Shown piece by piece: positions 1 to 64,000 of a stretch of 64,000 bases of DNA. Source of the stretch: an uncultured Bacillota bacterium. Lineage in GTDB: Bacteria > Bacillota_I > Bacilli_A > RFN20 > CAG-288. Under the pieces are notes generated by a model, which worked only from the letters and a program-made list of their open reading frames with translations, had not been told where the DNA came from and ran no database searches. Both the position numbers and the translations under genes were made by a program. The DNA is taken from positions 2,022 to 66,021 of the forward strand of contig CASDOO010000002.1 of NCBI GenBank assembly GCA_949282275.1. The letters are read 5' to 3'. How positions within the stretch are numbered: position 1 is the first letter of the stretch; each line of letters opens with the position of its first letter.

Positions 1-2
1 GG

Positions 3-2105
3 AACATCGACAATTTCAGACGGCAGCTCAAGAGACTGGGCTTTTCCTATGATTGGGACAAGGAAATCAAGACAAGCGATCCTTCCTATTACAAATGGAC
101 CCAGTGGATTTTCCTCCAGCTCTACAAGAACGGCCTTGCCTATGAGGATGACCGTCTTGTCAACTGGTGCCCGGCATTGGGGACCGTCCTTGCCAACGAG
201 GAAGTCATCGATGGCAAGAGCGAAAGGGGCGGCTATCCCGTCGAAAGGAAGCCGATGCGCCAGTGGTGCCTGAAGATCACGGCCTATGCGGACAAGCTTC
301 TCGAGGGCCTGGACACGATCGACTGGCCCTCTTCCACGCTGACGATGCAGAGGAACTGGATTGGAAAGAGCCTCGGAAGCCTTGTCACCTTTGACGTGGT
401 CGACAGCGACCTGTCCTTCGAAGTCTTCACGACCAGGGCCGATACCCTCTTTGGATGCACCTATTGCGTCCTTGCACCAGAGCATCCGCTGGTCAAGAAG
501 CTCACGTCCAAGGAACAACTTCCCGAGGTCGAGAAATACATCGAGGCCTGCGCCAAGAAGTCGGACATGGAAAGGACGGACCTGAGCAAGGAAAAGACCG
601 GCGTCTTCCTTGGAAGCTATGCCATCAATCCCATCAACGGAAGGAAGGTTCCGATCTATATCGGCGACTATGTCCTTGCCACCTATGCCTCGGGTGCGGT
701 CATGGCCGTCCCCTGTCACGACCAGCGGGACTATGACTTTGCCAAGAAACACGATCTTCCGATGATTCAGGTCATTGTGGGGGATGTCAGTGAGGCTGCT
801 TACGAAGGTGATGGCAAGCACATAAACTCGGCATTCGCCGACGGGCTGGACAACAAGGATGCCAAGAAGGCCATCACGGACAAGCTCGTCGAACTCGGGA
901 AGGGCTCCTACAAGGTTTCCTTCAAGCTTCGCGACTGGCTCTTCTCGCGCCAAAGATACTGGGGCGAGCCGATCCCCATGATCCACATGGAAGACGGTTC
1001 CGTCGAACCAGTTGCCGAGAAGGACCTGCCGCTTGTCCTCCCCGAGATGAAGGACTACAAGCCGACCGGGGACGGAAAGCCGCCGCTGAGCAAGGAAAAG
1101 GATTGGGTCGATGTCACCATCGATGGCAGGAAAGGCGAAAGGGAGACGAATACGATGCCCCAGTGGGCCGGTTCCTCCTGGTATTATGCCCGCTATATCG
1201 ATCCCCACAACGAGAACGCCATCGGCGACAAGAAGCTTCTCGACCATTGGCTTCCCGTCGACTGCTATGTCGGCGGTGCCGAGCATGCCGTCCTTCACCT
1301 CCTCTATGCCCGCTTCTGGCACAAGTTCCTCCACGACCAGGGCATCTTTGCCTCCGAGGAGCCTTTCAAGAAGCTCTACCACCAGGGCCTGATCCTTGGA
1401 AGCGATGGCCAGAAGATGTCGAAGTCCCTTGGCAATACCGTCTCCCCGGATGACGTCATCCGCGAATATGGTGCCGACAGCCTGCGTCTTTACGAGATGT
1501 TCAAGGGTCCCGTCGATCAGTCCCTTCCCTGGAGCGAGGATGGTCCCAAGGGCGCCAAGCGCTTCCTGGACAAGTTCTATCGCCTCTATTCGGACCAGAA
1601 CTTCGTCGACAAGTGGACGAAGGAAGGAAACGACAAGCTCGACTACGTCTACAACTTCACCGTCCGCAAGTGCACCAATGATTACGAGAACCTGCACTTC
1701 AACACCGGCATCAGCCAGATTATGATCTGCGTCAACGAGTTCTACAAGGCCGAGATGCTTCCTGTCGACATGCTCGAGGGGCTTCTGAAGCTCCTGGCTC
1801 CGATTGCGCCGCACATCGCCCAGGAATGCTACCATCTCCTTGGAAAGGAAGGCCTTCTCGACTTTACCCCTTGGCCGACCTACGACGAGGCAAAGATCAG
1901 CCAGAAGCCCGTCACCTATGCCGTCCAGGTCAACGGCAAGCTCCGTGCCAAGGTCGAGTATCGCAAGGATGCGACGCCCGAGGAACTCGAGGAACTCAAG
2001 AAGAAGGTCCTGGAACTGCCCGAGCTCAAGCCCTATCTCGAGGGAAAGACCGTCGTCAAGGTCATCGCCATCCTCAATCGCATCGTCTCCGTCGTCGTCA
2101 AGTAA
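3..2105 (+). CDS. leuS: leucyl-tRNA synthetase, C-terminal ~700 aa (5' end upstream of window)
   Basis: Frame 3 is open from the window edge (NIDNFRRQLKRLGFSYDWDKEIKTSDPSYYKWTQW...) and continuous with the 177..2105 ORF. KMSKS loop present (GQKMSKSLGN). A hairpin+T6 terminator follows. Confidence 0.96.
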   Translation, partial: NIDNFRRQLKRLGFSYDWDKEIKTSDPSYYKWTQWIFLQLYKNGLAYEDDRLVNWCPALGTVLANEEVIDGKSERGGYPVERKPMRQWCLKITAYADKLLEGLDTIDWPSSTLTMQRNWIGKSLGSLVTFDVVDSDLSFEVFTTRADTLFGCTYCVLAPEHPLVKKLTSKEQLPEVEKYIEACAKKSDMERTDLSKEKTGVFLGSYAINPINGRKVPIYIGDYVLATYASGAVMAVPCHDQRDYDFAKKHDLPMIQVIVGDVSEAAYEGDGKHINSAFADGLDNKDAKKAITDKLVELGKGSYKVSFKLRDWLFSRQRYWGEPIPMIHMEDGSVEPVAEKDLPLVLPEMKDYKPTGDGKPPLSKEKDWVDVTIDGRKGERETNTMPQWAGSSWYYARYIDPHNENAIGDKKLLDHWLPVDCYVGGAEHAVLHLLYARFWHKFLHDQGIFASEEPFKKLYHQGLILGSDGQKMSKSLGNTVSPDDVIREYGADSLRLYEMFKGPVDQSLPWSEDGPKGAKRFLDKFYRLYSDQNFVDKWTKEGNDKLDYVYNFTVRKCTNDYENLHFNTGISQIMICVNEFYKAEMLPVDMLEGLLKLLAPIAPHIAQECYHLLGKEGLLDFTPWPTYDEAKISQKPVTYAVQVNGKLRAKVEYRKDATPEELEELKKKVLELPELKPYLEGKTVVKVIAILNRIVSVVVK

Positions 2106-2116
2106 ATGGAAAACGA

Positions 2117-2147
2117 GCCTTCCGTCCTTGCGGCGGAAGGCTTTTTT
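2117..2147 (+). terminator. rho-independent terminator after leuS
   Basis: GCCTTCCG (2117-2124) pairs with CGGAAGGC (2134-2141), followed by TTTTTT (2142-2147). Confidence 0.8.
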
Positions 2148-2329
2148 GGTGAGGAATCAAGAACTTTGAAGATCGGCATTTTTCGGAAGTTCATCAAAAT
2201 CATGTTGAACCGGTTTTTCCTCGGAGAATGCAAAGGGCAATCGATAGATTTACGTTTCGAATGACGTTGTTCCTATCAAAGGATGGATTTGAGTGGCTTT
2301 CGGCCCTGACAAGAATATTTGAATGCGAA

Positions 2330-2360
2330 AACGGCCCGGAAAACCGTCTTCCGAGCCGTT
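2330..2360 (-). terminator. possible terminator hairpin downstream of pepC (weak T tract)
   Basis: Minus strand reads AACGGCtCGGAA-gacggtt-TTCCGgGCCGTT followed by TTCGCATTC. The stem is good but the U-tract is poor. Confidence 0.35.
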
Positions 2361-2379
2361 GACAATGCATTTTACGAAA

Positions 2380-3714
2380 CTAGAGAGCAAGGGAACCCAT
2401 CGGATCCCAAGGCTCAAGCTCAATAGGTTCTTCTTCGTATTGGACAATTTCTTCGGGCGTGAGGTGTTTCTTGTTGATGACGACCTGGTAGACGAACTGA
2501 TCGAACCAGGAATCGTCCATGGCATAGAAGCCCTTGTAGCCATTTTGGTCGCCCCAGGAATTCTCCACCTTCCATCGGTCTGTCGATCCATCGTCAAGGA
2601 CGTTGACGCCGGTAAGGACCATCGCATGGGTCATCAGGGATTCGCCATAGTCGAGCCTTTCCTCCTTGGTCATGGCAAAGGAGGTCGAGAAAAGATTGTT
2701 ATAGTCGAAATTCGATAGCGACATGAGGCCGTCCGTCCTTTGCAGAGACTGACCGACATCGGAGCCAAACCAGACGACCTCGCCGTCCTCAAGCTGAGAG
2801 AGGGCGCAGCGCTTTAGCTCCGCGATGGGGAGATTGAGATAGCGGACCTTCTCGCCGACGAGGTTTCCGAGATACTTGACCGTGAAGGAACGATGGAAGG
2901 GCTTGTCCTTTGTCGGGGCATTGATGAGGGAAACGTACTGGTCCAGGTCGATTCCGACATACTTTTCGTAGAATTCCGTTGGCGTGATGTCCTCGATGCG
3001 GATGAAGCGGTTGTCCTTGTCTCGGGTCTCGTAGGTGAAAGAGACAGGCGGCTTTCCAAGGCAGATGACGAGGATGCCATAGATTTCCTTGAGCATCTCC
3101 TCCTTCTTGGCGCGAAGGGAGGGGAGGTCTTCGCCAGCCTCATGGGCCTTCCTCAGGATCGAGGCGTCCTTGCGGAGCTTGAGCGTGATGAGGCTATCCA
3201 TCTCCCGCGTCCTGGAAGAGGAATAGGTTTCCGGCATCGCTTCCTTGGGACAGACGCCATACTTCTTCGTCAGGCCGACGAACATGTTCCATTGTCCGCC
3301 ATCGCCGATGGGATCCCTAAGAAGATGGGAAAGGAGACGGGAAGATAACTTTTCATTAAGGGTTGCAAGGATGTTCTCGAGGAAGAAATTCGATTTTTCG
3401 AGCTTGTCATAGAAGAGCGGATAGTTCTGGCTGAGTTCCATGTTGTCAAGATGGAGCTTTTCCATGACCTTGAGACGAAAGACGTTATAGGCGGCAAACA
3501 TCCAGCAGCGTCCGGACTGTTTCTGGTTGCAGACCTTGCCGGCATCGAGATCGACGGAATAGTTCTCGACAAGGTGCCGCTTGACCTTGTAATTGGTAGC
3601 CGAGGCCGTGGGACCGTTCTGGGTGACGGCAAAGGCGGCAAGACGGTTCTTCTCGCTCTTGTCGAATTCTTCTTCGAAACGGCGAATATCTTCGATTGTG
3701 ATTTTTTCCTTCAT
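2380..3714 (-). CDS. pepC: aminopeptidase C / bleomycin-hydrolase-type cysteine peptidase (family C1B)
   Basis: 444 aa. Catalytic Cys context QKQSGRCWMFAA. His/Asn region HAMVLTG...WKVENSWG. C-terminal PWDPMGSLAL tail typical of PepC. GGAGAG SD before the ATG. Confidence 0.9.
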   Translation of the reverse strand: MKEKITIEDIRRFEEEFDKSEKNRLAAFAVTQNGPTASATNYKVKRHLVENYSVDLDAGKVCNQKQSGRCWMFAAYNVFRLKVMEKLHLDNMELSQNYPLFYDKLEKSNFFLENILATLNEKLSSRLLSHLLRDPIGDGGQWNMFVGLTKKYGVCPKEAMPETYSSSRTREMDSLITLKLRKDASILRKAHEAGEDLPSLRAKKEEMLKEIYGILVICLGKPPVSFTYETRDKDNRFIRIEDITPTEFYEKYVGIDLDQYVSLINAPTKDKPFHRSFTVKYLGNLVGEKVRYLNLPIAELKRCALSQLEDGEVVWFGSDVGQSLQRTDGLMSLSNFDYNNLFSTSFAMTKEERLDYGESLMTHAMVLTGVNVLDDGSTDRWKVENSWGDQNGYKGFYAMDDSWFDQFVYQVVINKKHLTPEEIVQYEEEPIELEPWDPMGSLAL

Positions 3715-3729
3715 CTGTTCTCTCCTTTT

Positions 3730-5055
3730 CTAGAACAACGTGTTGTAAGGGTCGACCTCGACAAGCTTGGAACCATCGTAGCTTTCGACGACCTTCTTGG
3801 GAAGGTATTTCCTGTTGACGATGACTTGGAAGACATTGTCCGTGAACCATTCGTCGGACATGACGTAGAAACCGTCGAAGCCGTTTTCCTTGCCCCAGGA
3901 ATTCTCGACCTTCCAACGATCGGGCTTTCCTTCGTCATCGATGTTGACGCCAGTCAGGCACATGGCGTGGGAGCAGTGGGCAATGCGCATGTCCAGGCGC
4001 TTTCCCTTGTCATGGAGAAGGTCGATGCCGAAGACGGATTCGTAATCATATAGAGAGGCATCCAGGACGCCTTCCTTACGCAAGGACTGTTCGCCGACGT
4101 CGGCGGCAAACCACAAGGGCTCGTTCTCCTTAAGGGAAGCAATGGCCCCTTGCTTGATGGTCTTCATGTCGGTGGCAAAGAATACGACCGGCTCTCCGCC
4201 AAGGACGTTGTTGACAAGAGGGGCGGCATAACGGACGTTTTTCTTCCAGCCTGCGAGCGGGACATGCGAAAGCGGGACGTATTCCGCAAGCGTGGTGCCA
4301 ATGTGTTTTTCATAGAAGGCAAGAGGCGTCATCCTTTCCTCGCGATGGAAATTCTTTTCCTTGTCCCGGTATTCGAAGACGAAATCCTTCGGCGGAAGGC
4401 CTAGGCAGACGGAAAGGACACGATAGTAGTCCGAAAGCATCCTCTCCTTGAGCTTCCTTGCTTCCTTGGTCCCTTTCTTTTTTGCGCATTCCCGTAGCTT
4501 GAAAGCATCCCTCTTGAGGACCTTCGAAAGAAGGACGTTGAGCTCGCCGGTATCGCAGCTGACGGCTGTGTCGGGCATCGCATAGGAAGGGACGATGCCG
4601 TATTTCCTTACAAGGCTAACGAACATCGCCCAATGGCCGCCGTCGCCCAAGGCCGAATCCAGAAGGAAGACGTTTTCCCTTGATGCGATGTCTTCCGTGG
4701 AACGCTCGAGGATCTTCTCGAGGAAGAAGTTTCCCTTCTCGAGCTTGTCGTAGAACTGGAGATAGGCTTGGGAAAGCTCGATGTCGGCAATGCCCAGCGT
4801 GTCGATAAGCTTCTTCCGGAGGACATTGAGACCGGCAAACATCCAGCAACGTCCGGAGCGTTTCTGGTTAGTGACCTTGCCGCAATCGAGATCGATCGAG
4901 AAGACCGTCGGCAGCTTTCTATTCCGGGAAAGATCCACAAGTGCCTTTCCGATGCCGCAGGACGTGACGGCATTGGAAACGATTTTGGCTTTTTCGTCTT
5001 TTTGGTAGGCTTCCCTGAAGGAAGCGATATTGTCCAAGGTAAGGCTGGAATCCAT
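3730..5055 (-). CDS. pepC: second aminopeptidase C paralog (family C1B)
   Basis: 441 aa. QKRSGRCWMFAG, HAMCLTG...WKVENSWG. A diverged tandem paralog of the neighbour (roughly 40% identity by eye). GGAGG SD. Confidence 0.88.
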   Translation of the reverse strand: MDSSLTLDNIASFREAYQKDEKAKIVSNAVTSCGIGKALVDLSRNRKLPTVFSIDLDCGKVTNQKRSGRCWMFAGLNVLRKKLIDTLGIADIELSQAYLQFYDKLEKGNFFLEKILERSTEDIASRENVFLLDSALGDGGHWAMFVSLVRKYGIVPSYAMPDTAVSCDTGELNVLLSKVLKRDAFKLRECAKKKGTKEARKLKERMLSDYYRVLSVCLGLPPKDFVFEYRDKEKNFHREERMTPLAFYEKHIGTTLAEYVPLSHVPLAGWKKNVRYAAPLVNNVLGGEPVVFFATDMKTIKQGAIASLKENEPLWFAADVGEQSLRKEGVLDASLYDYESVFGIDLLHDKGKRLDMRIAHCSHAMCLTGVNIDDEGKPDRWKVENSWGKENGFDGFYVMSDEWFTDNVFQVIVNRKYLPKKVVESYDGSKLVEVDPYNTLF

Positions 5056-5076
5056 GAATGATTACCTCCGGAAAGT

Positions 5077-5085
5077 ACTATACCA
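5077..5085 (-). promoter_or_regulatory. candidate extended -10 promoter (TGgTATAGT) for the pepC tandem
   Basis: Minus strand reads ctttgTGGTATAGTactttccGGAGGtaatcaATG. Confidence 0.4.
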
Positions 5086-5156
5086 CAAAGCCAGGAATCC
5101 GAGTTGACCATGATTTACAAAATATGGCAAACCCGACGGGGAAAGCGGTATATCGG

Positions 5157-5165
5157 TGCTATAAT
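5157..5165 (+). promoter_or_regulatory. candidate extended -10 promoter (TGcTATAAT) for tex
   Basis: ggTGcTATAAT lies 43 nt upstream of ATG 5209, and AGGAGG lies in the leader. Confidence 0.45.
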
Positions 5166-5208
5166 AAAAAAAGAGAAAGAATCTTTCTTTCACCTACAAG
5201 GAGGACAT

Positions 5209-7356
5209 ATGCCGATCGACAAAAGCGAAATCATAGCAAGGGAACTCCATTTGGACATTCGTGGCGTCAATGCCGCCATAACCCTGCTCAAAGAGGGCAA
5301 CACCGTCCCTTTCATCGCCCGTTACAGGAAGGAAGTCACCGGGTCCCTGACTGACGAGGACCTGCGCCATCTTGAGGAAAGGCTTTCCTATCTCGAAAAC
5401 CTCGAGGACAGGAAGAAGACGGTCTTCAAGAGCCTCGCCGAGCAGAAGATCGACGATCCCGTCCTCCTTTCCAAGATCGAGGAATCCCTTCTCCTGAGCG
5501 AGGTTGAGGACCTTTACCGTCCCTACAAGCCCAAGAAGCTTACCCGTGCCGTCAAGGCCAGGAAGGCGGGGCTTGAGCCTTTGTCGAAGTTCTTCCTGGA
5601 AGACAGGACGGGGACGCTTGAAAGCGAAGCCAAAAAATACCTTGCGGAAGGCTATGAAACGCCGGAAAAGGCTATTCAAGGCGCTTTGGACATCATTGCC
5701 GAGGACATTTCCGACAACGCCAACTATCGCACTTTCATCAAGTCCCTTGCCTACAAAAGAGGTATCGTCAAGACCCTCAAGACAAAGGATGCCGACAGCG
5801 ATGTCTTCGACAACTATGCCGACTATTCCCGCCCGATATCTTCCCTCAAGGGCTATAACGTCCTTGCCATCAACAGGGGCGTCAAGAAGAAATGCCTTTC
5901 GCGGTCTCTCCTTCTTCCGGACGAGGAAATCCTCTCCCATATCCTGACCTTTTCCTTCCATACCCGCTCTCCCTATACTGAACTCAACCGAAAGACGGCA
6001 CAGGACAGCTACGACAGGCTGATCAAGCCTTCGATCGAGAACGAAGTCTTCGCCGACCTCATGGAAAAGGCCTCCGCCCAGGCCATCGAGGAATTCAAGG
6101 TCTCCCTGAGGGCGACACTTCTTTATCCGCCCCTTCGCGGAAAGAGGGTCATGGGCTTCGATCCGGGCTTTGCCCATGGCTGCAAGCTGGCCTTCATCGA
6201 CGAGAACGGAAAGGTCCTGGGAACACACGTCCTGAACAACCCTTTCATGAACGACAGAAGCCGGAAGGCCGCCCTGGATGTCCTTTTCGGCCTGGTGCAG
6301 AAGCACAAGACCTACGTCGTTGCCCTTGGCAACGGCCATGCTTCCAGGGAAAGCGAGAGTCTCCTTTCGGAATTGCGGAAGATGCCGGGGATGGAAGAAC
6401 TGGAAGTCGTCATCGTCAGCGAATCGGGCGCTTCGATCTATTCGGCAACTGAGCTGGCGCAGAAAGAGTTCCCCCAGTACGAGCCCAATATCCGTTCCGC
6501 CATCTCGATTGCCCGGCGTCTTGAGGATCCCTTGGCCGAGCTTGTCAAGATTCCCCCAATGTCCATCGGCGTGGGCCAATATCAATACGACATCGACGAG
6601 AAGAAGCTCTCGGAAGCCTTGACCGGCGTCGTCGAGGACGTCGTCAACTATGTCGGAGTCAATCTCAATTCCGCCTCGTCCGCCCTTCTTTCCTATGTTT
6701 CCGGAATCAAGGCGAAGATCGCCAATGCCATCGTCAGCTATCGTGAGAAAAACGGCCCGATCCTTTCCCGTGAGGCCCTCAAGGACGTTCCTTACCTCGG
6801 CCCGAAGAGCTTCGAGAACTGCGCCGGCTTCCTCCGCATCCCTGAAAGCAAGGAATTCCTTGACGATACCGCCGTCCATCCCGAATCCTATCCCATCGCC
6901 CGTGCCATCATGAAACGTTTCGGCATAGCCGAAAAGGAAGGCGATAGGAGCGTCCTGTCCCGCCTTGGCGAGGAAGAGATAGAATCCCTTGCCGGCGAAC
7001 TTAAGGTCGGAAAGGAAACGCTAAAGGACATCCTCCTTGAGATCGTCAAGCCCAGTCGCGATCCCAGAAAGGCCCTGAAGACGGCCAAGCTTAGGGAAGA
7101 CATCAAGGACATCAAGGATCTCAAACCGGGCGAAATCCTGGAGGGAACCATTCGCAACGTGACGGGCTTCGGATTCTTTATCGACCTTGGCATCGAGATC
7201 AACGGCCTCGTCCATGTCACCGAGATAAGAAACGGACACGTGGAAGATCCGCACCTCTATGGCAAGCCTGGCGATATCGTCAAGGTGAAGGTCAAGGAAG
7301 TCGACCTGAAAAGAAAACGCATCTCGCTGACGATGAAGGGCATCAAGCAGGATTGA
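5209..7356 (+). CDS. tex: Tex-like transcription accessory protein (YqgF/HhH/S1 domains)
   Basis: MPIDKSEIIARELHL... N-terminus typical of Tex. C-terminal S1 domain (GEILEGTIRNVTGFGFFIDLGIEINGLVHVTEI). Start moved from the ORF-track 5104 to ATG 5209 because AGGAGG sits 5 nt upstream. Confidence 0.9.
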   Translation: MPIDKSEIIARELHLDIRGVNAAITLLKEGNTVPFIARYRKEVTGSLTDEDLRHLEERLSYLENLEDRKKTVFKSLAEQKIDDPVLLSKIEESLLLSEVEDLYRPYKPKKLTRAVKARKAGLEPLSKFFLEDRTGTLESEAKKYLAEGYETPEKAIQGALDIIAEDISDNANYRTFIKSLAYKRGIVKTLKTKDADSDVFDNYADYSRPISSLKGYNVLAINRGVKKKCLSRSLLLPDEEILSHILTFSFHTRSPYTELNRKTAQDSYDRLIKPSIENEVFADLMEKASAQAIEEFKVSLRATLLYPPLRGKRVMGFDPGFAHGCKLAFIDENGKVLGTHVLNNPFMNDRSRKAALDVLFGLVQKHKTYVVALGNGHASRESESLLSELRKMPGMEELEVVIVSESGASIYSATELAQKEFPQYEPNIRSAISIARRLEDPLAELVKIPPMSIGVGQYQYDIDEKKLSEALTGVVEDVVNYVGVNLNSASSALLSYVSGIKAKIANAIVSYREKNGPILSREALKDVPYLGPKSFENCAGFLRIPESKEFLDDTAVHPESYPIARAIMKRFGIAEKEGDRSVLSRLGEEEIESLAGELKVGKETLKDILLEIVKPSRDPRKALKTAKLREDIKDIKDLKPGEILEGTIRNVTGFGFFIDLGIEINGLVHVTEIRNGHVEDPHLYGKPGDIVKVKVKEVDLKRKRISLTMKGIKQD

Positions 7357-7415
7357 GCCGATTATGTTAATATAGTTTGCAGTTGCCGAAACATTGAAAG
7401 AAAAAGGAGGTTAGC

Positions 7416-7775
7416 ATGACCGACTACGTCTATCTCGGAAATCAGAGAAACGGAAGGAAAGGCATATCGACCTTTGTCTACGTGCAGATTGCTGAGGAAG
7501 CCATCGAGGAACTGCTCTCGGGCGAACGCAAGGACCAGTTCCAGCTCTGTCGGACGAAGAAAGGGCCCAAGATCGTGGCGCGTGTCGACAAGAGGAACCA
7601 TGTCGCCATCGATATCGAGATCGCCCTTGGCGACCAGACCGAGGCCCAGGAATGCTGCTCGGCCATCCAAAAGGCCGTCTACGAGGCAATCGACGACCTC
7701 CTGGAGATGCCGCCAAGCCGTGTCAATGTCGCCATCAGCAAGATCGCGCCCCGAAAAGATGCCCAGGGAAAGTAG
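7416..7775 (+). CDS. Asp23/Gls24-family (alkaline shock) protein
   Basis: 119 aa with Asp23-like sequence (ISTFVYVQIAEEAI...VNVAISKI). Sits directly upstream of nusB, like B. subtilis yqhY. AGGAGG SD. Confidence 0.8.
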   Translation: MTDYVYLGNQRNGRKGISTFVYVQIAEEAIEELLSGERKDQFQLCRTKKGPKIVARVDKRNHVAIDIEIALGDQTEAQECCSAIQKAVYEAIDDLLEMPPSRVNVAISKIAPRKDAQGK

Positions 7776-8301
7776 TCCTTCTTCCGAAAAAGGGAAGGGA
7801 AGCCTCGGATATCTTGCGACATTGCCAATCGTCCTTGCCATCTTCTCCCTTGTTGCCGAGCTTCTTCTTCAATCGACTTTCGTCCTCGAACAGGACGGCT
7901 CTTTCTCCCCGGGCTATGGTTCGGGCCTTCTCTTCTCCTCTTCCGGCATGATGCTCTTCTCCCTTCTTGGCGGCGGAGACATGGAAAGGGCACAAGGCCT
8001 GATGGCGATCGTCAACATCCCCCTGTCCCTCGCCTTCCTCTTCCTCTCTTCCTATGCCATCAAGGGAAAGAGGATTTGCTTCCTTGTCCCCTTCCTTCTC
8101 TATCTTGCGGACCTCATCGTCGGCATCGTCTTCCTGGCGATGTCCCAGGCAGGTCTCTTCGTTCTTCGGGTCAGCGTCCTGGATATCGTCCTCAACGTCA
8201 TGATCCATCTCCTGGGCCTTTTGGGCCTAGGCTATGCCGTCTATGCTCTTTACGTCAAAGGAAAGGACAAGAAAAAACATGGAAATGAACAGGACAGATG
8301 A
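7759..8301 (+). CDS. hypothetical polytopic membrane protein
   Basis: This is the C-terminal 180 aa of the 7474..8301 ORF, with about 5 hydrophobic helices (LATLPIVLAIFSLVAELLL, ...). The upstream part of that ORF overlaps the Asp23 gene out of frame and looks non-coding. Start choice is uncertain. Confidence 0.5.
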   Translation: MPRESSPSSEKGKGSLGYLATLPIVLAIFSLVAELLLQSTFVLEQDGSFSPGYGSGLLFSSSGMMLFSLLGGGDMERAQGLMAIVNIPLSLAFLFLSSYAIKGKRICFLVPFLLYLADLIVGIVFLAMSQAGLFVLRVSVLDIVLNVMIHLLGLLGLGYAVYALYVKGKDKKKHGNEQDR

Positions 8302-8710
8302 ACGCACGAAGGTCATGCAGGCCCTTTACCAGGTCTTCCTCTACCTCGAGAACAAGGAGGATTTCGATGCGACGGACGTGCTCCTTGGCCAATTCGGGGT
8401 CGAGAAGATAGAGGATGTGCCCGCCTTCTCTCGCTGCATCTATGGTCTTGCGCTGGAAAACTACGATGCCATCCAGGAGGAGATTTCCAAGCATCTTGTC
8501 AATTGGACTTTCAACCGTCTGGACGATGTCTGCAAGGCAATCCTTTTCGAGGCCGTCAGCGAAGGCCGTTATGCCAAGCTGGCTCCCAGGAAAGTCGTCA
8601 TCAGCGAGGCCGTCAAGATGAGCAAGAACTACCTCAAGGACGGCGACCATCGCTTCGTCAATGCCGTCCTTGACAAATGCATTCCGGCCTATGACTTCCA
8701 ATCCCGGTAG
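8279..8710 (+). CDS. nusB: transcription antitermination factor NusB
   Basis: MEMNRTDERTKVMQALYQ... and the length are typical of NusB. Synteny nusB-xseA-xseB. Confidence 0.9.
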   Translation: MEMNRTDERTKVMQALYQVFLYLENKEDFDATDVLLGQFGVEKIEDVPAFSRCIYGLALENYDAIQEEISKHLVNWTFNRLDDVCKAILFEAVSEGRYAKLAPRKVVISEAVKMSKNYLKDGDHRFVNAVLDKCIPAYDFQSR

Positions 8711-9965
8711 GATTTTTTCCGTCGGCGAACTCTCCGAAATCCTCAAGGCCTGCTTTTCCAATCCCGGCTTCCAGCATTTGGCCGTCATGGGCGAGGTCTA
8801 TTCCATCAAGCTCGGCAAGTTTTCCTATCTCGAAATCGGAGACCAGGGAAAGGACCAGACTTCCTCGCCCCTTCTCAAATGCGCTTTCCGGACCCTGTAT
8901 GGCGATCCGTATGGACTTGGCGCCATCAAGCGCGGGGACGTCATCAAGATCGTCGGAAGCCTTTCCTATTATGCCCACGGTTCTTCCGTGACATTATGGG
9001 GCGAGGACATCGAGCTCGTCCAGACACAGCAAGGAAAAAGCTATCTCCAGAGACGAAAGACCCTGGAAAAGCTTGAGAGGCTTGGTTATCTCGACGAAAA
9101 AAGAAAAAGGCCGATTCCTTCCTTTTGCAAGAAGGTGGCTATCATAACGGCAAAGGATTCCGCGGCGTATTCCGACATCCGGAAGACGCTTCATGAGCGC
9201 TTCCCCGTCTCGACGGTCCTCTATCCGGCAACGGTCCAAGGGGAAACGGCCGCAAAAAGCATGCTGTCCGCCTTGAAGAAGGCCACGAAGGAGGACTATG
9301 ACTGCATCCTCTTGGGAAGAGGCGGCGGAAGCAAGACCGACCTCTCCTGCTTCGACGATGAAGGACTCTGCCTTGCCATCGCCACTTCCCCGATACCCAT
9401 CATCACCTGCATCGGCCACACCATCGACACGGCCATTGCCGACATGGTCAGCGACAAGAGGGCCATCACGCCGACGGAAGGGGCATCGCTTATCAATCCT
9501 TCCCTTGCCGATGTTCGCAAAGAGCACAAGGATTTGCGAAGAGACCTCGACGAAGCCTTCCTGGATCTTGTCGACGAGAAGGCCCAACAGCTTTCTTCCT
9601 TCATGGAGAGGCTTAAGGACCTATCGCCTGCACGACGGGCAAAGGAGAAGAAGGACATGCTCCTCCAGATTGAGAGCCAGACGGAGAAAGCCTATCTTGC
9701 CCAATTGGGACGGCTTATGACAGAGGTCATAGAATCCCGGGAAAGGATGCGCAAACTCTTCGCCTTGTTGCTGGACAGAGAGAAGGTAAGGCTCGAGTCC
9801 CTGAATGGGACAATAAAGGCCTATTCCCTGGACCATGTCGCAAGACAGGGCTATGCGATCCTTTTCAAGGACGGAAAGAAGATCACGTCCTCTGCCATGC
9901 TGTCTTCCGGGGACAAGGTTACGATCACCTATCCCGACGGCAGGAAAGATGCGACGATCGAATGA
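8691..9965 (+). CDS. xseA: exodeoxyribonuclease VII large subunit
   Basis: OB-fold N-terminus (IFSVGELSEILKACF...MGEVYS), a catalytic core, and a coiled-coil C-terminal region. The start could be ATG 8691 or ATG 8661; neither has a clear SD. Confidence 0.9.
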   Translation: MTSNPGRIFSVGELSEILKACFSNPGFQHLAVMGEVYSIKLGKFSYLEIGDQGKDQTSSPLLKCAFRTLYGDPYGLGAIKRGDVIKIVGSLSYYAHGSSVTLWGEDIELVQTQQGKSYLQRRKTLEKLERLGYLDEKRKRPIPSFCKKVAIITAKDSAAYSDIRKTLHERFPVSTVLYPATVQGETAAKSMLSALKKATKEDYDCILLGRGGGSKTDLSCFDDEGLCLAIATSPIPIITCIGHTIDTAIADMVSDKRAITPTEGASLINPSLADVRKEHKDLRRDLDEAFLDLVDEKAQQLSSFMERLKDLSPARRAKEKKDMLLQIESQTEKAYLAQLGRLMTEVIESRERMRKLFALLLDREKVRLESLNGTIKAYSLDHVARQGYAILFKDGKKITSSAMLSSGDKVTITYPDGRKDATIE

Positions 9966-9977
9966 GGTAGGAATATC

Positions 9978-10193
9978 ATGGAAAAAAAGACTAAGAACGA
10001 CAAGCTTGCCGGGATGACCTATGCCCAGCTTGAAAAGGAGGCCAGTGCCGTCTTGGAAAGATTGCAGAAGGGCGATCTTGGCCTCGATGAAAGCAAGAAG
10101 GAATACGACTACGGCAAGGCCCTACATGCCGAGATGGAAAAGCGTCTCGAGCAAATGATTGCTGAAGTCCGGGACAAGGTGAAGGAAGGCTAG
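9978..10193 (+). CDS. xseB: exodeoxyribonuclease VII small subunit
   Basis: 71-aa helical protein (YAQLEKEASAVLERLQKGDLGLDES) directly after xseA. GAGGTAGG SD. Confidence 0.85.
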   Translation: MEKKTKNDKLAGMTYAQLEKEASAVLERLQKGDLGLDESKKEYDYGKALHAEMEKRLEQMIAEVRDKVKEG

Positions 10194-10194
10194 A

Positions 10195-12042
10195 ATGGCC
10201 TCTTTGCCCAAGTCCATCCGCTCCCTGACGAAGGATCAGGAGAAGGTCCTGGCCAGCGACATCCGCAGCGACATCCTCTCCACCGCCTATATCCATGGCG
10301 GACATCTTTCGCCGAACCTTGGCGTCGTGGAACTGACCCTGTCCCTGCTCAAGAACTTCGACCCCTACAAGGACGACATCCTTTTCGACGTCGGCCACCA
10401 GACCTATGCCTACAAGATCCTGACCGGACGTTCCCTCGAGAGGCTTCGCCAGTTCGGGGGCGAACCGCCTTTTTCCGACCCGGAGAGCTCGAAGGCGGAC
10501 AAGTTCCGCAACGGACATGCCTCAACGGCCATTTCCGTCGCCTATGGCATGGCCTTGGCCAAGGCTTTGGAAAACGACAAGAGCCATACCGTCAGCATCA
10601 TCGGCGATTCCTCCCTTGCCGGCGGCATCTCCATGGAGGCGCTGGGCCTTCTTGCCACGGACAAGAAGACGAGGCTGATCATCGTCATCAACGACAACGG
10701 CATGTCCATCGGCAAGGACGTCAGCTTCATGGGACGGGAATTCCGGAAGCTGCGCAATTCCCGCTTCTACTTCAGGACCTCCCGCTTCCTTTCGCGCGTG
10801 ATGTCGAAAACAAGGCCGACCAAGAGGCTTTTCCTTTGGATGCGTTCCGTCAAGGATAGGCTGAGGCAGATCGTCCTAAGGCCAACCGTTTTCGAAAGCA
10901 TGGGCCTCAAGTACATCGGCCCCTTTGACGGCCATGACTTCGAGGAACTCGACCTTGCCTTCAGCAAGGCCAAGGCGCTTGTGGAAAACGGGCCCGTCGT
11001 CGTCCATGTCCTGACCAAGAAGGGATATGGCTATTCCCCGGCGATGAAGGACGAAAAGGGAATCTTCCATGGCGTCAGCAGCCGCTTCGACGAAGAGAAG
11101 GCCACTGGGAACGACAACTTCGATTCCTACAAGAAGGAATTCCTCCTTGCGAAGATGGCAGAGGACAAGAAGGCTTTCGTCATCTGTCCGGCGATGGTTT
11201 TCGGCTCGGACCTCGAGGAGGTCTACAAACGCTATCCGACAAGGACAATCGATGTCGGCATTGCCGAGGAAAACGCGGTCACGATGGCAAGCGGCCTTGG
11301 CCTCAAGGGATACCATCCGATCGTCGATATCTATTCGACCTTCCTCCAGAGAAGCTACGACGAAGTCTTCGAGGACATCGCCCGGGAAAGATGCCCGAAT
11401 CTCTTCTTTGTCGAAAGGGCCGGTCTTGTCGGCGAGGACGGCCCTTCCCACCAAGGCATCTATGATGTCGCCTATCTGAGGACGATACCCCATTGTCGCG
11501 TCTTCATGCCCTACGACAGGGATTCCTTCTTCTTCCTTTCCCATTCCCTTTGGTTTACCAAGGATGTCCCGACCTTCATTCGGTGCTCCAAGGATGCGCC
11601 AGTGAACGACCATGCCGAAATCGAGAGAAGGAATGGCTACGACATCGTTTCCATGGCCAAACGCAAGAAACTGGTCATTGCCATCGGCCCAAACGGCATG
11701 GCGCTTTTGACGAAAGCCGCCAAGATGCCTTGGGACAACGTTCTCCTTCTCGATTTGCTTCCGGAGGATTCACTTTGGGATTCCCTGGATTTGTCGTCCC
11801 ACGAGGAAATCGTTCTATACGATCCTTATTCCACGCCGGAGGGGACCTCGGACAGTCTTGCGCGATATCTGCTTTCCCGCCATTATCAAGGACGCTATTT
11901 CCCTTTGTGTCTTCCGAAGGCATTCATCCCCCATGGCAAAGTCGAGGAACTCTATCGACACCTAGGCATGGATGTCGAATCTGCCTATGGGAAGATAATG
12001 GAACTGTTTGGAAAGGACAACCTTGCGGAAAAGAAGGCGTAG
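10195..12042 (+). CDS. dxs: 1-deoxy-D-xylulose-5-phosphate synthase (MEP pathway)
   Basis: 615 aa. GHLSPNLGVVELTLSL, TPP-binding GDSSLAGGISMEALG, transketolase-like C-terminus (GEDGPSHQGIYD). Synteny xseB-dxs-recN as in Bacillus, but without ispA. Confidence 0.93.
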   Translation: MASLPKSIRSLTKDQEKVLASDIRSDILSTAYIHGGHLSPNLGVVELTLSLLKNFDPYKDDILFDVGHQTYAYKILTGRSLERLRQFGGEPPFSDPESSKADKFRNGHASTAISVAYGMALAKALENDKSHTVSIIGDSSLAGGISMEALGLLATDKKTRLIIVINDNGMSIGKDVSFMGREFRKLRNSRFYFRTSRFLSRVMSKTRPTKRLFLWMRSVKDRLRQIVLRPTVFESMGLKYIGPFDGHDFEELDLAFSKAKALVENGPVVVHVLTKKGYGYSPAMKDEKGIFHGVSSRFDEEKATGNDNFDSYKKEFLLAKMAEDKKAFVICPAMVFGSDLEEVYKRYPTRTIDVGIAEENAVTMASGLGLKGYHPIVDIYSTFLQRSYDEVFEDIARERCPNLFFVERAGLVGEDGPSHQGIYDVAYLRTIPHCRVFMPYDRDSFFFLSHSLWFTKDVPTFIRCSKDAPVNDHAEIERRNGYDIVSMAKRKKLVIAIGPNGMALLTKAAKMPWDNVLLLDLLPEDSLWDSLDLSSHEEIVLYDPYSTPEGTSDSLARYLLSRHYQGRYFPLCLPKAFIPHGKVEELYRHLGMDVESAYGKIMELFGKDNLAEKKA

Positions 12043-12055
12043 GAGGAAAAGAAGA

Positions 12056-13708
12056 ATGATCAAGGAACTCTCGATTCACAATCTGGCCGTCATTCAGGAC
12101 TGCAGCATCGACCTGGAATCCCCCTACCTTGCCCTTCTTGGCGAAACCGGTGCGGGAAAAAGCCTCATCGTCGACTCCCTCTCCCTCCTTCGGGGCGAGA
12201 AGGCCGACAAGGGCCTGATCCGCAGCGGCGAGAAGGAAGCCAAGGTGAGCGCACTCTTCCACCTTGATTCCAGGACGCTCAAGCGTTTCCCCCGGCTTTC
12301 GCAGGAAGTCGACGAGGAAGGAAACTTGCTTCTTGCCCGCATCGTCTCCCTGGAGGGCGGATCGAAGTGCTATCTCAACGGCAGCCTGTGCTCATTGAAG
12401 GAATTGCGCGACATCGGCTCCCTTCTTATCGATATCCATTCCCAGGGAGAAAACAGCGCCATAGCCGACGAAAGGAAGGCACTTTCCTACATCGATGCCT
12501 ATCAAGGGAAGACGATCCTTCCCCTTCTTCAGGACTATCGCCAGGCCTACGAGAAGCTTCTGTCTGTCCGGGCCGAGAAGAACGCCTTTCTGAAGGAACA
12601 CGAAGACATGGATGCCGACTACCTCCGCTTCCAGGTCGAGGAAATCGAGAAGATGCACCTGAGGGAAAACGAAATCGAGGAGCTCGAGCAGGAAAGCCAG
12701 GACCTCAAGGGACTCGAGAGGCTTCGGGAAAGCTTTGAGCGTCTTGCGGAAGCCGGAAGGCTTGCCGAGGGAAACCTGTTCGATCTTCTTTCCGAATATC
12801 TTTCCAAGCTTCGTCCCCTTTCCAACACCTCCCTTTCCGAGCAATCCCAAAGGGCCTATGAGGCAGGGAGGGATTTCCTTCTTGCCATGGACGAACTCCG
12901 GGATTGCTATGCGCGCATGGAAGCCGATCCCGGAAGGATCGACTATATCAACGAAAGGCTGTTTTCCCTCAAGGGATTGCAGAGAAAATACGGAAAGTCG
13001 ACTGCGGAGATCCTTTCCGTCCTCAAGCAAGACAAGGAGAAGCTTTCCCGCCTCGAGGATTTCGAAGGCGAAAAGTCGCGGTACGAAAGGGAAGAGGAAA
13101 AGGCTTTCCGGGAATGTCTCGAGAGGGCCGATAGACTGACCGCCCAGAGGATTGCTTCCGCTAAGGAACTGTCCCTGAGGATCGGCACGGAAATGGCCGA
13201 TCTTGGGCTTTTGAAGGATGGATTCTCGGTCCGCTTCGCAAAGAAGGCGATTGCGCAAGACGGTCAGGACGAGGCCATATTCCTGGTTAGACTCAACAAG
13301 GGCCTTGAGGAGGCGGAATTGAGGAAAGCGGCATCCGGGGGCGAAAGCTCCAGGCTTATGCTGGCCTTGAAGGCCGTCCTCAATCGACTGTTCCCGGCCG
13401 ATGTCCTGGTCCTGGACGAGATCGATACCGGCATCTCCGGAAAGGCTGCCGGTCTTGTCGCCCGGAAAATCCAAAGCCTCGAAAAGGACAGCCAGGTCCT
13501 TGTCGTTTCCCATCTTGCCCAAGTCGTCGCCTCCTGTCGGGACGCCTTGGAAGTGGAAAAGAAGACCAAGGACGACAAGACATATGTCCAGGCAAGAAGG
13601 CTTGACGAAACGCAGAAGGAACAGGCCATCGCGAGAATGATTTCCGGCAAGGAAGTCACCGCTGCCGCCCTCGAGCAGGCCAAGGAACTGATTGCGGAAT
13701 ACCGCTGA
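12056..13708 (+). CDS. recN: DNA repair protein RecN
   Basis: MIKELSIHNLAVIQD...LLGETGAGKSLIVDSLSLL (Walker A), a long coiled coil, and a C-terminal signature/Walker B (SGGESSRLMLALK...VLVLDEIDTGISG). AGGAGG SD before ATG 12056. Confidence 0.94.
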   Translation: MIKELSIHNLAVIQDCSIDLESPYLALLGETGAGKSLIVDSLSLLRGEKADKGLIRSGEKEAKVSALFHLDSRTLKRFPRLSQEVDEEGNLLLARIVSLEGGSKCYLNGSLCSLKELRDIGSLLIDIHSQGENSAIADERKALSYIDAYQGKTILPLLQDYRQAYEKLLSVRAEKNAFLKEHEDMDADYLRFQVEEIEKMHLRENEIEELEQESQDLKGLERLRESFERLAEAGRLAEGNLFDLLSEYLSKLRPLSNTSLSEQSQRAYEAGRDFLLAMDELRDCYARMEADPGRIDYINERLFSLKGLQRKYGKSTAEILSVLKQDKEKLSRLEDFEGEKSRYEREEEKAFRECLERADRLTAQRIASAKELSLRIGTEMADLGLLKDGFSVRFAKKAIAQDGQDEAIFLVRLNKGLEEAELRKAASGGESSRLMLALKAVLNRLFPADVLVLDEIDTGISGKAAGLVARKIQSLEKDSQVLVVSHLAQVVASCRDALEVEKKTKDDKTYVQARRLDETQKEQAIARMISGKEVTAAALEQAKELIAEYR

Positions 13709-14763
13709 TGGAAAAGAGAATCGTCCATATCGATCTTAACGCCTTCTATGTCCAGGCCGAATGCCTCAAGGATCCTTCCCTTGCGGGAAAGCCATTGGCC
13801 GTCGGCTATGACGGCAGGCGTGGCGTCGTATCGACCGCATCTTACGAAGCGCGCAAGTTCGGCGTCAATTCCGGTATGCCGATTTCAAAGGCAAAGGAAC
13901 TTTGCCCAAATCTTCTTATCATTAATTGCCATTTCAGTCTCTATCGGGAATTTTCGAACCGCTTCTTTGGCTATTTGCGAAAACGTTTTCCGATTCTTGA
14001 ACAGGCTTCCATCGACGAATGCTATATCGACATGACCAAGGAGACAGCAGGCGAGGACCTTGCCGTCTTCCTCTTTGACCTTCAGCTTTCCCTCTACAAG
14101 ACGACGAAGCTGAAATGCTCGATCGGCTGTGGCGCCAATCGATTCCTGGCCAAGATGGCAAGCGACATGAAGAAGCCCATGGGCCTGACGATCCTGACGC
14201 GGGACAACATAGTGGAAAGGCTCTGGCCCCTTGCCATCGGGAAGATGTACGGCATCGGAAAGAAGACGGCCCCGCGCCTGGAAAGCCTTGGCATATTGAC
14301 GATAGGCGACCTTGCCAAGACAAAGGACGAAGGCGTCCGCCGCCTTTTGGGCTCCCAGTTCGATTATTATCAGGGCGAGGCAAATGGGTGGGGAGACGAT
14401 GTCGTCGATACCTCTGCCTTCGATCCCAAGTCCTGCTCGGCGGAAAGGACCTTCCAGGAGGACGTGACAGGCTATGAGGAAGTCAAGGACATGATACGTT
14501 CCTGCTGCGAGGACGTCAGCCATGAATTGAAGAAATATTCCAAGATTGCCAGGATCGTCTCCGTCAAGCTGCGGGACGAGGGCTTTTCCACGCGCTCCCG
14601 TCAAAAGGCCCTTGCCTCGCCCTCAAACGAGGCCTCGGACCTCTTCTTTGCCGCCATGTCCATCTTCGACGCCTTCTATCGCGGCGAGAGCCTAAGACTG
14701 GTCGGCGTGACGGCCGAAAAGGTCTCCGATGTCGAAGAATCGGACAAGGAGGATGGGAAATGA
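13708..14763 (+). CDS. dinB: DNA polymerase IV (Y-family)
   Basis: [14 protein letters not shown]...[10 protein letters not shown]...SIDECYID motifs. The ATG overlaps the recN TGA (TGATG). Confidence 0.93.
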
Positions 14764-15677
14764 CCATACGCGAGGCAATCGAAGGCTTCCTGACCTATCT
14801 TGCCAGCGAGAAAGGCGACACGAAGAGAACACTGGACTGCTACACGATCGATCTGCTGGCCTTCGAGAAGATGACGAAGAAGGAAAGGGCGGAAGACCTC
14901 GACAGCCAGGACTATGTGGATTATCTTCTTCAACTTGCGGAACAAGGCCTTTCCAAGGCGACGCTAGTGCGAAAAGGAATGGCCCTTAGGGGACTTTATC
15001 GCTATCTCAAGATGGAAGGTAAGATCGACGTCCTCCTTTCCAACCTCAAGACGCCGGAAAAGGAAAAGAGACTCCCGAAGACATTGTCCGACGAAGAAAT
15101 CCGAAGGCTTTTCCAGTCCATCGAGACGGGCGACTACAAAGGCCTCCTGGACTTGACGATGATGGAACTTTGCTACAGCTGCGGACTCCGCGTGAGCGAA
15201 CTCGTCTCCCTGCGCATGGATCAGATCAACGTCAAGGGAAAGTACCTGAAGATCCTCGGCAAGGGAAACAAGGAAAGGATGGTTCCCATATCCCAGGAAG
15301 CCGATTCCTATCTCCAGCTCTACCTGAAGGAAAGGAAGACGAAAAGGAAGGCCGGAAAGATCCTTTTCCTCCACAAGGACGGAAAACCGACATCCCGCCA
15401 GTATTTTTTCCTAATGCTACGGAAAAGGGCAAAGGAGGCCGGTATAACGACGCCCGTCCATCCTCACATGCTTCGCCACAGCTTCGCGACGACGCTTTTG
15501 GAGAATGGCGCCCCGATAAGGCAGGTCCAGGAACTTCTGGGGCATAGCCAGGTGGAGACGACGATGATCTATACCCATGTCTCTTCCCGCCTCAAGAAGG
15601 AGGCCTATGACAGGGCAATGAATCGCCGTGCCAAATCCCAGGCGTCTTCCGACAAAGAAGACGCCAAAGCGGTATAA
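14760..15677 (+). CDS. xerD: XerD-like site-specific tyrosine recombinase
   Basis: Core-binding and catalytic domains with R (CGLRVSEL), HxxR (HMLRHSFAT), and H..Y ([16 protein letters not shown]). Precedes deoB as ripX(xerD)-drm does in B. subtilis. XerC versus XerD cannot be settled by eye. Confidence 0.85.
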
Positions 15678-15697
15678 TGTAAAACGAGGTAACGAAA

Positions 15698-16900
15698 ATG
15701 AAATTCAGGAGAATCTTCCTTATCGTCATGGATTCCGTCGGTATCGGTGCCGAACCCGATGCCGCAAGGTTTGGCGATGAAGGCACGAATACCTGGGTCC
15801 ATACGGCCCAGCGCTGCCATGGACTTGATGTCCAGAACATCAATTCGCTTGGCATCAACGATCTTGCGGACATCCTCGGGACAAGCAAGGTGAGCCACCC
15901 CAGAAGCTACGTCCAGACCCTAAGGGAGGCATCCAATGGAAAGGATACCCTGACCGGGCATTGGGAAATGATGGGCCTTCTTACGCCGAATCCCCTTGTC
16001 ACCTTCACCGATACGGGATTTCCAAAGGAACTGATTGCGGAACTGGAACGGAGAACCGGAAGGAAAGTCATCGGAAACTATTCCGAAAGCGGGACGGTCA
16101 TTCTCGAAAAGCTCGGCGAGGAACAGACGAGGGATGGTTCCCTTATCGTCTATACGTCCGCCGATAGCGTCCTCCAGATTGCCGCCAACACGGCTACGGT
16201 TCCCCTTGAGGAGCTCTACCATGACTGCGAGATCGCACGCGAAATCACCATGCGACCCGAGTGGCGCGTCGGACGAGTCATCGCAAGGCCCTATGTCGGA
16301 ACAGACAGGACTAATTTCAAGAGGACGTCCGATCGCCGCGATTACGCCCTTTCCCCGTCGGGAACGACCGCCTTGGACTACCTGAAGGAAGCAGGAAAGG
16401 ATGTCCTTGCCATCGGAAAAATACACGACATTTTCAACGGTGTTGGCATCACGGAATCCGTTCATACGGAGAGCAACGAAGACGGCATGGACAAGACGCT
16501 TGCCATCGCCCGGAATCGCGATTTCGAAGGCCTCTGCTTTGTCAATCTCGTGGAATTCGACTCGCTCTATGGCCATCGGCGCGACCCCATCGGCTATGGC
16601 AAGGCCATCGAAGCCTTCGACGTCCGGCTTGGCGAACTGCTTCCGCTGCTCAGGGAAGACGACCTTCTCCTTATCACCGCGGACCATGGCAACGATCCGA
16701 CCCATACCGGCACGGACCATACCAGGGAAAAAGTGCCTCTTCTTTCCTATTCGCCATCCTACAAAAACGGAAGGAAATTGCCGGAAGAAGACACATTTGC
16801 CTCCATTGGAAAGACCATTCTCGAGAACTTCGGAATCAAACCGAGCGAAAACCAAATCGGCAAGCCAATCGTCCCCTTGCTTACGGATGAGGTAGAATGA
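15698..16900 (+). CDS. deoB: phosphopentomutase
   Basis: 400 aa. RIFLIVMDSVGIG...GKDTLTGHWEMMG...NLVEFDSLYGHRRD...ITADHGNDP metal-binding motifs. Confidence 0.93.
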   Translation: MKFRRIFLIVMDSVGIGAEPDAARFGDEGTNTWVHTAQRCHGLDVQNINSLGINDLADILGTSKVSHPRSYVQTLREASNGKDTLTGHWEMMGLLTPNPLVTFTDTGFPKELIAELERRTGRKVIGNYSESGTVILEKLGEEQTRDGSLIVYTSADSVLQIAANTATVPLEELYHDCEIAREITMRPEWRVGRVIARPYVGTDRTNFKRTSDRRDYALSPSGTTALDYLKEAGKDVLAIGKIHDIFNGVGITESVHTESNEDGMDKTLAIARNRDFEGLCFVNLVEFDSLYGHRRDPIGYGKAIEAFDVRLGELLPLLREDDLLLITADHGNDPTHTGTDHTREKVPLLSYSPSYKNGRKLPEEDTFASIGKTILENFGIKPSENQIGKPIVPLLTDEVE

Positions 16901-17865
16901 TGAAAGCCAAACGTTGTCTTTCCCTTTTCCTGCTTCCGCTGTTCCTTCTTTCCGGATGCCAGGAAACGAATTCCTCGACTTCCGGCAATGTTTCCGGCGG
17001 ACAGAAGTTTTCGATCATCTGTCCAAAGGGCGCCCCAGCCGCCGCCTTTGCCCGCTATGGAAAGGATGATTTCCTGGAACTTGCAAGCGCCCAGCAGGTC
17101 CGTTCCGCATTCACTACTGCCGAAAAGGACTTTATCGTCTTCGATTCCGTCAATGGACTCAAGCTTTCGGGAGGCAACTATCGCCTGGTCCGAATGGTCA
17201 CTTTCGGAAACCTTTATGTTGTTTCGACAGGCCATGACGAGGACAGCATCTTGGAAGACGAGGATACCATCTTTTCCTATGGAGAAGGACTTGTCCCGGA
17301 TTTGGCATTCAAGGCCGTCCATGAAGGCGTGACACCAGACCACTATGGTTCCGATGTCAGTGCGACAAGTGCCGTCATGACATCCGGCCTCTTTGAAGGA
17401 AAGGAAATCGACTACGTCATTTCCAGCTATCCGCCGATATTCCCGGCGATGAAGGTGAATCCTTCCTTGACAGTCCACGAAAACGTGGCCGTGGCCTTTG
17501 GGGAGAAATACCATACCGATGGCTTTCCGCAGGCTGGTCTCTTCATTCGTAATACGCTGGAAGAGGATGCACAATCCGCGGAGGCGATTTCGGCTTTCCT
17601 TGAGGCTTTCGACCAGGACGTCGACGATTTGATCAAGGGTGGCGAAAATGCCGTTTCCACCTTGGAGGCTTATGGATCTATCGAGGAGCAGGCCGATCGT
17701 TTCGGTTTCAATGCGGACGTCCTTTCCGCCATCCAAAAGGACAACGGACTGGCTTTCCTCGAGTCAGAAAAGAACCCTTCCCTTGAAGAGTTCGGGATCT
17801 TCCAGGATATGTTCGACTATCCCGTGAGCGAAAAGCATCTATCTTCTTTCTACCCCAAAGGCTAA
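16897..17865 (+). CDS. lipoprotein, putative type-2 periplasmic-binding (NMT1/SsuA-like) ABC substrate-binding protein
   Basis: Signal peptide with lipobox (LFLLSGC). Alternating beta-alpha pattern compatible with an SBP. Immediately upstream of a NitT/TauT-type permease. The family assignment is by eye only. Confidence 0.6.
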   Translation: MMKAKRCLSLFLLPLFLLSGCQETNSSTSGNVSGGQKFSIICPKGAPAAAFARYGKDDFLELASAQQVRSAFTTAEKDFIVFDSVNGLKLSGGNYRLVRMVTFGNLYVVSTGHDEDSILEDEDTIFSYGEGLVPDLAFKAVHEGVTPDHYGSDVSATSAVMTSGLFEGKEIDYVISSYPPIFPAMKVNPSLTVHENVAVAFGEKYHTDGFPQAGLFIRNTLEEDAQSAEAISAFLEAFDQDVDDLIKGGENAVSTLEAYGSIEEQADRFGFNADVLSAIQKDNGLAFLESEKNPSLEEFGIFQDMFDYPVSEKHLSSFYPKG

Positions 17866-17866
17866 G

Positions 17867-18646
17867 ATGACAAATCGAAAAAAAGGAATCCGAGGATTCT
17901 TTCAAAGCAAGATCGTTCTATATGTCTTCGGACTTCTTTTCGTGATTGTCCTATGGGAAATCATTTCCTTATCGACGGGCCAATCGTTTCTTCCGGAATT
18001 CTTCTCCTGTCTCGCAAGGGCCTTTTCCATGCTGGCAATAGGAAGGACCTATGAGGCCATTGGTTATACGCTCCTAAGGCTTTTCCTGGCCTTGCTAGGG
18101 TCTGGCGTCGTTGGTATCCTTTTAGGAACGTTGGCAGGCTATTATCGGGCGCTGGAGACGTTTCTGCAGCCCCTGATAACTGTCCTTCGTGCCTTTCCGA
18201 CGGTCGCCATGGTGCTTCTTCTTATCGTTTTCGTTCCAATGGCTCCTGTATGGGTTGTCTCGTTTGTCGTTTTTCCAGTCCTGTATCAGGCTACGCTAGA
18301 AGGTTCCAGGCAGACTTTGGAAGCCTATTCGATGTTGATCCGATTGCGAGGAAAGAATCGCGTTTCGAACATTACCAAAGTCATATTGCCATTGTCCGTC
18401 GACAATATCAGTTTGGGTTTTGTCCAGGCATTGGGGCTAGGCATGAAAGTCGAAATCATGGCTGAAACGTTTTCCTATTCGACAAATGAAATAGGACTGG
18501 GACAAATGATAATGTCGAGTTATCAAACAGTGGATTACGAAAGGCTGATGGCCTTGGTATTGATTTCACTCTTTTTGATCTTGCTTCTGGAGGGAATATT
18601 GAAATTGGCAAAAGGAAAAATTCATAAACTAATTTTAGGCGAATAA
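17867..18646 (+). CDS. ABC transporter permease (binding-protein-dependent, NitT/TauT-like)
   Basis: 259 aa, about 6 TM helices, and an EAA-like loop region (LRGKNRVSNITKVILPLSVDNISLGFVQALGLGMKVEIMAE). Lower GC than the window average (about 37-50% in lines I counted). Confidence 0.75.
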   Translation: MTNRKKGIRGFFQSKIVLYVFGLLFVIVLWEIISLSTGQSFLPEFFSCLARAFSMLAIGRTYEAIGYTLLRLFLALLGSGVVGILLGTLAGYYRALETFLQPLITVLRAFPTVAMVLLLIVFVPMAPVWVVSFVVFPVLYQATLEGSRQTLEAYSMLIRLRGKNRVSNITKVILPLSVDNISLGFVQALGLGMKVEIMAETFSYSTNEIGLGQMIMSSYQTVDYERLMALVLISLFLILLLEGILKLAKGKIHKLILGE

Positions 18647-18698
18647 ATTAGAGATTGATTTGAATGCTATTTTGTGAAAATCGGCTGTGATTTACAAA

Positions 18699-18726
18699 TA
18701 GTAATTATTTGGTACTATTTAGTAAC
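18699..18726 (+). repeat. left copy of a 28-nt direct repeat (TAGTAATTATTTGGTACTATTTAGTAAC)
   Basis: Aligns with 18988-19015 with one indel on each side and 2 mismatches. Contains the GTACTA core. Confidence 0.8.
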
Positions 18727-18808
18727 TATATTTATTCAACTCTATATTAGTTATATTCTAGTACTAGAAATACACTATATTCACATAAGTGATTGACTTA
18801 TTGTTTTC

Positions 18809-18836
18809 TATTAACATAATAAACATTAGGCGAAGC
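18809..18836 (-). other. dif: candidate dif site (XerC arm - 6-bp spacer - XerD arm)
   Basis: Minus strand reads GCTTCGCCTAA-TGTTTA-TTATGTTAATA. This matches E. coli dif GGTGCGCATAA-TGTATA-TTATGTTAAAT at 22/28 positions (own alignment): XerD arm 9/11, spacer 5/6. Confidence 0.65.
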
Positions 18837-18987
18837 AATATAAACCGGCAAAATATAGTATTTTCCTGGTACTAATGTTTTACTGTGTTCATGATTCCTC
18901 TACTTCTTATATATTTCTTCTCAAATTGAAAAATTAAAATAGTTCATTTCCAGTACTATAAATGTACTATCCATGGACTATACTATT

Positions 18988-19015
18988 TAGTTAATTATTG
19001 GTACTATTTATTTAC
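18988..19015 (+). repeat. right copy of a 28-nt direct repeat (TAGTTAATTATTGGTACTATTTATTTAC)
   Basis: Direct repeat of 18699-18726. Overlaps the mtnN stop codon (19008-19010). Confidence 0.8.
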
Positions 19016-19691
19016 TAAGTTGCAATTTAATGATTTTGACAGCCAATGTCACCGCTTTTTTGCATGCCTCTCCCAAGCTTTCAGTGTATTGCTCTTCATT
19101 CCCTTCTTCTTCGGTGTCATCGGAAATCGTACGCAGGATGCCAAAGGGGATGTTAGCCATATGACAGCACTGACCTACGGCTGCCGATTCCATATCGATG
19201 GCAATAGGATCGTCAAAGTCTTTATCTAGACTCTTCGGCATATTTTCCTTCGTGACAAACAAATCGCCGGTCAGGACAAGCCCAAGGTGGATCTTGGAAT
19301 CCAATTGTCTAGACAATTCGCAAAAGCGAGGAGAGGCTTCGAAATAAAGCGGGTGATCTGCCATCTGGCCTCTCTTCATTCCCGGAATGTCGACATCATA
19401 ATAGGCGGCCTTCGTTGCGCAAAAAGCATCATATCTTTTCAGGCGATGCCGAATCGTCCCGGCGACGCCCGTATTGACGACCAAGTCATATTGGCGTTCC
19501 TGGACCTTCTTCCCAATCGAAAAGGCCATGGCGGTCTTTCCGATGCCGCCGCGCATCAAAGTCCAGAAAATGCCGTCGGAGATAACGCAAAAGGAATCTT
19601 TGCGATCCTCGATTCTCGTGGCTTCTTTGAAAGCTTCTTCGACGGCCTGCCATTCGTCATCCGTGGCTACGATGAGAAGGACGTTTTTCAT
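19008..19691 (-). CDS. mtnN: 5'-methylthioadenosine/S-adenosylhomocysteine nucleosidase (PNP_UDP_1 family)
   Basis: MKNVLLIVATDDEW..., GGIGKTAMAF, NTGVAGT, TGDLFV, IDMESAAVGQ, ILRTISD motifs. The ATG overlaps the rsfS TGA (ATGA). The upstream part of the 252-aa ORF was discarded. Confidence 0.8.
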   Translation of the reverse strand: MKNVLLIVATDDEWQAVEEAFKEATRIEDRKDSFCVISDGIFWTLMRGGIGKTAMAFSIGKKVQERQYDLVVNTGVAGTIRHRLKRYDAFCATKAAYYDVDIPGMKRGQMADHPLYFEASPRFCELSRQLDSKIHLGLVLTGDLFVTKENMPKSLDKDFDDPIAIDMESAAVGQCCHMANIPFGILRTISDDTEEEGNEEQYTESLGEACKKAVTLAVKIIKLQLSK

Positions 19692-20137
19692 TTCCTTTGG
19701 CTTGCCGGACGCGCACGCTTGCGATATTTCGGTTCGGTCTTGGCTTCGACAATGACATGCGGGCAATCCTCATAGAGGGCATCGAAGTCGACTTCCTTGC
19801 GCATCTCTTCGGTAAAGAGCTGGACGACGACTTGCTTGGCATCCAGAAGAATCCAGTTGGAATCATTGCGACCTTCCTTGTGATCCAGGTCGTAGAAGTT
19901 GTCGTAAAGACTTTCATCGGCAGCGGAAACAAGGGCCCTTAGGCGCCTGTCGTTCTGTGCCGAGGCAACGATGTAATAGCTGACATACGGTGTTTTCTTG
20001 CGGACATCGTAGACGATGACGTCCGTACCGTAGTTCCAGGAAAGATCTTCGGCAACATGGATGGGCCTGACGGCAGCGATCCTTCCCTTGTTCTGGAATA
20101 TTCTTTCTTTCTTGATGTTCTTTTTTGCGATACTCAT
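19688..20137 (-). CDS. rsfS: ribosome silencing factor RsfS (YqeL)
   Basis: 149 aa. YVSYYIVASAQNDRRLRAL...NWILLDAKQVVVQLF is typical of RsfS. Synteny yqeK-rsfS. Confidence 0.9.
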   Translation of the reverse strand: MSIAKKNIKKERIFQNKGRIAAVRPIHVAEDLSWNYGTDVIVYDVRKKTPYVSYYIVASAQNDRRLRALVSAADESLYDNFYDLDHKEGRNDSNWILLDAKQVVVQLFTEEMRKEVDFDALYEDCPHVIVEAKTEPKYRKRARPASQRK

Positions 20138-21090
20138 CTTTCATTCTCCTCGTTTAGATATCGGTCATACATGGCGGAAGAAAGCGTGTTCGTGTGGTAA
20201 TCCACGTGTATTCGGGCAAGATATTCGGCCTGTTCGCGGATTGTCATCAAAAAGCCCGCATGGATATCCTTCTTTGCCTTCTCGAAAATATGCCGCGTTT
20301 CGAAATCGCGAAGGGGCTCGCATTTGTCCGCACAGTAAAGCGTCTGCTCGAAAAGGCTCATGTCGCCTTTTCCGGTGCAATGGCAGGCGATGGCGGAAAG
20401 CACCTCCTTGTCCTGTATCCCAAAGGCCGATTCGGCCAGGAAGGCCCCGGCAAATTGATGCATCGAAAAGCCAGGATAGCCTTGATACTGTGGGAAGTGT
20501 TCCTTGACCAAGCGTCTTTGCAAGGACTTGTCCAGGTCCTTGGCCAAATCATGGAAAAGGCCGGCATGATAGGCTTTGATAGCATCCAGTCCGTTGGCTT
20601 TCGCAATCTCATAGGCCGTCTTTGCGACCGATACGGAATGCCGATAGCGGTCGGGCTGCATCATGAAGCTGATCTTGGAGGCAAAGAAAAGGGGATGATC
20701 GGCAATATATTCCAAGACAGGGAAGGGGGCCGACAGACGTCTCCCGGAACGGACATCTTCCTGCGCCTTCAGAAGCCCATGGAATACGGCAATCGATGTC
20801 GAAACAAGTCCGAGCTTCATCAAGACCTCGTCATCGCCGATGAAATCATAGTTTTCGGAGCGGACGAGGTCAACCACCTCTTCCGGATCAACCGAAATCG
20901 TTTTGATGTCCTTATGGCAAAGGGAAAGAATTGCTTCTATGTCGTTTTGCGACAGTGACGGGTCTTTGCGCCTTAGAATGCCAAAGACGACCTCTCTTCC
21001 CTTGTTTTCGGCCAAAAAGGAAGCCAGACATTCTTCGTGTCTGGCTGTCCACGGCGAAAAGGAATCCAAAAACAGAACCTTCCTTGTCAT
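20134..21090 (-). CDS. yqeK: fusion of a degenerate NadD-like nucleotidyltransferase domain and the YqeK HD-domain phosphohydrolase
   Basis: The C-terminal ~190 aa have HD motifs (RYRHSVSVAKTA...AGLFHDLAKD...ACHCTGKG). The N-terminal ~120 aa align to the NadD start, but GGTFDPPHNGH is replaced by LDSFSPWTARH. The ATG overlaps the yqeH TGA. Confidence 0.8.
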   Translation of the reverse strand: MTRKVLFLDSFSPWTARHEECLASFLAENKGREVVFGILRRKDPSLSQNDIEAILSLCHKDIKTISVDPEEVVDLVRSENYDFIGDDEVLMKLGLVSTSIAVFHGLLKAQEDVRSGRRLSAPFPVLEYIADHPLFFASKISFMMQPDRYRHSVSVAKTAYEIAKANGLDAIKAYHAGLFHDLAKDLDKSLQRRLVKEHFPQYQGYPGFSMHQFAGAFLAESAFGIQDKEVLSAIACHCTGKGDMSLFEQTLYCADKCEPLRDFETRHIFEKAKKDIHAGFLMTIREQAEYLARIHVDYHTNTLSSAMYDRYLNEENER

Positions 21091-22241
21091 TGTCCGATTT
21101 CGTTCTTCTCGCAAATGATCCTTACGCCATTGGGGGCGTAGACATCGATCTTCTGCTTTTCTCCGATGAAGTCAAAGAATCCCAACCCGACGATGCGGAC
21201 ACGATAAAGGACGTTTTCCTCGATGGAAATGGAAGTCTTCGCAAGATCGGAAATGTCATGGATCTTGCCGCTGCGGAAGCTAGCCTGCTCGTTTTCGCAA
21301 AGCATCCGGAAAGTCGCATCGGCCTTGGAAAGCTTGCATCTTTCAATCGTGATGTCATTGGACTTGTAGAAGGTCAAGTCGGCCTTTCCGCCCTCGACAT
21401 AGTCGATGCGGCAGAGATTGGAAAGCAGGAAGGACTGGCCGGCCTTCGTTTGGTATCTTTCCGGACGGATTTCGCTCCTGGGAATGACGTACTTGACGAT
21501 TTCCGGTTCGATGAAGGACACGATGCTCTTGGGGTTGTAGATGCCGGGTGTGTCGTAGATGTAGGAATCGTTGTCCAGCGGGATGGAAATGACGTCCAGC
21601 GTCGTTCCGGGATACGGAGAGGTCGTGATCATCTTTTCCGTGGAATTCTTGTATTCCTTGAGCAGTCGGTTGATAAGGGATGACTTTCCGACCTGGTAGG
21701 CGCCGATGAAATAGACACTCTTTCCTTTACGATGCCTTTCGATGGAGGCCATCATTTCCTCGATGTTCATGCCCTTGGAAGAAGAGGTCATGATCAGGTC
21801 GAGGACATGGATGTTCTCGGGTTCCAGCTTTTTCATGACGTATTTCCGCAGGAAATCATCCGAATAGGTCTTCGGAAGGACATCCCTCTTGTTGACGACG
21901 ACGATGACGTTTTCGGGAAGATATTTGCCGATGCCGTCCAGAAGGGCTCCCGTCAGGCAGAAGGCGTTGAGGACATAGACGACAAGCGCCCCTTCTTCCT
22001 TTGCCGATTCGAGGATAGTGACATAGTCGATGTTGAAGTCAGGCGTCTTCTTGTAGGTCGAATAATGCCGAAGCTTGTAGCAACGCTCGCAAAGGGTGTC
22101 CTCGCCGGATTCGAATTTCTCCGGAGGGACATAGCCGACTTCCTGAGGGTCGGTATCCTGAAGGATGGCTCCGCATCCATAACAACGGCGGACGCGGATT
22201 TCCTGGGTCACGCCACTGGCTTTGGTTCGCTTGAAGAACAT
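21087..22241 (-). CDS. yqeH: ribosome-biogenesis GTPase YqeH (circularly permuted)
   Basis: N-terminal zinc ribbon (CYGCGAILQ...CERCYKL). Permuted G motifs (VVVNKRDVL ... FIGAYQVGKSSLINRL ... DTPG). GGAGG SD before ATG 22241. Confidence 0.9.
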   Translation of the reverse strand: MFFKRTKASGVTQEIRVRRCYGCGAILQDTDPQEVGYVPPEKFESGEDTLCERCYKLRHYSTYKKTPDFNIDYVTILESAKEEGALVVYVLNAFCLTGALLDGIGKYLPENVIVVVNKRDVLPKTYSDDFLRKYVMKKLEPENIHVLDLIMTSSSKGMNIEEMMASIERHRKGKSVYFIGAYQVGKSSLINRLLKEYKNSTEKMITTSPYPGTTLDVISIPLDNDSYIYDTPGIYNPKSIVSFIEPEIVKYVIPRSEIRPERYQTKAGQSFLLSNLCRIDYVEGGKADLTFYKSNDITIERCKLSKADATFRMLCENEQASFRSGKIHDISDLAKTSISIEENVLYRVRIVGLGFFDFIGEKQKIDVYAPNGVRIICEKNEIGQ

Positions 22242-22786
22242 GATTTTACCTCCTCTGTATTTCTTTTCGGGCACTCGCTTCCGAGCAGGCCCTTGCGCCG
22301 CCAACCTTCGCGGATGCGCTTGTCGAAGAAACGGGGAATCTTGGTGACGAGATTGTCCTTTTCCGAGAGCGGTTCGGTCAGGACAAGACGGCCATGGAGC
22401 TGCTTGACGTAGAGCCTATCGGTATAGATCTGGTCGCCAATGAAGATGCAATCCTCGACCTTGACGTTCTGTCGCTTCAGGAAGCGCCGGACGCGGAAGG
22501 CGACATACTTGAAGGAAAGGCTCAGATAGGGGACGCCAAGGCTTTGGCAATAGCGACCGCAACGCTTCTCCGTGTTGTTGGAAAGGATGAATACCTTCAA
22601 GCCCATGTCCTGGTATTCCCTGAGAATTTTCCGTGCCCTTTCGGAAGGCTCTTCGACGTCGGCCGGGTCGAGCGTGTTGTCCAGGTCGAGGACGACGGCC
22701 TTCACGCCCAGTTGCCGAAAGAAGGACGGGTCGATATCGTAGATGCTTTTCGCATGGAAAGAGACTTTGCTTTTCGATTTGGGCAT
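22208..22786 (-). CDS. yqeG: YqeG-family HAD phosphatase
   Basis: VVLDLDNTL (HAD motif I), ILSNN, GDQIYTD motifs. Synteny yqeG-yqeH. Confidence 0.82.
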   Translation of the reverse strand: MPKSKSKVSFHAKSIYDIDPSFFRQLGVKAVVLDLDNTLDPADVEEPSERARKILREYQDMGLKVFILSNNTEKRCGRYCQSLGVPYLSLSFKYVAFRVRRFLKRQNVKVEDCIFIGDQIYTDRLYVKQLHGRLVLTEPLSEKDNLVTKIPRFFDKRIREGWRRKGLLGSECPKRNTEEVKSCSSSEPKPVA

Positions 22787-22792
22787 ATTTCA

Positions 22793-22801
22793 AGTATAGC
22801 A
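22793..22801 (-). promoter_or_regulatory. extended -10 (TGcTATACT) placed 6 nt before the yqeG ATG; leaderless-type promoter
   Basis: Minus strand reads TGCTATACT-TGAAAT-ATG with no SD. Confidence 0.45.
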
Positions 22802-22809
22802 GATATCCT

Positions 22810-25413
22810 TTACTTTTTGTCTTTTTCGAAGAGATCGAAGAGAGAAAGCTGGGTGTCGGCCTTGTCGACGCTGGCCTTGACCGGGCTGACCTTGACGACC
22901 TTGGGCGTCTCGATGGGGAACGAGGCGTCGATGACTTCGCCGAAATCGTTCCTGCCCTCCAGGAGGCTCTTTCCAAGTCCCGGTATGTTCTCGCGCATTT
23001 CGGAATTGAGCTCGACGGGGGCAAGCTCGCCCAGATCGATGACGACGTTCTGGTCTTCGCTGGTCGCGCTGACGACGTTCCTCTGGCCGCGCACCTTCTC
23101 GACCTTGCTCAGGGAAACGATGTTCATCGGGTTCTTCTTAAAGATGCGGACGAGGTTGGTCTTCGCCCCGAGCCTTTCTGTCGTCTCGATCTTCGTTGAG
23201 GAGACAAGCCTTGCGGCACGCCTGTCGGCAAGGATAAGAAGGAGGGAGGCCTCCTTGCTGGTCAGGGAGACAAGGGCGGAAAGCGGCGTGTTGTCGATCG
23301 TGGAGGAAATGGCCTTGACGCCCATGGCCCCAAGGGAGACAAGCGGAATGTCCGACTCGTTGAAGCGGCTTGCCCTTCCAAGGCCATCGCAGACGATGAG
23401 GTCGGAGTTGCCACTGGTCATTTCGACGCCGACAAGCGCATCGGCATCGTTGAGAAGCTTGCAGGCACGCAGGGTCCTCTTTGTCAGGCCGGATTGGCGG
23501 AATTCCGTTAGGGCCGTCCTCTTGATCTTGTTCTCCCGAGTCAGCATGACGACGTTGACGCCTTGACGGAATTCATCCAGGAGGAAGACACGAACGACCT
23601 TCTCGTTGGCCTTGAGCGTAAGAAGGTTGTTGAGATGCTTTCCCTCCTCCTTCCACTTGAGCTCCGGAAGCTGATAGACGGGAATGTAGCCATAGTTGCC
23701 CCGATCGGTAAAGAAGAGCAGGGAATCGTGGGTTGAGCATTTCCGACAGAAGACGATCCTGTCCCCGGGCTTGGTCTTCGGCAGGGGAACGATCTCGTCC
23801 TTGTTGGCATCGCAATAGGCCTGATAGGACTTGGGCGTCGTCCTCTTGCTGTAGCCATCCTCGGTAATGGCGACATAGCAGTCTTCCTTGGCGATGAGCT
23901 TGGTCTGGTCGACGGCATTGAAGACGAGCTTCTCGTCGAGGATTTGCGTCCTTCTCTCGCGGGCGAATTCCTTCCGGACTTCCTTGAGGCTCTTGACGAT
24001 TTCGTGATCGAGCTTCTCGGAATCGGAGAGAAGGCCCTTGAGCCTTTCGATGTCCTTGCGAAGGCTTTCGTCTTCCTCCCGCAGGGCGACGATGTCGGTA
24101 TTGGAAAGACGATAGAGAGGAAGCATGGCGATGGCTTCCGCCTGGTTCTCGGTAAAGCCGTAGTCCTCGCGAAGCATCTGCTTGACGGATTCCTTCCCGT
24201 GGCATTTCTTGATCTTGGCGATGACCTCGTCGACGATGGAATAGACCTTGACAAGGCCGGCGACGATTTCGAGCCGCTTCTGGTCCTGCCGAAGATCGTA
24301 TGCCGCCGTGCGGGTCTCGATTTCCCGCTGATGGTCGATATAGGCGTCGAGGATCTCAAGAAGCGGAAGGGTCTTGGGGTGTCCCTTGACGATGGCAAGG
24401 AAGTTGCAGGAAAGGTTGTTTCTCAGGCAGCCTTTCGACTGAAGGTAGTTGAGGACGTCTTCCGGACTGGCGCCCTTCTTGATCTTGATGACGATATGGA
24501 CGTCGTCCTTGGCGGATTCGTCGACGATTTCCTCGATGTTGTCGAGATTGTCCGTCTCCTTCCTTTTCGTGAGATTGGCGACGAAATCGATCTTGACGAC
24601 ACCGGTCGGAATCTGGTCGATCACGATCGTGTTCTCATCGTGGTCGATCGTGACATGGCTATAGACGGTCAGGGTCCCCTTTCCCGTCTCGTAAAGCGAA
24701 CGGATTGCGGCCTTGTCGTCGAGGATGCCGCCCGTCGGGAAATCGGGGCCCTTGATGAAGGCCATGATGTCATCGAGGTTGGCCCGGCGGTGCGTGATCC
24801 GGTAGATGGTCGCATCGATGACCTCGCCGAGATTGTGGCTGGGGATGAACGTCGTGCTTCCGACGGCGATGCCCTGCGTTCCGTTGACAAGGAGATTGGG
24901 GAAGCGTGCCGGAAGGACGGTCGGCTCGAGGGACTTGTCGTCAAAGGTCGGAACCATCTCGACGGTTTCCTTCTCGATTCCGCGGACGAGGTATTCGCTC
25001 AGTCTCGAAAGCCTTGCCTCGGTATAACGGTTGGCGGCAGCGGGATCGTCGTCGATGGAGCCGTTGTTTCCCTGGAAGTCGACAAGGGGCTCTTCCATCT
25101 TCCATCCCTGGGAGAGGTGGACGAGGGCATCATAGATGGAGGCATCGCCATGGGGATGGTAATGGCCCATGACATGGCCGACGATGGTGGCGCACTTGAC
25201 CGTGGGCTTGCTGTAGAGGTCGCCTTGGTCGAACATGTCGTAGATGATCCTTCGCTGGACGGGCTTGAGGCCATCGCGGACGTCCGGAATGGCGCGGTCG
25301 GTGATGACGGCCTTGGCATAGCGGTTGAAAGCCTGGATGAGGACATCGCTCATCTGGGAGGGAACGATGTCTTCGGCAGAAAGGATCTGTTCCTCTTTCT
25401 TCTTACTTTTCAC
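22810..25413 (-). CDS. parC: DNA topoisomerase IV subunit A
   Basis: [43 protein letters not shown] (the NNGS form is typical of Gram-positive ParC). Adjacent parE with divergent plsY as in Bacillus. GTG start preceded by AAGGAGG at 6 nt. ParC versus GyrA was called from motifs and synteny only. Confidence 0.88.
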
Positions 25414-27337
25414 GTTCTACCTCCTTGGTGAATGTATCCTTCGTCGTGAAGTCGATGTTGTTCTCGATCCAGTCCTTTCGCCGATCGGTGTCCTTGCCGA
25501 GGAAAAGATTGACCTTGTCCTTGCACTCCTCATCGTCCTGGATGAAGACGCGGAGCAGCTTCCTTTTCTCCGGAAGCATCGTCGTCGTGGAAAGCTGATC
25601 GTAGTTCATTTCGCCAAGACCCTTGTAGCGGTTGACCTTGTAGCCCTTGCCGATCGCCTGCTTGGCCTTTTCCAGCTCGGTATCGTCATAGCAGTAGATT
25701 TCCTTCTTGCCGTTGTAGACGCGATAAAGGGGCGGGCAGGCGATATAGACATGTCCCGTCTCGAGAAGCGGCTTCATGTGGCTGTAGAAGAAGGTCAGGA
25801 GGAGGGATTGGATATGGCTTCCGTCGTCATCGGCATCGGTCATGATGATGACTTTTCCGTAATGGATGTCCTTGACCTTGAAGTCGGAGTCGAATCCCGC
25901 GCCGATGGTATAGATGAGGGTCGCGATTTCCTTGTTTCCGAGAAGGGCCTTCTCGTCCTCGACGTCGGTGGTGTTCTTGGGCTTTCCGCGAAGCGGGAGG
26001 ATGGCCTGATGGCGGGGATCCCGGCCCTTCTTGGCCGAACCGCCGGCGGAATCGCCCTCGACGATGAAGAGCTCGTTGCGGAGGTAGTCCTTGCTGGAGC
26101 AGGGGGTCAGCTTGTCGGAAAGGTTGAAGGAGGAAATCTTGCTCTTGAGAAGCTCCCTTTCCTTGCGCCTTGCGTTTTCCGCTTGCACCCTGGCTTTCAT
26201 CTCGTCGGTCGTCTTCTTGACGACGGCGCTGGCTTCTCCGTCGTGTTCCTCAAGATAGTAGCTCAGCTTGCTTTCGACGACCTTGTCGACGGCATTGATG
26301 GCTTCCTTCGTTCCAAGCTTGCCCTTCGTCTGGCCTTCGAACTGAAGGAGATGCTCGGGAACCCAGGTGGAAAGGATGGCGACAAGCCCTTCCCTCAGGC
26401 AGTCCCCGTCGAGGGAATCGTTGCTCCGGATCTGCTTGTGGTTGATGGCATAGGAATTGAAGCAGTTGGTCAGGGCCTTCTTCAGGCCGGTGACGTGATA
26501 GCCGCCATCTCCCGTGCGGACGCCGTTTGCAAAGGAGATGATCTTCTCGTCGTAGTTGTCCTTGAGGAAGCCGAAGGTCACCTCGACCTTGATGCCATCC
26601 TCGCTCTTACCTTCGATGTGGATGGCGCTGGTCAGGCCATCCTTGCCCGCCGTGTGGCGGAGATAGTATTCCAAAAGGCCGTTTTCATAATAGAAATCCT
26701 GCTTCCGGCCGCTTCTTTCGTCCAGGAGGTGGAACGTCACGCCCTTCGTCAGGCAGGCCTGGTCATCGAGATGCTGGGCAATCCGGTCGAAGGAGAAATT
26801 GGTGTCCGAGAAAATCGAGCCGTCGGGAAGGAAGCGGACATCCGTTCCCCTTTTCGTCGTCGGCCCGAGGTCCTGAAGCGGGCTTGCCTTCTTTCCGCCG
26901 TTCTCGAAACGCATGAAATGGTCCCTGCCGTCCTTGAAGGAATGGACTTCCATCCAGACGGAAAGGGCATTGGTGACCGAGGCGCCAACGCCATGAAGAC
27001 CGCCGGCGCTCTTGTAGTTGCTTTCGTCGAACTTTCCGCCGCCATGCAGGGTCTGGTAGACGATCTGGAAGCCGTTCATCTTCTCGCGGGCATTGTAGTC
27101 ATAGGGAATGCCGCGTCCCTGGTCGCAGACCTCCAAGGAACCATCGTCGTGGATGGTCACGTAGATATGCTTTCCGTAGCCTTCGTTGGCTTCGTCGACG
27201 GCATTATCGACGATTTCCCATACGAGATGGTGGAGACCGACGGTATCCGTCGATCCGATATACATGCCAGGTCGTTCCCGAACCGGCTCGAGGCCATGGA
27301 GTACGGTCAGGCTTTTGGCATCATATTTATCGCTCAT
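25403..27337 (-). CDS. parE: DNA topoisomerase IV subunit B
   Basis: GHKL ATPase N-terminus (LHGLEPVRERPGMYIGSTD...HHLVWEIVDNAVDE) and a Toprim domain (ELFIVEGDSAGGSAK). Start set at ATG 27337, with GAGGTG 6 nt upstream; the ORF-track start 27346 is a GTG. Confidence 0.9.
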   Translation of the reverse strand: MSDKYDAKSLTVLHGLEPVRERPGMYIGSTDTVGLHHLVWEIVDNAVDEANEGYGKHIYVTIHDDGSLEVCDQGRGIPYDYNAREKMNGFQIVYQTLHGGGKFDESNYKSAGGLHGVGASVTNALSVWMEVHSFKDGRDHFMRFENGGKKASPLQDLGPTTKRGTDVRFLPDGSIFSDTNFSFDRIAQHLDDQACLTKGVTFHLLDERSGRKQDFYYENGLLEYYLRHTAGKDGLTSAIHIEGKSEDGIKVEVTFGFLKDNYDEKIISFANGVRTGDGGYHVTGLKKALTNCFNSYAINHKQIRSNDSLDGDCLREGLVAILSTWVPEHLLQFEGQTKGKLGTKEAINAVDKVVESKLSYYLEEHDGEASAVVKKTTDEMKARVQAENARRKERELLKSKISSFNLSDKLTPCSSKDYLRNELFIVEGDSAGGSAKKGRDPRHQAILPLRGKPKNTTDVEDEKALLGNKEIATLIYTIGAGFDSDFKVKDIHYGKVIIMTDADDDGSHIQSLLLTFFYSHMKPLLETGHVYIACPPLYRVYNGKKEIYCYDDTELEKAKQAIGKGYKVNRYKGLGEMNYDQLSTTTMLPEKRKLLRVFIQDDEECKDKVNLFLGKDTDRRKDWIENNIDFTTKDTFTKEVEREK

Positions 27338-27427
27338 TTCATTCACCTCAACATATAATTTTAAATTTTGTAAGCCTGAAAATAAAGCAAATGCTTTATA
27401 ATCGTTCCTATTCGGGGGTTAACGAAA

Positions 27428-28162
27428 ATGAACCTGGAAGTCCTCTACACCATCCTCTTCTCCCTTCTCATGTTAGTCTTCGGCTATCTTATCGGCTCGA
27501 TTCCGACCTCCATCATCATCGGCAGGCTTCACGGAATCGATATCCGCCAGCATGGTTCCCACAACGCCGGAGGAACCAACGTCGGCCGTGTCATCGGAAA
27601 GAAGGCCGGCATCCTGACCATCGTCCTGGACATCCTCAAATGCTTCCTTCCCTGCCTTGTCGTCTTCCTGATCTTCAACTTTGTTCCCGTGCCTTTTCTC
27701 TCCGGTTATGAACATCTCAAGGAGCTCTTTGTCGGCCTGACGGCCACGGGCGTCTGCCTGGGCCACACCTTCCCCCTCTATGCCGGCTTCCGCGGCGGGA
27801 AATGCGTTGCCTGCTTTGCCGGCTACATCATCTTCGTCTCCCCGATCTGCTTCGTCCTTGCCTGCGCCCTCTTCTTCCTGCTTTTCTTCCTTTTCAAGAA
27901 GGTCTCCCTTTCCTCGGTCATCGCCGTTCCGTCCGCCCTTCTTCTCCTTCTTGTCCCGATGATCCTCGACCTGACCGTCCTTCCGGAAACGACGGCATTC
28001 AATGGCGGTACCTATTTTGCCCCTTCCTGCCTTCTTCACCTTTCCTACGTGACGGTGGTTTTCGCCTTCCTTCTGGCAAGCCTTGTCATAGTCCGACACC
28101 TCGGCAACATCAAGCGCCTTGAAAAAGGCCTGGAACCCGAAACCCACTTCAAGAAGGACTGA
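27428..28162 (+). CDS. plsY: glycerol-3-phosphate acyltransferase PlsY
   Basis: GSIPTSIIIGRL...GSHNAGGTNVGR...LDILKC...GHTFPLYAGFRGGK motifs. Confidence 0.92.
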   Translation: MNLEVLYTILFSLLMLVFGYLIGSIPTSIIIGRLHGIDIRQHGSHNAGGTNVGRVIGKKAGILTIVLDILKCFLPCLVVFLIFNFVPVPFLSGYEHLKELFVGLTATGVCLGHTFPLYAGFRGGKCVACFAGYIIFVSPICFVLACALFFLLFFLFKKVSLSSVIAVPSALLLLLVPMILDLTVLPETTAFNGGTYFAPSCLLHLSYVTVVFAFLLASLVIVRHLGNIKRLEKGLEPETHFKKD

Positions 28163-28360
28163 TTCTTTCTGGGGCACACATTTCCCTTGCCTACCTTTCC
28201 TGAACAGGAATCAAATTGCTTTTGAAATACTTTGCCTTCCTTTTCCATAGAAATCCCTTGTCCTTCTCATTCGTCCAGGGAATCCCTTCGCTAAGCTTCT
28301 CTTTCTTCGCATTTCGTTCCTGTGCCTTTGCCGACAAGCGCCAAAAGCAATCCGGACATC

Positions 28361-28392
28361 AAAAAAACCAGGGCCTTCAACCCTGGCTTTTT
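28361..28392. terminator. bidirectional rho-independent terminator (serves yneF on -, possibly plsY on +)
   Basis: A7-CCAGGG-ccttcaa-CCCTGG-cT5. It begins 2 nt after the yneF stop codon. Confidence 0.8.
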
Positions 28393-28393
28393 C

Positions 28394-28642
28394 TTACTTC
28401 TTTCGCGAAGCGGGATTTCGCTGCGCTTCCTCGATGGCGCGCATCGTCTGGTTGACCCTGGCCTCGCTCGGGGTCTGACCCATGGAGCGATACATGGCCT
28501 TGATCATGTTCCGGTTGATCGGCGGGTTCTTCTTCAGTTCTGTCTGGAACAGCTTCCTGGCAAGGAAGTATCCGCCGACAAGACCGACAAGAAGGCAGGC
28601 GATGACGATGAGGACGAATCCCCAAACAGGAAGTCCTGCCAT
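28394..28642 (-). CDS. yneF: UPF0154 (YneF-like) small membrane protein
   Basis: 82 aa. One N-terminal TM helix, then KKNPPINRNMIKAMYRSMGQTPSEARVNQ, characteristic of the YneF family. Confidence 0.7.
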   Translation of the reverse strand: MAGLPVWGFVLIVIACLLVGLVGGYFLARKLFQTELKKNPPINRNMIKAMYRSMGQTPSEARVNQTMRAIEEAQRNPASRKK

Positions 28643-28645
28643 GCC

Positions 28646-29224
28646 TTAGGCCCTGGAGTCGTATTCGCCGGTGGCGGTACGGACGACGATGTCGGTCCCG
28701 TTCTTGATGAACATCGGGACGCGGAGCTTGAACCCGGTCTCGAGGACGGCTTCCTTCGTTGCCTTGTTGACGGTGTCGCCGGGCGTGGCGTTGTCATCGC
28801 ATTCGACGATCTTCAGGGTGACCTTGTCGGGAAGCTGGATGCCGAGGATCTCGGTCTCGTAGTAGGTGATGAGGACGTTGGAGTTCGGGGCGAGGAACTG
28901 GAGCTCCCACTTGACGCGATCCTTCGGAAGCTGGATCTGGTCATAGGTCTCGTTGTCCATGAAATAGGCAAAGCCCGACTCGCCTTCGTCGGAATAGAGG
29001 AACTGCATTTCCTTCTTGTCCAGATAGGCAAGCTCGACCTTCGTTCCGGAGAAGAGCATCATCTCGCTGATGGCGCCGCTGCGGAGGTTCTTGGCCTTGA
29101 TCTTGTGCTTCATCTTGGCCATTGCCGTCTTGTTGTGCTGGATGTCGACGACCGAAAGAAGCTGGCCGTCGTAGAGGAAGACCTTGCCCGGGCCAAGTTC
29201 GCCCGCATCAACCATGTCTGCCAT
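28646..29224 (-). CDS. efp: elongation factor P
   Basis: 192 aa from ATG 29224 (GGGAGG SD). Domain I-III pattern (GKVFLYDGQLLSVVDIQH...; ATPGDTVNKATKEAVLETG; RVPMFI). The loop reads HNKTAMAK instead of HVKPGKGA. Confidence 0.9.
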   Translation of the reverse strand: MADMVDAGELGPGKVFLYDGQLLSVVDIQHNKTAMAKMKHKIKAKNLRSGAISEMMLFSGTKVELAYLDKKEMQFLYSDEGESGFAYFMDNETYDQIQLPKDRVKWELQFLAPNSNVLITYYETEILGIQLPDKVTLKIVECDDNATPGDTVNKATKEAVLETGFKLRVPMFIKNGTDIVVRTATGEYDSRA

Positions 29225-29244
29225 GTGCCTTGTCCTCCCTTGCC

Positions 29245-29403
29245 TTACTTCTTCTCGTCGTGCTTCGTCTTCTTCTTGCAGTTGGGGCAATACTTGTTGG
29301 TGGAGAAACGCTCCGGATGGGCCTTCTTGTTCTTGGTGGTGATATAATTCTCGTGCTTGCACTCGGAGCAACGAAGGATAATGTCCACTCTCTTGTCTGC
29401 CAT
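29245..29403 (-). CDS. rpmG: 50S ribosomal protein L33 (C4 zinc-ribbon form)
   Basis: [27 protein letters not shown]...[23 protein letters not shown]. Confidence 0.9.
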
Positions 29404-29439
29404 AGTAAATCTCCTCCTTGGATTGTAGTTAACCGAAAT

Positions 29440-29469
29440 ATTATAGCCTCTTGACAGGAAGGCTTTCAA
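29440..29469 (-). promoter_or_regulatory. candidate sigma-A promoter for rpmG-efp-yneF (TTGAAA-18-TATAAT)
   Basis: Minus strand reads TTGAAAgccttcctgtcaagaggcTATAAT. Confidence 0.45.
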
Positions 29470-29491
29470 GAAGGAAAACGCACTTCCCCTG

Positions 29492-29500
29492 TGCTAGAAT
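29492..29500 (+). promoter_or_regulatory. extended -10 (TGcTAGAAT) placed 6 nt before the ispG ATG; leaderless-type promoter
   Basis: TGCTAGAAT-CATGGC-ATG with no SD. Confidence 0.45.
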
Positions 29501-29506
29501 CATGGC

Positions 29507-30544
29507 ATGAAGAAATACCGTTTCAATATCGGAAGCAAGACGATCGGCGACGGCGGAATCCTCATCCAGTCGATGGGGGACAGGAAGACGACGATTGTCG
29601 ACGCGCTTTCGTCCCTTACCAACGACCTTACCCGGATGGGCATGGACATGATGCGCTTTTCCGTCCTCGACAAGGAGGACGCAAAGGCCCTTTCGGAAAT
29701 CCGGAAGAAGGTTTCCGTCCCCATCATCGCCGACATCCACTTCGACACCACGCTTGCCCTCCTTGCCCTGGATTCCGGCGTGGACAAGATCCGCATCAAT
29801 CCCGGGAACGTCAATTCCGAGGCCGGTCTCCGGAAGGTCATTGCCCTGGCAAGGGAGAACAACGTCGCCATGCGCATCGGCCTCAATTCCGGAAGCCTGA
29901 ACCGCTATCGCGGAAAGGGAAAGGATTTCCTCGAGGACTATTTCCTGGCCCTCGACGCGACGCTTGCCATCTTCCGCGAAATGGATTTCCGGAATATCGT
30001 CCTCTCCCTGAAGACCTCCTCTCCCGAGCACGCCTATGAACTCTATCGGCGCGCCTATGACCTTTATCCCTATCCCCTCCATGTCGGTCTGACGGAGTCG
30101 GGCTTCGGCGTGATGGGGAGCATGAAGTCGGCCATCGCCCTCCAAAGGCTCCTTTCGGAAGGCATCGGCGATACCATCCGCATCTCCCTTGCCGACGACC
30201 GCCGCGAGGAAATACGGGCATGCAAGACCCTCCTCCGGGAACTTGGCATCCGGAAGGACCTTCCCGAGCTTGTCGTCTGTCCCACCTGCGGAAGGACCCT
30301 CATCGACCTCAAGGAGATTTCCCGTGCCGTCGCGAAGAGGCTCGACTATGTCTTCAAGCCCGTCAAGGTCGCCGTCATGGGCTGTCCTGTCAACGGCATA
30401 GGCGAGGCACGGGATAGCGACTTCGGCATCGCCGGCAGCGGAAAGAAGGACGTCTATCTCCTTTTCACCAAGGGCAAGCCGCTTGGCCTATACGAAAAAG
30501 AAGAGGCCTTGGAACGCCTCTTCTCCTTCATAGCCGTTTTCTGA
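29507..30544 (+). CDS. ispG: 4-hydroxy-3-methylbut-2-enyl-diphosphate synthase (MEP pathway)
   Basis: IGDGGILIQSM, ADIHFD, KIRINPGN, and the C-terminal 4Fe-4S cysteines (CPTCGR...GCPVNG). Confidence 0.92.
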   Translation: MKKYRFNIGSKTIGDGGILIQSMGDRKTTIVDALSSLTNDLTRMGMDMMRFSVLDKEDAKALSEIRKKVSVPIIADIHFDTTLALLALDSGVDKIRINPGNVNSEAGLRKVIALARENNVAMRIGLNSGSLNRYRGKGKDFLEDYFLALDATLAIFREMDFRNIVLSLKTSSPEHAYELYRRAYDLYPYPLHVGLTESGFGVMGSMKSAIALQRLLSEGIGDTIRISLADDRREEIRACKTLLRELGIRKDLPELVVCPTCGRTLIDLKEISRAVAKRLDYVFKPVKVAVMGCPVNGIGEARDSDFGIAGSGKKDVYLLFTKGKPLGLYEKEEALERLFSFIAVF

Positions 30545-30548
30545 GTTT

Positions 30549-31952
30549 CTATCCCTTCCGCTTCGGCCTTCCCCGTTTCGGGGCAAAGTCGTCGGAATGG
30601 AAGTCCGTGGCATTCCCGCCCTTCCGGGCGATGTTCGTCAGGATGACCTTTTTGCGATGCTTGAGCTTGACCAGGTCGACGGCCTTGCTGACCTTCTTCT
30701 TGTAGTTGGGCTTGACCTTGTTGCTCTTGGTCTTTCCGATGGCATGGCGGATCTGCTTCTGCAGCCTTTCGTTGGACTGGTCCTTCTTTCCGAGGTTGCG
30801 GAACTGGTACGGGCCCTTCTGGGCACGCAGTCCCTTGTCGGAAAGGGTGAGGTAATCGAAGGCAAGGCCGCGCCGGACAAGGTCCCTTGCCTTGTCAAGA
30901 AGCCTTTCGTCCTCGTAAAGGAGGATGTAGGAATCGCCTTCCGCGAGGAAACGGCCCGTCCTTCCGGCGCGATGGAAGTAATAGTCGGTATTCCTGGGAA
31001 GGTCGATGGAGAGGACTTCCTTGCAGTCGCGGACGTCGATTCCGCGGGAGACATAGTCCGTCGCCAGAAGAAGGCCGGAGTCCATGCCCTTGAAGAGATC
31101 GATGGTCTTGCGGATGTCGCGCTTGTCCTTCTCGCCCGTGATGGCAAGAACCTTCCTCCCGCTTTCCAGGAGCACCTTGCGGATGGGCACGATGTCTTCC
31201 TTCCTCGAGACGAAAAGGATGGCCTTGTAGGGATCGTGGACGGCAAGGAAGGCGACAAGGGCGTCTTCGCGGGTCATGCCCTTGGCGACGACGAAATGAT
31301 GGCGGACGCCTTCGGCAGTGATCGACTTGCGAAGGTCGAGGACTTCCTGGCATTGGAAGGCCTTGCGGACCCTAGTGATTTCCTGGATGCCGAGGGAGGC
31401 GGAAAAGAAGGAGACGATCTTCTTTTCGATGGCGCCCTTGAGGGACTTCAGGCAATCCTGGAAGCCATCGAAATAGACCATGTCGCCCTCATCGATGATG
31501 ACGTAGGAAAGACGGCTCGTGTCCAGTCTAGACAGGACCTCGGGATACATGGCCGGGGTCGTCAGGACGATCTTCGGCTTGAGAAGGGTGAAATCCTTCC
31601 TGGAACGGATGACCTTGCAGTCTTCCTTGCGAAAACCGCACTTCGGAAGCAGGGACTGGAGGACGTCCTGGATCTGGTCCAGAAGGGCGACCGTCGGCGA
31701 AAGGATGATGCCTTGGCAGAAATCCCCTTCCTGGAGGTTGTTGAGTATCGGGACGACATAGGACAGCGTCTTGCCCGTTCCCGTCGGGGCCAGGGCAAGA
31801 ACGGATCGTCCCTTCAGAAGCGGAGGAATGGCAGCCTGCTGAATCGGCGAGAGATAGAGGAAATCCTCGCTTTCGAGCGCGGCAAGGACTTTCCCGTTCA
31901 GATTGAGGGAGCCAAAGGGAAGGAGCTCACTCTTCTTGTCCGTTCTTTCCAT
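30549..31952 (-). CDS. DEAD-box family ATP-dependent RNA helicase (DEGD variant)
   Basis: Motifs: Q (SPIQQAAIP), I (APTGTGKT), II (IIDEGD), III (SAS), VI (HRAGRTGR), plus a basic C-terminal tail. Start taken at ATG 31952; the ORF-track start 31979 is a TTG. Confidence 0.85.
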   Translation of the reverse strand: MERTDKKSELLPFGSLNLNGKVLAALESEDFLYLSPIQQAAIPPLLKGRSVLALAPTGTGKTLSYVVPILNNLQEGDFCQGIILSPTVALLDQIQDVLQSLLPKCGFRKEDCKVIRSRKDFTLLKPKIVLTTPAMYPEVLSRLDTSRLSYVIIDEGDMVYFDGFQDCLKSLKGAIEKKIVSFFSASLGIQEITRVRKAFQCQEVLDLRKSITAEGVRHHFVVAKGMTREDALVAFLAVHDPYKAILFVSRKEDIVPIRKVLLESGRKVLAITGEKDKRDIRKTIDLFKGMDSGLLLATDYVSRGIDVRDCKEVLSIDLPRNTDYYFHRAGRTGRFLAEGDSYILLYEDERLLDKARDLVRRGLAFDYLTLSDKGLRAQKGPYQFRNLGKKDQSNERLQKQIRHAIGKTKSNKVKPNYKKKVSKAVDLVKLKHRKKVILTNIARKGGNATDFHSDDFAPKRGRPKRKG

Positions 31953-33669
31953 CTTGGATCTCGATTCCGAGGACGTCAAGGTCCTCCTTGGGGACGGGAG
32001 AGGGGCACTGGCTCATCGGCTCGACCGCGCGAAGGTTCTTGGGGAAGGCAACGACATCGCGGACGTTGTCCGTTTCGCACAGTTCCATTGCCAGTCTCTC
32101 GATGCCGATGCCGAAGCCGCCTTCCGGCGGAACGCCGTACTTGAGGGCCTTGACGAGGAAGCCGAAACGATTCTCGATGTCCGCCTCGCTCAGGCCCAGA
32201 AGCTCGAAGACCTTCTTCTGGATTTCCGCGTCATGGATTCGCAAGGCGCCAGAAGAAAGCTCGACGCCATTGAGGACCGTGTCGTAGCTGGTGGAGCGGA
32301 TCTTCGTCGGGTCGCTCCCGAAGAGGGGAAGATCCTCGTCGACAGGGCGCGTGAAAGGATTGGAGAGACATTCGATATGGCCGTCCTCCTCCCTTTCGAA
32401 CAAGGGCCAGTCGATGACGAAGAGGGGACGATAGACATCCTTCCTCGTCAGGCCAAGCTGGCTTCCGTAGGCGGTACGCAGGGCGCCAAGGGCAATGGCG
32501 GCCTTGTCTCCGCTGGCATCGGCGCAGAGGATGACAAGATCGTCCTCCTGCAATTCCAGGACCTTGGCAAGATCGGCAAGGCTTTCGGCAGTCATGTTCT
32601 TGCTGATGCCGCCTGAGAGGTGGCCATCGTTGAACTTGAGATGGCTGACGCCGAAGACCTTGAACTTCTTCGCATGAAGATTGTCCTCGTCCATCTTCTT
32701 CCGCGTCGTGGCCGTCGCCATCCTGTTGACGACAAGGGCCTTGACCCTCTTTCCCTCGAAGGCCTTGAAACCGCAGTTTTCCAAAGCGTTCGTGACATCG
32801 CGGATTTTCATGTCGAAACGCAGATCGGGCTTGTCCGTCCCGTAGTCGTCGATGCAGGTCCGATAGGAAAGCCGCTCGAAGTCGGGAAGGACGACATTCT
32901 TGATCTTGAGGAAGAGATGCTTGAGAAGCCTCTCGATGATATCGAGGACGTCCTCCCTTTCGACGAAGGACATCTCGCAGTCGATCTGCATGAATTCCGG
33001 CTGCCTGTCGGCACGCTGGTCCTCGTCGCGGTAGCAGTGGGCAAGCTGGAAGTAGCGATCGACACCGGAGATCATGAGAAGCTGCTTGTAGAGCTGGGGA
33101 GACTGGGGAAGGGCATAGAAGGAACCCGGGAAGATGCGGCTCGGGACAAGATAGTCCCTGGCGCCCTCGGGCGTGGACTTGATGAGCGTCGGGGTGTCGA
33201 CCTCCAGGAAGCCCTCCTCGACAAGGAACTCCCTCGTATAGCGGGAAATGAGGGCACGCGTCTCCAGGAAGCGGAGCATCTTCGGCCTTCTCAGATCGAG
33301 ATAGCGATACTGAAGACGGGTATCCTCGCTTGCGGTGACTTCGTCCTGGATGGGGAAGGGCGTCGTCTCGGCCTTGGAATAGACGGTGACCTTCTCGACG
33401 CGGATCTCGATCCTTCCCGTGGGGATCCTGTCGTTGGGGTCGCTTCTGAGAACGACTTCGCCATCGGCGCGGACGACCCATTCCGGACGCAGGGAAAGCG
33501 TCCTGAAATAGGAAGGCTCGATGTTGAGCTGTGTGATGCCATAGCGATCGCGGAGGTCGACGAAGACAAGGGCGCCCAAGTCGCGGACGGCATCGACGAA
33601 TCCGCAGAGGGAAACCTTCTTTCCGACGTCTTCCGGCCGCAGCTGGCCGCAGGTATGTGTTCTAAGCAT
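31927..33669 (-). CDS. aspS: aspartyl-tRNA synthetase
   Basis: 580 aa. OB-fold N-terminus (LCGFVDAVRDLGALVFVDLRDRYG) and class II motifs (FYALPQSPQLYKQ, QLAHCYRDED, GGFGIGIERL). Confidence 0.95.
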   Translation of the reverse strand: MLRTHTCGQLRPEDVGKKVSLCGFVDAVRDLGALVFVDLRDRYGITQLNIEPSYFRTLSLRPEWVVRADGEVVLRSDPNDRIPTGRIEIRVEKVTVYSKAETTPFPIQDEVTASEDTRLQYRYLDLRRPKMLRFLETRALISRYTREFLVEEGFLEVDTPTLIKSTPEGARDYLVPSRIFPGSFYALPQSPQLYKQLLMISGVDRYFQLAHCYRDEDQRADRQPEFMQIDCEMSFVEREDVLDIIERLLKHLFLKIKNVVLPDFERLSYRTCIDDYGTDKPDLRFDMKIRDVTNALENCGFKAFEGKRVKALVVNRMATATTRKKMDEDNLHAKKFKVFGVSHLKFNDGHLSGGISKNMTAESLADLAKVLELQEDDLVILCADASGDKAAIALGALRTAYGSQLGLTRKDVYRPLFVIDWPLFEREEDGHIECLSNPFTRPVDEDLPLFGSDPTKIRSTSYDTVLNGVELSSGALRIHDAEIQKKVFELLGLSEADIENRFGFLVKALKYGVPPEGGFGIGIERLAMELCETDNVRDVVAFPKNLRAVEPMSQCPSPVPKEDLDVLGIEIQDGKNGQEE

Positions 33670-33674
33670 TCTTT

Positions 33675-34925
33675 CTATCTCCTCAAGAGCCTTGTTAGCT
33701 CTTCCTCATCGACGACTTGCTGGTTCCGGCTTTCCATGTCCTTGAGCTCGACATGGCCATCCTCGAAGACGATGACGACGTTTTTCGCCTTGAGCCTGTC
33801 GGCCATCTTGAAGCAGCCGCCCATGCCCTTGCGCATGGAGGGAAGACGTACGCAAAGGCCTTCACGGCGCAGTCTTTGGGCCAGGGCGATGGCCTTTCCG
33901 TTCCTTTCGAAGTCCAGAAGGAAGACGTCGATCGAAGGCGTAGAGGCGATTTCCCTTTTCCGCTCTTCGGACATGTCCAGGATGAGCCTTTCGATTCCAA
34001 GGGAGAAGCCGATGCCTTCGAACTGGGGTCCGCCGATATCCTTCATCAGGGAGGAATACTTCCCTCCGCCGCCGAGGGCGGAAGTCGGTTTCTCAAGATC
34101 GTAGATCTCCCAGACAAGACCGGTATAGTAGTCCAATCCGCGGACAAGGCCGTCATCCTTCCGGTAAGGGATCTTCAGGCTTTCCAGGACGGAGACGATG
34201 GCATCGTATTCCTTCCTGTCCTCCTCGGAAAGATAGTCCTCGATGCGCGGCGCCTTCTTGCCAAGCTCATGGTCTTTCTCGACCTTGCAGTCGAGGATGC
34301 GGAGGGGATTGGTCTCGAAGCGTTTCCGGCAGTCCTCGCACATCTCGTCGAGATGGGGAGAGAAGAATTCGGCAAGGGCCTTCTTGTAGTTCTCGCGCGA
34401 CTGGAAGGAACCGAGGTAGTTGATGAGGACGACGACTTCCTTGCCCAACACCTTCCTTGTCGCCTCGACGGAAAGAAGAAGCGCATCCAGGCTGGCGTCG
34501 AGGTCGATTTTCTCGTCCAGGAACTCCACGCCGTATTGGTGGAATTCCCTCAGCCTTCCCGATTGCGGCCTTTCATAGCGGAAGACCTTGCCCATGTAGT
34601 CGAAGCGTAGGGGAAGGTCGGGGAGGGCAAAGAGCTTGTTTTCCAGGACAAGCCTGTTGACGCCGGCGGTGAACTCCGGCCGCAGGGTATAGTCCTTGTC
34701 GCCCTTGCTTATCAGGTCGAATGTCTCCTTGCGGACGATGTCCGAGCTTTCGCCGACGGACCGGTGGAAGAGCCGGGATTCCTCGAAGACGGGCGGATTG
34801 ACGCGCTGACAGCCATAGAGCCGGCTTTCGGCCATCAAGAGCCTTTCCAGGCCATCGAGGAGAGCTTCCTCAAAGCCGAAATAGTCCGTCGTTCCCCGCG
34901 GTTTCCGGATTGCGCTTTCTGACAT
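33675..34925 (-). CDS. hisS: histidyl-tRNA synthetase
   Basis: PRGTTDY, MGKVFRYERPQSGRLREFHQ, GGGKYSSL, GFSLGIERL motifs. Confidence 0.95.
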   Translation of the reverse strand: MSESAIRKPRGTTDYFGFEEALLDGLERLLMAESRLYGCQRVNPPVFEESRLFHRSVGESSDIVRKETFDLISKGDKDYTLRPEFTAGVNRLVLENKLFALPDLPLRFDYMGKVFRYERPQSGRLREFHQYGVEFLDEKIDLDASLDALLLSVEATRKVLGKEVVVLINYLGSFQSRENYKKALAEFFSPHLDEMCEDCRKRFETNPLRILDCKVEKDHELGKKAPRIEDYLSEEDRKEYDAIVSVLESLKIPYRKDDGLVRGLDYYTGLVWEIYDLEKPTSALGGGGKYSSLMKDIGGPQFEGIGFSLGIERLILDMSEERKREIASTPSIDVFLLDFERNGKAIALAQRLRREGLCVRLPSMRKGMGGCFKMADRLKAKNVVIVFEDGHVELKDMESRNQQVVDEEELTRLLRR

Positions 34926-34968
34926 GATCGTTAGCCTCCAAACAATTAATTATACAATAATATTCTTT

Positions 34969-37173
<2,205 letters not shown>

Positions 37174-37176
37174 TCT

Positions 37177-37686
37177 CTAGAGATCCATGATCGTCGCAAA
37201 GGGGACATCCAGCTTCCTGTCGCCCTCAAGGTCCTTGAGCCGGATCAGGGTCAAGGCTCCGCAGGGGACGCCGCCGCCATCGCGGATGAGCTTCTCGAGG
37301 GCCAGGAAAGTGCCGCCGGTCGCAAGAAGGTCGTCCAGCATCAAGACTCGCTGTCCCGGCTTGAAGGAGGCCTTTGGAATCTCAAGCCTTGCCGTTCCGT
37401 ATTCCAGGGCGTATTCCACGTGCAGGATCTCGCCGGGCAGCTTGCCGGCCTTCCTTGCCATGACAAAGCCGATTCCCATCTGATAGGCCAGGGCAGAGCC
37501 GAACAGGAAGGCACGGCTTTCCGGTCCGCAGATGATGTCCGGCTTGAAGGCCGCGGCAAGCCTTGCCATGTCGTCGATGCAGGAACGGAAGACCTCCCCA
37601 TTGCGAAGCAACGGCGAAATGTCCTTGAAGGAAATGCCCTTCTTGGGGAAGTCCATCGTGACGCCAATATACTTGGAATAATCCAT
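37177..37686 (-). CDS. apt: adenine phosphoribosyltransferase
   Basis: FKDISPLL and the PRPP loop VLMLDDLLATGGT. apt-relA synteny. AGGAGG SD. Confidence 0.93.
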   Translation of the reverse strand: MDYSKYIGVTMDFPKKGISFKDISPLLRNGEVFRSCIDDMARLAAAFKPDIICGPESRAFLFGSALAYQMGIGFVMARKAGKLPGEILHVEYALEYGTARLEIPKASFKPGQRVLMLDDLLATGGTFLALEKLIRDGGGVPCGALTLIRLKDLEGDRKLDVPFATIMDL

Positions 37687-37710
37687 AAGAAAACCTCCTA
37701 GGCAAAAATA

Positions 37711-37719
37711 AGTATAGCA
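37711..37719 (-). promoter_or_regulatory. candidate extended -10 promoter (TGcTATACT) for the apt-relA-hisS-aspS-helicase operon
   Basis: Minus strand reads aaTGCTATACT, followed by a 24-nt leader containing AGGAGG. Confidence 0.45.
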
Positions 37720-37766
37720 TTAAAACCATGCCATCAAGCGGAAACGAAACGCTTTCCATTCCTTTT

Positions 37767-37775
37767 TGTTAAAAT
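37767..37775 (+). promoter_or_regulatory. extended -10 (TGtTAAAAT) placed 6 nt before the ispH ATG; leaderless-type promoter
   Basis: TGTTAAAAT-AGGGAC-ATG. Confidence 0.45.
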
Positions 37776-37781
37776 AGGGAC

Positions 37782-38630
37782 ATGATTACCATTATCGGCG
37801 AAATCGGATTCTGCTTCGGCGTCAATCACGCCATCGACGTCCTAAGGAAGGCTGCCGCCGAAAACAGGCGCGTCTACCTCACCCATCCGCTTCTCCACAA
37901 CAAGGCGGAAAACGACCGCCTTCTCATGGAAAACCATGCCGCCCTTTTCCATGCGGGAAGCCCGCTTTCGGACTCGGCCATCGTCTTTTCCGCCCATGGC
38001 CATGCCATGAAGGAGGAAAGCCTTTATCCCACGGCACGGCTTTATGACGCGACCTGCCCGCTGATCCAGAAGCGCTATGAGAGAATCGAGGCGGAAAGGG
38101 ATCTGACGATCGTCTTCCTTGGGAAGAACGGCCATCAGGAGACCGAGGCCTTCCTGGCGCGTTTCCCGGATTTCCTTTTTGTCGATTCCAGAATGGACAT
38201 CGAAGACCAGCTCGCTGGCCTTTCCCTCATCGGAAGGACGGGCCTTGTCCCACAGACGACCGTTTCACAAAGTGCCTACCGCGTGGCCGAGGCATGGCTT
38301 AGGAAAAACACGGACCTTCAGTTCGTCCTACCCATCTGCCCGATGTACGAAAGACGTTTCCTGGCCATCGAGGACTTCTTCGCCGGAAAGGATCCCCAGT
38401 CCTTCTTCCTTGTCGTCTGCGGGGATACGCTCTCTTCCAATGCCAACGAGCTTCTTCAGGCCTCCCTTTTGCGGTTCCGTGGCCTGAAGGGAAGGATTGC
38501 CATGTCGGCGGAGGAGATTTCGACGGAGGAGGTCGGGAAAAGACAGATCGTCCTCTGTTCCTCGACAAGTGCCAGCAGGGAGAAGGTCCTCCAGCTCAAG
38601 GAAGGGCTCGAGCGCCGCTTTTCAGACTAG
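37782..38630 (+). CDS. ispH: 4-hydroxy-3-methylbut-2-enyl diphosphate reductase (MEP pathway)
   Basis: GFCFGVNHAI (Cys1), DATCPLI (Cys2), LPICPMYERR (Cys3), SAHGH. Confidence 0.9.
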   Translation: MITIIGEIGFCFGVNHAIDVLRKAAAENRRVYLTHPLLHNKAENDRLLMENHAALFHAGSPLSDSAIVFSAHGHAMKEESLYPTARLYDATCPLIQKRYERIEAERDLTIVFLGKNGHQETEAFLARFPDFLFVDSRMDIEDQLAGLSLIGRTGLVPQTTVSQSAYRVAEAWLRKNTDLQFVLPICPMYERRFLAIEDFFAGKDPQSFFLVVCGDTLSSNANELLQASLLRFRGLKGRIAMSAEEISTEEVGKRQIVLCSSTSASREKVLQLKEGLERRFSD

Positions 38631-39439
38631 AATCCCCGAATCCTTTCCTTCAGCCGCGCCATGGCACGGCTTTCCCTTTGGCGGACGGCTTCCGGCGAGA
38701 TGCCAAGCTTCCTCCCGATTTCCGAAAGCGTCACCGGCTTCTCCTGGTTCCGAAGAAGAAGGATTTCCCGGTCCTTTTCGTCCAGCTCCGACAGCGCCTT
38801 CAAGACGGCTTCGTAGCGGTCCTTGTCCAAGGCGGTCTCGTGCGGATCGGAATCGGGATCGGCAAAACGCGTCTCGAGGACCTTCGTGCCATCGTCGTCT
38901 TCGCTCTTGGCGTCCAGGGAGAGGACACTTGCCGAGTAGAGGCGATAGCGCTGGAGGTCATCCACGCTTGTCCCGTCGCCCAATGCCAGACAGATTTCCT
39001 CGTCTTTTGGTTCCCGGTGCAGTCTCTGGACAAGTTCCTCCTTTGCCTTTTCGATTTGCCTGAGCCGACTCGAAAGGCTTGGCGGGATGCGGATCGTCTT
39101 TCCATATCGTCCAAGATACTGGAAAATGGCATTTTTTATATACGTCATCGCCAAGGTGGAAAAGGCATAGTTCCTTTCCGGATCGTAGTCATCGACGGCG
39201 CGAATGAGGCCAAGACTTCCTTCCTGGATGAGATCCTCGATCGGGCAATGCCAGTCCCGTGCGCAATCGGAAGCGTACTTGACGACGAGTCGGAGATTGT
39301 CCTCGACGATCTCGTTTCTTAGCTCGATTGTGGGGTTCCTCCGGTAGGCCAGAAGCTTCTCCTTGGTCTGTGCCGGGGTGAGGGCCGGACGAAGCGAAAT
39401 GAAATCGCCCAGTGGTCCTTTCGTCTTTTTCTGTCCCAT
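38627..39439 (-). CDS. alternative sigma-70-family RNA polymerase sigma factor
   Basis: 270 aa. Region 2 (DLIQEGSLGLIRAVDDYDPERNYAFSTLAMTYIKNAI), KTIRIP, and a region 4 HTH (TLSEIGRKLGISPEAVRQRESRAMARLK). AAGGAG SD. Confidence 0.85.
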   Translation of the reverse strand: MGQKKTKGPLGDFISLRPALTPAQTKEKLLAYRRNPTIELRNEIVEDNLRLVVKYASDCARDWHCPIEDLIQEGSLGLIRAVDDYDPERNYAFSTLAMTYIKNAIFQYLGRYGKTIRIPPSLSSRLRQIEKAKEELVQRLHREPKDEEICLALGDGTSVDDLQRYRLYSASVLSLDAKSEDDDGTKVLETRFADPDSDPHETALDKDRYEAVLKALSELDEKDREILLLRNQEKPVTLSEIGRKLGISPEAVRQRESRAMARLKERIRGF

Positions 39440-39459
39440 CGTTTTCTCCTTTCCGGATT

Positions 39460-40134
39460 TCAGGGAATCCTCTTTTCCCTTGGTCTTTCGTCCATCAGGC
39501 CGATTGCCTGCTCGATAAGTTCCCTTTCCTTTAACCGAACTCTTTTTCCTTCTTCGGGAAGCGCATCGATGTTCGCCCTTTTCTCAAGGAGGAATTCCCT
39601 CAGCAAAGGATCGCCGTTGGCCAAAGGGAAGAGGCCGAATTTCCGTTCCGCCTCTTCCAAGGGCAATAGCCTGCCCATGGCTTTTCGATAAAGGAGGATC
39701 GGATAGTAATGCCTTTCGAAGACGTAGCATCCGCCGACGTTTTCATAGCCAAGTTCCTGGAGAAGGGAAATCGGGCCCTCGAAATTGGACTGCGGCGATA
39801 TGACAAGGCCCTTGATTGGAGAAAGCCTTTCCCTTCCGCGCTCGAGGATTCCCTGGATCGTCCATCCGCCCATGCCGAGTATCGTCAGGAAATTCACGTC
39901 CGGCGGGAGAAAGTCAATGCCGTCCTGGAGGAACGCCTTTGCCATGGAACCGTTTTCGTCAAGGTTCCGCCTGAGGCCTTCATAGGGCCCTTTCTTGTTC
40001 TCGCCCCCATAGCAGGCAATCCCGCGCCTTTCCAAGGCAAGAAGAAAATCGCCCCGATCGGAGCCGACGTCGAAGACGACGGCTCCCTTCGGGACAAGAT
40101 CCAAAGCGGTCAGAAGGCGCTTGGATAGTGTCAT
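39460..40134 (-). CDS. trmK: tRNA (adenine22-N1)-methyltransferase TrmK
   Basis: [18 protein letters not shown]-binding start and ILGMGG. Sits directly after sigA, as yqfN does in Bacillus. ATGA overlap with the rpoD stop. Confidence 0.8.
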
Positions 40135-41561
40135 TCGTTACGGAAGTCCTTCAAGAGCTTTGCGCGGGAGGGATGACGCAGCTTCTTGAGGGCCTTGGCC
40201 TCGATCTGACGGATTCTCTCCCTGGTGACGTTGAATTCCTTTCCGACTTCCTCGAGGGTATGGGTCCTGCCGTCCTCAAGGCCATAGCGAAGGCGGATGA
40301 CGCGGGCTTCCCTCTCCGTCAGCTGCGAGAGGACCTCGTTGATCCTTTCGGTCTCCATGGAACGATTGGCATATTCATAGGGAGACTCGTTGTCCTTGTC
40401 GACGACGAAGTCGCCGATATGGGAATCGTCCTCCTCGCCGACGGGCTTCTCCAGCGAAAGGGGGTCCAGGGCGATCTGCTGGATTTCGCGGATACGTTCG
40501 GCAGACCAGACGCCACCGAGTTCCTCGCTGATTTCCTCGGCGGTGGGATCGCGGTTGAGCTTCTGGACGAGCTTCCTCTGCGCCCGGGTGATCTTGTTGA
40601 TGGTCTCGACCATGTGGACGGGGATGCGGATCGTCCTGGCCTGATCGGCAAGGGCGCGGGTGATGGCCTGGCGGATCCACCATGTGGCATAGGTCGAGAA
40701 CTTGAAGCCGCGAGTATAGTCGAACTTGTCGACGGCCTTCATGAGACCGAGGTTTCCTTCCTGGATGAGGTCGAGGAAATCCATGCCGCGGTTGACATAG
40801 TGCTTGGCGATGGAGACGACCAGCTTCAGATTGCATTGGATCAGTTCGTCCTTGGCGTCCTGATCGCCTTCGAGGACGCGCTTGGCAAGCTCGACTTCCT
40901 CTTCCTTCGTCTTGAGGACCTGGTAGGCACCGATGGCATGCAGATACTGGCGGACGGGATCGGAATTCTTGATGTCCGCCCCGGCCGTATAGTCGACCAT
41001 CTCTTCCTCCTCTTCCTCTTCCTCGAAATCGTCCTCGCCGATGTCTTCCTCGACGGGCGGCAATTCATCCTCCTCGCCGATATCGCCTTCGTCGAAAAGG
41101 CCCTTCTCGGCAAGGAAGGAGACAAGCTCGGAAGTCTCGTCGTCGGTCAGTTCGCGCTCACGGGCAAAGGAGTCGAGTTCTTCCTGGGAGACCTTCTTGC
41201 CGTCGGCCTTGGAAAGCTCGAGGAGTTCCTTCTTGATGGCATCCATGTCGACGATGGTGACTTCGTCCTTGGAATCACCGTCCGTTTCCTTCCCCTCGGC
41301 CTTGTCGGTCGCTTCGTGGAGATCTTCCTCGATGCCGACGATGATGTCCTCCAGAGTCGCGGCAGGCTTTTCGGCCTTTTTGGCGGCCTTTTCCTTCTTG
41401 GGGGCTTCCTTGGCCTTTTTCGCTTCCTTCTTGACGGTGGCCTTCTTTTCCGGCGTTTTCTCTTCCTTCTTCTTTTCGGGCGCCTTCTTGGCAGCCTTCT
41501 TTGTCGTTTTCTTCTCTTCCGTCTTCACGGGAGAAGATTTCGTTTTCTTTTCATTGGGCAC
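40131..41561 (-). CDS. rpoD: primary sigma factor SigA/RpoD with a Lys/Glu/Ala/Pro-rich N-terminal extension
   Basis: Regions 1.2-4.2 are canonical ([85 protein letters not shown]). GTG start with GAGGT 9 nt upstream. Confidence 0.92.
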
Positions 41562-41628
41562 TCTAAAACTACCTCACGATTAATTATTGTTTTTGGCAGC
41601 CGTTTTTTCAAGGAACGAGAGGCAAAAA

Positions 41629-43665
41629 TCAGATGTTTTGGCTCGCCTTCTTGATTTCCTGGACCATTTTCCGCCTTTTGAGCCTCTCTTCCCGCGTTTC
41701 GCCTTCGCTCGAACTCTTGCGAAGACTGCGGGTGTCATCGTAGTGCCGAAGGGCAAAAAGCTTCTTGGCGAGATCTATGCTCCTTTGGAATTTCCTGGAA
41801 TCGTACCAGGATTGGGTCAGGTTCTTCTGGATCTCGACGATTTGGCTGAGATAGGCCTTCTCGTCGACGCCAAGGTCGACGTCACTGCCCTCAAGGCCAT
41901 CGAGGTCGAAGGGATCAGCCTCGTCTTCTTCGCCCTTTCCCGCATCTCCTTCAGACAGGGACGAAAGAAGCCTGTCGTATTCGTCCTTTCCGAAACGGAG
42001 GAGATCCTGGTCCTCGAGATAGATGTTTCCGACCAGGTCGGCAAAGACATTGAAGGCCTCGATGTCGAAGACCATGCGGCTCTTCCGGAAAGTCTCATAG
42101 GCTTCCCGGCTCTGCGGAAGGACGAAACAGATGCCATACTCTTCCCGGTAGAGCACGTCTTTTTCCTTGTCGATGACAAGGTGGAGGGCCTCGCCAAGGT
42201 AGCCGAAAAGCTTCTCGAAGGCTTCCGGGGCGGCATAGCGGCCGGCAAGCTGGACGTCGAAGGTCCGCCGGACGTTGCTGTAGTCGTTCTGACCTTCGCG
42301 TCTTTTCTTGCGTATCGGCCGGAAACTCTTTTCCGTCCCCTGGTCCGCCGTGCTTTCCCTGTTCGGTCTGGAATAGAGCCTCTGGAGGGTATCGGAATCC
42401 AGTCCTGTCCTTTTGGCAATCGCCTTCAGGTCCTTGATCCGGGACACCTCCCCTTCCGCCAGGATATAGGGGCGGCTTGTCTCGATGAATTCCTCCAGGT
42501 CCTTGGAATCCTCGAGCGCCTTCCGTCCGGCAAGCTTCCTTCCCAATAGGAACATCGTCGGGGAATAGAGACGATGGGCCTGGCGGACGAGTTCCGTCAT
42601 CCCCTCCTTGGTCAGGACCTCGTCGGCATCCTTGGCCTTGTCGAACTTCCAGCAGATACGCGTCGGAATCCGATGCTTGAGAAGAAGGGGCAAGGCCCGC
42701 TCTTCGCCTAGCTGTCCGGCCTCGTCGGAATCCAGAAGGAGACGGACTTCGACCTTGAGCTTCTCCAAGGCCAGAAGATGCTCTTCCGTCAAGGCTGTCC
42801 CCATCAGGCCGACAGCGGAAGGAAGACCGGCGCGTTGCATGGCGATGACGTCCATGAAGCCTTCAAGGAGATAGACGTAGCCATCCCGCCTTGCGCTTTC
42901 CTTCGCGCTGTCGAAGTGGTATAGGATCGCGCTCTTGCGGAAAAGCTCCGTTTCCGGATAATTGATGTACTTTCCGCCATCCTGGCTTTCCTGGATCTTG
43001 CGCCCGGAAAAGCCGACGACATGGCCGTCGTTGTCACGGATGGGAAACATGATCCGTCCGCAGTAGCGATCCTTCAGCTCGGCGGAATTGGACAGGATGC
43101 CAGCCCTTTCGAGGACCGGGACATCGTATCCGAGATTGCGCAGGGAACGGATGGCGATGGTCGGATCGAAGGGCGAAAAGCCGATTCCGAAATGCTCGAT
43201 CGTCTCCCTGGCGATTCCCCTTTCCTCGAGATACTTCCTTCCGAGATGGCCGTCGTTGGACTGCAGGAAAAGCTGGTAGAAGCGGCAAAGCACGGAAAGG
43301 GCATCCAGTTCCTCGGGGAACTTCTCGCGAAGCACGTCCTTCTTCTCGTGATAGGAAGATATGTCCGCGGGAAGGGGAATGCAGCAGATCTCGCAAACCT
43401 TCCGCAAAGCCTCAAGGGAGGAAAGATGGGCATACTTCTCGACGAACTTGATGGTATCCCCGCCGGCATCGCAGGAAAAGCAATGGAAGAATTTCTTCTC
43501 CGGATCGATCTGCATCGAGGGATGGGAGTCGTTGTGGAATGGGCAAATGGATTTGTATTTTTTCCCGGCCTTGACGATGGCATCGCTTCCGAGATAGTAG
43601 GCGATGACCTTGACGATATCGCTCTTCTCGTTGACTTCCCGGAAGATGTTGCCCGAATTGTCCAT
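41629..43665 (-). CDS. dnaG: DNA primase
   Basis: Zinc ribbon CPFHNDSHPSMQIDPEKKFFHCFSCDAGGD, a Toprim domain (LLEGFMDVIA), and dnaG-sigA synteny. Confidence 0.93.
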   Translation of the reverse strand: MDNSGNIFREVNEKSDIVKVIAYYLGSDAIVKAGKKYKSICPFHNDSHPSMQIDPEKKFFHCFSCDAGGDTIKFVEKYAHLSSLEALRKVCEICCIPLPADISSYHEKKDVLREKFPEELDALSVLCRFYQLFLQSNDGHLGRKYLEERGIARETIEHFGIGFSPFDPTIAIRSLRNLGYDVPVLERAGILSNSAELKDRYCGRIMFPIRDNDGHVVGFSGRKIQESQDGGKYINYPETELFRKSAILYHFDSAKESARRDGYVYLLEGFMDVIAMQRAGLPSAVGLMGTALTEEHLLALEKLKVEVRLLLDSDEAGQLGEERALPLLLKHRIPTRICWKFDKAKDADEVLTKEGMTELVRQAHRLYSPTMFLLGRKLAGRKALEDSKDLEEFIETSRPYILAEGEVSRIKDLKAIAKRTGLDSDTLQRLYSRPNRESTADQGTEKSFRPIRKKRREGQNDYSNVRRTFDVQLAGRYAAPEAFEKLFGYLGEALHLVIDKEKDVLYREEYGICFVLPQSREAYETFRKSRMVFDIEAFNVFADLVGNIYLEDQDLLRFGKDEYDRLLSSLSEGDAGKGEEDEADPFDLDGLEGSDVDLGVDEKAYLSQIVEIQKNLTQSWYDSRKFQRSIDLAKKLFALRHYDDTRSLRKSSSEGETREERLKRRKMVQEIKKASQNI

Positions 43666-45059
43666 CAGGCCCTCCGGCTATCGAGATAGTGGCGGATATA
43701 GTCCCCAAGCTGGGAAATCGGGATACGCTCCTGCTTCATGCTATCCCTCTCGCGGACAGTGACCATGTTGTCGTTGACGGAATCGAAATCGTATGTCACG
43801 CAAAGAGGCGTACCGATGGCATCCTCGCGGCGATAACGCTTGCCGATGCTTCCGGTCGTGTCGAAGATGGCATCGAAGTCCGGGTGGATGGAACGATAGA
43901 CTTCCCGTGCCTTGTCGATCAGGTGGTTGGAAAGCGGCATCACGGCAACGGTATAGGGGGCAAGCTCCGGCTTGAGGTGCATGACGATGCGGCTATCCTT
44001 GCCGCCATCGAGTTCTTCCACGTCATAGCTGTCCATGAGAAGGGCCAGCATGAGGCGGTCGAGGCCAAAGGAAGGCTCGACGACATGGGGAATGTATTTT
44101 TCGTGCGTCTCGGGGTCGAGGTAGGTAAGATCCTGGCTGCTATGTTCCATATGGCGGCCAAGGTCATAATCGCCGCGGCAGGCGATTCCCATCAGTTCGC
44201 CCCAGCCAAGGCTCGGGAACAGGTATTCGATGTCCGTCGTGGCGGAGGAATAGAAGGCAAGCTCCTCCTTTTCGTGGTCGCGATAGCGGACGTGGTCGTC
44301 TCGAAGGCCAAGGCGCTCGACGAAGGCCTTGCAGTTCTCCTTGTAGAAGGAAAACCATTTCTCGTCCTCTCCGGGACGGAAGAAGAACTCGATTTCCATC
44401 TGTTCGAATTCGCGCGTGCGGAAAGTAAAGTTGCCGGGAGTGATCTCGTTGCGGAAGGCCTTGCCGATGTCGCAGATGCCAAGCGGAAGTTTCCTTCTCG
44501 TGGTCCGGAGGACATTCTTGAAGTTGACGAAGATGCCCTGGGCGGTCTCCGGCCTAAGATAGACCGTCGAACTCTTTTCTTCGGTGACGCCGATAAAGGT
44601 CTTGAACATCATCTGGAACTGGCGGATGTCGGTGAACTGGGTCTTTCCGCACTTCGGACAGACAATCTTCCCGGACTGGACAACGGAGTTGAGTTCTTCC
44701 TGCTTCATGCCGTCCACGTCCATTTCGGGACACTGCGACTTGACCAGGTCGTCCGCGCGGAAACGGCTATGGCAATATTTGCAATCGACCAAGGGATCGT
44801 GGAAGTTGGCAACGTGGCCAGTCGCCTCCCAGACCTTGGGGTTCATGATGATTGCCGGATCGATCTGGACGTTGTAGTCGATTTCGCGGACGAAATGCTT
44901 GAGCCAGAGGTCCTTGAGGTGGTTCTTGAGCAGGGTGCCCAAGGGGCCATAGTCCCAGGAATTGGCAAGACCGCCATAGATATCGCTTCCCGGATAGACG
45001 AAGCCGGACGTGACGAGATGGTTGACGATTTCTTCGAATGTGTGTTCTTTGTTGGCCAT
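43665..45059 (-). CDS. glyQS: glycyl-tRNA synthetase (dimeric alpha2 GlyQS type)
   Basis: 464 aa from ATG 45059 (MANKEHTFEEIVNHLVTSGFVYPGSDIYGG...). Class II motifs (FRNEITPGNFTFRTREFEQMEIEFF, EPSFGLDRL). The 196-codon upstream extension in the ORF track overlaps recO and was rejected. Confidence 0.93.
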   Translation of the reverse strand: MANKEHTFEEIVNHLVTSGFVYPGSDIYGGLANSWDYGPLGTLLKNHLKDLWLKHFVREIDYNVQIDPAIIMNPKVWEATGHVANFHDPLVDCKYCHSRFRADDLVKSQCPEMDVDGMKQEELNSVVQSGKIVCPKCGKTQFTDIRQFQMMFKTFIGVTEEKSSTVYLRPETAQGIFVNFKNVLRTTRRKLPLGICDIGKAFRNEITPGNFTFRTREFEQMEIEFFFRPGEDEKWFSFYKENCKAFVERLGLRDDHVRYRDHEKEELAFYSSATTDIEYLFPSLGWGELMGIACRGDYDLGRHMEHSSQDLTYLDPETHEKYIPHVVEPSFGLDRLMLALLMDSYDVEELDGGKDSRIVMHLKPELAPYTVAVMPLSNHLIDKAREVYRSIHPDFDAIFDTTGSIGKRYRREDAIGTPLCVTYDFDSVNDNMVTVRERDSMKQERIPISQLGDYIRHYLDSRRA

Positions 45060-45102
45060 AGATAGTTCCTCGTTATATTTGAATGCAAACAGACTGATTA
45101 TA

Positions 45103-45858
45103 TTACAAATCGCCTTCCTTGCGGCACTGTTCCAAGAGGAAAGGAAGCGTTTTGAATTCCCGGAAATCGAAATAGTCGCAAAGCCCAAGGCAGAGCTGGA
45201 CCAGGACCCGCCTCCCGCTTTGGGGCGGGACTCGTTTCGAAAGCGTCTCTTCGCCGATGGGAAGGAAGGCAAACTTGAAGACGAAGAGCTCCATGTTCTC
45301 CTTCCTTGGAGCTCCTGCCCTTTCCAGGCAATCCCGGCAGACATAGCCGCCTTCCCGGACCGAATAGGAGACAATGTTTTCCGTCTTCTTGCAAAAGACG
45401 CATCGCGACGTTTCCATTTCCATGCCAAGGGACTGGTAGACGCTTCCGAGAAAGAGGAGGGAAAGGGAAAGAAGATCCTTTCCCTCCATAAGCGCGTCAA
45501 GAAGGATTCGAACGTTCCCATAGGGGAAGCGATCCCCGTATTCGTAAAGCCGCCTGGAGACTTCCTGGACCAAAAGAAGGAAGGCGTTGCCCTCGAGGGT
45601 GGCAAGACAACGGGAGGAATCGGTCTCGACGTTTGCCTGCCTGGCAAGAAAGGGGCCCTTCTCCCGCCTCATCGCCTGGACCGAGACAATGCTTCCGACA
45701 AGAAGCAGTGGCTTGAGGGGGCTTTTCGGACGATAGACATGGCCAAGAAGAAGGGGGACGATACCGTCATCGGTGGCAAGGGAGCAGATGGCGGAGTCCT
45801 CCGAAAACGGCGATTGGGAGACGACCATGCCCCTTAGGAGGACTTCCTCGCCTTTCAT
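45103..45858 (-). CDS. recO: DNA repair protein RecO
   Basis: 251 aa. OB-fold N-terminus and a zinc finger (CVFCKK...YVCRDC). era-recO synteny. ATGA overlap with the era stop. Confidence 0.85.
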   Translation of the reverse strand: MKGEEVLLRGMVVSQSPFSEDSAICSLATDDGIVPLLLGHVYRPKSPLKPLLLVGSIVSVQAMRREKGPFLARQANVETDSSRCLATLEGNAFLLLVQEVSRRLYEYGDRFPYGNVRILLDALMEGKDLLSLSLLFLGSVYQSLGMEMETSRCVFCKKTENIVSYSVREGGYVCRDCLERAGAPRKENMELFVFKFAFLPIGEETLSKRVPPQSGRRVLVQLCLGLCDYFDFREFKTLPFLLEQCRKEGDL

Positions 45859-46727
45859 TCCTCGTAACCGAACTTGCGCAGATAGCGGTCGGAATTGCGC
45901 CAGTCGGGAACGGCCTTGACAAGGATGTCGACATGGGCCTTCGTTCCGAAATAGGAGGAGATGGACTGTTCGCTGTACTGGCGGATCTTGGAAATCATGC
46001 GTCCGTTCTTTCCGACGACGATTCCCTTCTCGGATTCCTTCTCGACGATGATATCGGCAAAGACTTCCATCTCGTCTTCCTTTTCGTCGATCTGACGGAT
46101 ATCCACATAGATGGAATGCGGGACTTCGGCCTTGAGGAGACGGAGGCATTTCTCGCGGATCATCTCGGCGATGATATATTCCCTGGGCCTGTCGGAAACC
46201 ATGTCCACCGGGAAGATGCGATCGCCCTCGGGAAGGAGCGCCTTGACAAGGTCGAGGAATTCCTCAACGCCGTAGCCATCCTTGGCCGACATCCGGACGA
46301 TGCCCGAAAGCCTGGGCAGATTCTCGACATATCTTCCTAGCCTTTCCTCGCCGATGTTGGCATGGACAAGGTCGATCTTATTGAAGCAGAGGATGATTGG
46401 CGTCTTTTCCTTCCTGAGCTTTTCGCAAAGGCTGAAGTCGGGAACCTCCTTGCTGTCGACCACATAGGCGATGATGTCGACGCCTTCCTTCACGCTTTCC
46501 GCATCGCGAAGAAGAATGCTTCCGAGCTTGCCATGTGGCCTGAAAACGCCAGGTGAATCCGTAAAGACGATTTGGCAATCGTCATCGTTGTAAATGGCCC
46601 GGACATTGTCGCGTGTCGTCTGGGGCTTTGAGGAAACGGGAAGAAGCTTAAAGCCGAGACAGGCGTTGATCAAGGTCGACTTTCCGGCATTGGCCCTTCC
46701 GTAGACGGCAACATAACCTGCTTTCAT
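45855..46727 (-). CDS. era: GTPase Era
   Basis: GYVAVYGRANAGKSTLIN (G1), DSPG (G3), FNKIDL (G4), and a KH domain at the C-terminus. ATGA overlap with the upstream gene. Confidence 0.93.
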   Translation of the reverse strand: MKAGYVAVYGRANAGKSTLINACLGFKLLPVSSKPQTTRDNVRAIYNDDDCQIVFTDSPGVFRPHGKLGSILLRDAESVKEGVDIIAYVVDSKEVPDFSLCEKLRKEKTPIILCFNKIDLVHANIGEERLGRYVENLPRLSGIVRMSAKDGYGVEEFLDLVKALLPEGDRIFPVDMVSDRPREYIIAEMIREKCLRLLKAEVPHSIYVDIRQIDEKEDEMEVFADIIVEKESEKGIVVGKNGRMISKIRQYSEQSISSYFGTKAHVDILVKAVPDWRNSDRYLRKFGYEE

Positions 46728-47587
46728 CGATCCATGTCCTCCTTGGTGAATGGGTGGGGAAGAAGGCCTTCCACCGTGGTATCCAGATGCTGCGAGCAAT
46801 CCCCGGAGTAGATGTAGACGGGCGCATAGAGTTCCATCAGCTCGCTCATGACCTGACGACAGACGCCACAGCACGTTCCGACCTTCTTGGAATCGGTGAT
46901 GCATCCCAGGGCGGCGATGTCCTCCTTGCGATAGCCCATGGCATAGGCAGCATAGAGGGCGACCCTTTCGGCGCAACATGTGGCCGGATAGGAAGAGTTC
47001 TCGATGTTGAAGCCTTCGATATATTTCCCGTCCTTCGTGACGACGACGGCGCCGACGCGGAAATGCGAGTAAGGGACAATGGCCTTTTGCTGGGCCTCGA
47101 GAAGTTTCCGCACCAACTTTCGCCTATTCGTGTAGAAATCGAAGGGAAGCGTGTTCAGCAGGCGGTTCTGAAGGGCAAACATCCGTTCGCTCTCCTCCGG
47201 TGTCTGGTGGTCATAGCCGAATATGTGGAGAAGGCCGTGGATGAAGAGGAAGGCAAGCTCCCTTTCATAGGGATGGGAAAACTCCTTGGCCTGCCTTTTT
47301 GCGACTTCGGGACAGATCGTGATCGTCCCCAGGTCCGTGACGGGGATGGCCTCCTGGCACGTCTCCTCGTAGGCAAAGGTCAGGACATCGGTCTCCCTAT
47401 CGATGTTCCGGTAGGCCTTGTTCAGCTCCCTTTGTTCCGCCGGCGAAAGAAGGGACAGGGAGACTTCATAGCTTCCCTTTTTCCCCAGGGAATCCAGAAC
47501 ATGGGAAAAGACAATCCGGAAAAGTCTCTCAAGCGTCCTTCTTCCTCCCGTCTTGTCCAGATAGTCGAGAATCCTTTTTTCGTCCAT
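46724..47587 (-). CDS. ybeY: YbeY endoribonuclease - cytidine deaminase fusion protein
   Basis: The N-terminal ~150 aa carry the YbeY zinc motif HGLLHIFGYDH. The C-terminal ~135 aa carry Cdd motifs (PYSHFRVGAVV, CCAERVALYAA, TCCGVCRQVMSE, LLPHPF). It is a single uninterrupted 287-aa ORF. Confidence 0.88.
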   Translation of the reverse strand: MDEKRILDYLDKTGGRRTLERLFRIVFSHVLDSLGKKGSYEVSLSLLSPAEQRELNKAYRNIDRETDVLTFAYEETCQEAIPVTDLGTITICPEVAKRQAKEFSHPYERELAFLFIHGLLHIFGYDHQTPEESERMFALQNRLLNTLPFDFYTNRRKLVRKLLEAQQKAIVPYSHFRVGAVVVTKDGKYIEGFNIENSSYPATCCAERVALYAAYAMGYRKEDIAALGCITDSKKVGTCCGVCRQVMSELMELYAPVYIYSGDCSQHLDTTVEGLLPHPFTKEDMDR

Positions 47588-48812
47588 GAATCGCCCCGCC
47601 TCCGTTTTTCTTATTAGTATATCCCAAGGAAAGCTTCATATTAAGCAAAAAAGAGGGAAGCGGATAGGAAAGGGAATTGATGTCCCGGCTCTCGAGGCTA
47701 TCGTCAAGATAGGTCTTGAGCAGCTTCTCGCTCGTCTGGCTTATCGCCAACGTGAGAAACAGGTTGAACAGGAAAAAGTTCAGGCCCATGATATCGCTTG
47801 CGAACATATAGCAAAGGATACAGAGGCCGACAATGACGCCACGCAGGATTGTCAAAGCCGCTCGGCTATTGGCATGGGATGTGGCCTTTCTCTCGGACTG
47901 GAGGAAAATGTCGTCATTGTCCGCAAGGCTCTTTCCCAGCAAGGCAAAATAGCGCTTCTCCCTCTTGGCGCAATAGCGCCTTGCATAGTTCGTCTCGCGT
48001 TCGAGGAGAAAGGAGAGAATCCCAAGGACGGCCCCAAGCACGGCCAATGCCGAAAAGAACAGGCCATTGCTGGAAAACATCGTTAGCAGAATGCCCAAGA
48101 GGACGCCATACTGGACAAGCGAATAGGCTTTGTTGACTTCGGCATTCAATATCCGCGCCAAAAGAGGGCCGTCTTCCTTCACGCGCGTCTTCTTGAGGTA
48201 CGGAAGGAAAATCTCCGAGGTCAGCCTTTTGCGGATGCGCATGGCGATAAGAAAGCCCAATCCGGAAAAAAGGGCATAGAGGGAAAGAAGGATGGTCGAA
48301 AAAACCAGCGTCGTTCCCTCTCCCATGAAATAGATGGCAAGGAAGAGGGAGACAAACTGAAGGACAAACGTCAGGGAAAACAAAAGGTAATCGCGCCAGC
48401 CAAACATTCCGACGCGAGGCTTTGCCGGCGGCTTTCCCTTCGTCCCGAAAAGAAGCATCATGCCCGTGAAATCCTGGAGGAATTCCTCTTTTTTCAGATA
48501 GTACGTCCCGAATTCCGGATCATCGACCAAGATACGCCGCCCAATCTTCCGGACAACGACGAAATGGAAGGAATCCTCATTCCGGACCTGGGCAATGGCG
48601 GGAAGCTGCTCCCGGCGGACGAGATCGAGACTTTTAATCGCATAGGGCAGGCACTCGATCCCGATTTCGACCAGGGCAAGGCGAATGGAGTGGAAGTCGC
48701 GGCATTCCTCCTTGACGGGAAGCACCTGGAAACAATCGTCCTCATAGGCAAGGACGGCCAAATCGCGGACGACGGCCTTGCCGCAGCCGCTGCAGTCGGT
48801 CTGATAAACCAT
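47529..48812 (-). CDS. C39-like cysteine peptidase domain fused to a 6-TM ABC-exporter-type membrane domain; no ATPase domain
   Basis: N-terminus QTDCSGCG...SFHFVVV...VDDPEFG (Cys/His/Asp arrangement of C39). About 6 hydrophobic helices fill aa 140-400. The protein ends 59 nt inside ybeY without any Walker motifs. GGAGG SD. Confidence 0.65.
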   Translation of the reverse strand: MVYQTDCSGCGKAVVRDLAVLAYEDDCFQVLPVKEECRDFHSIRLALVEIGIECLPYAIKSLDLVRREQLPAIAQVRNEDSFHFVVVRKIGRRILVDDPEFGTYYLKKEEFLQDFTGMMLLFGTKGKPPAKPRVGMFGWRDYLLFSLTFVLQFVSLFLAIYFMGEGTTLVFSTILLSLYALFSGLGFLIAMRIRKRLTSEIFLPYLKKTRVKEDGPLLARILNAEVNKAYSLVQYGVLLGILLTMFSSNGLFFSALAVLGAVLGILSFLLERETNYARRYCAKREKRYFALLGKSLADNDDIFLQSERKATSHANSRAALTILRGVIVGLCILCYMFASDIMGLNFFLFNLFLTLAISQTSEKLLKTYLDDSLESRDINSLSYPLPSFLLNMKLSLGYTNKKNGGGAIHGRKKDSRLSGQDGRKKDA

Positions 48813-48864
48813 GGTAATCTACCTCCACCCTATATTGGACGGAAGTCGATCATTTCCACGGAAA

Positions 48865-49839
48865 TCAAAGGAGGATATCGCGTATGGTCAGCGTTTTACC
48901 GATGGCTTCGACGTCCTTCAAGGCCGCATCCAGGTATTCGGAGTCGTAGAAGATTTTCCTATAGACACGAAGGAAGTTCTTGTCCTTGGCGTTGGAAAAA
49001 GTTACCCGTCCTTCCCTGTTTCGTGCCTGAAGAAGCGGGAAGAGATAGTTCTCCGCCTCCTGAAGGGAAAGGCGCGGGAGAAGGTCGATGTTTCTTATGA
49101 ACAGCGCCGGAACGGTTCCGGCAGAAACCCAATCCTGGCGTGCCGCTTCCAATTCGGAAGGATCCTTGAGGACACGGAAAGCGCTAAGAAGGTCTTTCAG
49201 ATCGAGATAGGCCGTCTGGATTCCGCTCCTTGCAAAGAAATAGGCGCCGAAAGATAAGGCCATTTCAGGCAAAACATCGTTTCCCACAGGAACGAAAACA
49301 AGGCCACGGAAATCCTTTCCGGGATTCTCGCTTGCCAAAAGGATGTCCCCATAGGCAATTTGGACGTCCTTCATCTCCGGGCGCTCTTGGACAAGCTGGA
49401 GGAATTGAACCGCCTGGCGATAGATGTCATCGGCAGGAATGTCCATCGGGGATATCCTTGAAAAGACCTGTTCCTTTTCGCGCTGATAGGGACAGGGTTT
49501 CAAGGAAAGGGAAATCTCGTCGCAGCTTTCGTCAAAGGCAATCTCGCAGGAGAAGCCTCCCCTTTTCTTCGGGCAGGACAAAATGCCTTCCGAGCAGGCC
49601 CGGCAGATTTCGCGATCTTTCAGATAACTATAGATATTCCCGAGCGAATTGGAAAAGGTTTCCGGCGTTTTGCAAAGCGATTCAATCTTTGCCTTGGCAC
49701 GGGCATCCTGGCCAAGCAGGCGTTTCACCTCCAGGCGAAGAAGCTCGAAATCCCCTTCCGGAATCGATACGTTGCCTGGGAAGCTTCCCTGTTGGGAAGC
49801 CTTCATTTCGTCCAAACCCGATTTTTTGTCCTTTCTCAT
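48865..49839 (-). CDS. dnaI: DnaI-like helicase-loader homolog with degenerate AAA+ motifs
   Basis: Cys-rich N-terminal domain (CRACSEGILSCP...C...C). The C-terminal region is colinear with the DnaI AAA+ fold, but the Walker A position reads GLVFVPVGNDVLPE and the Walker B position reads ALFIRNID. ATGA-coupled to the upstream dnaB-like gene. Confidence 0.7.
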   Translation of the reverse strand: MRKDKKSGLDEMKASQQGSFPGNVSIPEGDFELLRLEVKRLLGQDARAKAKIESLCKTPETFSNSLGNIYSYLKDREICRACSEGILSCPKKRGGFSCEIAFDESCDEISLSLKPCPYQREKEQVFSRISPMDIPADDIYRQAVQFLQLVQERPEMKDVQIAYGDILLASENPGKDFRGLVFVPVGNDVLPEMALSFGAYFFARSGIQTAYLDLKDLLSAFRVLKDPSELEAARQDWVSAGTVPALFIRNIDLLPRLSLQEAENYLFPLLQARNREGRVTFSNAKDKNFLRVYRKIFYDSEYLDAALKDVEAIGKTLTIRDILL

Positions 49840-51050
49840 AGACGCACCTTTCTCTTAGCGGCCTCAAGTGCCTTTTCCTCCAGGGATTTGTCCTCGCCCG
49901 GACTCTCCTCCGGATTCGAAATGGCCTTCCGGCGCTTTTGGTTCTTTGCGGCCTTCTTTCCTGCATCCTGGCTGTTGAGATAGACCATGGCATCATAGGC
50001 GGAATGAATCTGGTCACCCAGAAGCGAATAGGCCACTTTTTCAATATAAAGAGGCGTGAACTTTCCGTCCGTCTTCTTCAGCGAGTAGTCCAGGACGACA
50101 TTGATGATGGCATTTTCCAAATGGGTGTTCCGGGAAAGCTTCTCGATTTCCTCGAGCATGTATTCCGGGGGATTGGCGTTGAGGCGATAGGCAAGATATT
50201 CCTGAGGCGACAAAGTCGAAAGGACGGAAAGGAGCTTTCCCTTATAGTTTTCCTTGGTCTCGTTTCTGGCAAGCGGACGATAGTCCTTGAAGACACGGAT
50301 ATCCTCGCGGAAGGAATCCATGTGGAAATGCCTTTCCGTATCCGTGTTCTTCTCGATGAGGGCCATCGCATCCTCTTCCTTTATCCCATAAAGGGTCGCA
50401 AGCTCGAGGATTTCCGGGAAAAAGCTCTTGCAGGCTTGCGTCAATCCGGCTTCCCGGACATAGTTTTGAAGCTTCCCGGAATCGAAATCGGAAACGTTTC
50501 GATAGGATTTATCCTCGAAATCAACCTCGTTTTCCTCGGAGTTCGTTCCTTCCAGGGAATAAACATCTCCGATTCGGCTGGAAACATCGACAAACCCTTT
50601 GGGGACCCTCTCCGAGTCTTTGAACAAGAATAAAAGTTCTTGGTAAGCCTTTTTGCCAACCTGTTGCTCGAGAAGATTTCGGAGAATGATGTCCGAAAAG
50701 AATTTCCGCGGGCTTGCCGGCGGGTACAGGCGGAAAAGGAAAGCGACACTCCGCTTTCCTTCCACAAGGCTCTCCTTCCGGAAAGAGGAAACAAGTCCAA
50801 TGGCCTCGAGACTGGAAAAAGCCTCAAGAATAGTGGAAGGACGAAAACCCAACGCCTTTTCGAGGTCCTCGAAAAAAAAGGCGCCCTTTTTGGTCATAAG
50901 GGGAGCAAGCGAAAACAAGTAGCGGTAAAGGGCGTATCCCGTCCCAGAAACGAGAGGCAGATAAAGAAGGGACAGGACCGTCTCATCCGTCTCGGAAAGG
51001 GTGAAGTGGCTTACGATCGTAAAAGAAGCATTTTTCTCAATGATTTTCAT
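49836..51050 (-). CDS. dnaB: replication initiation/helicase-loading protein DnaB (Bacillus type, DnaD-like domains)
   Basis: N-terminus ...LSLLYLPLVSGTGYALYRYLFSL...LEAIGLV...YPPASPRKFF. C-terminal DnaD-like repeat (INVVLDYSLKKTDGKFTPLYIEKVAYSL). dnaB-dnaI synteny. Confidence 0.75.
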   Translation of the reverse strand: MKIIEKNASFTIVSHFTLSETDETVLSLLYLPLVSGTGYALYRYLFSLAPLMTKKGAFFFEDLEKALGFRPSTILEAFSSLEAIGLVSSFRKESLVEGKRSVAFLFRLYPPASPRKFFSDIILRNLLEQQVGKKAYQELLFLFKDSERVPKGFVDVSSRIGDVYSLEGTNSEENEVDFEDKSYRNVSDFDSGKLQNYVREAGLTQACKSFFPEILELATLYGIKEEDAMALIEKNTDTERHFHMDSFREDIRVFKDYRPLARNETKENYKGKLLSVLSTLSPQEYLAYRLNANPPEYMLEEIEKLSRNTHLENAIINVVLDYSLKKTDGKFTPLYIEKVAYSLLGDQIHSAYDAMVYLNSQDAGKKAAKNQKRRKAISNPEESPGEDKSLEEKALEAAKRKVRL

Positions 51051-51057
51051 CCACTCG

Positions 51058-51066
51058 ATTATAGCA
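51058..51066 (-). promoter_or_regulatory. extended -10 (TGcTATAAT) placed 7 nt before the dnaB-like ATG; leaderless-type promoter
   Basis: Minus strand reads TGCTATAAT-CGAGTGG-ATG. Confidence 0.4.
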
Positions 51067-51178
51067 TTTTCTTCCCTTGGATACGTTCATGGGAGGCAAT
51101 CTTTCCCTCATTCCGCCCATTTCGTCGGTTTTGCGTCAGGAAAGCGATTCAAATGTCGCTTTTCCCACTTTACGGAAA

Positions 51179-51207
51179 TTGATTTTACCAGGGTCCCTGT
51201 TTAGAAT
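51179..51207 (+). promoter_or_regulatory. candidate sigma-A promoter for pyk-glk-thrS (TTGATT-17-TAGAAT)
   Basis: TTGATTttaccagggtccctgttTAGAAT, about 75 nt upstream of the pyk ATG. Confidence 0.45.
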
Positions 51208-51281
51208 ATCCTTGTTTATTTTCGGTCATTCATTTTCACTGAATGAAGAGACGAGAATTCTGTATAGACAAGGAGAAAGAA

Positions 51282-52745
51282 ATGAATTACAGAATCGACA
51301 AAAAGACGAAGATCGTTTGCACCATTGGACCTGCCAGTCAGCAGAAGCCTGTCCTCACGGAGCTTCTCCGCAATGGCATGACCTGCATGAGACTGAACTT
51401 CTCCCATGGCGACCATGAGGAACAGCTTGGAAAGATCAAGACCCTTCGCGAAATCGAGAAGGAAGAGAACATCATCATCCCGATTTGTCTCGATACCAAG
51501 GGTCCCGAAATCCGGACCGGAAAGTTCGAAGGCGGAAAGGCTGCCTTCAAGGCGGGCGATGAGGTCCGTATCTATATGGGAACCGAAAGGATCGGAAACA
51601 CCAAGGCCTTCGGCGTCACCTACACCGGCCTTTATGACGATGTCCAGGTCGGCTCCGATATTCGTCTTGACGATGGCAATCTCGTCATGACCTGCATTGG
51701 CAAGGACGAAAAGACCCATGAGCTCATCATGAAGGTCCTCAACGACCATACCTGCAATGACAAGAGAGGCGTCAACTGCCCTGGTGCCCACCTGACAATG
51801 GATTATCTTTCTCCGCAGGACCGTTCCGATCTTATCTTCGGTTGCGAGAACCATGTCGACATCTGCTCCGCCTCCTTCGTCCGTACCGTCAACGACATCC
51901 GCGAAATCCGCAAGCTCTTCAAGGAGCATGGCGGCGAGAACATCCTCATCTTCTCCAAGGTCGAGAACACCGAGGCCATCGAGAACCTGGATGCCATCAT
52001 CGAGGAATCCGACGGTATCATGATTGCCAGAGGCGATCTCGGCATCGAGATTCCTCCGGAAATGGTTCCTGTCTATCAGAAATACATGATTCAAAAGTGC
52101 CGTCAGCTCGGAAAGCCGGTCATCACGGCCACCCAGATGCTCGATTCCATGATCCGCAACCCCTATCCGACCAGAGCCGAAGTCTCCGACGTTGCCTGGT
52201 CCATCGAGGAAGGCACCGATTGCGTCATGCTCTCCGGCGAGTCGGCAAACGGCGACTATCCTGTCCAGGCCGTTCAGATGCAGGCCCGCATCGCCAAGGT
52301 CATGGAAGAGCGCTTCGACTATGAGGCAGCCAGCCACCAGGCCTTCGATTCTTCCCGCAAGACGACGAATGATGCCATCGCCACTGCCGTTGCCGACACG
52401 GCTCAGATCGTCAACGCCAAGCTTATCGTCTGCTTCTCCGTCTCCGGCGCCACGGCCGTCCGTATCAGCAAGACAAGGCCGGTCTGCCCTGTCATCGTCG
52501 TTTCCTCCGACAGAGATGCTTTGGCCCATTCCATGCTCTACTACGCCAACTATCCCTATCTTGTCGAGAAAGTTCCTCAGTTCCTCGAGGAAATGGAAGT
52601 CCTGGCTCTCAAGATTGCCAAGGACTACAAGCTCGAAAAAGGCAGCAAGATCATCCTCACGGGTGGAACGCCTGTCGGAGCCGGAAAGACCAACTTCCTG
52701 AAGGTACTGTCCCTCAACGATCAGGGCGTCATCGACGAAGACTAA
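51282..52745 (+). CDS. pyk: pyruvate kinase
   Basis: KTKIVCTIGPAS, MRLNFSHG, DTKGPEIRTG, IMIARGDLGIEIP, and MLSGESANGDYP motifs. AGGAG SD before ATG 51282. Confidence 0.95.
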   Translation: MNYRIDKKTKIVCTIGPASQQKPVLTELLRNGMTCMRLNFSHGDHEEQLGKIKTLREIEKEENIIIPICLDTKGPEIRTGKFEGGKAAFKAGDEVRIYMGTERIGNTKAFGVTYTGLYDDVQVGSDIRLDDGNLVMTCIGKDEKTHELIMKVLNDHTCNDKRGVNCPGAHLTMDYLSPQDRSDLIFGCENHVDICSASFVRTVNDIREIRKLFKEHGGENILIFSKVENTEAIENLDAIIEESDGIMIARGDLGIEIPPEMVPVYQKYMIQKCRQLGKPVITATQMLDSMIRNPYPTRAEVSDVAWSIEEGTDCVMLSGESANGDYPVQAVQMQARIAKVMEERFDYEAASHQAFDSSRKTTNDAIATAVADTAQIVNAKLIVCFSVSGATAVRISKTRPVCPVIVVSSDRDALAHSMLYYANYPYLVEKVPQFLEEMEVLALKIAKDYKLEKGSKIILTGGTPVGAGKTNFLKVLSLNDQGVIDED

Positions 52746-52766
52746 AAGGCAAAGGAGCATACAGGT

Positions 52767-53645
52767 ATGTCCAAGAATCTTATTGCGATCGACTGCGGTG
52801 GCACGAATCTTCGTGTCGCCATGATGGACGAGGAGCTCAACATCAAGGCTGTCCACAGGGTTCCCTCCATCAAGAACGATCCCGCCAAGCTCTGCGACCG
52901 CATGATCGAACTCATCGCAACCGTGGAGGAAGAGTCCGGCCTTAAGAAGGATGCCATCGGCATGTCCATCTGCGGTGTCGTCAGCCACAACCGCGTCGGC
53001 CGTTGCGGAAATCTCGGAATCGAGTTCGGCTACGATTTCCATGGTCGCTTCAGCGAAACCTTCTCGGGCATCCCTGTGCGTATCGCAAACGATGGCAATT
53101 GCTCCGCCTATGTCGAAAGCCGTTTCGGCGTCAACAAAGGCTATCTCGATTCCGGATTCATCACCATTTCCTCCGGCATCGGTATTGGCATTGTCCACAA
53201 CGGCGAAATGATCGACCTTCCGATGGAAGCCGGAAGGCAGGTCATCGAATACTGCGACAAGCTCTACGAGGCCGAATATCTTTGCTCCGGAAACGGCATC
53301 GTCCGTCTCTGTGCACGCGAAGGACTGACCATCCCCAACGCCAAGACCTTCTTCGACCTTGTCAAGGAAAACGACAAGGAAGCCCGCCGCATCTACAACA
53401 TCTGGCTCCGCCTTTTGGGAACATGGCTTGGAAACCTCCAGCTCCTCTTCAATTGCAATTCCTATGCCCTCTCCGGCGGAACGTGGCAGGCCAGCGCTGT
53501 CTATAAGGAAGATCTTGCCAAGGTCGCCAATGCCACCATCGCTTCCTGGCACATCAATCCGATCGTCCTTCGTTCTGCCAAGTATGACCAAGACGTCGGT
53601 CTTGCCGGCGCCGCCTCGCTCGCTCTCCACGAATTGGAGAAGTGA
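52767..53645 (+). CDS. glk: ROK-family glucokinase
   Basis: LIAIDCGGTNLRVA ATP-binding start, ANDGNCSA, GIGIGIV. AAAGGAG SD. Confidence 0.85.
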   Translation: MSKNLIAIDCGGTNLRVAMMDEELNIKAVHRVPSIKNDPAKLCDRMIELIATVEEESGLKKDAIGMSICGVVSHNRVGRCGNLGIEFGYDFHGRFSETFSGIPVRIANDGNCSAYVESRFGVNKGYLDSGFITISSGIGIGIVHNGEMIDLPMEAGRQVIEYCDKLYEAEYLCSGNGIVRLCAREGLTIPNAKTFFDLVKENDKEARRIYNIWLRLLGTWLGNLQLLFNCNSYALSGGTWQASAVYKEDLAKVANATIASWHINPIVLRSAKYDQDVGLAGAASLALHELEK

Positions 53646-53660
53646 AGAAAGAAGAACAAC

Positions 53661-55589
53661 ATGTACATTTTCCTGCCTGACAAATCCAAGAAGAGCCTTC
53701 CCGACGGTTCCACCGCCCTCGATGCCTGCAAGGCAATTTCCCTTTCCCTCTCCAAGGAGGCCATCTGCGCCAAGGTCAATGGCTCCCTCTTTGACTTGAC
53801 CGAGAAGCTTCCGGATGGCTGCACCTTCGAGGCCATTACCGCGAAATCCCCGGAGGCCTTGGAAATTCTCCGTCATTCCGCGGCCCACCTCATGGCCCAG
53901 GCCATCAAGCATCTCTATCCCACGGCCCAGTTTGCCTATGGTCCTGCCACGGAGGAAGGCTTCTATTACGATGTCCGCTTTGACCATCCGCTCTCCGAGA
54001 ACCAGGACCTCCCCAAGATTGAGCAGGAGATGCGGAAGATCGTCTCCCAAAACGAGAAGATCGTTCGCGAGGACGTCACGGCAGAGGAAGCCAAGGCCCT
54101 TTTTGCCAATCAGAAATACAAGCTCATCCATATCGATGAGCTCTCTTCCCAGGGCGAAAGCCTTAGCGTCTATCGTCAGGGCGATTTCGTCGATCTCTGC
54201 CTTGGTCCCCACATGCGCTCCACCGGCCAGATCAAGGCCTTCAAGCTGATGTCCACTTCCTCCTGCTACTTCAAGGGCGACAAGAACAACGATAGCCTGA
54301 CCCGTATCTACGGAACGGCTTTCTTCTCCCAGAAGGATCTGGAGGACTATCTCCGCATCCTTGAGGAAAGGAAGGAGAGCGACCACAAGAAGATCGGCCG
54401 CGAGATGGGTCTCTTCATGATTTCCGACTACGGCCCCGGCTTCCCCTTCTGGCTTCCCAACGGCATGATCCTCCGCCACGAGCTCGAGGAGTTCTGGTGG
54501 AAGCTCATGGTCGACAATGGCTACAAGGTCGTCAAGACCCCGCAGATCCTTTCCCGCGAGCTCTGGGAGACTTCCGGCCATTGGCGCGAGTACAAGAAGA
54601 ACATGTACATCACCAAGATCGACGGCAAGCCCTTCGCCATCAAGCCGATGAACTGCCCGGGCGCCATCCTCGTCTACGGAAACGACCTCCACTCCTATCG
54701 CGATCTCCCGCTTCGCATCGCCGAACTCGGCCTTGTCCATCGCCATGAGGCTAGCGGTGCCCTCAACGGCCTCTTCCGCGTCCGCTGCTTCACCCAGGAC
54801 GACGCCCACGTCTTCCTCCCCTTCGATCAGATCGGAAGCGAGATCCGCCAGCTCCTCAAGATCTTCGACTATGTCTATTCCCTCTTCGGCCTGGAGTACC
54901 ACATCGAGCTTTCGACCCGTCCCTTGGACAAGTACGTCGGAAAGATCTCGACCTGGAACAAGGCCGAGGCGGAACTCAAGGCCTGCCTCGAGGAGAACAA
55001 GATTCCCTATGTCATCAATCCCGGCGACGGCGCCTTCTATGGCCCGAAGCTGGACTTCAAGTTCAAGGATTCCCTCAATCGCGTCTGGCAATGCGGAACC
55101 ATCCAGCTTGACATGCAGCTTCCCCATCGCTTCCACCTCTCCTATGTCGACAAGGACGGCGAGAAGAAGGAGCCGGTCATGCTCCATCGTGCCATCTTCG
55201 GTTCCATAGAGCGTTTCGTCGGCATCATCACCGAGAACTTCAAGGGTTCCTTCCCGACGTGGCTTGCCCCGGAGCAGGTCCGCATCCTTCCCGTCTCCCC
55301 GACCGACGAAAGCCAGCTTGCCTACGCGAGGGCCCTCCTTGCCAAGCTGAAGCGTCATGGCGTCCGTGCCTCGCTTGACGACCGCAACGAGAAGCTCAAC
55401 TATCGCATCCACGATTCCCAGACGATGAAGGTCAGCTACACACTCGTCATCGGCGCCAAGGAAGCGGAATCCGATCTCGTCACTTACCGTATCCACAAGG
55501 CCAAGGATACCCGTACCATTGCCTCCAAGGACTTCATCCGTCTCCTTCTCAAGGACATCCAGGAAAAGAAGGCGACCCGTTCCTACTGA
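53661..55589 (+). CDS. thrS: threonyl-tRNA synthetase
   Basis: 642 aa. TGS domain, editing-domain HxxxH (RHSAAHLMAQA), and class II motifs (HRHEASGALNGLFRVRCFTQDDAHVF, GDGAFYGPKLD, MLHRAIFGSIERF). Confidence 0.96.
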   Translation: MYIFLPDKSKKSLPDGSTALDACKAISLSLSKEAICAKVNGSLFDLTEKLPDGCTFEAITAKSPEALEILRHSAAHLMAQAIKHLYPTAQFAYGPATEEGFYYDVRFDHPLSENQDLPKIEQEMRKIVSQNEKIVREDVTAEEAKALFANQKYKLIHIDELSSQGESLSVYRQGDFVDLCLGPHMRSTGQIKAFKLMSTSSCYFKGDKNNDSLTRIYGTAFFSQKDLEDYLRILEERKESDHKKIGREMGLFMISDYGPGFPFWLPNGMILRHELEEFWWKLMVDNGYKVVKTPQILSRELWETSGHWREYKKNMYITKIDGKPFAIKPMNCPGAILVYGNDLHSYRDLPLRIAELGLVHRHEASGALNGLFRVRCFTQDDAHVFLPFDQIGSEIRQLLKIFDYVYSLFGLEYHIELSTRPLDKYVGKISTWNKAEAELKACLEENKIPYVINPGDGAFYGPKLDFKFKDSLNRVWQCGTIQLDMQLPHRFHLSYVDKDGEKKEPVMLHRAIFGSIERFVGIITENFKGSFPTWLAPEQVRILPVSPTDESQLAYARALLAKLKRHGVRASLDDRNEKLNYRIHDSQTMKVSYTLVIGAKEAESDLVTYRIHKAKDTRTIASKDFIRLLLKDIQEKKATRSY

Positions 55590-55606
55590 CACGAGACGAT
55601 ACGCAA

Positions 55607-55630
55607 CCCCTCCTCGTCGAGGGGTTTTTT
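55607..55630 (+). terminator. rho-independent terminator after thrS
   Basis: CCCCTC-ctcgtc-GAGGGG followed by T6. Confidence 0.85.
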
Positions 55631-55637
55631 CATATTG

Positions 55638-55662
55638 AAAAAGACCGGCCTTATGCCGGTCT
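55638..55662 (-). terminator. rho-independent terminator ending the mraZ-rsmH operon
   Basis: Minus strand reads AGACCGGC-ataag-GCCGGTCT followed by T5. Two weaker hairpins lie upstream at about 55674-55697 and 55717-55733. Confidence 0.8.
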
Positions 55663-55746
55663 CAATGGGTCTAGAAGCCGCAAGGGGGCGCGGCTTTCAG
55701 AAAGGAGGTTATTGGAAAACGGCATTCCTGCCGTTGTCTGGCGAAT

Positions 55747-55965
55747 TCAGAATCCCTGGTTGAGGATGTCGCCGCCATCCTCTTCCTCGTATTGGATGGT
55801 CAGCGTCGACTCGAAGGGGTTCGTCCCGGGATTGGCGTTGGCATGGAGGATATAGACAAGGGAGACCGCGGAGAAGGCCAAGGCAAAAAGGGTTATGCAG
55901 AAGCATGCTCTTTTCAGGCGGTGGCTGGACTTGCGGACGTTGGTCCGCCTGAGGCGGTCTTTCAT
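55747..55965 (-). CDS. small single-pass membrane protein in the FtsL position of the dcw cluster
   Basis: 72 aa. Basic N-terminus, then one TM helix (CFCITLFALAFSAVSLVYIL). AAGGAG lies 10 nt upstream, inside the rsmH 3' end. The assignment rests on position only. Confidence 0.4.
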   Translation of the reverse strand: MKDRLRRTNVRKSSHRLKRACFCITLFALAFSAVSLVYILHANANPGTNPFESTLTIQYEEEDGGDILNQGF

Positions 55966-55971
55966 CGCTTG

Positions 55972-56910
55972 CTATCTCCTTTTCTCGATTGCCCTCAGGA
56001 TGGCGCTTTTGGCTCTGTTGTTCCTTTCCAGTTCGTCCTTGGTGGGGACGATGGGCTTGCGCGTCAGCTCGAGGAACTGCGGCTCGTCTTCGACCTGCGG
56101 GAGGAACTTGTCGACGGCCTTTCGCCGGCCATGCCTCCGGAAGCATTCCTTCACGATGCGGTCTTCCTCGAAGTTGAAGGCGATGACCGCAAGCCTTCCG
56201 CCGGGGCTGAGAAAGTCGAGGGCTTCCTCGAGGCCCTTTTCGAGCTGCTCGAGTTCCCCGTTGACTTCGTATCGCAGAGCGAGGAAGAACTGTTTTGCGG
56301 GATGTCCTTTCTTGCCCAGCTCCTTTGCCGGCAGGCTTTCCTTGATCGTCTCGACGAGCTTCATCGTCGTGTCGATCCTTTCGACTCGTCTCTTCTCGAC
56401 AATCCGTCTGCTGACAAGGTTGGCGTAGGAGCATTGGGCGTTCCTGCGGAACATCTCGGTCAGTTGCCTTTCCGAGTACTGCATCACGATGTCCTCGGCC
56501 GTCCGTCCTGTCTCGTTGTCCATCCGCATGTCCAGGGGCCCATCAAAGCGATAGGAGAATCCCCTTTCGGGCGTATCGAACTGCGGCGAGGAGACGCCGA
56601 TGTCCATCAGGATGAAGTCCGCCTTGTCGATACCCTCCCGGCGTATTGCCGGAAAGGCTTGGGCGTAGGCTGAATGCAGATAGACCCTCCGGATTCCCGA
56701 GAACGGCTTCAGCCTTTGCTCGGATTCCTCCAGCGCTTTTCTGTCCCTATCGACCCCGACGAAGATGCTTCCCTTCTCCAGTCTTTCCAGGATCGCACTG
56801 GCATGTCCCGCACGGCCCAGCGTCAAATCGAGATACACGATCTTGCCATTGGGAACAAACGAGACGACTTCCTTCAGAAGGACGGGGACATGGCACGTGT
56901 TTTCGCTCAT
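55972..56910 (-). CDS. rsmH: 16S rRNA (cytosine1402-N4)-methyltransferase
   Basis: HVPVLLKEV...DLTLGRAGH...MDIGVSSPQFD...DMRMD motifs. mraZ-rsmH synteny. Confidence 0.93.
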   Translation of the reverse strand: MSENTCHVPVLLKEVVSFVPNGKIVYLDLTLGRAGHASAILERLEKGSIFVGVDRDRKALEESEQRLKPFSGIRRVYLHSAYAQAFPAIRREGIDKADFILMDIGVSSPQFDTPERGFSYRFDGPLDMRMDNETGRTAEDIVMQYSERQLTEMFRRNAQCSYANLVSRRIVEKRRVERIDTTMKLVETIKESLPAKELGKKGHPAKQFFLALRYEVNGELEQLEKGLEEALDFLSPGGRLAVIAFNFEEDRIVKECFRRHGRRKAVDKFLPQVEDEPQFLELTRKPIVPTKDELERNNRAKSAILRAIEKRR

Positions 56911-57341
56911 CCGTGCCTTCCCATCAGTTCCTGGGCATTCTTGGAGAAGTTCTCCTGTTCGAACGCTTCCTGCTTCCCGTATTCTTCCTTGTCCCAGATT
57001 TCGACATGGTCCATCACGCCGACAATGACGACTTTGCGACCCAAGCCCAGCTTTTCGGTGAGCTCGCGCGGAAGAAGGATCCGATTATGGGAATCGATCT
57101 GGAGGCAGAACGTGTTGCTCATGAAGGTACGCTTGGTCATGCGGGCGACCGGATCGAATTCGTCCAGGCTCGCGATGAACTGCGCCTTCTTCTCATAGAC
57201 GGACGTCGGGAAAGCTTCGATGCAATGATCGAGACCCAGGGTGACGTAGATTTCGCCGCCCTGGAAGTCGTTGCGGTAGAGCGTCGGCAGGACCATCCTG
57301 TTCTTGTCGTCGATGGTCTGCTCCTTCTTTCCGATGAACAT
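56907..57341 (-). CDS. mraZ: transcriptional regulator MraZ
   Basis: 144 aa from ATG 57341 (MFIGKKEQTIDDKNRMVLP... and a second DSHNRILLP repeat). The upstream 60 codons of the ORF track were rejected. Confidence 0.9.
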   Translation of the reverse strand: MFIGKKEQTIDDKNRMVLPTLYRNDFQGGEIYVTLGLDHCIEAFPTSVYEKKAQFIASLDEFDPVARMTKRTFMSNTFCLQIDSHNRILLPRELTEKLGLGRKVVIVGVMDHVEIWDKEEYGKQEAFEQENFSKNAQELMGRHG

Positions 57342-57349
57342 CTTCTTCT

Positions 57350-57374
57350 CCCACTTACGCCCACAATTATACAC
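57350..57374 (-). promoter_or_regulatory. MraZ operator: three 10-bp-phased direct repeats GTGTA-N5-GTGGG-N5-GTGGG
   Basis: Minus strand reads GTGTAtaattGTGGGcgtaaGTGGGagaagaagATG. It overlaps the -10 and the start region of the mraZ promoter. Confidence 0.6.
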
Positions 57375-57394
57375 TCTCTCCCATGCCATAGCAA
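57366..57394 (-). promoter_or_regulatory. candidate mraZ promoter (TTGCTA-17-TATAAT)
   Basis: Minus strand reads TTGCTAtggcatgggagagagtgTATAAT, 24 nt upstream of the ATG, with GGGAG as SD. Confidence 0.5.
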
Positions 57395-57534
57395 CGAAAA
57401 ATGAATTTTCAATGTCTTTTCCCATTTTCCGTTCCATCAGGACATGGATGCAAACACAGGAAAATGCCGATTCCTTCGGCGTTTTTCCCTTTGCCATGGA
57501 AAGCTTTCCCCTTCCGCGCATTCCGTTTTCGCCG

Positions 57535-57549
57535 GTGGGAGACCGTGGG
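57535..57549 (+). promoter_or_regulatory. distal pair of MraZ-type boxes (GTGGG-N5-GTGGG) in inverted orientation
   Basis: Plus strand reads gccgGTGGGagaccGTGGGcgg. It lies about 185 bp from the proximal operator. Confidence 0.4.
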
Positions 57550-57601
57550 CGGGAAATCCCAATCCATGGCCAGAATCAACCCATCCGAAACGGTCCGCAC
57601 C

Positions 57602-57627
57602 AAAAAGGCCGCCCTTTTGAGGCGGCC
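57602..57627 (-). terminator. rho-independent terminator after the yceD-like gene
   Basis: Minus strand reads GGCCGCC-tcaaaag-GGCGGCC followed by T5. Confidence 0.8.
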
Positions 57628-57650
57628 ACAAAGGAGTCATGATCCTCTTT

Positions 57651-58166
57651 CTACTTTTCCTCATCGAAGAAGGCGTCCAAGGCATCGAACGGACTCTCCT
57701 TCCTCTTCGACCTTTCGTATTCCTCTTCGCTCATCAGGACATAGTCCTTCGTTTCCACGCGCGTCAGGGGGACGGCGGAATAGTTTGGCGGGACGGCGTC
57801 GTGGAGCAGGGAGAGGAAGGTCCCGCGGAGGTCGAAATGACCGTCCTTTTCCATCGGGATGTCGCTTGCCTCCATATCCTTCACGTCAAGGACGAGCTGG
57901 ACATCGTCCTGTATCGGAAGCTCCCTTTCGCTGCCGTCATGGCCATCTCTCACGATCGCGACGCCCGTCAGGACGACACTGGCCTCATAGACGGGATTCT
58001 TGCCGACGATCGTCACGTCGAGCCGTCCGTCTTGGAAGGCGAGGATGTTGGGGAAGCCTTTTCCTTCCTCCTCGGCAAGGGAAACGTCAAAGGAAACCGA
58101 GCTCCCTTCAACACGAAGGACGTAGTCGGGATCCAGAAGGAGGCACGTGCCATCCCGATTAGGCAT
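57651..58166 (-). CDS. yceD: YceD/DUF177 family protein
   Basis: 172 aa from ATG 58166. Acidic, with a ...DIPMEKDGHFDLRGTFLSLLHDAVP... pattern and a C-terminal acidic tail typical of DUF177. Confidence 0.75.
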   Translation of the reverse strand: MPNRDGTCLLLDPDYVLRVEGSSVSFDVSLAEEEGKGFPNILAFQDGRLDVTIVGKNPVYEASVVLTGVAIVRDGHDGSERELPIQDDVQLVLDVKDMEASDIPMEKDGHFDLRGTFLSLLHDAVPPNYSAVPLTRVETKDYVLMSEEEYERSKRKESPFDALDAFFDEEK

Positions 58167-59052
58167 GGCATTCCTCCGGAAGGAGAAGATTCCGCGAAAG
58201 AAGGTCCTGGCGAACCTTTTCCATGACACGGCGGATGTCGGGGTGGGCAAAGGGGGAGCAACGAAGCGAAAGGATATGGAGCCATTCCTTGAGGGAGCAA
58301 GTCACCATGATGGAGGCCTTGAGGGCGTTCGGAAGGACGCTCCTGGCCTCTTCCGGCCGGGCCCCGGAGGAAAGAAGGGCAAAATAGGCATCGGCGGCAG
58401 CCTGGAAGAAGGCATCATAGATGCCTTTCATCTCTTCATAGCGCTGCGGACGGATAAAGGTCAGGCAATGCTCGAACTTGTCCTTCGAATAGTTGCAATA
58501 GCGCGTCGACTCCTGGGCGAAGGAACAGGGGCGGTGGCGGACAAGCTCATGGGTGACGCCCCTGTCCGTCACGATGTGATAGGTCGGATAGACGCAAAGG
58601 AGGAAGTGCTCGCGCGTGAGTCCTTCCGTTTCGGGCCTTGTCCGAATCGCGCCAGGACAGGACTCGCAAGCGGGAAGAAGGGCGCGGATTTCCGGATCCA
58701 GCGCGGACATGAGGCAGGAATAGGCCTTCCTTTTCTCCCCAGAGGCCTCCAGAAGCGGACGCAGGGAAGTGGACACATAATAGCGTCCCCCATCCTCGAA
58801 ACGCTCCTGATAGGCATCGTCGAAAAGGCGGATACGGCGATAGCATGCCTCATCGAGGCGGAAAAGGAAGCGATAGTGCTCGATCATGGCAAGATGGCCG
58901 TTGGCAATCAGGCGCGAAAGGAAGAGGACGTTGTTGGCGTGGTCCTTCTTTCCCACCTGGTAGCAGTTGTGGGCGACGAGGGCGACATGGTCGAAGAAGT
59001 CCTCGGCACGGACAGGGGAGGCCGAATCCTCCACCAGGCGAAAGCTAGGCAT
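58159..59052 (-). CDS. thyX: FAD-dependent thymidylate synthase ThyX
   Basis: ThyX signature RHRPCSFAQESTRY. 297 aa, longer than many ThyX proteins. Confidence 0.88.
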   Translation of the reverse strand: MPSFRLVEDSASPVRAEDFFDHVALVAHNCYQVGKKDHANNVLFLSRLIANGHLAMIEHYRFLFRLDEACYRRIRLFDDAYQERFEDGGRYYVSTSLRPLLEASGEKRKAYSCLMSALDPEIRALLPACESCPGAIRTRPETEGLTREHFLLCVYPTYHIVTDRGVTHELVRHRPCSFAQESTRYCNYSKDKFEHCLTFIRPQRYEEMKGIYDAFFQAAADAYFALLSSGARPEEARSVLPNALKASIMVTCSLKEWLHILSLRCSPFAHPDIRRVMEKVRQDLLSRNLLLPEECHA

Positions 59053-61414
59053 TGTTCTCTCCCCTCAGGCAAAGGCCAAGGCTCTTCTTAACCTCCGCGA
59101 CGGCCTTGTCGACGCATTGGGCGATTTCCGCATCCGTGAACGTCTTCTCGCCGGCGATGAAGAGGCTGACGCCCAGATAGTCCGCCCCGTCCTTGTCATC
59201 GTGGAAGAGATCGAAGAGGGCGACGTCGACGATATGGCTGTCCCGCGCCTTGAGGATGGTCCTGCGGACGGTGGCATAGTCGGCCTTGCCATCCAGACGG
59301 AAGGAGAGGTCGCGCCGGACGGGAATCACGTTCTTCCTTCCCTCGACGCGGAAGCGTCCGCCCGACTGGGCAAGAAGATAGCCGAGGTCGAGCTCGCCGA
59401 CGATGGGCTCGCTTCGCTCCACCTTGGGCGAAAGGACGCCAAAGGTTCCGACGAGATCCTTTCCGAGATAGACGTCGGCGCTCGCCATCGGATTGAAGGC
59501 CGCATTGGCGCTGGGAAGGAGACGATAGCGTCCTTCCTTCATTCCCAGCAGGGCAAAGAGCGATTCGATGGCCCCCTTCATCGTCAGGAAGGAATAGGGC
59601 GAGGGAGAATAGGCATCGCACAGATAGGCATTCCCGCTTTGGAGAAGGGAAAGGTAGAGCCTGTTTCCCTTCGGGGTATCGACGGGGGATATCTCAAACA
59701 GCGCCAGGTCATTGTTCTGGCGGCTCTGGTTCCGATGCATGCAGGAAAGAAGGGAGGCAAGAAGGTCGCTGCGCACGAATTCATGGTCCTTGGTCATCGG
59801 ATTGAGGACGCGATAGGAGGGGTCTTCGGAAAAGACGCGAAGGTCACGATCCTCTTCCGCCGAGACGAGGGTGTATGTCAGGCATTGCATGAAGCCCAAG
59901 CCGCGAAGGAGATCCTCGACGGCCCTTTCTTTGCGCTGGCCTTCGTCAAGGCCGCCATAGGTGACCGGGAAATGTTCCAGGGACGGGTGGATGCGCTCGG
60001 CGCCATAGAAACGGAAGACCTCCTCGTCGATGTCGCACTGTTCGCGAAGGTCCGTGCGGTCGACGGGCGGATAGAGAAGGCCATCCTTCCTCTGTATCCG
60101 ATAGCGGGAAAGGACTCTCTCGACTTCCTCTTCGGAGTAGTCGGAGCCAAGACGCCTGTTGAGGCGTTCAAGGGAAAAGGCGATGCCTTCCTTCCTCTCG
60201 GGAAGCCTTTCGTTCCGGCAATAGGAATAGAGGCGATAGCCTTGAAGGAAATGGGGGAGCAGGGCGATGGTGACCTGGATGGCCTCATCGATCAGGTAGG
60301 GATTGCGGCCCTTGCCGAAAAGCTGGCCCGAGAAGGAGGACAGGCCAAGCCTGGAAGCCGTGTGGCGGATGTTCTTGTGATAGAAGCAGGCAAACTCGAT
60401 GTCCACGCCAGTCGTATCCGCATGGACCATGGCCTCCTTACCGGCAGCGATTCCCGCAAGGCAGAGGATGTCCTTTCCCCCGAAGATGACAAGATCGTCC
60501 TTCGCGAGCTTATGTTCCTGTCCGTCGAAGGAAACGAAGGGGCCCTCGTAGTCGTCGCGGGCGACATAGGCAAGGGAAGCATTGTCCTTCGAATCGTAAA
60601 GGTTGAGCGGCTGCCCGGTGAGGAGCATCGCGAAATTGCCAAGATCGACCAGCGGCGAGAGCGGACGGATGCCCGAGGCCTGAAGATAGCGGCGGATGGG
60701 AAGCGGCGTCTCCTTTTTCGGCGTGATGTCGCGAAGGGAAAGGAGGTCGAAGCGAGGGCAGGCCTCGCTTTGGCTTTCGCTCGTGACAAGGCAGGGAAGG
60801 GCGGAAAGGTCGACGTTCTCGAGGGCAACCATCTTCCGTCCCAAAAGGGCGGAAATCTCCCGTGCCAGTCCAAGATAGGAAAGACAATCGGGTCTATTGG
60901 GCAGGACGTTGACGTCCAGGATCGTGTCGTCAAGGCCGAGATAGGAGAGGACGTCTGTCTCGCCGACAGGCGCATCGACGGGAAGTTCCTCGATTCCGGC
61001 AATCTGCTTCTCGTCGAGCATTTCCTTGGGGACGCCCAGTTCGACAAGCGAACAGCACATGCCTTCGGAGGCTTCCCCGCGGATGACTCCCTTGTGGATG
61101 GTGACGCCGATAGCGGGAAGGACGCAGTTCTCCAGGGCGACGATGACCTTGATTCCCTTGCGGGCATTGGGGGCGCCACAGACGATATGGAGAATCCCCT
61201 GTCCGCCGGCATCGATGGTCAGCAGGTGGAGATGGTCGCTGTCGGGATGCCTTTTCTCCTCGAGGACCTCGCCGATGACAAGCCTTGTGGCTTCGGCCAA
61301 GGGCTCTCGTCCCTCGACCTCGAATCCGGAGAATGTCAGACGATCGCAGACCTCATCCAAGGCGATGCCGGAGAGATCCACCAATTTCGATAGCAGTCGA
61401 TAAGAGAATTGCAT
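59045..61414 (-). CDS. pheT: phenylalanyl-tRNA synthetase beta subunit
   Basis: 789 aa. N-terminal tRNA-binding OB fold (VIGEVLEEKRHPDSDHLHLLTIDAG), B3/4 and B5 domains, and a C-terminal anticodon-binding-like domain. Confidence 0.95.
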   Translation of the reverse strand: MQFSYRLLSKLVDLSGIALDEVCDRLTFSGFEVEGREPLAEATRLVIGEVLEEKRHPDSDHLHLLTIDAGGQGILHIVCGAPNARKGIKVIVALENCVLPAIGVTIHKGVIRGEASEGMCCSLVELGVPKEMLDEKQIAGIEELPVDAPVGETDVLSYLGLDDTILDVNVLPNRPDCLSYLGLAREISALLGRKMVALENVDLSALPCLVTSESQSEACPRFDLLSLRDITPKKETPLPIRRYLQASGIRPLSPLVDLGNFAMLLTGQPLNLYDSKDNASLAYVARDDYEGPFVSFDGQEHKLAKDDLVIFGGKDILCLAGIAAGKEAMVHADTTGVDIEFACFYHKNIRHTASRLGLSSFSGQLFGKGRNPYLIDEAIQVTIALLPHFLQGYRLYSYCRNERLPERKEGIAFSLERLNRRLGSDYSEEEVERVLSRYRIQRKDGLLYPPVDRTDLREQCDIDEEVFRFYGAERIHPSLEHFPVTYGGLDEGQRKERAVEDLLRGLGFMQCLTYTLVSAEEDRDLRVFSEDPSYRVLNPMTKDHEFVRSDLLASLLSCMHRNQSRQNNDLALFEISPVDTPKGNRLYLSLLQSGNAYLCDAYSPSPYSFLTMKGAIESLFALLGMKEGRYRLLPSANAAFNPMASADVYLGKDLVGTFGVLSPKVERSEPIVGELDLGYLLAQSGGRFRVEGRKNVIPVRRDLSFRLDGKADYATVRRTILKARDSHIVDVALFDLFHDDKDGADYLGVSLFIAGEKTFTDAEIAQCVDKAVAEVKKSLGLCLRGENNA

Positions 61415-61417
61415 GCC

Positions 61418-62464
61418 TTACTCCTTTCTGAACTGGGCGAGAAAGTCCACATCGTCCAGGTAGAGCTTCTTGATGTCGTCGATTCCGTACTTGAGCATGG
61501 CGATGCGGTCGATGCCAAGGCCGAAGGCAAAGCCCTGGCAAAGGCTCTCGTCATAGCCATTGATGCGAAGGACGTTGGGATGGACCATGCCGGCGCCCAG
61601 GATCTCGATCCAGCCGGTATGCTTGCAGAAGGAACATCCCTTGCCGTTGCACTCGAAGCAGGAGATGTCCGCCTCGATGGACGGCTCCGTGAAGGGAAAG
61701 AAGGAGGGGCGGAAGCGAACGGCGCGTTTTTCGCCGAAGAGATGGCGAAGGAGCTTGGTCAGAAGCTCGAGGAGGTTCGCGAAGGTCGCCTCCCTGGCGA
61801 TGACAAGGCCTTCGATCTGGCCGAACTGATGGGAATGGGTGGCATCGTTGTCGCGACGATAGACCTTTCCGGGGCAGAGGATCTTCACGGGCTCCTTTCC
61901 TTCCATGGCCTTCATGACGCGGGACTGGACGGCGGAGGTGTGACTTCTCAGGATCCAGCCATCGGCGATGGAGAAGGAATCCTGCATGTCCCTGGCGGGG
62001 TGGTCCTTGGGGATGTTGACGCGTTCGAAATTGTTTTCGTCCGTTTCCACTTCCGGACCGTCGGCGACGGTGAAGCCCAGGCCGACGAAGAAGTCGACGA
62101 TTTCGCGGACGGTCTTGAAATAGGGATGGAGCGTCCCCCGTTCCGAATGGAAGCCAGGAAGGGTGATGTCGACCTTCCGCTTTGCCATCTTCGCAAGAAG
62201 GATCTGCTCGTCGATGGCCTTGAGGCGCTCCTCGTAGATCTCGGTCATTGCCGTCTTCAGGTCCGAAAGGATCTGGCCGAATGTCTTCTTCTCCTCGGGC
62301 GAAAGGTCCCGCATTCCCTGATAGAAGCCGGTAAGGGCGCTCTTCTTTCCCAGATGCCTTCCCTTGAAGGCATTCAGGGTATCGAGGCTATCGACTTCCA
62401 GGCTTTCCTTCCGACAGGCTTCCAGGGCCTTCTCGCATTGCAAACGGAATTCTTCGATGGTCAT
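61418..62464 (-). CDS. pheS: phenylalanyl-tRNA synthetase alpha subunit
   Basis: Class II motifs (HPARDMQDSF, CPGKVYRRDNDATHSHQFGQIEG, GFAFGLGIDRIAML). The ATG overlaps the ftsZ TGA. Confidence 0.95.
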   Translation of the reverse strand: MTIEEFRLQCEKALEACRKESLEVDSLDTLNAFKGRHLGKKSALTGFYQGMRDLSPEEKKTFGQILSDLKTAMTEIYEERLKAIDEQILLAKMAKRKVDITLPGFHSERGTLHPYFKTVREIVDFFVGLGFTVADGPEVETDENNFERVNIPKDHPARDMQDSFSIADGWILRSHTSAVQSRVMKAMEGKEPVKILCPGKVYRRDNDATHSHQFGQIEGLVIAREATFANLLELLTKLLRHLFGEKRAVRFRPSFFPFTEPSIEADISCFECNGKGCSFCKHTGWIEILGAGMVHPNVLRINGYDESLCQGFAFGLGIDRIAMLKYGIDDIKKLYLDDVDFLAQFRKE

Positions 62465-63690
62465 TTGGTATCTTCCTCTTTTTCGGTATCCGACGGATGT
62501 TCATTTCTTTCGCCTTCCCTGGCGAAGAGGGTCTTCAGGTAATCCGGGAGCACGGAATTCTCTTCCTCGGCCTTGATTTCCTTCTCGACGCGGCTTTCGC
62601 CCTCGGCAAGCGGCTTGACATAGGCCGGCGTCTCTTCGCGTGTCTTGTCGACGATATAGTTCCTTGTCGAGCGCGTCAGGTTCGTGGTGGGAAGGTTGAG
62701 CTCGATTTCCTTGGCGAAGTCGGTCGCGATGATGGCGATCTTCATCTCGTCCTGGAAGGAAGCGTTCATCTGCACGCCGAAGATGATGTTGACGCCATTG
62801 TCCTTGTCGGCGCCGGCAGCCTCGGTTATGTAGTCGATGGCATGCTGGACGTCGTCGAGGGTAACGTCCTCGCCGACCGTGACGTTGATAATCATCGAGC
62901 GGCTTCCCTTGATGGAAGCTTCCAGAAGCGGCGAATTGATGGCGTTGGTCGCGGCATCGATGGCCTTGTTCTCGCCCTTGCCCATTCCGATTCCGATGAG
63001 GGAGAGTCCCTTTCCCTGAAGGGTCGACTTCACGTCGGCGAAGTCGAGATTGATGATGCCATGAAGCAGGATAAGATCGGTGACGGTGCTGACGGAATCG
63101 GCAAGCGTCCTGTCGGAAACGGCAAAGGCGTTCTTGATGGACTGGCCGCCCGAGCTGAACATCAGTCGGTCATTGGAGACGACGATGAGGGCATCGACGT
63201 TCTTGATAAGCTCGTTGATTCCTTCCAGGGCATTGAGCTTGCGCAGCTTTCCCTCGAAGTTGAAGGGCCTTGTGACGATGGCAAGGACAAGGCAGCCCTC
63301 TTCCCGGCTGGCCCTGGCAACGACGGGAGCGGCACCTGTTCCGGTTCCGCCGCCTTCGCCCACGGCGATGAAGACCATGTCGCAGCCCTTGACGACAAGC
63401 TTGATGTCCTCGTAGGAATCCTCGGCGGCCTTCTTGCCCATTTCCGGGTTTCCGCCGGCGCCAAGTCCCTTGGTGACGTTGCGTCCAAGGACGAGCTTGT
63501 TGGGACAGGGGGAATTGGAAAGGGCCTGGTTGTCCGTGTTGAAGACCCAATACTCGACCTGTTCTTCCTTGTCGTGGATCATCTGGTTGACGGCGTTGGA
63601 TCCGCCGCCACCCACGCCGATGACCTTTATCTTGGCATTCGTCTTCAGCTCGTCTTCGTCGATCATGGCCTTGAGTTCTCTTTCTTCCAT
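62461..63690 (-). CDS. ftsZ: cell division protein FtsZ
   Basis: KVIGVGGGGSNAVNQM, the tubulin signature GLGAGGNPEMG, and NLDFADV. GGAGA SD. Confidence 0.96.
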   Translation of the reverse strand: MEERELKAMIDEDELKTNAKIKVIGVGGGGSNAVNQMIHDKEEQVEYWVFNTDNQALSNSPCPNKLVLGRNVTKGLGAGGNPEMGKKAAEDSYEDIKLVVKGCDMVFIAVGEGGGTGTGAAPVVARASREEGCLVLAIVTRPFNFEGKLRKLNALEGINELIKNVDALIVVSNDRLMFSSGGQSIKNAFAVSDRTLADSVSTVTDLILLHGIINLDFADVKSTLQGKGLSLIGIGMGKGENKAIDAATNAINSPLLEASIKGSRSMIINVTVGEDVTLDDVQHAIDYITEAAGADKDNGVNIIFGVQMNASFQDEMKIAIIATDFAKEIELNLPTTNLTRSTRNYIVDKTREETPAYVKPLAEGESRVEKEIKAEEENSVLPDYLKTLFAREGERNEHPSDTEKEEDTK

Positions 63691-63702
63691 GGCTTAGTCT
63701 CC

Positions 63703-64000
63703 TTAGTTACGACCGAAATAGGTCTTCCTTATCACTTCGTCCTCGGCTTGTCTCTGCCCCTCATTGCTGGAAAGCTGGTAAGGGAGGGAGGAAGCCTTGA
63801 TGGCGCCAAGGCAGGGAATGAAATCCTGGCTTCGCGCGCCGATGGTATTGTTGTTGACGATATAGCATTCCCGTCCGCATCCTTCCGAGAGATAGGCATC
63901 GATTCCCGGAATCTCGGTTCCCGATCCGAAGAGGACCAGCGGGACGTTCTGTTCGAGGCGCAGATCTTCGGCAAGGCTTGCCAACGACGCCAAGAGCGGG
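63703..64000 (-). CDS. ftsA: cell division protein FtsA, C-terminal ~99 aa (5' end beyond window)
   Basis: The frame is open to the window edge. LVLFGSGTEIPGIDAYL...GAIKASS resembles the actin-fold C-terminal part of FtsA. Sits directly upstream of ftsZ. Confidence 0.7.
   Translation of the reverse strand, partial: PLLASLASLAEDLRLEQNVPLVLFGSGTEIPGIDAYLSEGCGRECYIVNNNTIGARSQDFIPCLGAIKASSLPYQLSSNEGQRQAEDEVIRKTYFGRN

Follow-up and report, generated by a model that had tools for sequence, protein, structure and literature searches.

The AT-rich non-coding island at which gene orientation flips in the 64-kb window (the whole stretch of DNA analysed) is supported as the dif locus of its chromosome, marking the terminus region, with dif flanked by five copies of a near-palindromic 32-bp unit, one of which holds a fixed spacing relative to the XerD-type arm across a diverged clade. 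The host is an uncultured gut bacterium of the class Bacilli, related to Candidatus Enterosoma. A dif locus marking the terminus region is considered the best explanation of the data as a whole, with a probability of about 0.8; a positioned accessory complex around dif is the best guess for the units and is held with low confidence. As far as shown by the literature searched, the dif-phased 32-bp array has not been described before.

Gene order and base composition around the island

The source metagenomes are ERZ16268116 and ERR10610511. Gene calls on the source metagenome scaffold provided a map of 55 genes, all of which translate cleanly. Left of the island, 13 genes are on the plus strand and two on the minus strand; on its right, six are on the plus strand and 34 on the minus strand, a difference significant at p = 1.5e-6 (Fisher). 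The best strand change-point falls exactly between the permease and mtnN genes, with 47 of the 55 genes conforming, placing the switch in gene-strand polarity that the initial annotation had suggested looking for at the island itself, within the 64-kb window. That annotation had counted 14 of 16 genes on the plus strand to the left and 35 of 41 on the minus strand to the right; the flip stands, the counts differing by a few small ORFs only, and its naming of the two neighbouring genes is confirmed by their Pfam families (Table 1). The gene content of the window is core chromosomal, including leuS, nusB, dxs, recN, relA, sigA, dnaG, ftsZ and pheST, several tRNA synthetase genes, and the topoisomerase IV genes parE-parC only 4–8 kb from the island. 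Because the window carries this housekeeping content, the replicon is not a small plasmid, an alternative under which the terminus assignment was to have been abandoned.

Table 1. Features of the 64-kb window at and near the dif island. Positions are those of the window; centres of composite units are given in bp relative to the dif centre.
Feature	Position	Strand	Remarks
Xer-family tyrosine recombinase gene	14760–15677	+	XerD-like, 305 aa; Pfam Phage_int_SAM_1 and Phage_integrase
ABC-transporter permease gene	17867–18646	+	BPD_transp_1; last gene of the left (plus-strand) replichore arm
AT-rich non-coding island	18647–19007		between the convergent permease (+) and mtnN (−) genes
Composite C1	18698–18729	+	ATAGTAATTATTTGGTACTATTTAGTAACTAT; centre +109; 30.4 bits
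Composite C2	18747–18778	−	centre about +60, XerD-arm side; universally positioned copy
dif site, predicted	18809–18836	−	28 bp, 5'-GCTTCGCCTAA TGTTTA TTATGTTAATA-3'; 22/28 matches to E. coli dif
Composite C3	18855–18886	+	centre −48, XerC-arm side; 31.9 bits; position kept in L007 and L008
Composite C4	18939–18981	+	centre about −132; includes an extra 11-bp-phased unit (18950–18981); position kept in L007 and L008
Composite C5	18987–19018	+	centre about −180; 28.9 bits; orthologous copy in L007 and L008
mtnN-type nucleosidase gene	19008–19691	−	PNP_UDP_1; last gene of the right (minus-strand) arm
Composite 32-mer			ATAGTATTTTCCTGGTACTAATGTTTTACTGT

The island has a G+C content of 25.2%, against 54.8% for the window, in agreement with the estimate of about 25% made earlier for the 360-bp gap. 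When a 361-bp window was slid across the whole 64 kb, values below 40% were confined to a single contiguous run of starts (18295–18926, together with 18292), making this the sole dip of its kind, and the dip extends into both neighbouring genes, as had also been observed: the final 150 bp of the permease gene have 35.3% G+C, and the 3' 150 bp of mtnN 42.7%. The AT-richness is attributed to the gap being filled with AT-rich putative binding sites, described below. The earlier description of the gap as lacking any ORF of 60 aa or more, any canonical terminator hairpin and any DnaA-box-like sequence is borne out in each respect: the longest ORF within the island is 40 aa, a search of 18647–19007 for intrinsic terminators identified none, and the closest match to a DnaA box carries two mismatches, with none at one mismatch or fewer. 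An Rfam scan of the island returned no match, and promoter-like matches occur there at chance level (five found, 4.1 expected).

The dif site and the case for a terminus

By its sequence, the 28-bp site at 18809–18836 is the predicted chromosomal dif, in itself a routine instance of a familiar element. The layout, assigned by analogy with E. coli dif, comprises an XerC-type arm (18826–18836), a 6-bp centre (18820–18825) and an XerD-type arm (18809–18819). Neither strand of the window holds another site with nine or fewer mismatches to E. coli dif, and with a clade dif matrix the site reaches 40.1 bits, against 9.1 bits for the next best site in the window, the matrix including the window's own site. 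The 64-kb window contains a single copy, as does each of the 20-kb loci from relatives. A total of 10 genomes share the arm consensus ACTTCGNNTAA...TTATGTTAA, with the TTATGTTAA arm highly conserved, and the site is kept at the syntenic position in loci L007, L008, L009, L094, L127/L159, L131, L137, L160 and L163, down to relatives with 32% permease identity; the XerC-type arm faces mtnN in every island. The left arm, ACTTCG, is close to the ACTTCC arm of B. subtilis dif, a string present in PMC3025954.

The site shares with the E. coli dif/XerCD and B. subtilis dif/CodV-RipX systems a 28-bp length with two 11-bp arms and a 6-bp centre, a location at the replichore junction, uniqueness in the sequence examined, an encoded Xer-family recombinase and the conserved TTATGTTAA arm. 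It differs from the model systems in the tight linkage (3 kb) of an Xer gene to dif throughout the clade; its setting, a dedicated AT-rich island with positioned operator-like units, has not been reported for the model dif sites. In the window this gene lies 3.1 kb upstream of the dif island, its product scoring 274 bits with the NCBIfam XerD model and 262 bits with the XerC model, both under the equivalog cutoffs; neither a second Xer gene nor FtsK/SpoIIIE was found within the 64-kb window. The gene order in the window is dinB-xer-deoB, matching that around ripX-drm in B. subtilis, and its linkage to the island is retained in L131, L134 and L137. On the other side, mtnN opens an mtnN-rsfS-yqeK-yqeH block, for which synteny indicates retention beside dif across the clade.

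The suggestion in the initial annotation that the island is a probable replication terminus is supported by the unique and conserved dif, by the proximity of the Xer gene and by third-position strand composition. Cumulative GC skew, which it had proposed as a check, does have its extremum at ~18 kb in the 64-kb window; the sign is opposite to that of a textbook terminus, the extremum being a raw, origin-like minimum. Coding strands are C-rich here, with third-position GC skews of about −0.2 to −0.35, making raw skew follow gene orientation; its sign is misleading for this reason, and raw GC skew was dropped as a terminus test. Within the window, third-position GC skew averages −0.221 in the 47 genes transcribed toward the island versus −0.352 in the eight opposed genes (Mann-Whitney p = 0.0012), and third-position AT skew −0.184 versus −0.337 (Mann-Whitney p = 0.010), a codon-corrected contrast that rests on only those eight opposed genes. 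The strand running toward the island is thus relatively G- and A-rich, a leading-strand signature, as if forks converge here; G- and A-rich leading strands are expected of PolC-type Firmicutes. The polarity of k-mers of the KOPS/SRS type across the island was set aside as a test, the strongest switching words being confounded with gene orientation and 64 kb being too small, and known KOPS, SRS and Lactococcus motifs show no skew in the 64-kb window. Across Firmicutes and Proteobacteria, predicted dif sites lie within 0–1.39% of genome length from the GC-skew switch, with termination placed near dif and not at dif (PMC3025954), and the site described here is likewise taken to mark the terminus region, not necessarily the exact point at which forks meet.

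Composite units and their phasing to dif

The five units flanking dif each comprise four half-sites in the arrangement aTAGTa-N6-TGGTACTA-N6-TACTAt, with the consensus aTAGTattTTnnTGGTACTAntTantTACTAn in the window, and are nearly palindromic about a central GTAC. The half-sites, T[A/G]GTA, are arranged > > < < at offsets of −11, 0, +3 and +14, and composite C1 carries zero mismatches to ATAGTA-N9-TACTAT. Mapping of T[A/G]GTA and TAC[T/C]A across all islands gives spacing peaks only at 3, 11, 14 and 25 bp (50, 59, 50 and 16 counts, respectively, versus a background of 0–13), half-sites of the same direction thus being paired one helical turn apart. The word GTACTA occurs seven times in the 64 kb, six of these within the island, and no composite was found elsewhere in the 64-kb window; the outermost copy, C5, extends into mtnN, covering its stop and final three codons. 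Hairpin and RNA folding of the units is weak (z-scores −2.3 to +0.5), and an RNA-element or hairpin reading was ruled out on this ground together with the lack of an Rfam match. Since the units do not fold as single strands, a role in duplex form is favoured, and they look like putative binding sites for a tetramer, or for two dimers, on one face of the helix.

Relatives were identified by two routes. A search of GTDB genomes with the permease protein recovered loci from three species-level relatives, all on MAG contigs: L007, an uncultured Firmicutes MAG (contig CASGEC010000001.1) with 73% permease identity and five composites; L008, Candidatus Enterosoma merdigallinarum, with 62% identity and five composites; and L009, a 27%-GC Bacillales MAG with 32% identity, featuring same-direction TTAGTA units at 11-bp steps only. 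In all three, dif is found in the same gap. A search of JGI metagenomes with a composite-only pattern, from which dif was left out, gave 92 matches, most of them single chance matches or 11-bp satellites; L094, L127/L159, L131, L137, L160 and L163 combine several composites with a near-perfect dif within a few hundred bp. Two further loci, L134 and L170, are truncated copies of the island. The neighbourhood common to these loci is dinB-xer-deoB-(ABC transporter)-island-mtnN-rsfS-nadD/yqeK-yqeH, retained in genomes with MtnN identities of 36–77%, mostly 40–50%. With island, dif and units conserved at the same place in genomes so diverged, a recent insertion and a chance match can both be ruled out. 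A matrix built from the five units of the window alone finds one to five matches per island in eight other genomes, compared with ~0.01 matches in shuffled sequences and two in ~71 kb of flanking DNA.

When the islands are aligned in the frame of dif, with the ACTTCG arm to the left, all nine carry a positioned unit on the side of the XerD arm; its centre falls at +59.5 in six genomes and, about two helical turns further out, at +79 to +81 in the other three. The spacer between the XerD arm and this unit is 30±1 bp long, with a pairwise identity of 0.44 against 0.40 expected by chance; a length that is fixed and a sequence at chance level indicate selection on geometry relative to dif. This XerD-side unit is the one copy with a clade-wide fixed spacing. 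On the other side, the window, L007 and L008 share units at about −48, −133 and −181, three units filling ~190 bp beside the XerC arm, where L160 and L163 have a terminator-like hairpin and a half-unit instead.

Possible roles of the units

In the favoured explanation, which draws on established Xer/dif biology for its core, two Xer-family recombinases would bind the two arms of dif and, where a chromosome dimer has formed, would restore monomers at cell division through strand exchange over the 6-bp centre; a sequence-specific protein binding the 32-bp units would form a nucleoprotein complex of fixed geometry around dif. On the analysis presented here, the units may, with low confidence, be assigned an accessory or architectural role in Xer recombination, for which the accessory sequences of the plasmid sites cer and psi offer a parallel in principle. 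In those systems (ColE1 cer and pSC101 psi, with ArgR/ArcA and PepA), sites recognised by a sequence-specific oligomeric protein lie within ~200 bp of DNA flanking the Xer core, in a defined position relative to it. The likeness lies in this positioning and in the three units that occupy ~190 bp beside the XerC arm in the window, L007 and L008. The array differs in lying on a chromosome, with units on both sides, a fixed unit on the XerD side and a motif unrelated to ARG or ArcA boxes. Counting against an accessory complex, the accessory sequences described so far belong to small plasmids, where they adjoin the XerC arm, unlike the universal copy here on the XerD side, and they are considered unsuited to large replicons; in addition, a clade-wide fixed spacing is seen for this one copy only, and the searches for a binding protein described below yielded no candidate. 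A published survey found 28-bp sites without accessory sequences to be the rule among Enterobacteriaceae replicons of more than 250 kb. A more elaborate version, held a little more doubtfully, envisages a dedicated machine around the chromosomal dif, in which a tetrameric protein on four to six positioned 32-bp operators would either control Xer recombination in the manner of an accessory complex or act as a third termination-fixing system, distinct from RTP and Tus. Control of Xer recombination on chromosomes is thought to rest on FtsK-type translocases.

The units could alternatively be a landmark for a terminus-recognition or segregation protein, similar to MatP/matS, ZapT or a centromere system, tethering or positioning the dif region at the division site, although this is considered unlikely. 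The restriction of the array to the dif island would suit such a role, as would the lack of a known tethering equivalent in Firmicutes, terminus-tethering proteins being known only in Proteobacteria. A further point in its favour is the 11-bp phasing of short half-sites on one helix face, as typically seen in centromere arrays, for example R1 parC. MatP/matS of enterobacteria and ZapT of Caulobacter resemble the array in that they mark the terminus near dif in a sequence- or region-specific way; their sites, however, are dispersed over hundreds of kb, spanning 0.8–0.9 Mb, in contrast to four to six units within ~400 bp and nowhere else in the sequence examined. The island has no linked candidate gene, of ParA/ParB type or otherwise, the only plasmid with a similar array (L146) is gammaproteobacterial and unrelated, and tethering has no obvious need of a fixed 30-bp spacing to the XerD arm.

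Less probable again is the proposal that an RTP- or Tus-like protein uses the units as Ter sites, in a compact polar fork trap that would make the forks meet at dif. To our knowledge, only two fork-trap systems are known, Tus and RTP, and these are unrelated. The ter sites of B. subtilis are 32 bp long with two imperfect inverted repeats, terI and terII lying ~0.1 kb apart, and the units described here are likewise of 32 bp with two overlapping imperfect inverted repeats, a bipartite site suited to four monomers, with opposed copies ~0.1 kb apart at the terminus. Clusters of units flank the strand switch on either side, L007 and L160 read minus-type units, dif, plus-type units, and the half-site [A/T]ACTA also belongs to the B. 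subtilis Ter consensus, all of which counts for the same proposal. Against it, the B. subtilis Ter consensus is matched at best with 9/25 mismatches, with 94% of shuffles as good, and the E. coli Ter core at best with 3/12 mismatches, in an AT-rich context only; neither consensus is matched better than by shuffled sequences. A fully symmetric core is found in 14 of 41 units, and the polar units lack a mirror pattern (4/9 on the XerC side, 7/4 on the XerD side; Fisher p = 0.22), with L163 having the opposite sense to L007. No RTP/PadR-like Pfam match was obtained in the window or beside the nine islands, dif lies inside the cluster and not kilobases away from it as in the RTP-Ter system, and the helical phasing to dif would go unexplained by a fork trap. 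The polar trap is accordingly not supported.

It is improbable that the units act as roadblocks, ending converging transcription and shielding dif from RNA polymerase in place of hairpin terminators. The gap in the window has no intrinsic terminator and the outermost units touch stop codons (C5 that of mtnN, the unit at 4899 in L160 that of an 804-aa gene, and the unit at 1696 in L163 that of mtnN), as roadblocks might; L160, L163, L134 and L009, however, do have terminator-like hairpins, which in L160 and L163 lie between units and dif, so that transcripts would cross the outer units first, and the fixed spacing is left unexplained. Scarcely credible is a non-terminus identity, as an origin, a mobile-element remnant or an AT-rich gap with a chance dif-like word: the raw cumulative GC skew minimum and the resemblance of AT-rich DNA with phased repeats to iteron origins point that way, but the skew sign is accounted for by C3-rich coding strands, genes converge and do not diverge, no DnaA box with one mismatch or fewer lies in the island and neither dnaA nor dnaN was found nearby (dnaA is not in the 64-kb window, and an oriC identity was rejected on these grounds), no rep, integrase-cargo or transposase genes flank the island, and island, dif and units are conserved between housekeeping genes over the 36–77% range of MtnN identity.

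A protein that might bind the units was sought in the window, beside every island and through occurrences of the units away from dif, and no candidate was identified by any of these routes. Among all unannotated window proteins, Pfam and NCBIfam searches revealed no DNA-binding protein close to the island, no small gene recurs among those flanking nine islands, and a 172-aa ORF abutting the TTAGTA array of L009 has neither a Pfam nor a PDB match. In IMG/VR the composite pattern gave only single matches, ~40 of them being the tandem 11-bp repeat TTGGTACTAAC of one phage family, which satisfies the pattern trivially and was discarded. Locus L146, where Rep3, ParA and a small protein accompany a similar array, was considered as a centromere clue and dropped, its Rep being closest to those of Methyloprofundus and Thiothrix plasmids and the locus being a gammaproteobacterial plasmid unrelated to this clade. 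Arrays away from dif in L096, L107, L173 and L175 lie upstream of heterogeneous small ORFs with no common family, and these were also rejected; their contexts include an Xre HTH, zinc ribbons and a phage terminase. Literature searches with the core words returned primers and one predicted Desulfovibrio LysX operator with only a half-site in common.

Should the favoured explanation of an accessory complex around dif be true, control of Xer recombination in the style of accessory sequences, so far confined to small plasmids, would act on a chromosome. The assignment of dif anchors the terminus of an uncultured genome, and it shows that raw GC skew can carry the opposite sign where codon usage is strongly C3-biased. 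The conserved dif-phased array constitutes a concrete, clonable 32-bp DNA target, present in four to six copies, with which a terminus-associated protein may be found, and allows a direct test of which function, whether accessory control, fork trap or tethering, exists in the lineage.

Strand composition and gene orientation around the terminus

Third codon positions are strongly C- and T-rich on the coding strands across all coding regions of the window, with a GC3 skew of ∼-0.2 and an AT3 skew of ∼-0.17 (skews at third codon positions). Because of this bias, raw GC skew follows gene orientation, and an origin-like raw-skew minimum is generated at the actual terminus. Spurious antisense ORFs of great length, up to a maximum of 1458 aa, lie opposite pyk-ROK-thrS, sigA and pheT, and naive longest-ORF calling would give wrong strand counts here. 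The sole opposed genes on the left arm, which precedes the AT-rich terminus island, are two tandem paralogues of a PepC-type aminopeptidase.

Features of the window and of related loci (window positions unless a locus is named)
Feature	Location	Strand	Remark
Tandem Peptidase_C1_2 (PepC-type aminopeptidase) paralogues	2380-5055	-	444 and 441 aa
A-rich run	18798-18808		dif frame +15 to +25
parC and parE	22810-27337	-	Top NCBIfam matches Gram-positive topoisomerase IV A and B, under equivalog cutoffs
Spurious antisense ORF region	40128-41654	+	Opposite real genes
WHD_DnaB-domain protein, then unannotated 324-aa protein	48865-51050	-	
Spurious antisense ORF region	51216-55592	-	Opposite real genes
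Spurious antisense ORF region	58967-61393	+	Opposite real genes
Divergent segment	L004 12849-13520		After truncated yqeK
Unannotated ORF	L009 10771-11332		172 aa
Phage repeat array	L033 8200-8350		Family members L033, L014, L032/L071, L034, L037, L046; IMG/VR sample 3300045988
Plasmid array	L146 1950-2020		> > > < <

Conservation and variation of the island

Across the island, 1.8 kb is identical in six same-species metagenome contigs (L001-L006) save for a single C/T difference at 18797, which falls in the spacer between dif and C2, one of the 32-bp four-half-site composites surrounding it. Larger differences near the terminus are strain variation or misassembly: in L002 an indel (∼11500-11650, window ∼19500) breaks mtnN into pieces of 123 and 51 aa, and in L004 a truncated yqeK is followed by divergent sequence with a different set of genes, one of them for a TonB_C protein. 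In most genomes, an A-rich run (AAAATAAA or similar) immediately follows the XerD-type arm of dif, within a 30-bp spacer that as a whole is 57% A on the strand bearing the run; this run may bend the DNA or extend the recombinase footprint.

Related arrays in other replicons

In L009, a 27%-GC Bacillales MAG, there is no mtnN, and rsfS lies directly next to dif; an unannotated ORF, with no match in Pfam or PDB, lies between the permease gene and dif, its end directly abutting four same-direction TTAGTA/TTGGTA units at spacings of 14, 11 and 11 bp. In a family of ∼50-kb phage contigs, an endolysin-like gene is separated from tail genes by an array in which the 11-bp repeat TTGGTACTAAC occurs three to four times in tandem; a hairpin comes next, and after it a second 11-bp repeat, AATTGCAACTT. 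These repeats share the TGGTACTA core and 11-bp period of the composites, but are, unlike them, direct only. On a gammaproteobacterial-type plasmid fragment (L146), a composite-like array separates the 3' end of the rep gene from that of a parA-small-ORF operon, the Rep3 initiator being 60% identical to a Methyloprofundus plasmid counterpart; the array is probably an independent one, of iteron or centromere type.

Replication genes near the terminus

The WHD_DnaB-domain protein is a helicase-loading factor of the B. subtilis DnaB type, and its 324-aa neighbour is possibly a DnaI-like partner; both genes, together with dnaG and sigA, lie ∼30 kb or less from the terminus. Closer still are parC and parE, adjoined by plsY and only 4-8 kb from dif, and the parC-parE-plsY block also stands beside the island in L160, a metagenome contig with composites and dif. 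The decatenase genes therefore adjoin the site at which decatenation and dimer resolution are needed.

Follow-up and report, generated by a model that had tools for sequence, protein, structure and literature searches.

A conserved array of 30-bp dyad-symmetric sites around dif in a clade of uncultured gut Bacilli

The dif site and its gene neighbourhood

In the window, which is the whole 64-kb stretch of DNA analysed here, an AT-rich non-coding island of 361 bp (positions 18647–19007) lies between two convergent genes. The island has a GC content of 25%, compared with ~55% for the genome, and is the sole stretch below 33% GC within the 64-kb window. On one side, an ABC-transporter permease gene (17867–18646, + strand) converges on the island; in other lineages, the position of this gene is taken by deoB or other genes. 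On the opposite side lies a PNP_UDP_1 (nucleosidase-like) gene (19008–19691, − strand), hereafter the PNP-like gene, whose 3′ end adjoins the array of sites described below. It served as the synteny anchor for locating the locus in every relative. A XerD-like tyrosine recombinase gene (14760–15677, + strand; Pfam Phage_integrase and Phage_int_SAM_1) is located 3.1 kb from dif and belongs to the gene order xerD-deoB(-ABC transporter)-dif, which is kept in relatives. In the relatives, xerD and parC/parE are positioned 1.5–3.5 kb and 4–8 kb from dif, respectively, and the flanking genes are likewise convergent. No second recombinase (XerC) is seen in the 64-kb window, and Pfam annotation of the whole window returns housekeeping genes only, with no member of the Tus, RTP, or MatP families.

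The core recombination site for XerC/XerD, dif, occupies positions 18809–18836 on the − strand. It consists of GCTTCGCCTAA (XerC arm), TGTTTA (central region), and TTATGTTAATA (XerD arm), corresponding to a layout of 11 + 6 + 11 bp = 28 bp with similar inner arm halves. When compared with reference dif sequences (PMC3025954), the site is identical to E. coli dif at 22 of 28 positions and to B. subtilis dif at 18 of 28. The match to E. coli dif, together with its conservation in relatives, indicates that the dif-like candidate of the initial annotation is a real dif. The site is found in identical orientation at 28 related loci, genes converge on it both in the window and in the relatives, and it is present in a single copy within the DNA retrieved. 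In addition, a conserved T-tract directly adjoins the XerD arm. GC skew across the window follows gene orientation and therefore cannot be used to place the terminus.

Other candidates for the content of the island were considered and rejected. A hidden small gene is not supported, since the three longest islands examined in relatives (0.9–1.3 kb) contain no ORFs. An RNA gene is not supported either, as the island has no Rfam match and no tRNA, and the folding z-scores are only −2.0 and −1.4. A replication origin was dismissed because the island lacks a DnaA box even with one mismatch allowed. Promoter-like matches in the window island are at the level of shuffled sequences (5 versus 4.1), and a terminator scan found no convincing intrinsic terminator there. 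Ordinary terminator hairpins are present inside the island in several relatives, but not in all.

A 30-bp element in five copies

Six copies of the hexamer GTACTA are found on the + strand, at positions 18712, 18761, 18869, 18953, 18964, and 19001, and the 9-mer TACTATTTA occurs three times, at 18713, 18981, and 19002, both as initially annotated. One extra GTACTA on the − strand, at 18759, is produced by the 10-bp palindrome CTAGTACTAG. This palindrome does exist, but its position is 18758–18767, one base to the left of that first given. The chance expectation for the hexamer, originally estimated at about 0.1, is 0.108 when recomputed from the base composition of the island. When the island is shuffled 20,000 times with its dinucleotide counts preserved, GTACTA has a mean of 0.25 and a maximum of 3 copies, and none of the shuffles reaches six. 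In the same shuffles, hexamers with both G and C never exceed 4 copies; therefore, the six copies of GTACTA survive correction for all hexamers. On both strands of the 64-kb window, seven of the nine GTACTA matches fall in the island.

GTACTA is merely the core of a larger element. The full element is a 30-bp dyad-symmetric site, TAGTA-N6-TAGTACTA-N6-TACTA, which is present five times in the island, on both sides of dif. It can be read as three 8-bp boxes at a spacing of 11 bp, i.e. one helical turn. The motif was defined from a GTAC-anchored profile of 175 GTAC-centred sites from 29 islands. The profile is dyad-symmetric, with TAGT at positions −13 to −10 mirroring ACTA at positions +13 to +16. 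The array had been described as co-oriented, with all copies in direct orientation. This description does not hold, since the profile shows a palindrome and the polarity of the sites about dif, judged from half-site asymmetries, is weak and inconsistent across species. The apparent co-orientation in the window species arises because the central box there is the TGGTACTA variant.

The five sites were scored with a matrix trained on relatives only, with a reporting threshold of at least 8 bits. Two of them are positioned on the XerD-arm side of dif. Site 1 (TAGTAATTATTTGGTACTATTTAGTAACTA, 18699–18728; 27.1 bits) is centred at about −109 bp from the dif centre, and site 2 (TAGTTATATTCTAGTACTAGAAATACACTA, 18748–18777; 24.7 bits), which includes the palindrome CTAGTACTAG, is centred at about −60 bp. 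Site 2 is the proximal site on this side, and it is both position-conserved and helically phased. On the XerC-arm side, site 3 (TAGTATTTTCCTGGTACTAATGTTTTACTG, 18856–18885; 19.7 bits) is centred at about +48 bp and is followed by site 4 (TAGTTCATTTCCAGTACTATAAATGTACTA, 18940–18969; 23.5 bits). An overlapping register, shifted by 11 bp relative to site 4 (18951–18980; 14.2 bits), accounts for the GTACTA at 18964. Site 4 and the shifted register together (18940–18980) make up a run of three 8-bp boxes spaced 11 bp apart, namely CAGTACTA, ATGTACTA, and ATGGACTA. Site 5 (TAGTTAATTATTGGTACTATTTATTTACTA, 18988–19017; 25.6 bits) reaches into the 3′ end of the PNP-like gene, covering its stop codon and final codons. 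The window sites are located 48–180 bp from the dif centre, and similar distances are found in most relatives. To the left of the window, the source scaffold contains no sites and no candidate regulator.

Sites 1 and 5 correspond to the left and right members of a pair that had been described as 28-nt direct repeats (18699–18726 and 18988–19015) bracketing dif. The two sequences are indeed similar, but they are not exact repeats, as 24 positions align with two single-base gaps. Nor are they a special bracketing pair; they are the two outermost of the five copies of the 30-bp motif.

Conservation, specificity, and phasing across relatives

Of 28 related species of uncultured Bacilli, 27 have their dif in this syntenic intergenic island between convergent genes, with sites on either side of it. 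The islands contain 3–7 sites each, with 47–48 bp as the commonest site spacing. The array is kept across ~27 species even though the flanking protein is only 35–77% identical, and one natural loss case is found among the related species, where UBA6879 has dif but no array. At positionally orthologous sites, the boxes are 81% identical, whereas the spacers are 42% identical (Fisher p = 1e-15).

In the sequence covered, the motif is specific to the surroundings of dif. In the 64-kb window, the only matrix matches of at least 8 bits are the sites of the island. In the relatives, 154 matches are located within 500 bp of dif, and the four outside this distance all lie in the unusually long island of one relative (L035). 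No match is found in 422 kb of flanking sequence from the relatives, which includes genomes of 26–35% GC that are as AT-rich as the island. There is also no match in 26 control loci of other taxa, mostly Clostridia (L040–L065). Comparison with the orthologous termini of relatives, which had been proposed as a check, finds conservation of the motif itself, of its concentration near dif, and of the way the sites are arranged. At the level of sequence, these comparisons show that the arrangement is under purifying selection and linked to dif throughout a broad clade of uncultured Bacilli from the gut. The core idea of the initial annotation, a predicted protein-binding array linked to the terminus and dif as opposed to chance or a generic AT-rich spacer, is supported by this conservation.

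On the XerD side, the proximal site is positioned at preferred distances from dif of ~40, 51, 61, 73, and 81 bp, with a mode at ~60–61 bp across species. The best-fitting period of these distances is 10.3 bp (R = 0.74; 0.62 on unique values, p ~0.003, a value that is optimistic because the species are phylogenetically related). Helical phasing relative to dif is seen on the XerD side only. The site-to-site spacing has a clear mode at 47–48 bp, but its periodicity is not significant after removal of duplicate values, and site-to-site helical phasing is therefore not relied on.

The outermost sites are positioned at the ends of the flanking genes. On the side of the PNP-like gene, the outermost site overlaps or adjoins the stop codon in 24 of 27 species. 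On the opposite side, it is located at a stop codon in 15 of the 27 species, despite differences in the gene found at that end.

A pattern scan of metagenomes (at least 120 loci) independently found at least five further arrays linked to dif. The remaining metagenome matches listed are unrelated and comprise antitoxin operators, 11-bp satellites, and phage-like loci. Thirty viral contigs have one isolated match each, with no array and no dif, and an origin of the array from a phage or an integrative element was rejected for this reason. In the literature, we found no description of a dif-flanking array or of this motif.

Comparison with known systems and possible roles

The initial annotation had likened the GTACTA core to RTP-binding Ter sites of B. 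subtilis. There are indeed common features. Both types of site are associated with the terminus, occur in the class Bacilli, span ~30 bp, and contain the heptamer GTAC(T/C)AA. In B. subtilis, a Ter site is occupied by four RTP monomers (PMC10331603), a number that the four half-sites of an array element would also fit. However, when authentic TerI and TerII from DNA adjoining an rtp gene are scored with the array matrix, they reach −5.2 and −3.1 bits, respectively, compared with 19.7–27.1 bits for the five window sites, indicating that the array does not belong to RTP/Ter. In accordance, the best island match to the Ter consensus KMACTAANWNNWCTATGTACYAAATNTTC, which has 0 and 1 mismatch to the real TerI and TerII, is mismatched at 9 of the 22 specified positions. 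There is no RTP gene (PF02334), which usually adjoins a Ter site, in the 64-kb window. For the relatives, tblastn with an RTP query verified against PDB entry 1BM9 finds none in the 9 kb around dif. A global search yields 88 RTP clusters, all with an identity of 45% or more to B. subtilis RTP; those with a named source are all from Bacillaceae. The architectures differ as well. Ter sites are asymmetric, with A and B sites, act in a polar manner, and form opposed groups over a large region, whereas the array sites are palindromic, have no consistent polarity, and lie within ~250 bp of dif. Membership in RTP/Ter was therefore rejected. Taken as a whole, the earlier interpretation keeps its array tied to the terminus and dif, but loses the all-direct orientation, the RTP/Ter resemblance, and the separate 28-nt repeats.

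Plasmid systems offer another comparison. At cer (ArgR/PepA) and psi (ArcA/PepA), accessory DNA lies beside the core site for XerC/XerD, with recombination presumed to be governed by a higher-order complex; it is FtsK-independent and selective for resolution. The accessory sequences are ~180 bp long, located on the XerC side only, plasmid-borne, and bound by general regulators through ARG or ArcA boxes. The array resembles these systems in that its predicted protein-binding DNA directly adjoins a Xer core site, and its helical phasing suggests a similar physical coupling. In contrast, the array is chromosomal, extends on both sides of dif, has its constrained site on the XerD side, and consists of a new 30-bp palindrome, which we take to be unlike ARG or ArcA boxes.

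The terminus organiser MatP, which has a ribbon-helix-helix fold and can bridge DNA, binds palindromic matS sites that occur only in the part of the terminus surrounding dif. The sites described here are likewise palindromic and placed around dif. However, a matS site is 13 bp long (GTGACRNYGTCAC), and such sites are dispersed over ~800 kb in enterobacteria, whereas the array consists of 30-bp composite sites clustered in 0.4 kb, in a window with no MatP family match. Short palindromic boxes about one helical turn apart are also found in the operators of ribbon-helix-helix proteins (Arc, MetJ, omega, ParR centromeres, and antitoxins). These operators are cooperatively bound, but they sit in promoters or plasmid centromeres, whereas the array sits at gene 3′ ends around dif. 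One locus of the metagenome scan (L203) contains three copies of TAGTACTA at 11-bp spacing as the promoter operator of an unrelated antitoxin gene, which encodes a ribbon-helix-helix-like protein as judged by eye from the sequence. The same box grammar in this operator suggests that such arrays can be protein operators. Finally, XerD-binding sites (XDS) are concentrated near dif, resemble its XerD half, and act on chromosome organisation by unloading SMC at the B. subtilis terminus. The array likewise places extra predicted protein-binding sites near dif in a member of Bacilli, but its motif has no similarity to either dif arm.

We propose that the island is a dedicated cis-acting platform, an operator array for a putative oligomeric protein whose complex is coupled to XerCD/dif, and we assign this reading a probability of about 0.4. 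Each site would be cooperatively bound by an oligomer of a putative sequence-specific protein; the spacing of the boxes would accommodate two or three dimers on a single face of the helix, in the manner of ribbon-helix-helix proteins or small winged-helix proteins. With its sites filled, the ~400-bp AT-rich island would become one nucleoprotein complex, and this complex would be physically coupled to XerC/XerD at dif. The coupling is suggested by the proximal site on the XerD side, which keeps to one helical face ~60 bp from the centre of dif and is separated from it by a T-tract bend. Coupled in this way, the complex would assist Xer recombination as an accessory structure. Holding or pairing of sister dif regions could be one of its functions, and control of the strand exchange initiated by XerD another, with the result that dimer resolution takes place when and where it should. 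Against this proposal, no gene for the binder was identified in the 64-kb window, and we know of no chromosomal dif site that needs accessory sequences. The accessory sequences of cer and psi lie on the XerC side alone, whereas the array has sites on both sides with the constrained one on the XerD side, and the helical phasing is likewise limited to one side. In addition, a search for the binder through autoregulated copies of the site gave no candidate among the metagenome matches listed.

Several other roles have to be weighed against an accessory complex for Xer recombination. The array could be a terminus organiser or anchor, i.e. a small-centromere-like cluster similar to MatP/matS or ParB/parS that leaves the Xer reaction itself untouched, with a bound protein that bridges sister dif regions, tethers them to the division site, or stops or unloads SMC. 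A tight cluster specific to dif, palindromic sites suited to dimers or tetramers bridging two duplexes, conservation over the whole clade, and the syntenic division and decatenation genes parC and parE nearby would all be consistent with such a role. We nevertheless consider it unlikely, since anchoring alone leaves the helical phase of the proximal site with dif unexplained, there is no MatP-like or ParB-like gene in the window, and the sites of known terminus organisers are dispersed over hundreds of kilobases. Pausing of replication forks is distinctly unlikely. Here, proteins flanking dif would slow the forks and lead to their fusion, leaving the last-replicated DNA at dif, as a non-homologous analogue of Tus/Ter or RTP/Ter. 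The array does lie at the convergence point of gene orientation, it flanks dif on both sides, its 30-bp sites with four half-sites would fit four subunits as in B. subtilis Ter, and the heptamer GTACTAA is common to the Ter core. However, known fork traps are polar, whereas these sites are dyad-symmetric without consistent mirror polarity about dif, and a non-polar block on both sides would hinder the replication of dif itself. The mismatch of the motif with real Ter sites, the confinement of source-named RTP homologues to Bacillaceae, and a GC skew that follows gene orientation in the window and so cannot place the terminus are further points against this role.

The outermost sites at the stop codons of both convergent genes fit a boundary or roadblock role equally well. 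Proteins bound there would end the convergent operons and shield dif from RNA polymerase and supercoiling. The frequent placement of the outermost sites at stop codons on both sides, even where the gene differs, and the lack of a convincing intrinsic terminator in the window island are consistent with this role. One site per side would be enough for it, yet 3–7 are kept, internal ones included; several relatives have ordinary terminator hairpins in the island too; and in compact genomes a functional array is expected to adjoin genes anyway. As the full explanation of the array, a transcription boundary thus has slim odds. An ordinary operator of a local transcription factor, serving the flanking nucleoside-metabolism or transporter genes, or a small RNA in the island, is very improbable. 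Sigma-70-like hexamers are found within the island, and the PNP-like gene and deoB share one pathway, but both flanking genes end rather than start at the island, and the array stays while the gene on one side changes between lineages. The shuffle-level number of promoter-like matches, the lack of an Rfam match, the modest folding z-scores, and the ORF-free long islands of relatives also argue against a local operator or small RNA. The notion that the sites are non-functional repeats, left by local duplication, by a mobile or Xer-exploiting integrative element, or by chance in AT-rich DNA, retains next to no probability. The outer sites of the window are alike at 24 of 28 positions and AT-rich DNA is prone to repeats, but the conservation data already contradict this notion: the motif is conserved while the spacers have diverged to near-random similarity, and the array is found at a fixed syntenic locus in 27 species. 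In addition, the observed count is never reached in shuffles, and the matches in viral contigs are isolated, with neither arrays nor dif.

In well-studied systems, to our knowledge, chromosomal dif is regarded as a bare 28-bp site that is controlled externally by FtsK translocation and distant organisers. A conserved, dif-specific, and helically phased array would represent a different solution, namely a local nucleoprotein machine at dif, and if the proposed mechanism is true, this would be the first chromosomal dif dependent on accessory sites. The 30-bp consensus, together with ~30 natural variants and one natural loss case, provides a precise bait for a new terminus protein. The host clade comprises small-genome gut Bacilli that are abundant in animal guts and have never been cultured, and the array can serve as a precise sequence landmark of dif and of the terminus within the fragmented metagenome-assembled genomes of this clade. 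Judged from sequence, the array, which about 30 related species have in common, points to a putative protein managing the chromosome terminus. In model bacteria, dimer resolution and the terminus are controlled by FtsK, MatP, or Tus/RTP. Tentatively, and with odds somewhat short of even, Candidatus Enterosoma and its relatives may use a dedicated DNA-binding protein on a phased dif array that partly controls dimer resolution or terminus handling.

The dif site and its surroundings

An AT-rich island of 361 bp (18647-19007; 25% GC versus about 55% GC for the genome) stands out in the 64-kb window, which nowhere else falls below 33% GC. The genes on its two sides converge on it: on the + strand one for an ABC-transporter permease (17867-18646), and on the - strand one for a PNP_UDP_1 nucleosidase-like protein (19008-19691). 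Positions 18809-18836, read on the - strand, are GCTTCGCCTAA-TGTTTA-TTATGTTAATA, identical to the dif sites of E. coli and B. subtilis at 22/28 and 18/28 positions, respectively; both reference sequences occur verbatim in PMC3025954. Judged from its sequence, this is a genuine dif. The T-tract abutting its XerD arm is conserved. The window island has no DnaA boxes, Rfam and tRNA searches gave no match, no convincing RNA structure was found, and the three longest relatives' islands checked contain no ORFs.

A XerD-like recombinase gene (14760-15677), with a phosphopentomutase gene after it, lies 3.1 kb from dif, and parC and parE are located 4-8 kb from dif on the side opposite xerD. Across the clade, xerD is just 1.5-3.5 kb from dif in the order xerD-deoB-dif, and parC/parE are found at 4-8 kb on the opposite side (window 14760-15677 and 22810-27337; fetched loci L009-L039). 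The recombinase gene is likewise linked to its own site in the XerS and XerH systems. Despite this linkage, the arms of dif suggest the involvement of two recombinases.

The sign of the GC skew follows gene orientation over the whole window, with C exceeding G on the coding strand. It lacks a single clean switch, so the terminus cannot be placed by skew in this genome fragment. Pfam annotation of the window gives housekeeping genes only, with no member of the Tus, RTP, or MatP families. Three consecutive large ORFs of 324, 404, and 1458 aa (48865-55592, - strand) match nothing in Pfam but a weak DnaB_2 domain in the 404-aa protein. DnaB_2 domains are associated with replication initiation and membrane attachment.

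A 30-bp palindromic element

The initial annotation described an array of GTACTA motifs in the island, and its coordinates are correct: the hexamer occurs on the + strand at 18712, 18761, 18869, 18953, 18964, and 19001, and the 9-mer TACTATTTA at 18713, 18981, and 19002. Base composition predicts 0.108 GTACTA by chance, in agreement with the initial annotation's estimate of about 0.1. When the island was shuffled 20,000 times with dinucleotides preserved, GTACTA had a mean of 0.25 and a maximum of 3 copies, and no hexamer with both a G and a C exceeded 4. The palindrome CTAGTACTAG is real, although it lies at 18758-18767 rather than where it had been placed. The two 28-nt direct repeats are alike but inexact, with 24 aligned positions and two one-base gaps.

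To derive the motif, every GTAC within 450 bp of dif was taken as an anchor (n = 175 sites), and the flanks were tabulated. The profile is dyad-symmetric, with T,A,G,T at -13 to -10, T,A at -2/-1, the GTAC itself, T,A at +4/+5, and A,C,T,A at +13 to +16, separated by spacers of nearly pure A/T. The element is TAGTA-N6-TAGTACTA-N6-TACTA, 30 bp in length. One possible reading is as three 8-bp boxes at 11-bp spacing, the outer boxes being conserved in their distal halves only. GTACTA then forms the right half of the central box, the recurring GTACTA-N5-nnACTA combines the central and right outer boxes, and the left outer box is an upstream TAGTA that the initial annotation left unconnected. The sites had been described as all direct. 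The element is dyad-symmetric, and the apparent co-orientation arises because the central boxes in this species are mostly the variant TGGTACTA; over all the species, both TGGTACTA and its mirror image TAGTACCA are present, with no consistent polarity of sites about dif.

We built a 34-bp log-odds matrix from the relatives only, with an AT-rich background. In the window, scores of at least 8 bits occur at the six GTACTA positions and nowhere else in 64 kb. The matrix defines site 1 (18699-18728), site 2 (18748-18777), site 3 (18856-18885), site 4 (18940-18969, with an overlapping register at 18951-18980), and site 5 (18988-19017).

Conservation and specificity of the array

Across a broad clade of uncultured Bacilli, the dif array of this 30-bp palindromic operator is conserved, evolves under purifying selection, and is highly dif-specific in the DNA scanned. 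Metagenome contigs match the window at >99.9% identity. Syntenic loci in GTDB species representatives were found by aligning homologues of the PNP-like protein, giving 28 species-level relatives, including four loci from assemblies, with PNP-like proteins 35-77% identical to that of the window. The GTDB representatives are all uncultured Bacilli from gut-type samples, Candidatus Enterosoma merdigallinarum among them. In 28/28, dif lies just 3' of the PNP-like gene in the same orientation, in an AT-rich non-coding island between convergent genes. The ancestral gene order is likely PNP-like gene, dif, deoB, xerD, dinB, recN, with the ABC transporter inserted in the lineage of the window. In three relatives of that lineage, identity at positionally orthologous sites is 81% over the 18 box positions and 42% over the 12 spacer positions (Fisher p = 1e-15), the latter value being nearly random for this base composition.

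The matrix finds 154 matches within 500 bp of dif in the relatives and 4 beyond, all within the unusually long island of one locus (L035). It finds none in 422 kb of the relatives' flanking DNA, including several genomes of 26-35% GC whose flanks equal the island in AT-richness. The 26 control loci (other taxa, mainly Clostridia) and another 5.8 kb of the source scaffold past the window are also free of matches. The initial annotation had named equal frequency of the motif in other AT-rich spacers as counting against it; in the fetched DNA, the motif is not equally frequent elsewhere.

Each island carries 3-7 sites, lying on both sides of dif in 27/28 species. Centre-to-centre spacings are most commonly 47-48 bp, with lesser peaks at 36-39 and 58-59 bp; site-to-site periodicity is not significant after removal of duplicate values. 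On the XerD-arm side, the distance between the proximal site and the dif centre is about 61 bp for 11 species and about 40, 51, 73, or 81 bp for most others. These distances fit best to a period of 10.3 bp (R = 0.74; 0.62 for unique values, p ~0.003). No helical phasing of the proximal site is found on the XerC side.

L037, the locus of Bacillales bacterium UBA6879 (26% GC), keeps dif and has no full site. Degenerate TAGTA repeats are seen on its XerD side, left of dif (~8830-8910 of the reverse complement). It is a case of natural loss or decay, of use for tracing the binder through gene-content comparison.

L005, a contig from another sample, differs from window 18513-24840 by 3 mismatches only up to ~21900 and by 10-33% per 200-bp bin from 21913 on; the break, inside a yqeH-like GTPase gene, could be a strain recombination breakpoint or a chimeric assembly. 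In L025 (2061-2681), a gene for a 206-aa AbiEi-type-antitoxin-like protein beside the dif island, transcribed away from it, is suggestive of a mobile insertion at the terminus that is specific to this lineage. In the source scaffold past the window's left end (L216, 16300-18454), rpsD is followed by a GC-rich, structured-looking stretch and then, at the scaffold end, by AT-rich DNA that holds a coiled-coil-like ORF of 155 aa and encodes a 308-aa protein faintly matching HNH; the region may be an integrated element.

Comparison with known systems and possible roles

The initial annotation noted a resemblance to RTP/Ter. Four RTP monomers bind Ter (PMC10331603). Ter and the array sites are both ~30 bp and share the heptamer GTAC(T/C)AA, and the four half-sites of an array site would fit four subunits as for RTP on Ter. 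The overlap is limited. In an rtp locus from a B. subtilis-group genome, the Ter consensus fits two inverted sites located upstream of rtp (0 and 1 mismatch). With the array matrix, these authentic sites receive scores of -5.2 and -3.1 bits, and everywhere in the island at least 9/22 specified positions of the consensus are mismatched. In tblastn with an RTP query identical to PDB 1BM9, no locus has a match within 9 kb of dif, and a database search returns 88 RTP clusters, each sharing 45% or more identity with B. subtilis RTP and from Bacillaceae in every case with a source name. By matrix scores and consensus mismatches, the array is not an RTP/Ter system.

Exact-pattern scans gave 30 isolated single matches in viral contigs and, among the 120 metagenome loci listed, at least 5 further dif-linked arrays; the others listed are unrelated (11-bp satellites, phage-like loci, and toxin-antitoxin operators). 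In L203 (1000-1035), an antitoxin gene, ribbon-helix-helix-like by eye and followed by a RelE-like gene (also by eye), has three TAGTACTA boxes, spaced 11 bp apart, in the stretch that separates its -35 element from its start codon. By analogy with this antitoxin promoter, such a box grammar would serve small cooperative DNA-binding proteins. An unrelated metagenome contig has the same three boxes and spacing (L151, 1431-1460), and in L148 (5845-5880), a Phd/YefM-like antitoxin gene (family by eye) is preceded by one full TAGTACTA box and, 11 bp further along, a TACTA half-box. Tandem satellites with an 11- or 33-bp period on TAGTACTA, TACTACTA, or TAGTA (L147 8350-8800, L190 3050-3305, L209 1030-1170, L097, and L185 9600-9720) matched only through their periodicity; the L185 repeat, in 24%-GC DNA at the end of a contig, comprises three or four complete copies of the 30-bp motif with a period of 33 bp. 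Neither the window annotation nor the scan matches listed yield a candidate binder for the dif array.

A putative oligomeric protein would occupy the sites, and the occupied island would form a single nucleoprotein complex. We tentatively favour (probability about 0.4) a coupling of the array to the XerCD/dif reaction, as accessory architecture for pairing and/or controlling XerD-initiated exchange. The sole observation that discriminates between models is the conserved helical phase of the XerD-side proximal site, which implies physical contact with the dif complex. A terminus anchor or SMC-related organiser is unlikely, and a non-polar zone of fork pausing is quite improbable. A transcription boundary shielding dif is supported by the outermost sites, which overlap or abut the stop codon in 24/27 species on the PNP side and, despite the differing gene, in 15/27 on the other, but we consider it improbable too. 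There is very little likelihood that the array is a local transcriptional operator, and hardly any that the repeats are non-functional.

The array belongs to a known class, the cis-acting protein-binding arrays at specialised chromosomal loci, and differs from all those described in motif, arrangement, and taxon. No description of such a dif-flanking array was found in the literature. If the sites are indeed accessory to XerCD recombination, this would be the first chromosomal dif of such type.

Follow-up and report, generated by a model that had tools for sequence, protein, structure and literature searches.

A probable chromosomal dif site and its conserved flanking array of symmetric repeats in an uncultured lineage of gut-type Bacilli

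A 28-bp site located in a convergent intergenic gap is considered, with a probability of roughly 0.8, to be the chromosomal dif of an uncultured Bacilli lineage. This interpretation had already been advanced in the sequence-only reading of the same DNA and is now supported by synteny across 14 related loci, by canonical orthologues in relatives (38.4 and 38.6 bits) and by the XerD-like enzyme encoded nearby. A dif site alone would be a routine annotation; the new part is a conserved, dif-exclusive array of 30-bp motifs, referred to here as P, on both of its flanks. The window (the whole 64-kb stretch of DNA that was analysed) comes from a lineage of uncultured Bacilli represented by gut-type metagenome-assembled genomes (MAGs), the relatives of which include Candidatus Enterosoma merdigallinarum. 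The site and the features that define its setting are the following:

14760-15677, plus strand: XerD-like tyrosine recombinase gene (Pfam Phage_integrase, 8e-51; best NCBIfam model XerD)
17867..18646, plus strand: ABC permease gene, the last gene of the left operon, ending 163 bp before dif
18647..19007, no strand: AT-rich non-coding gap (25% GC, 362 bp) between the convergent operons, containing dif and the P array
18836..18809, minus strand: putative dif site, 28 bp, GCTTCGCCTAATGTTTATTATGTTAATA, with orthologous sites in 14 related loci
18836-18826, minus strand: XerC-type arm of the site, GCTTCGCCTAA
18825-18820, minus strand: central region of the site, TGTTTA
18819-18809, minus strand: XerD-type arm of the site, TTATGTTAATA
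19008..19691, minus strand: MTA/SAH-nucleosidase-like gene, the last gene of the right operon, ending 172 bp past dif

The 28-mer has the layout of a dif site, with two 11-bp arms that show partial dyad symmetry around a 6-bp centre. The sequence and coordinates first reported for it proved exact, and it occurs once in the 64-kb window, even when up to three mismatches are allowed. The position-by-position comparisons of that earlier report were also reproduced, giving 22/28 identities to the dif of E. coli (8/11 in the XerC arm, 5/6 in the centre and 9/11 in the XerD arm) and 18/28 to that of B. subtilis; the closest published site among those compared is the predicted dif of P. aeruginosa PA14 (24/28). 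In line with its description as the densest cluster of G/C in the island, GGCGAAGC is the richest G/C patch of the 25%-GC gap. On a matrix derived from 43 predicted, non-redundant dif sites of Firmicutes (Kono 2011, PMC3025954, supplement 2), the 28-mer reaches 16.0 bits, 14.5 bits ahead of the runner-up in the window (1.5 bits) but below all of the training sites, which span 33-51 bits. Matches of at least 16 bits are expected about once per 3 Mb of sequence of the window's composition, and when the AT-rich gap (384 bp, 25% GC) is shuffled with its dinucleotides preserved, 0.7% of the shuffles attain this score. The window copy departs from Firmicutes dif at positions 1, 7-8, 15 and 27-28, and the main losses of score arise at position 8, where a near-invariant A is replaced by C, and at the outer end of the XerD arm, where positions 27-28 read TA instead of CT. 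The site is beyond chance, yet taken alone it is a candidate of moderate strength.

The Firmicutes dif, typified by that of B. subtilis with its CodV/XerC and RipX/XerD recombinases, shares with the window site the 11 + 6 + 11 arrangement, the XerD arm TTATGTWAA, the inner TAAT...ATTA, a position where gene orientation converges and the presence of a XerD-type enzyme. Unlike the Firmicutes system, the present locus has xerD linked at 3 kb and a P array flanking the site, and no CodV/XerC was seen in the 64 kb. The dif of E. coli has the same arrangement of arms and centre and was also retrieved when the gap was searched by BLAST against 7.3 Gb of plasmid records, the single match being a copy of E. 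coli dif. However, E. coli dif belongs to another phylum, needs no flanking accessory DNA and is under FtsK/KOPS control, whereas no KOPS-like polarity was detected here.

Related loci were obtained by a XerD search of GTDB genomes and by a homologous-protein search followed by exact contig look-ups. The loci compared range from 98 to 39% in XerD identity and from 31 to 59% in GC content, and 14 of them reach the gap. Conservation in relatives, which the sequence-only reading had proposed as a check, was found in all of these 14 (14 of 15 related loci): the top match to the dif matrix falls at the identical syntenic position and on the same strand. The conserved spot is a convergent gap preceded by xerD-deoB-(transporter) and followed by MTAN-rsfS-yqeK-yqeH-parC-parE, and the gene order flanking it is maintained down to 39-47% XerD identity. 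The orthologous sites, with their scores on the Firmicutes matrix, are:

L007: ACTTCGTCTAATGTTTATTATGTTAACG, 27.8 bits
L008 and L113: ACTTCGCTTAATATCAATTATGTTAATA, 17.0 bits
L009: TATGCGCATAATATCTATTATGTTAATA, 17.3 bits
L010: AATGCGGATAATGTTAATTATGTTAATA, 13.1 bits
L136: ACTTCGCATAATCCTTATTATGTTAATC, 20.4 bits
L114: ACTTCGCATAATGTTTATTATGTTAATA, 25.4 bits
L115: ACTTCGTATAATGTTTATTATGTTAATA, 27.3 bits
L138: AATTCGCATAATGTTTATTATGTTAACA, 27.8 bits
L139: AGTGCGTATAATCTTTATTATGTTAACA, 26.5 bits
L116: ACTTCGTATAATATTTATTATGTTAATA, 30.4 bits
L118: ACTTCGGATAATATTTATTATGTTAAAC, 29.5 bits
L117: ACTTCGTATAATCTCTATTATGTTAACT, 38.4 bits
L119: ACTTCGCATAATGTCTATTATGTAAACT, 38.6 bits

Among these sites, 16 of the 28 positions are invariant (T3, C5, G6, TAAT at 9-12, ATTATGT at 17-23, A25 and A26), and the inner TAAT...ATTA is unchanged across all 15 orthologous sites. 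Conservation is stronger in the XerD arm than in the XerC arm, and the centre is variable, as is usual in dif sites. The consensus of the orthologous sites, identical to the L114 copy, has 23/28 identities to the predicted dif of both B. weihenstephanensis and L. casei. The most distant relatives, L117 and L119, possess a canonical Firmicutes dif that falls inside the 33-51-bit range of the training set. Since the sites of the relatives pass gradually into the canonical form of Firmicutes dif, the window site is a somewhat degenerate orthologue of such a dif. Each of the 12-21-kb related loci likewise contains a single copy and no second dif candidate; an apparent second copy in L115 was rejected as a scaffold artefact, consisting of identical sequence after a run of N. 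A hybrid site with the XerC arm only was observed in L137.

These data also bear on the possibility that the site is not the chromosomal dif, but a dif-like sequence that arose by chance in AT-rich DNA or a Xer site of the integrated-element or plasmid type (similar to cer or psi), with the true dif located elsewhere. Such an origin would be compatible with the matrix score, which is lower than that of every training site and is reached by 0.7% of the gap shuffles, with the accessory-like flanking repeats, which recall those of cer and psi, and with the XerC-arm-only hybrid of L137, which resembles the junctions of Xer-exploiting integrative mobile elements (IMEX). However, the site is kept at one syntenic housekeeping position in 14 loci covering 31-59% GC, no mobile-element genes were found beside it among the genes of the window, the distant relatives carry the canonical form and no locus offers a second candidate. 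Conservation effectively rules out a chance or mobile-element site, and a location of the true dif elsewhere is considered very unlikely.

The XerD-like recombinase gene lies 3.1 kb from the site, in agreement with the proximity first described, and three genes separate the two. Its product contains both Xer domains, the catalytic R, K, H-x-x-R, H and Y are all conserved, and its homologues carry the name XerD in their source records. The protein scores below the NCBIfam trusted cut-offs for XerD (274 vs 329.6) and XerC (262 vs 335) and reaches 119.8 bits on the XerS model (cut-off 267), while its best PDB match is E. coli XerD (1a0p, 153.4 bits), compared with 70.6 bits for XerH structures. 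By both model and structure scores, the enzyme resembles XerD and neither XerS nor XerH, which argues against the XerS/difSL- or XerH-type system that had been considered earlier. The linkage of xerD to the site recurs in all 14 loci at distances of 3.1-6 kb. No XerC gene, second recombinase gene or FtsK/SpoIIIE gene was found within the 64-kb window, and a metagenome scan with the XerD alignment returned only 33-40% identical XerD proteins from unrelated taxa.

Such a linkage raises the question of whether the XerD-like enzyme acts alone, in a lineage without XerC, as in the XerS/difSL and XerH/difH modules, where recombinase gene and site are likewise linked and co-conserved. Tight gene-site linkage is typical of single-recombinase modules (PMC5357621); the window holds no second recombinase, and the sub-cut-off scores of the enzyme on the XerD and XerC models would also suit such a module. 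However, the arms of the site consistently differ (ACTTCG... vs ...GTTAATA) and correspond to the XerC and XerD arms of the canonical dif in Firmicutes, the gene and the site are 3 kb apart rather than adjacent as in XerS/difSL and XerH/difH, and the enzyme is XerD-like and far from XerS and XerH. The search for XerC spanned 64 kb only, which weakens the argument from its absence, and the xerD-deoB adjacency is the ancestral XerD context, corresponding to ripX-drm in B. subtilis. A single-recombinase module acting on a canonical two-arm dif is regarded as improbable. For the window site read as a classical dif, the established Xer mechanism suggests that a XerC-type recombinase would bind the arm GCTTCGCCTAA and that the XerD-like enzyme encoded 3 kb away would bind TTATGTTAATA, with strand exchange across TGTTTA converting chromosome dimers to monomers where the replichores meet.

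By its gene orientation, the setting of the site would be consistent with a replication terminus. The genes to its left are on the plus strand, in the order tex, asp23-like, nusB, xseA, xseB, dxs, recN, dinB, XerD-like, deoB, lipoprotein and ABC permease, and those to its right are transcribed towards it from the minus strand (parE, parC, HAD phosphatase, yqeH, yqeK, rsfS and MTA/SAH-nucleosidase-like); further right-hand genes include aspS, hisS, relA, sigA, dnaG, glyS, era, rsmH, mraZ, thyX, pheST and ftsZ. The sequence-only reading had placed the site exactly at the strand switch, and it does lie inside the gap between the convergent genes 17867-18646 (+) and 19008-19691 (-). Over the 64 kb, gene orientation converges on the site, with ~12 of 14 genes on the plus strand to the left and ~27 of 31 on the minus strand to the right. 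Convergence of this kind in a Firmicute has the appearance of a replichore junction, and the site would anchor this junction in the fragmented MAGs of the clade.

The plus strand of the window is C-rich to the left of the site and G-rich to its right, which is the sign expected of an origin, and other high-GC lineages behave likewise; in the low-GC relatives L116, L117, L139 and L119, the same genes show the reversed sign, the classical terminus pattern. Because the sign flips between high- and low-GC relatives of identical gene order, local GC skew was discarded as a terminus marker, and the origin-like skew of the window looks like a coding-strand effect. Third-position skew in the window is ~-0.2 on the coding strand in either orientation, and a slightly stronger negative skew is seen in the genes that a terminus at this site would place on the lagging strand (~-0.26 vs -0.18), a weak trend in the expected direction. 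Known guide words of FtsK/SpoIIIE (KOPS/SRS) display no polarity towards the site (GAGAAGGG, 5 vs 8; GGGNAGGG, 3 vs 9; GAAGAAG, 39 vs 36), and the top skewed 7-mers look like codon effects.

The unusual part of the locus is the flanking P array, which is absent from the sequence-only reading. P is a symmetric 30-bp motif, TAGTA-N8-GTAC-N8-TACTA (fuller consensus aaNTAGTAnttannTAGTACTAnntaanTACTAntt), with copies to the left and right of dif. Four TAGTA/TACTA words, spaced 11 bp apart, make up the motif and form two inverted pairs. The copies in the window, none of which has an assigned strand, are:

18699..18728: P site scoring 31.4 bits on the P matrix, on the side of the XerD arm, 109 bp from dif (centre to centre)
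18748..18777: P site on the side of the XerD arm, 60 bp from dif (centre to centre) across a 31-bp spacer, part of the helically phased series of distances seen across lineages
18856..18885: P site on the side of the XerC arm, 48 bp from dif (centre to centre) across a 19-bp spacer
18940..18969 and 18951..18980: P site with its centre at +132 and an overlapping copy shifted by 11 bp, together comprising three GTACTA-type words with an 11-bp period
18988..19017: P site, centre at +180, the outer arm of which overlaps the stop and last codons of the MTA/SAH-nucleosidase-like gene

All six P matches of the window fall between 18699 and 19017, against an expectation of 0.18 in window shuffles and 0.009 in gap shuffles. 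Sites matching the P matrix were found in 13 of the 15 related loci, namely L007-L010, L113-L116, L118 and L136-L139, and over the ~300 kb sampled, matches of at least 12 bits occur essentially only within ~450 bp of dif, the exception being one 16-bit match in L119. The two halves of the motif are equivalent, the dif-proximal half scoring 14.16 bits and the distal half 14.35 bits over 54 sites (p = 0.69), and the centre variants TGGTACTA and TAGTACCA are neither side-specific nor consistently oriented. Searches of viral contigs gave 16 isolated matches to P, without arrays and without dif, and searches of plasmid records gave nothing save the E. coli dif copy itself. No motif or accessory array around a chromosomal dif was found described in the open-access literature. 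The array is absent from L117 and L119, which form one clade and have a canonical dif; therefore, P is not required for dif as such.

In the gap around these sites, neither an Rfam family nor a plausible ORF or intrinsic terminator was found, and promoter-like sites are not in surplus. It could accordingly be asked whether the P array serves as a protein roadblock or insulator that keeps the convergent operons from transcribing across dif, in place of intrinsic terminators. The location of P sites in each of the two intervals that separate dif from the gene ends would suit this role, and terminator-like hairpins are also missing from the gaps of L007, L010, L114, L118 and L136. However, a terminator is present in the P-bearing L009 and L116, the P-less L119 lacks one by the same rule, and a roadblock would require neither exact spacing nor phasing relative to the XerD arm. 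This function is judged to be decidedly improbable.

The spacing of the P sites is more strictly conserved than the sequence between them. P centres are located at ~-60, +48, +133 and +181 bp from the dif centre in the window as well as in L007 and L008/L113, at a XerD identity of 62-81%. The spacers measure, in the order window / L007 / L008-L113, 31/30/31, 19/19/20, 54/55/55 and 18/18/17 bp and agree within +-1 bp, while their sequences are only 36-42% identical, compared with a random expectation of 33%. On the side of the XerD arm, the distance from the dif centre to the closest P is 47, 50, 59-60, 71 or 79-82 bp among the P-bearing lineages, and these classes are about one helical turn apart. 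This phasing, which was noticed post hoc after the first nine lineages, corresponds to a Rayleigh R of 0.80 at 10.5 bp (Monte Carlo p = 0.003, nine conservatively independent values); in three lineages fetched later, the distances 60 and 71 fit the phasing and 47 is marginal. Lineages of one distance class lie scattered across the XerD tree. No helical phasing of P was detected on the XerC-arm side.

Since the spacers between P and dif keep their length and their helical phase towards the XerD arm but not their sequence, the protein that binds P probably joins the Xer-dif complex in a single nucleoprotein assembly. P may be bound by a symmetric oligomer, probably a tetramer or two dimers, as the four sub-sites suggest, and it would act as accessory or architectural DNA controlling synapsis or XerD activity rather than as an independent element. 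In E. coli, the gating of XerD is the step controlled by FtsK-gamma. Taken together, the dif of this clade may be the core of a ~350-500-bp nucleoprotein element in which a P-binding factor, positioned in register with the XerD arm, controls Xer recombination; this proposal is tentative and is held at somewhat less than even odds. Chromosomal dif sites are regarded as independent of accessory sequences and controlled by FtsK. If the proposal is true, it would describe a chromosomal dif that depends on an accessory factor, following a logic like that of cer/psi or FtsK-gamma/XafT, with a new factor.

The plasmid Xer sites cer and psi rely on accessory sequences together with PepA plus ArgR or ArcA, and their ~180 bp of accessory DNA is found on the XerC-arm side only. 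Like them, the present locus combines a Xer core with adjacent (here putative) protein-binding DNA whose distance to the core matters. Unlike cer and psi, it is a chromosomal housekeeping locus, and P is two-sided, with the phased copy on the XerD-arm side. The P half-site TAGTA-N6-TAGTA has the 11-bp direct-repeat layout of an ArcA box; the motif itself is unrelated to the ARG or ArcA boxes of cer and psi.

An alternative accepts the site as dif but regards the P array as a separate terminus device without Xer contact, such as a Ter-like fork barrier, a matS/MatP- or ZapT-like marker or a place of SMC unloading. A ~30-bp motif with four sub-sites recalls the ter sites of B. subtilis, in which overlapping repeats accommodate two RTP dimers per 32-bp site (PMC13220808, PMC10331603), several such sites lie near dif and terI and terII are ~0.1 kb apart (PMC13220808). 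Furthermore, P copies flank dif on both sides at the convergent junction, and in Enterobacterales dif is always found between the innermost ter sites (PMC10331603). Unlike RTP-Ter, however, P is symmetric and is not organised in opposed groups. A polar fork-trap reading of P was rejected for the absent asymmetry over the 54 sites. According to reviews, fork traps are known only from the Tus and RTP lineages (PMC10331603, PMC13220808). The B. subtilis Ter consensus (after Griffiths et al. 1998) gives no match within 3 mismatches, matS (13 bp, GTGACNNNGTCAC) has no match in the window, and no rtp-like gene was seen among the ORFs scanned. The whole array is confined to ~0.5 kb around dif, unlike ter or matS sets, which extend over tens to hundreds of kb, and both the +-1-bp spacing and the XerD-arm phasing would be unexpected for an independent barrier or marker. 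A device separate from Xer is considered rather unlikely. The P array is neither cer/psi accessory DNA, being chromosomal and two-sided with a different motif, nor RTP-Ter, Tus-Ter or matS.

The array points to a terminus-specific DNA-binding factor in a poorly known group of gut Bacilli, the identification of which would reveal how termination, dimer resolution or terminus positioning is organised in Firmicutes that lack RTP. The existence of P-bearing and P-less sister lineages provides a direct phylogenetic-profiling route to the gene of this factor. Three candidates for the P binder were considered and rejected: a 322-aa protein without a Pfam match is a lipoprotein with the lipobox LLSGC; a 159-aa ORF between asp23 and nusB tracks the presence of P perfectly, but encodes a membrane protein; and a TetR gene that abuts the array of L137 is transcribed divergently from degV and probably encodes the regulator of that gene. 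A lead for the binder family comes from the half-site GGTACTA/TAGTACC, which is common to P and to the predicted sites of the Desulfovibrio regulator LysX (GTGGTACTAATTAGTACCAC; PMC545781). In the P-less L117 and L119, a single perfect DnaA box (TTATCCACA) occurs in the 20-kb locus, 70-95 bp from dif on the XerD-arm side, and in both it is accompanied by one-mismatch DnaA boxes.

The convergent junction, the AT-rich gap between the left (+) and right (-) operons that holds the very probable 28-bp XerC/XerD recombination site dif (18809-18836, minus strand), lies within a cluster of chromosome-maintenance genes (12008-15677 and 22810-27346), and this synteny is kept among relatives down to about 40% XerD identity. 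To the left of dif stand recN, dinB and the XerD-like recombinase gene xerD (12008-15677), and the genes for topoisomerase IV, parC and parE, are found 4-8.5 kb to its right (22810-27346), with a divergent plsY beside them in an arrangement like that of B. subtilis. Because topoisomerase IV of E. coli acts preferentially at dif, the linkage of its genes to this site may not be accidental. The sole left-side genes that point away from dif are two tandem aminopeptidase C genes (Peptidase_C1_2; 2380-3714 and 3730-5055, minus strand).

Across the window (1-64000), coding strands are C-rich at third positions, with a GC3 skew of about -0.2, and the minimum of the local cumulative GC skew therefore falls at the convergent junction. 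The low-GC relatives L116, L117, L119 and L139 have an identical gene order, but the sign of their skew is opposite to that of the window, that is, classical.

Within dif itself, the near-invariant A at position 8 of the XerC arm has been lost in the window (18826-18836) and in the related loci L007, L008 and L113, where the arm reads CCTAA, TCTAA or CTTAA. These lineages are exactly those in which a copy of the symmetric 30-bp motif P lies 19-20 bp from the XerC arm (centred at +48 from the dif centre; window 18856-18885); no other lineage has lost A8, and none has a P within +60. Since the lineages concerned form one clade, the match represents a single evolutionary event and counts only once. 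Immediately outside the XerC arm, the ten bases at 18837-18846 (AATATAAACC on the plus strand) are identical to the flank of E. coli dif (L140, 1523-1532), an identity that is dismissed as coincidence because these bases vary among relatives.

L117 and L119, the clade whose canonical dif lacks a P array, carry DnaA boxes beside dif, which is unexpected. Each 20-kb locus has a single perfect box (TTATCCACA), which is separated from dif by 70-95 bp. It stands on the side of the XerD arm, where other lineages have P(-60), and is accompanied by one or two one-mismatch boxes (L117, 16720-16765; L119, 12600-12665).

L137 is a rearranged relative in which degV and a TetR gene have been inserted downstream of the permease. 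It contains a long P array (13518-14130; period about 116 bp) and a hybrid site, ACTTCGTATAATATCCATTTCGTTTGAA, in which the XerC arm alone is retained; in this the site resembles the junctions of integrative mobile elements exploiting Xer (IMEX). The contig stops 250 bp beyond this site. In L115, identical dif copies lie 318 bp apart (12291-12318 and 12609-12636), but the second most likely arose as an artefact of scaffolding and not through true duplication, because it is preceded by an N run and the upstream sequence is repeated exactly.

The XerD-arm 12-mer ATTATGTTAATA recurs near tex, whereas only 0.07 perfect matches are expected by chance:

Window 7361-7372, plus strand: second perfect copy of the 12-mer, 5 nt past the tex stop codon.
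L114, about 8862, minus strand: entry grouped with this second copy.

The homologous position retains (A/G)TTATGTTAA in L007 (about 2619) and L008 (about 2617). By analogy with the XDS sites of B. subtilis, which are lone XerD half-sites, the tex-proximal copy could be such a half-site; alternatively, it could simply be an extended -10 promoter (TGTTAATAT) driving the operon that runs from asp23 and nusB to xerD.

One reading frame stands apart from its surroundings:

Window 51216-55592, minus strand: 1458-aa ORF without a Pfam match, even at E = 0.01.

Its coding strand is G-rich overall (plus-strand GC skew -0.13), unlike those of its neighbours, and it could encode a lineage-specific surface protein or be a mis-called frame.
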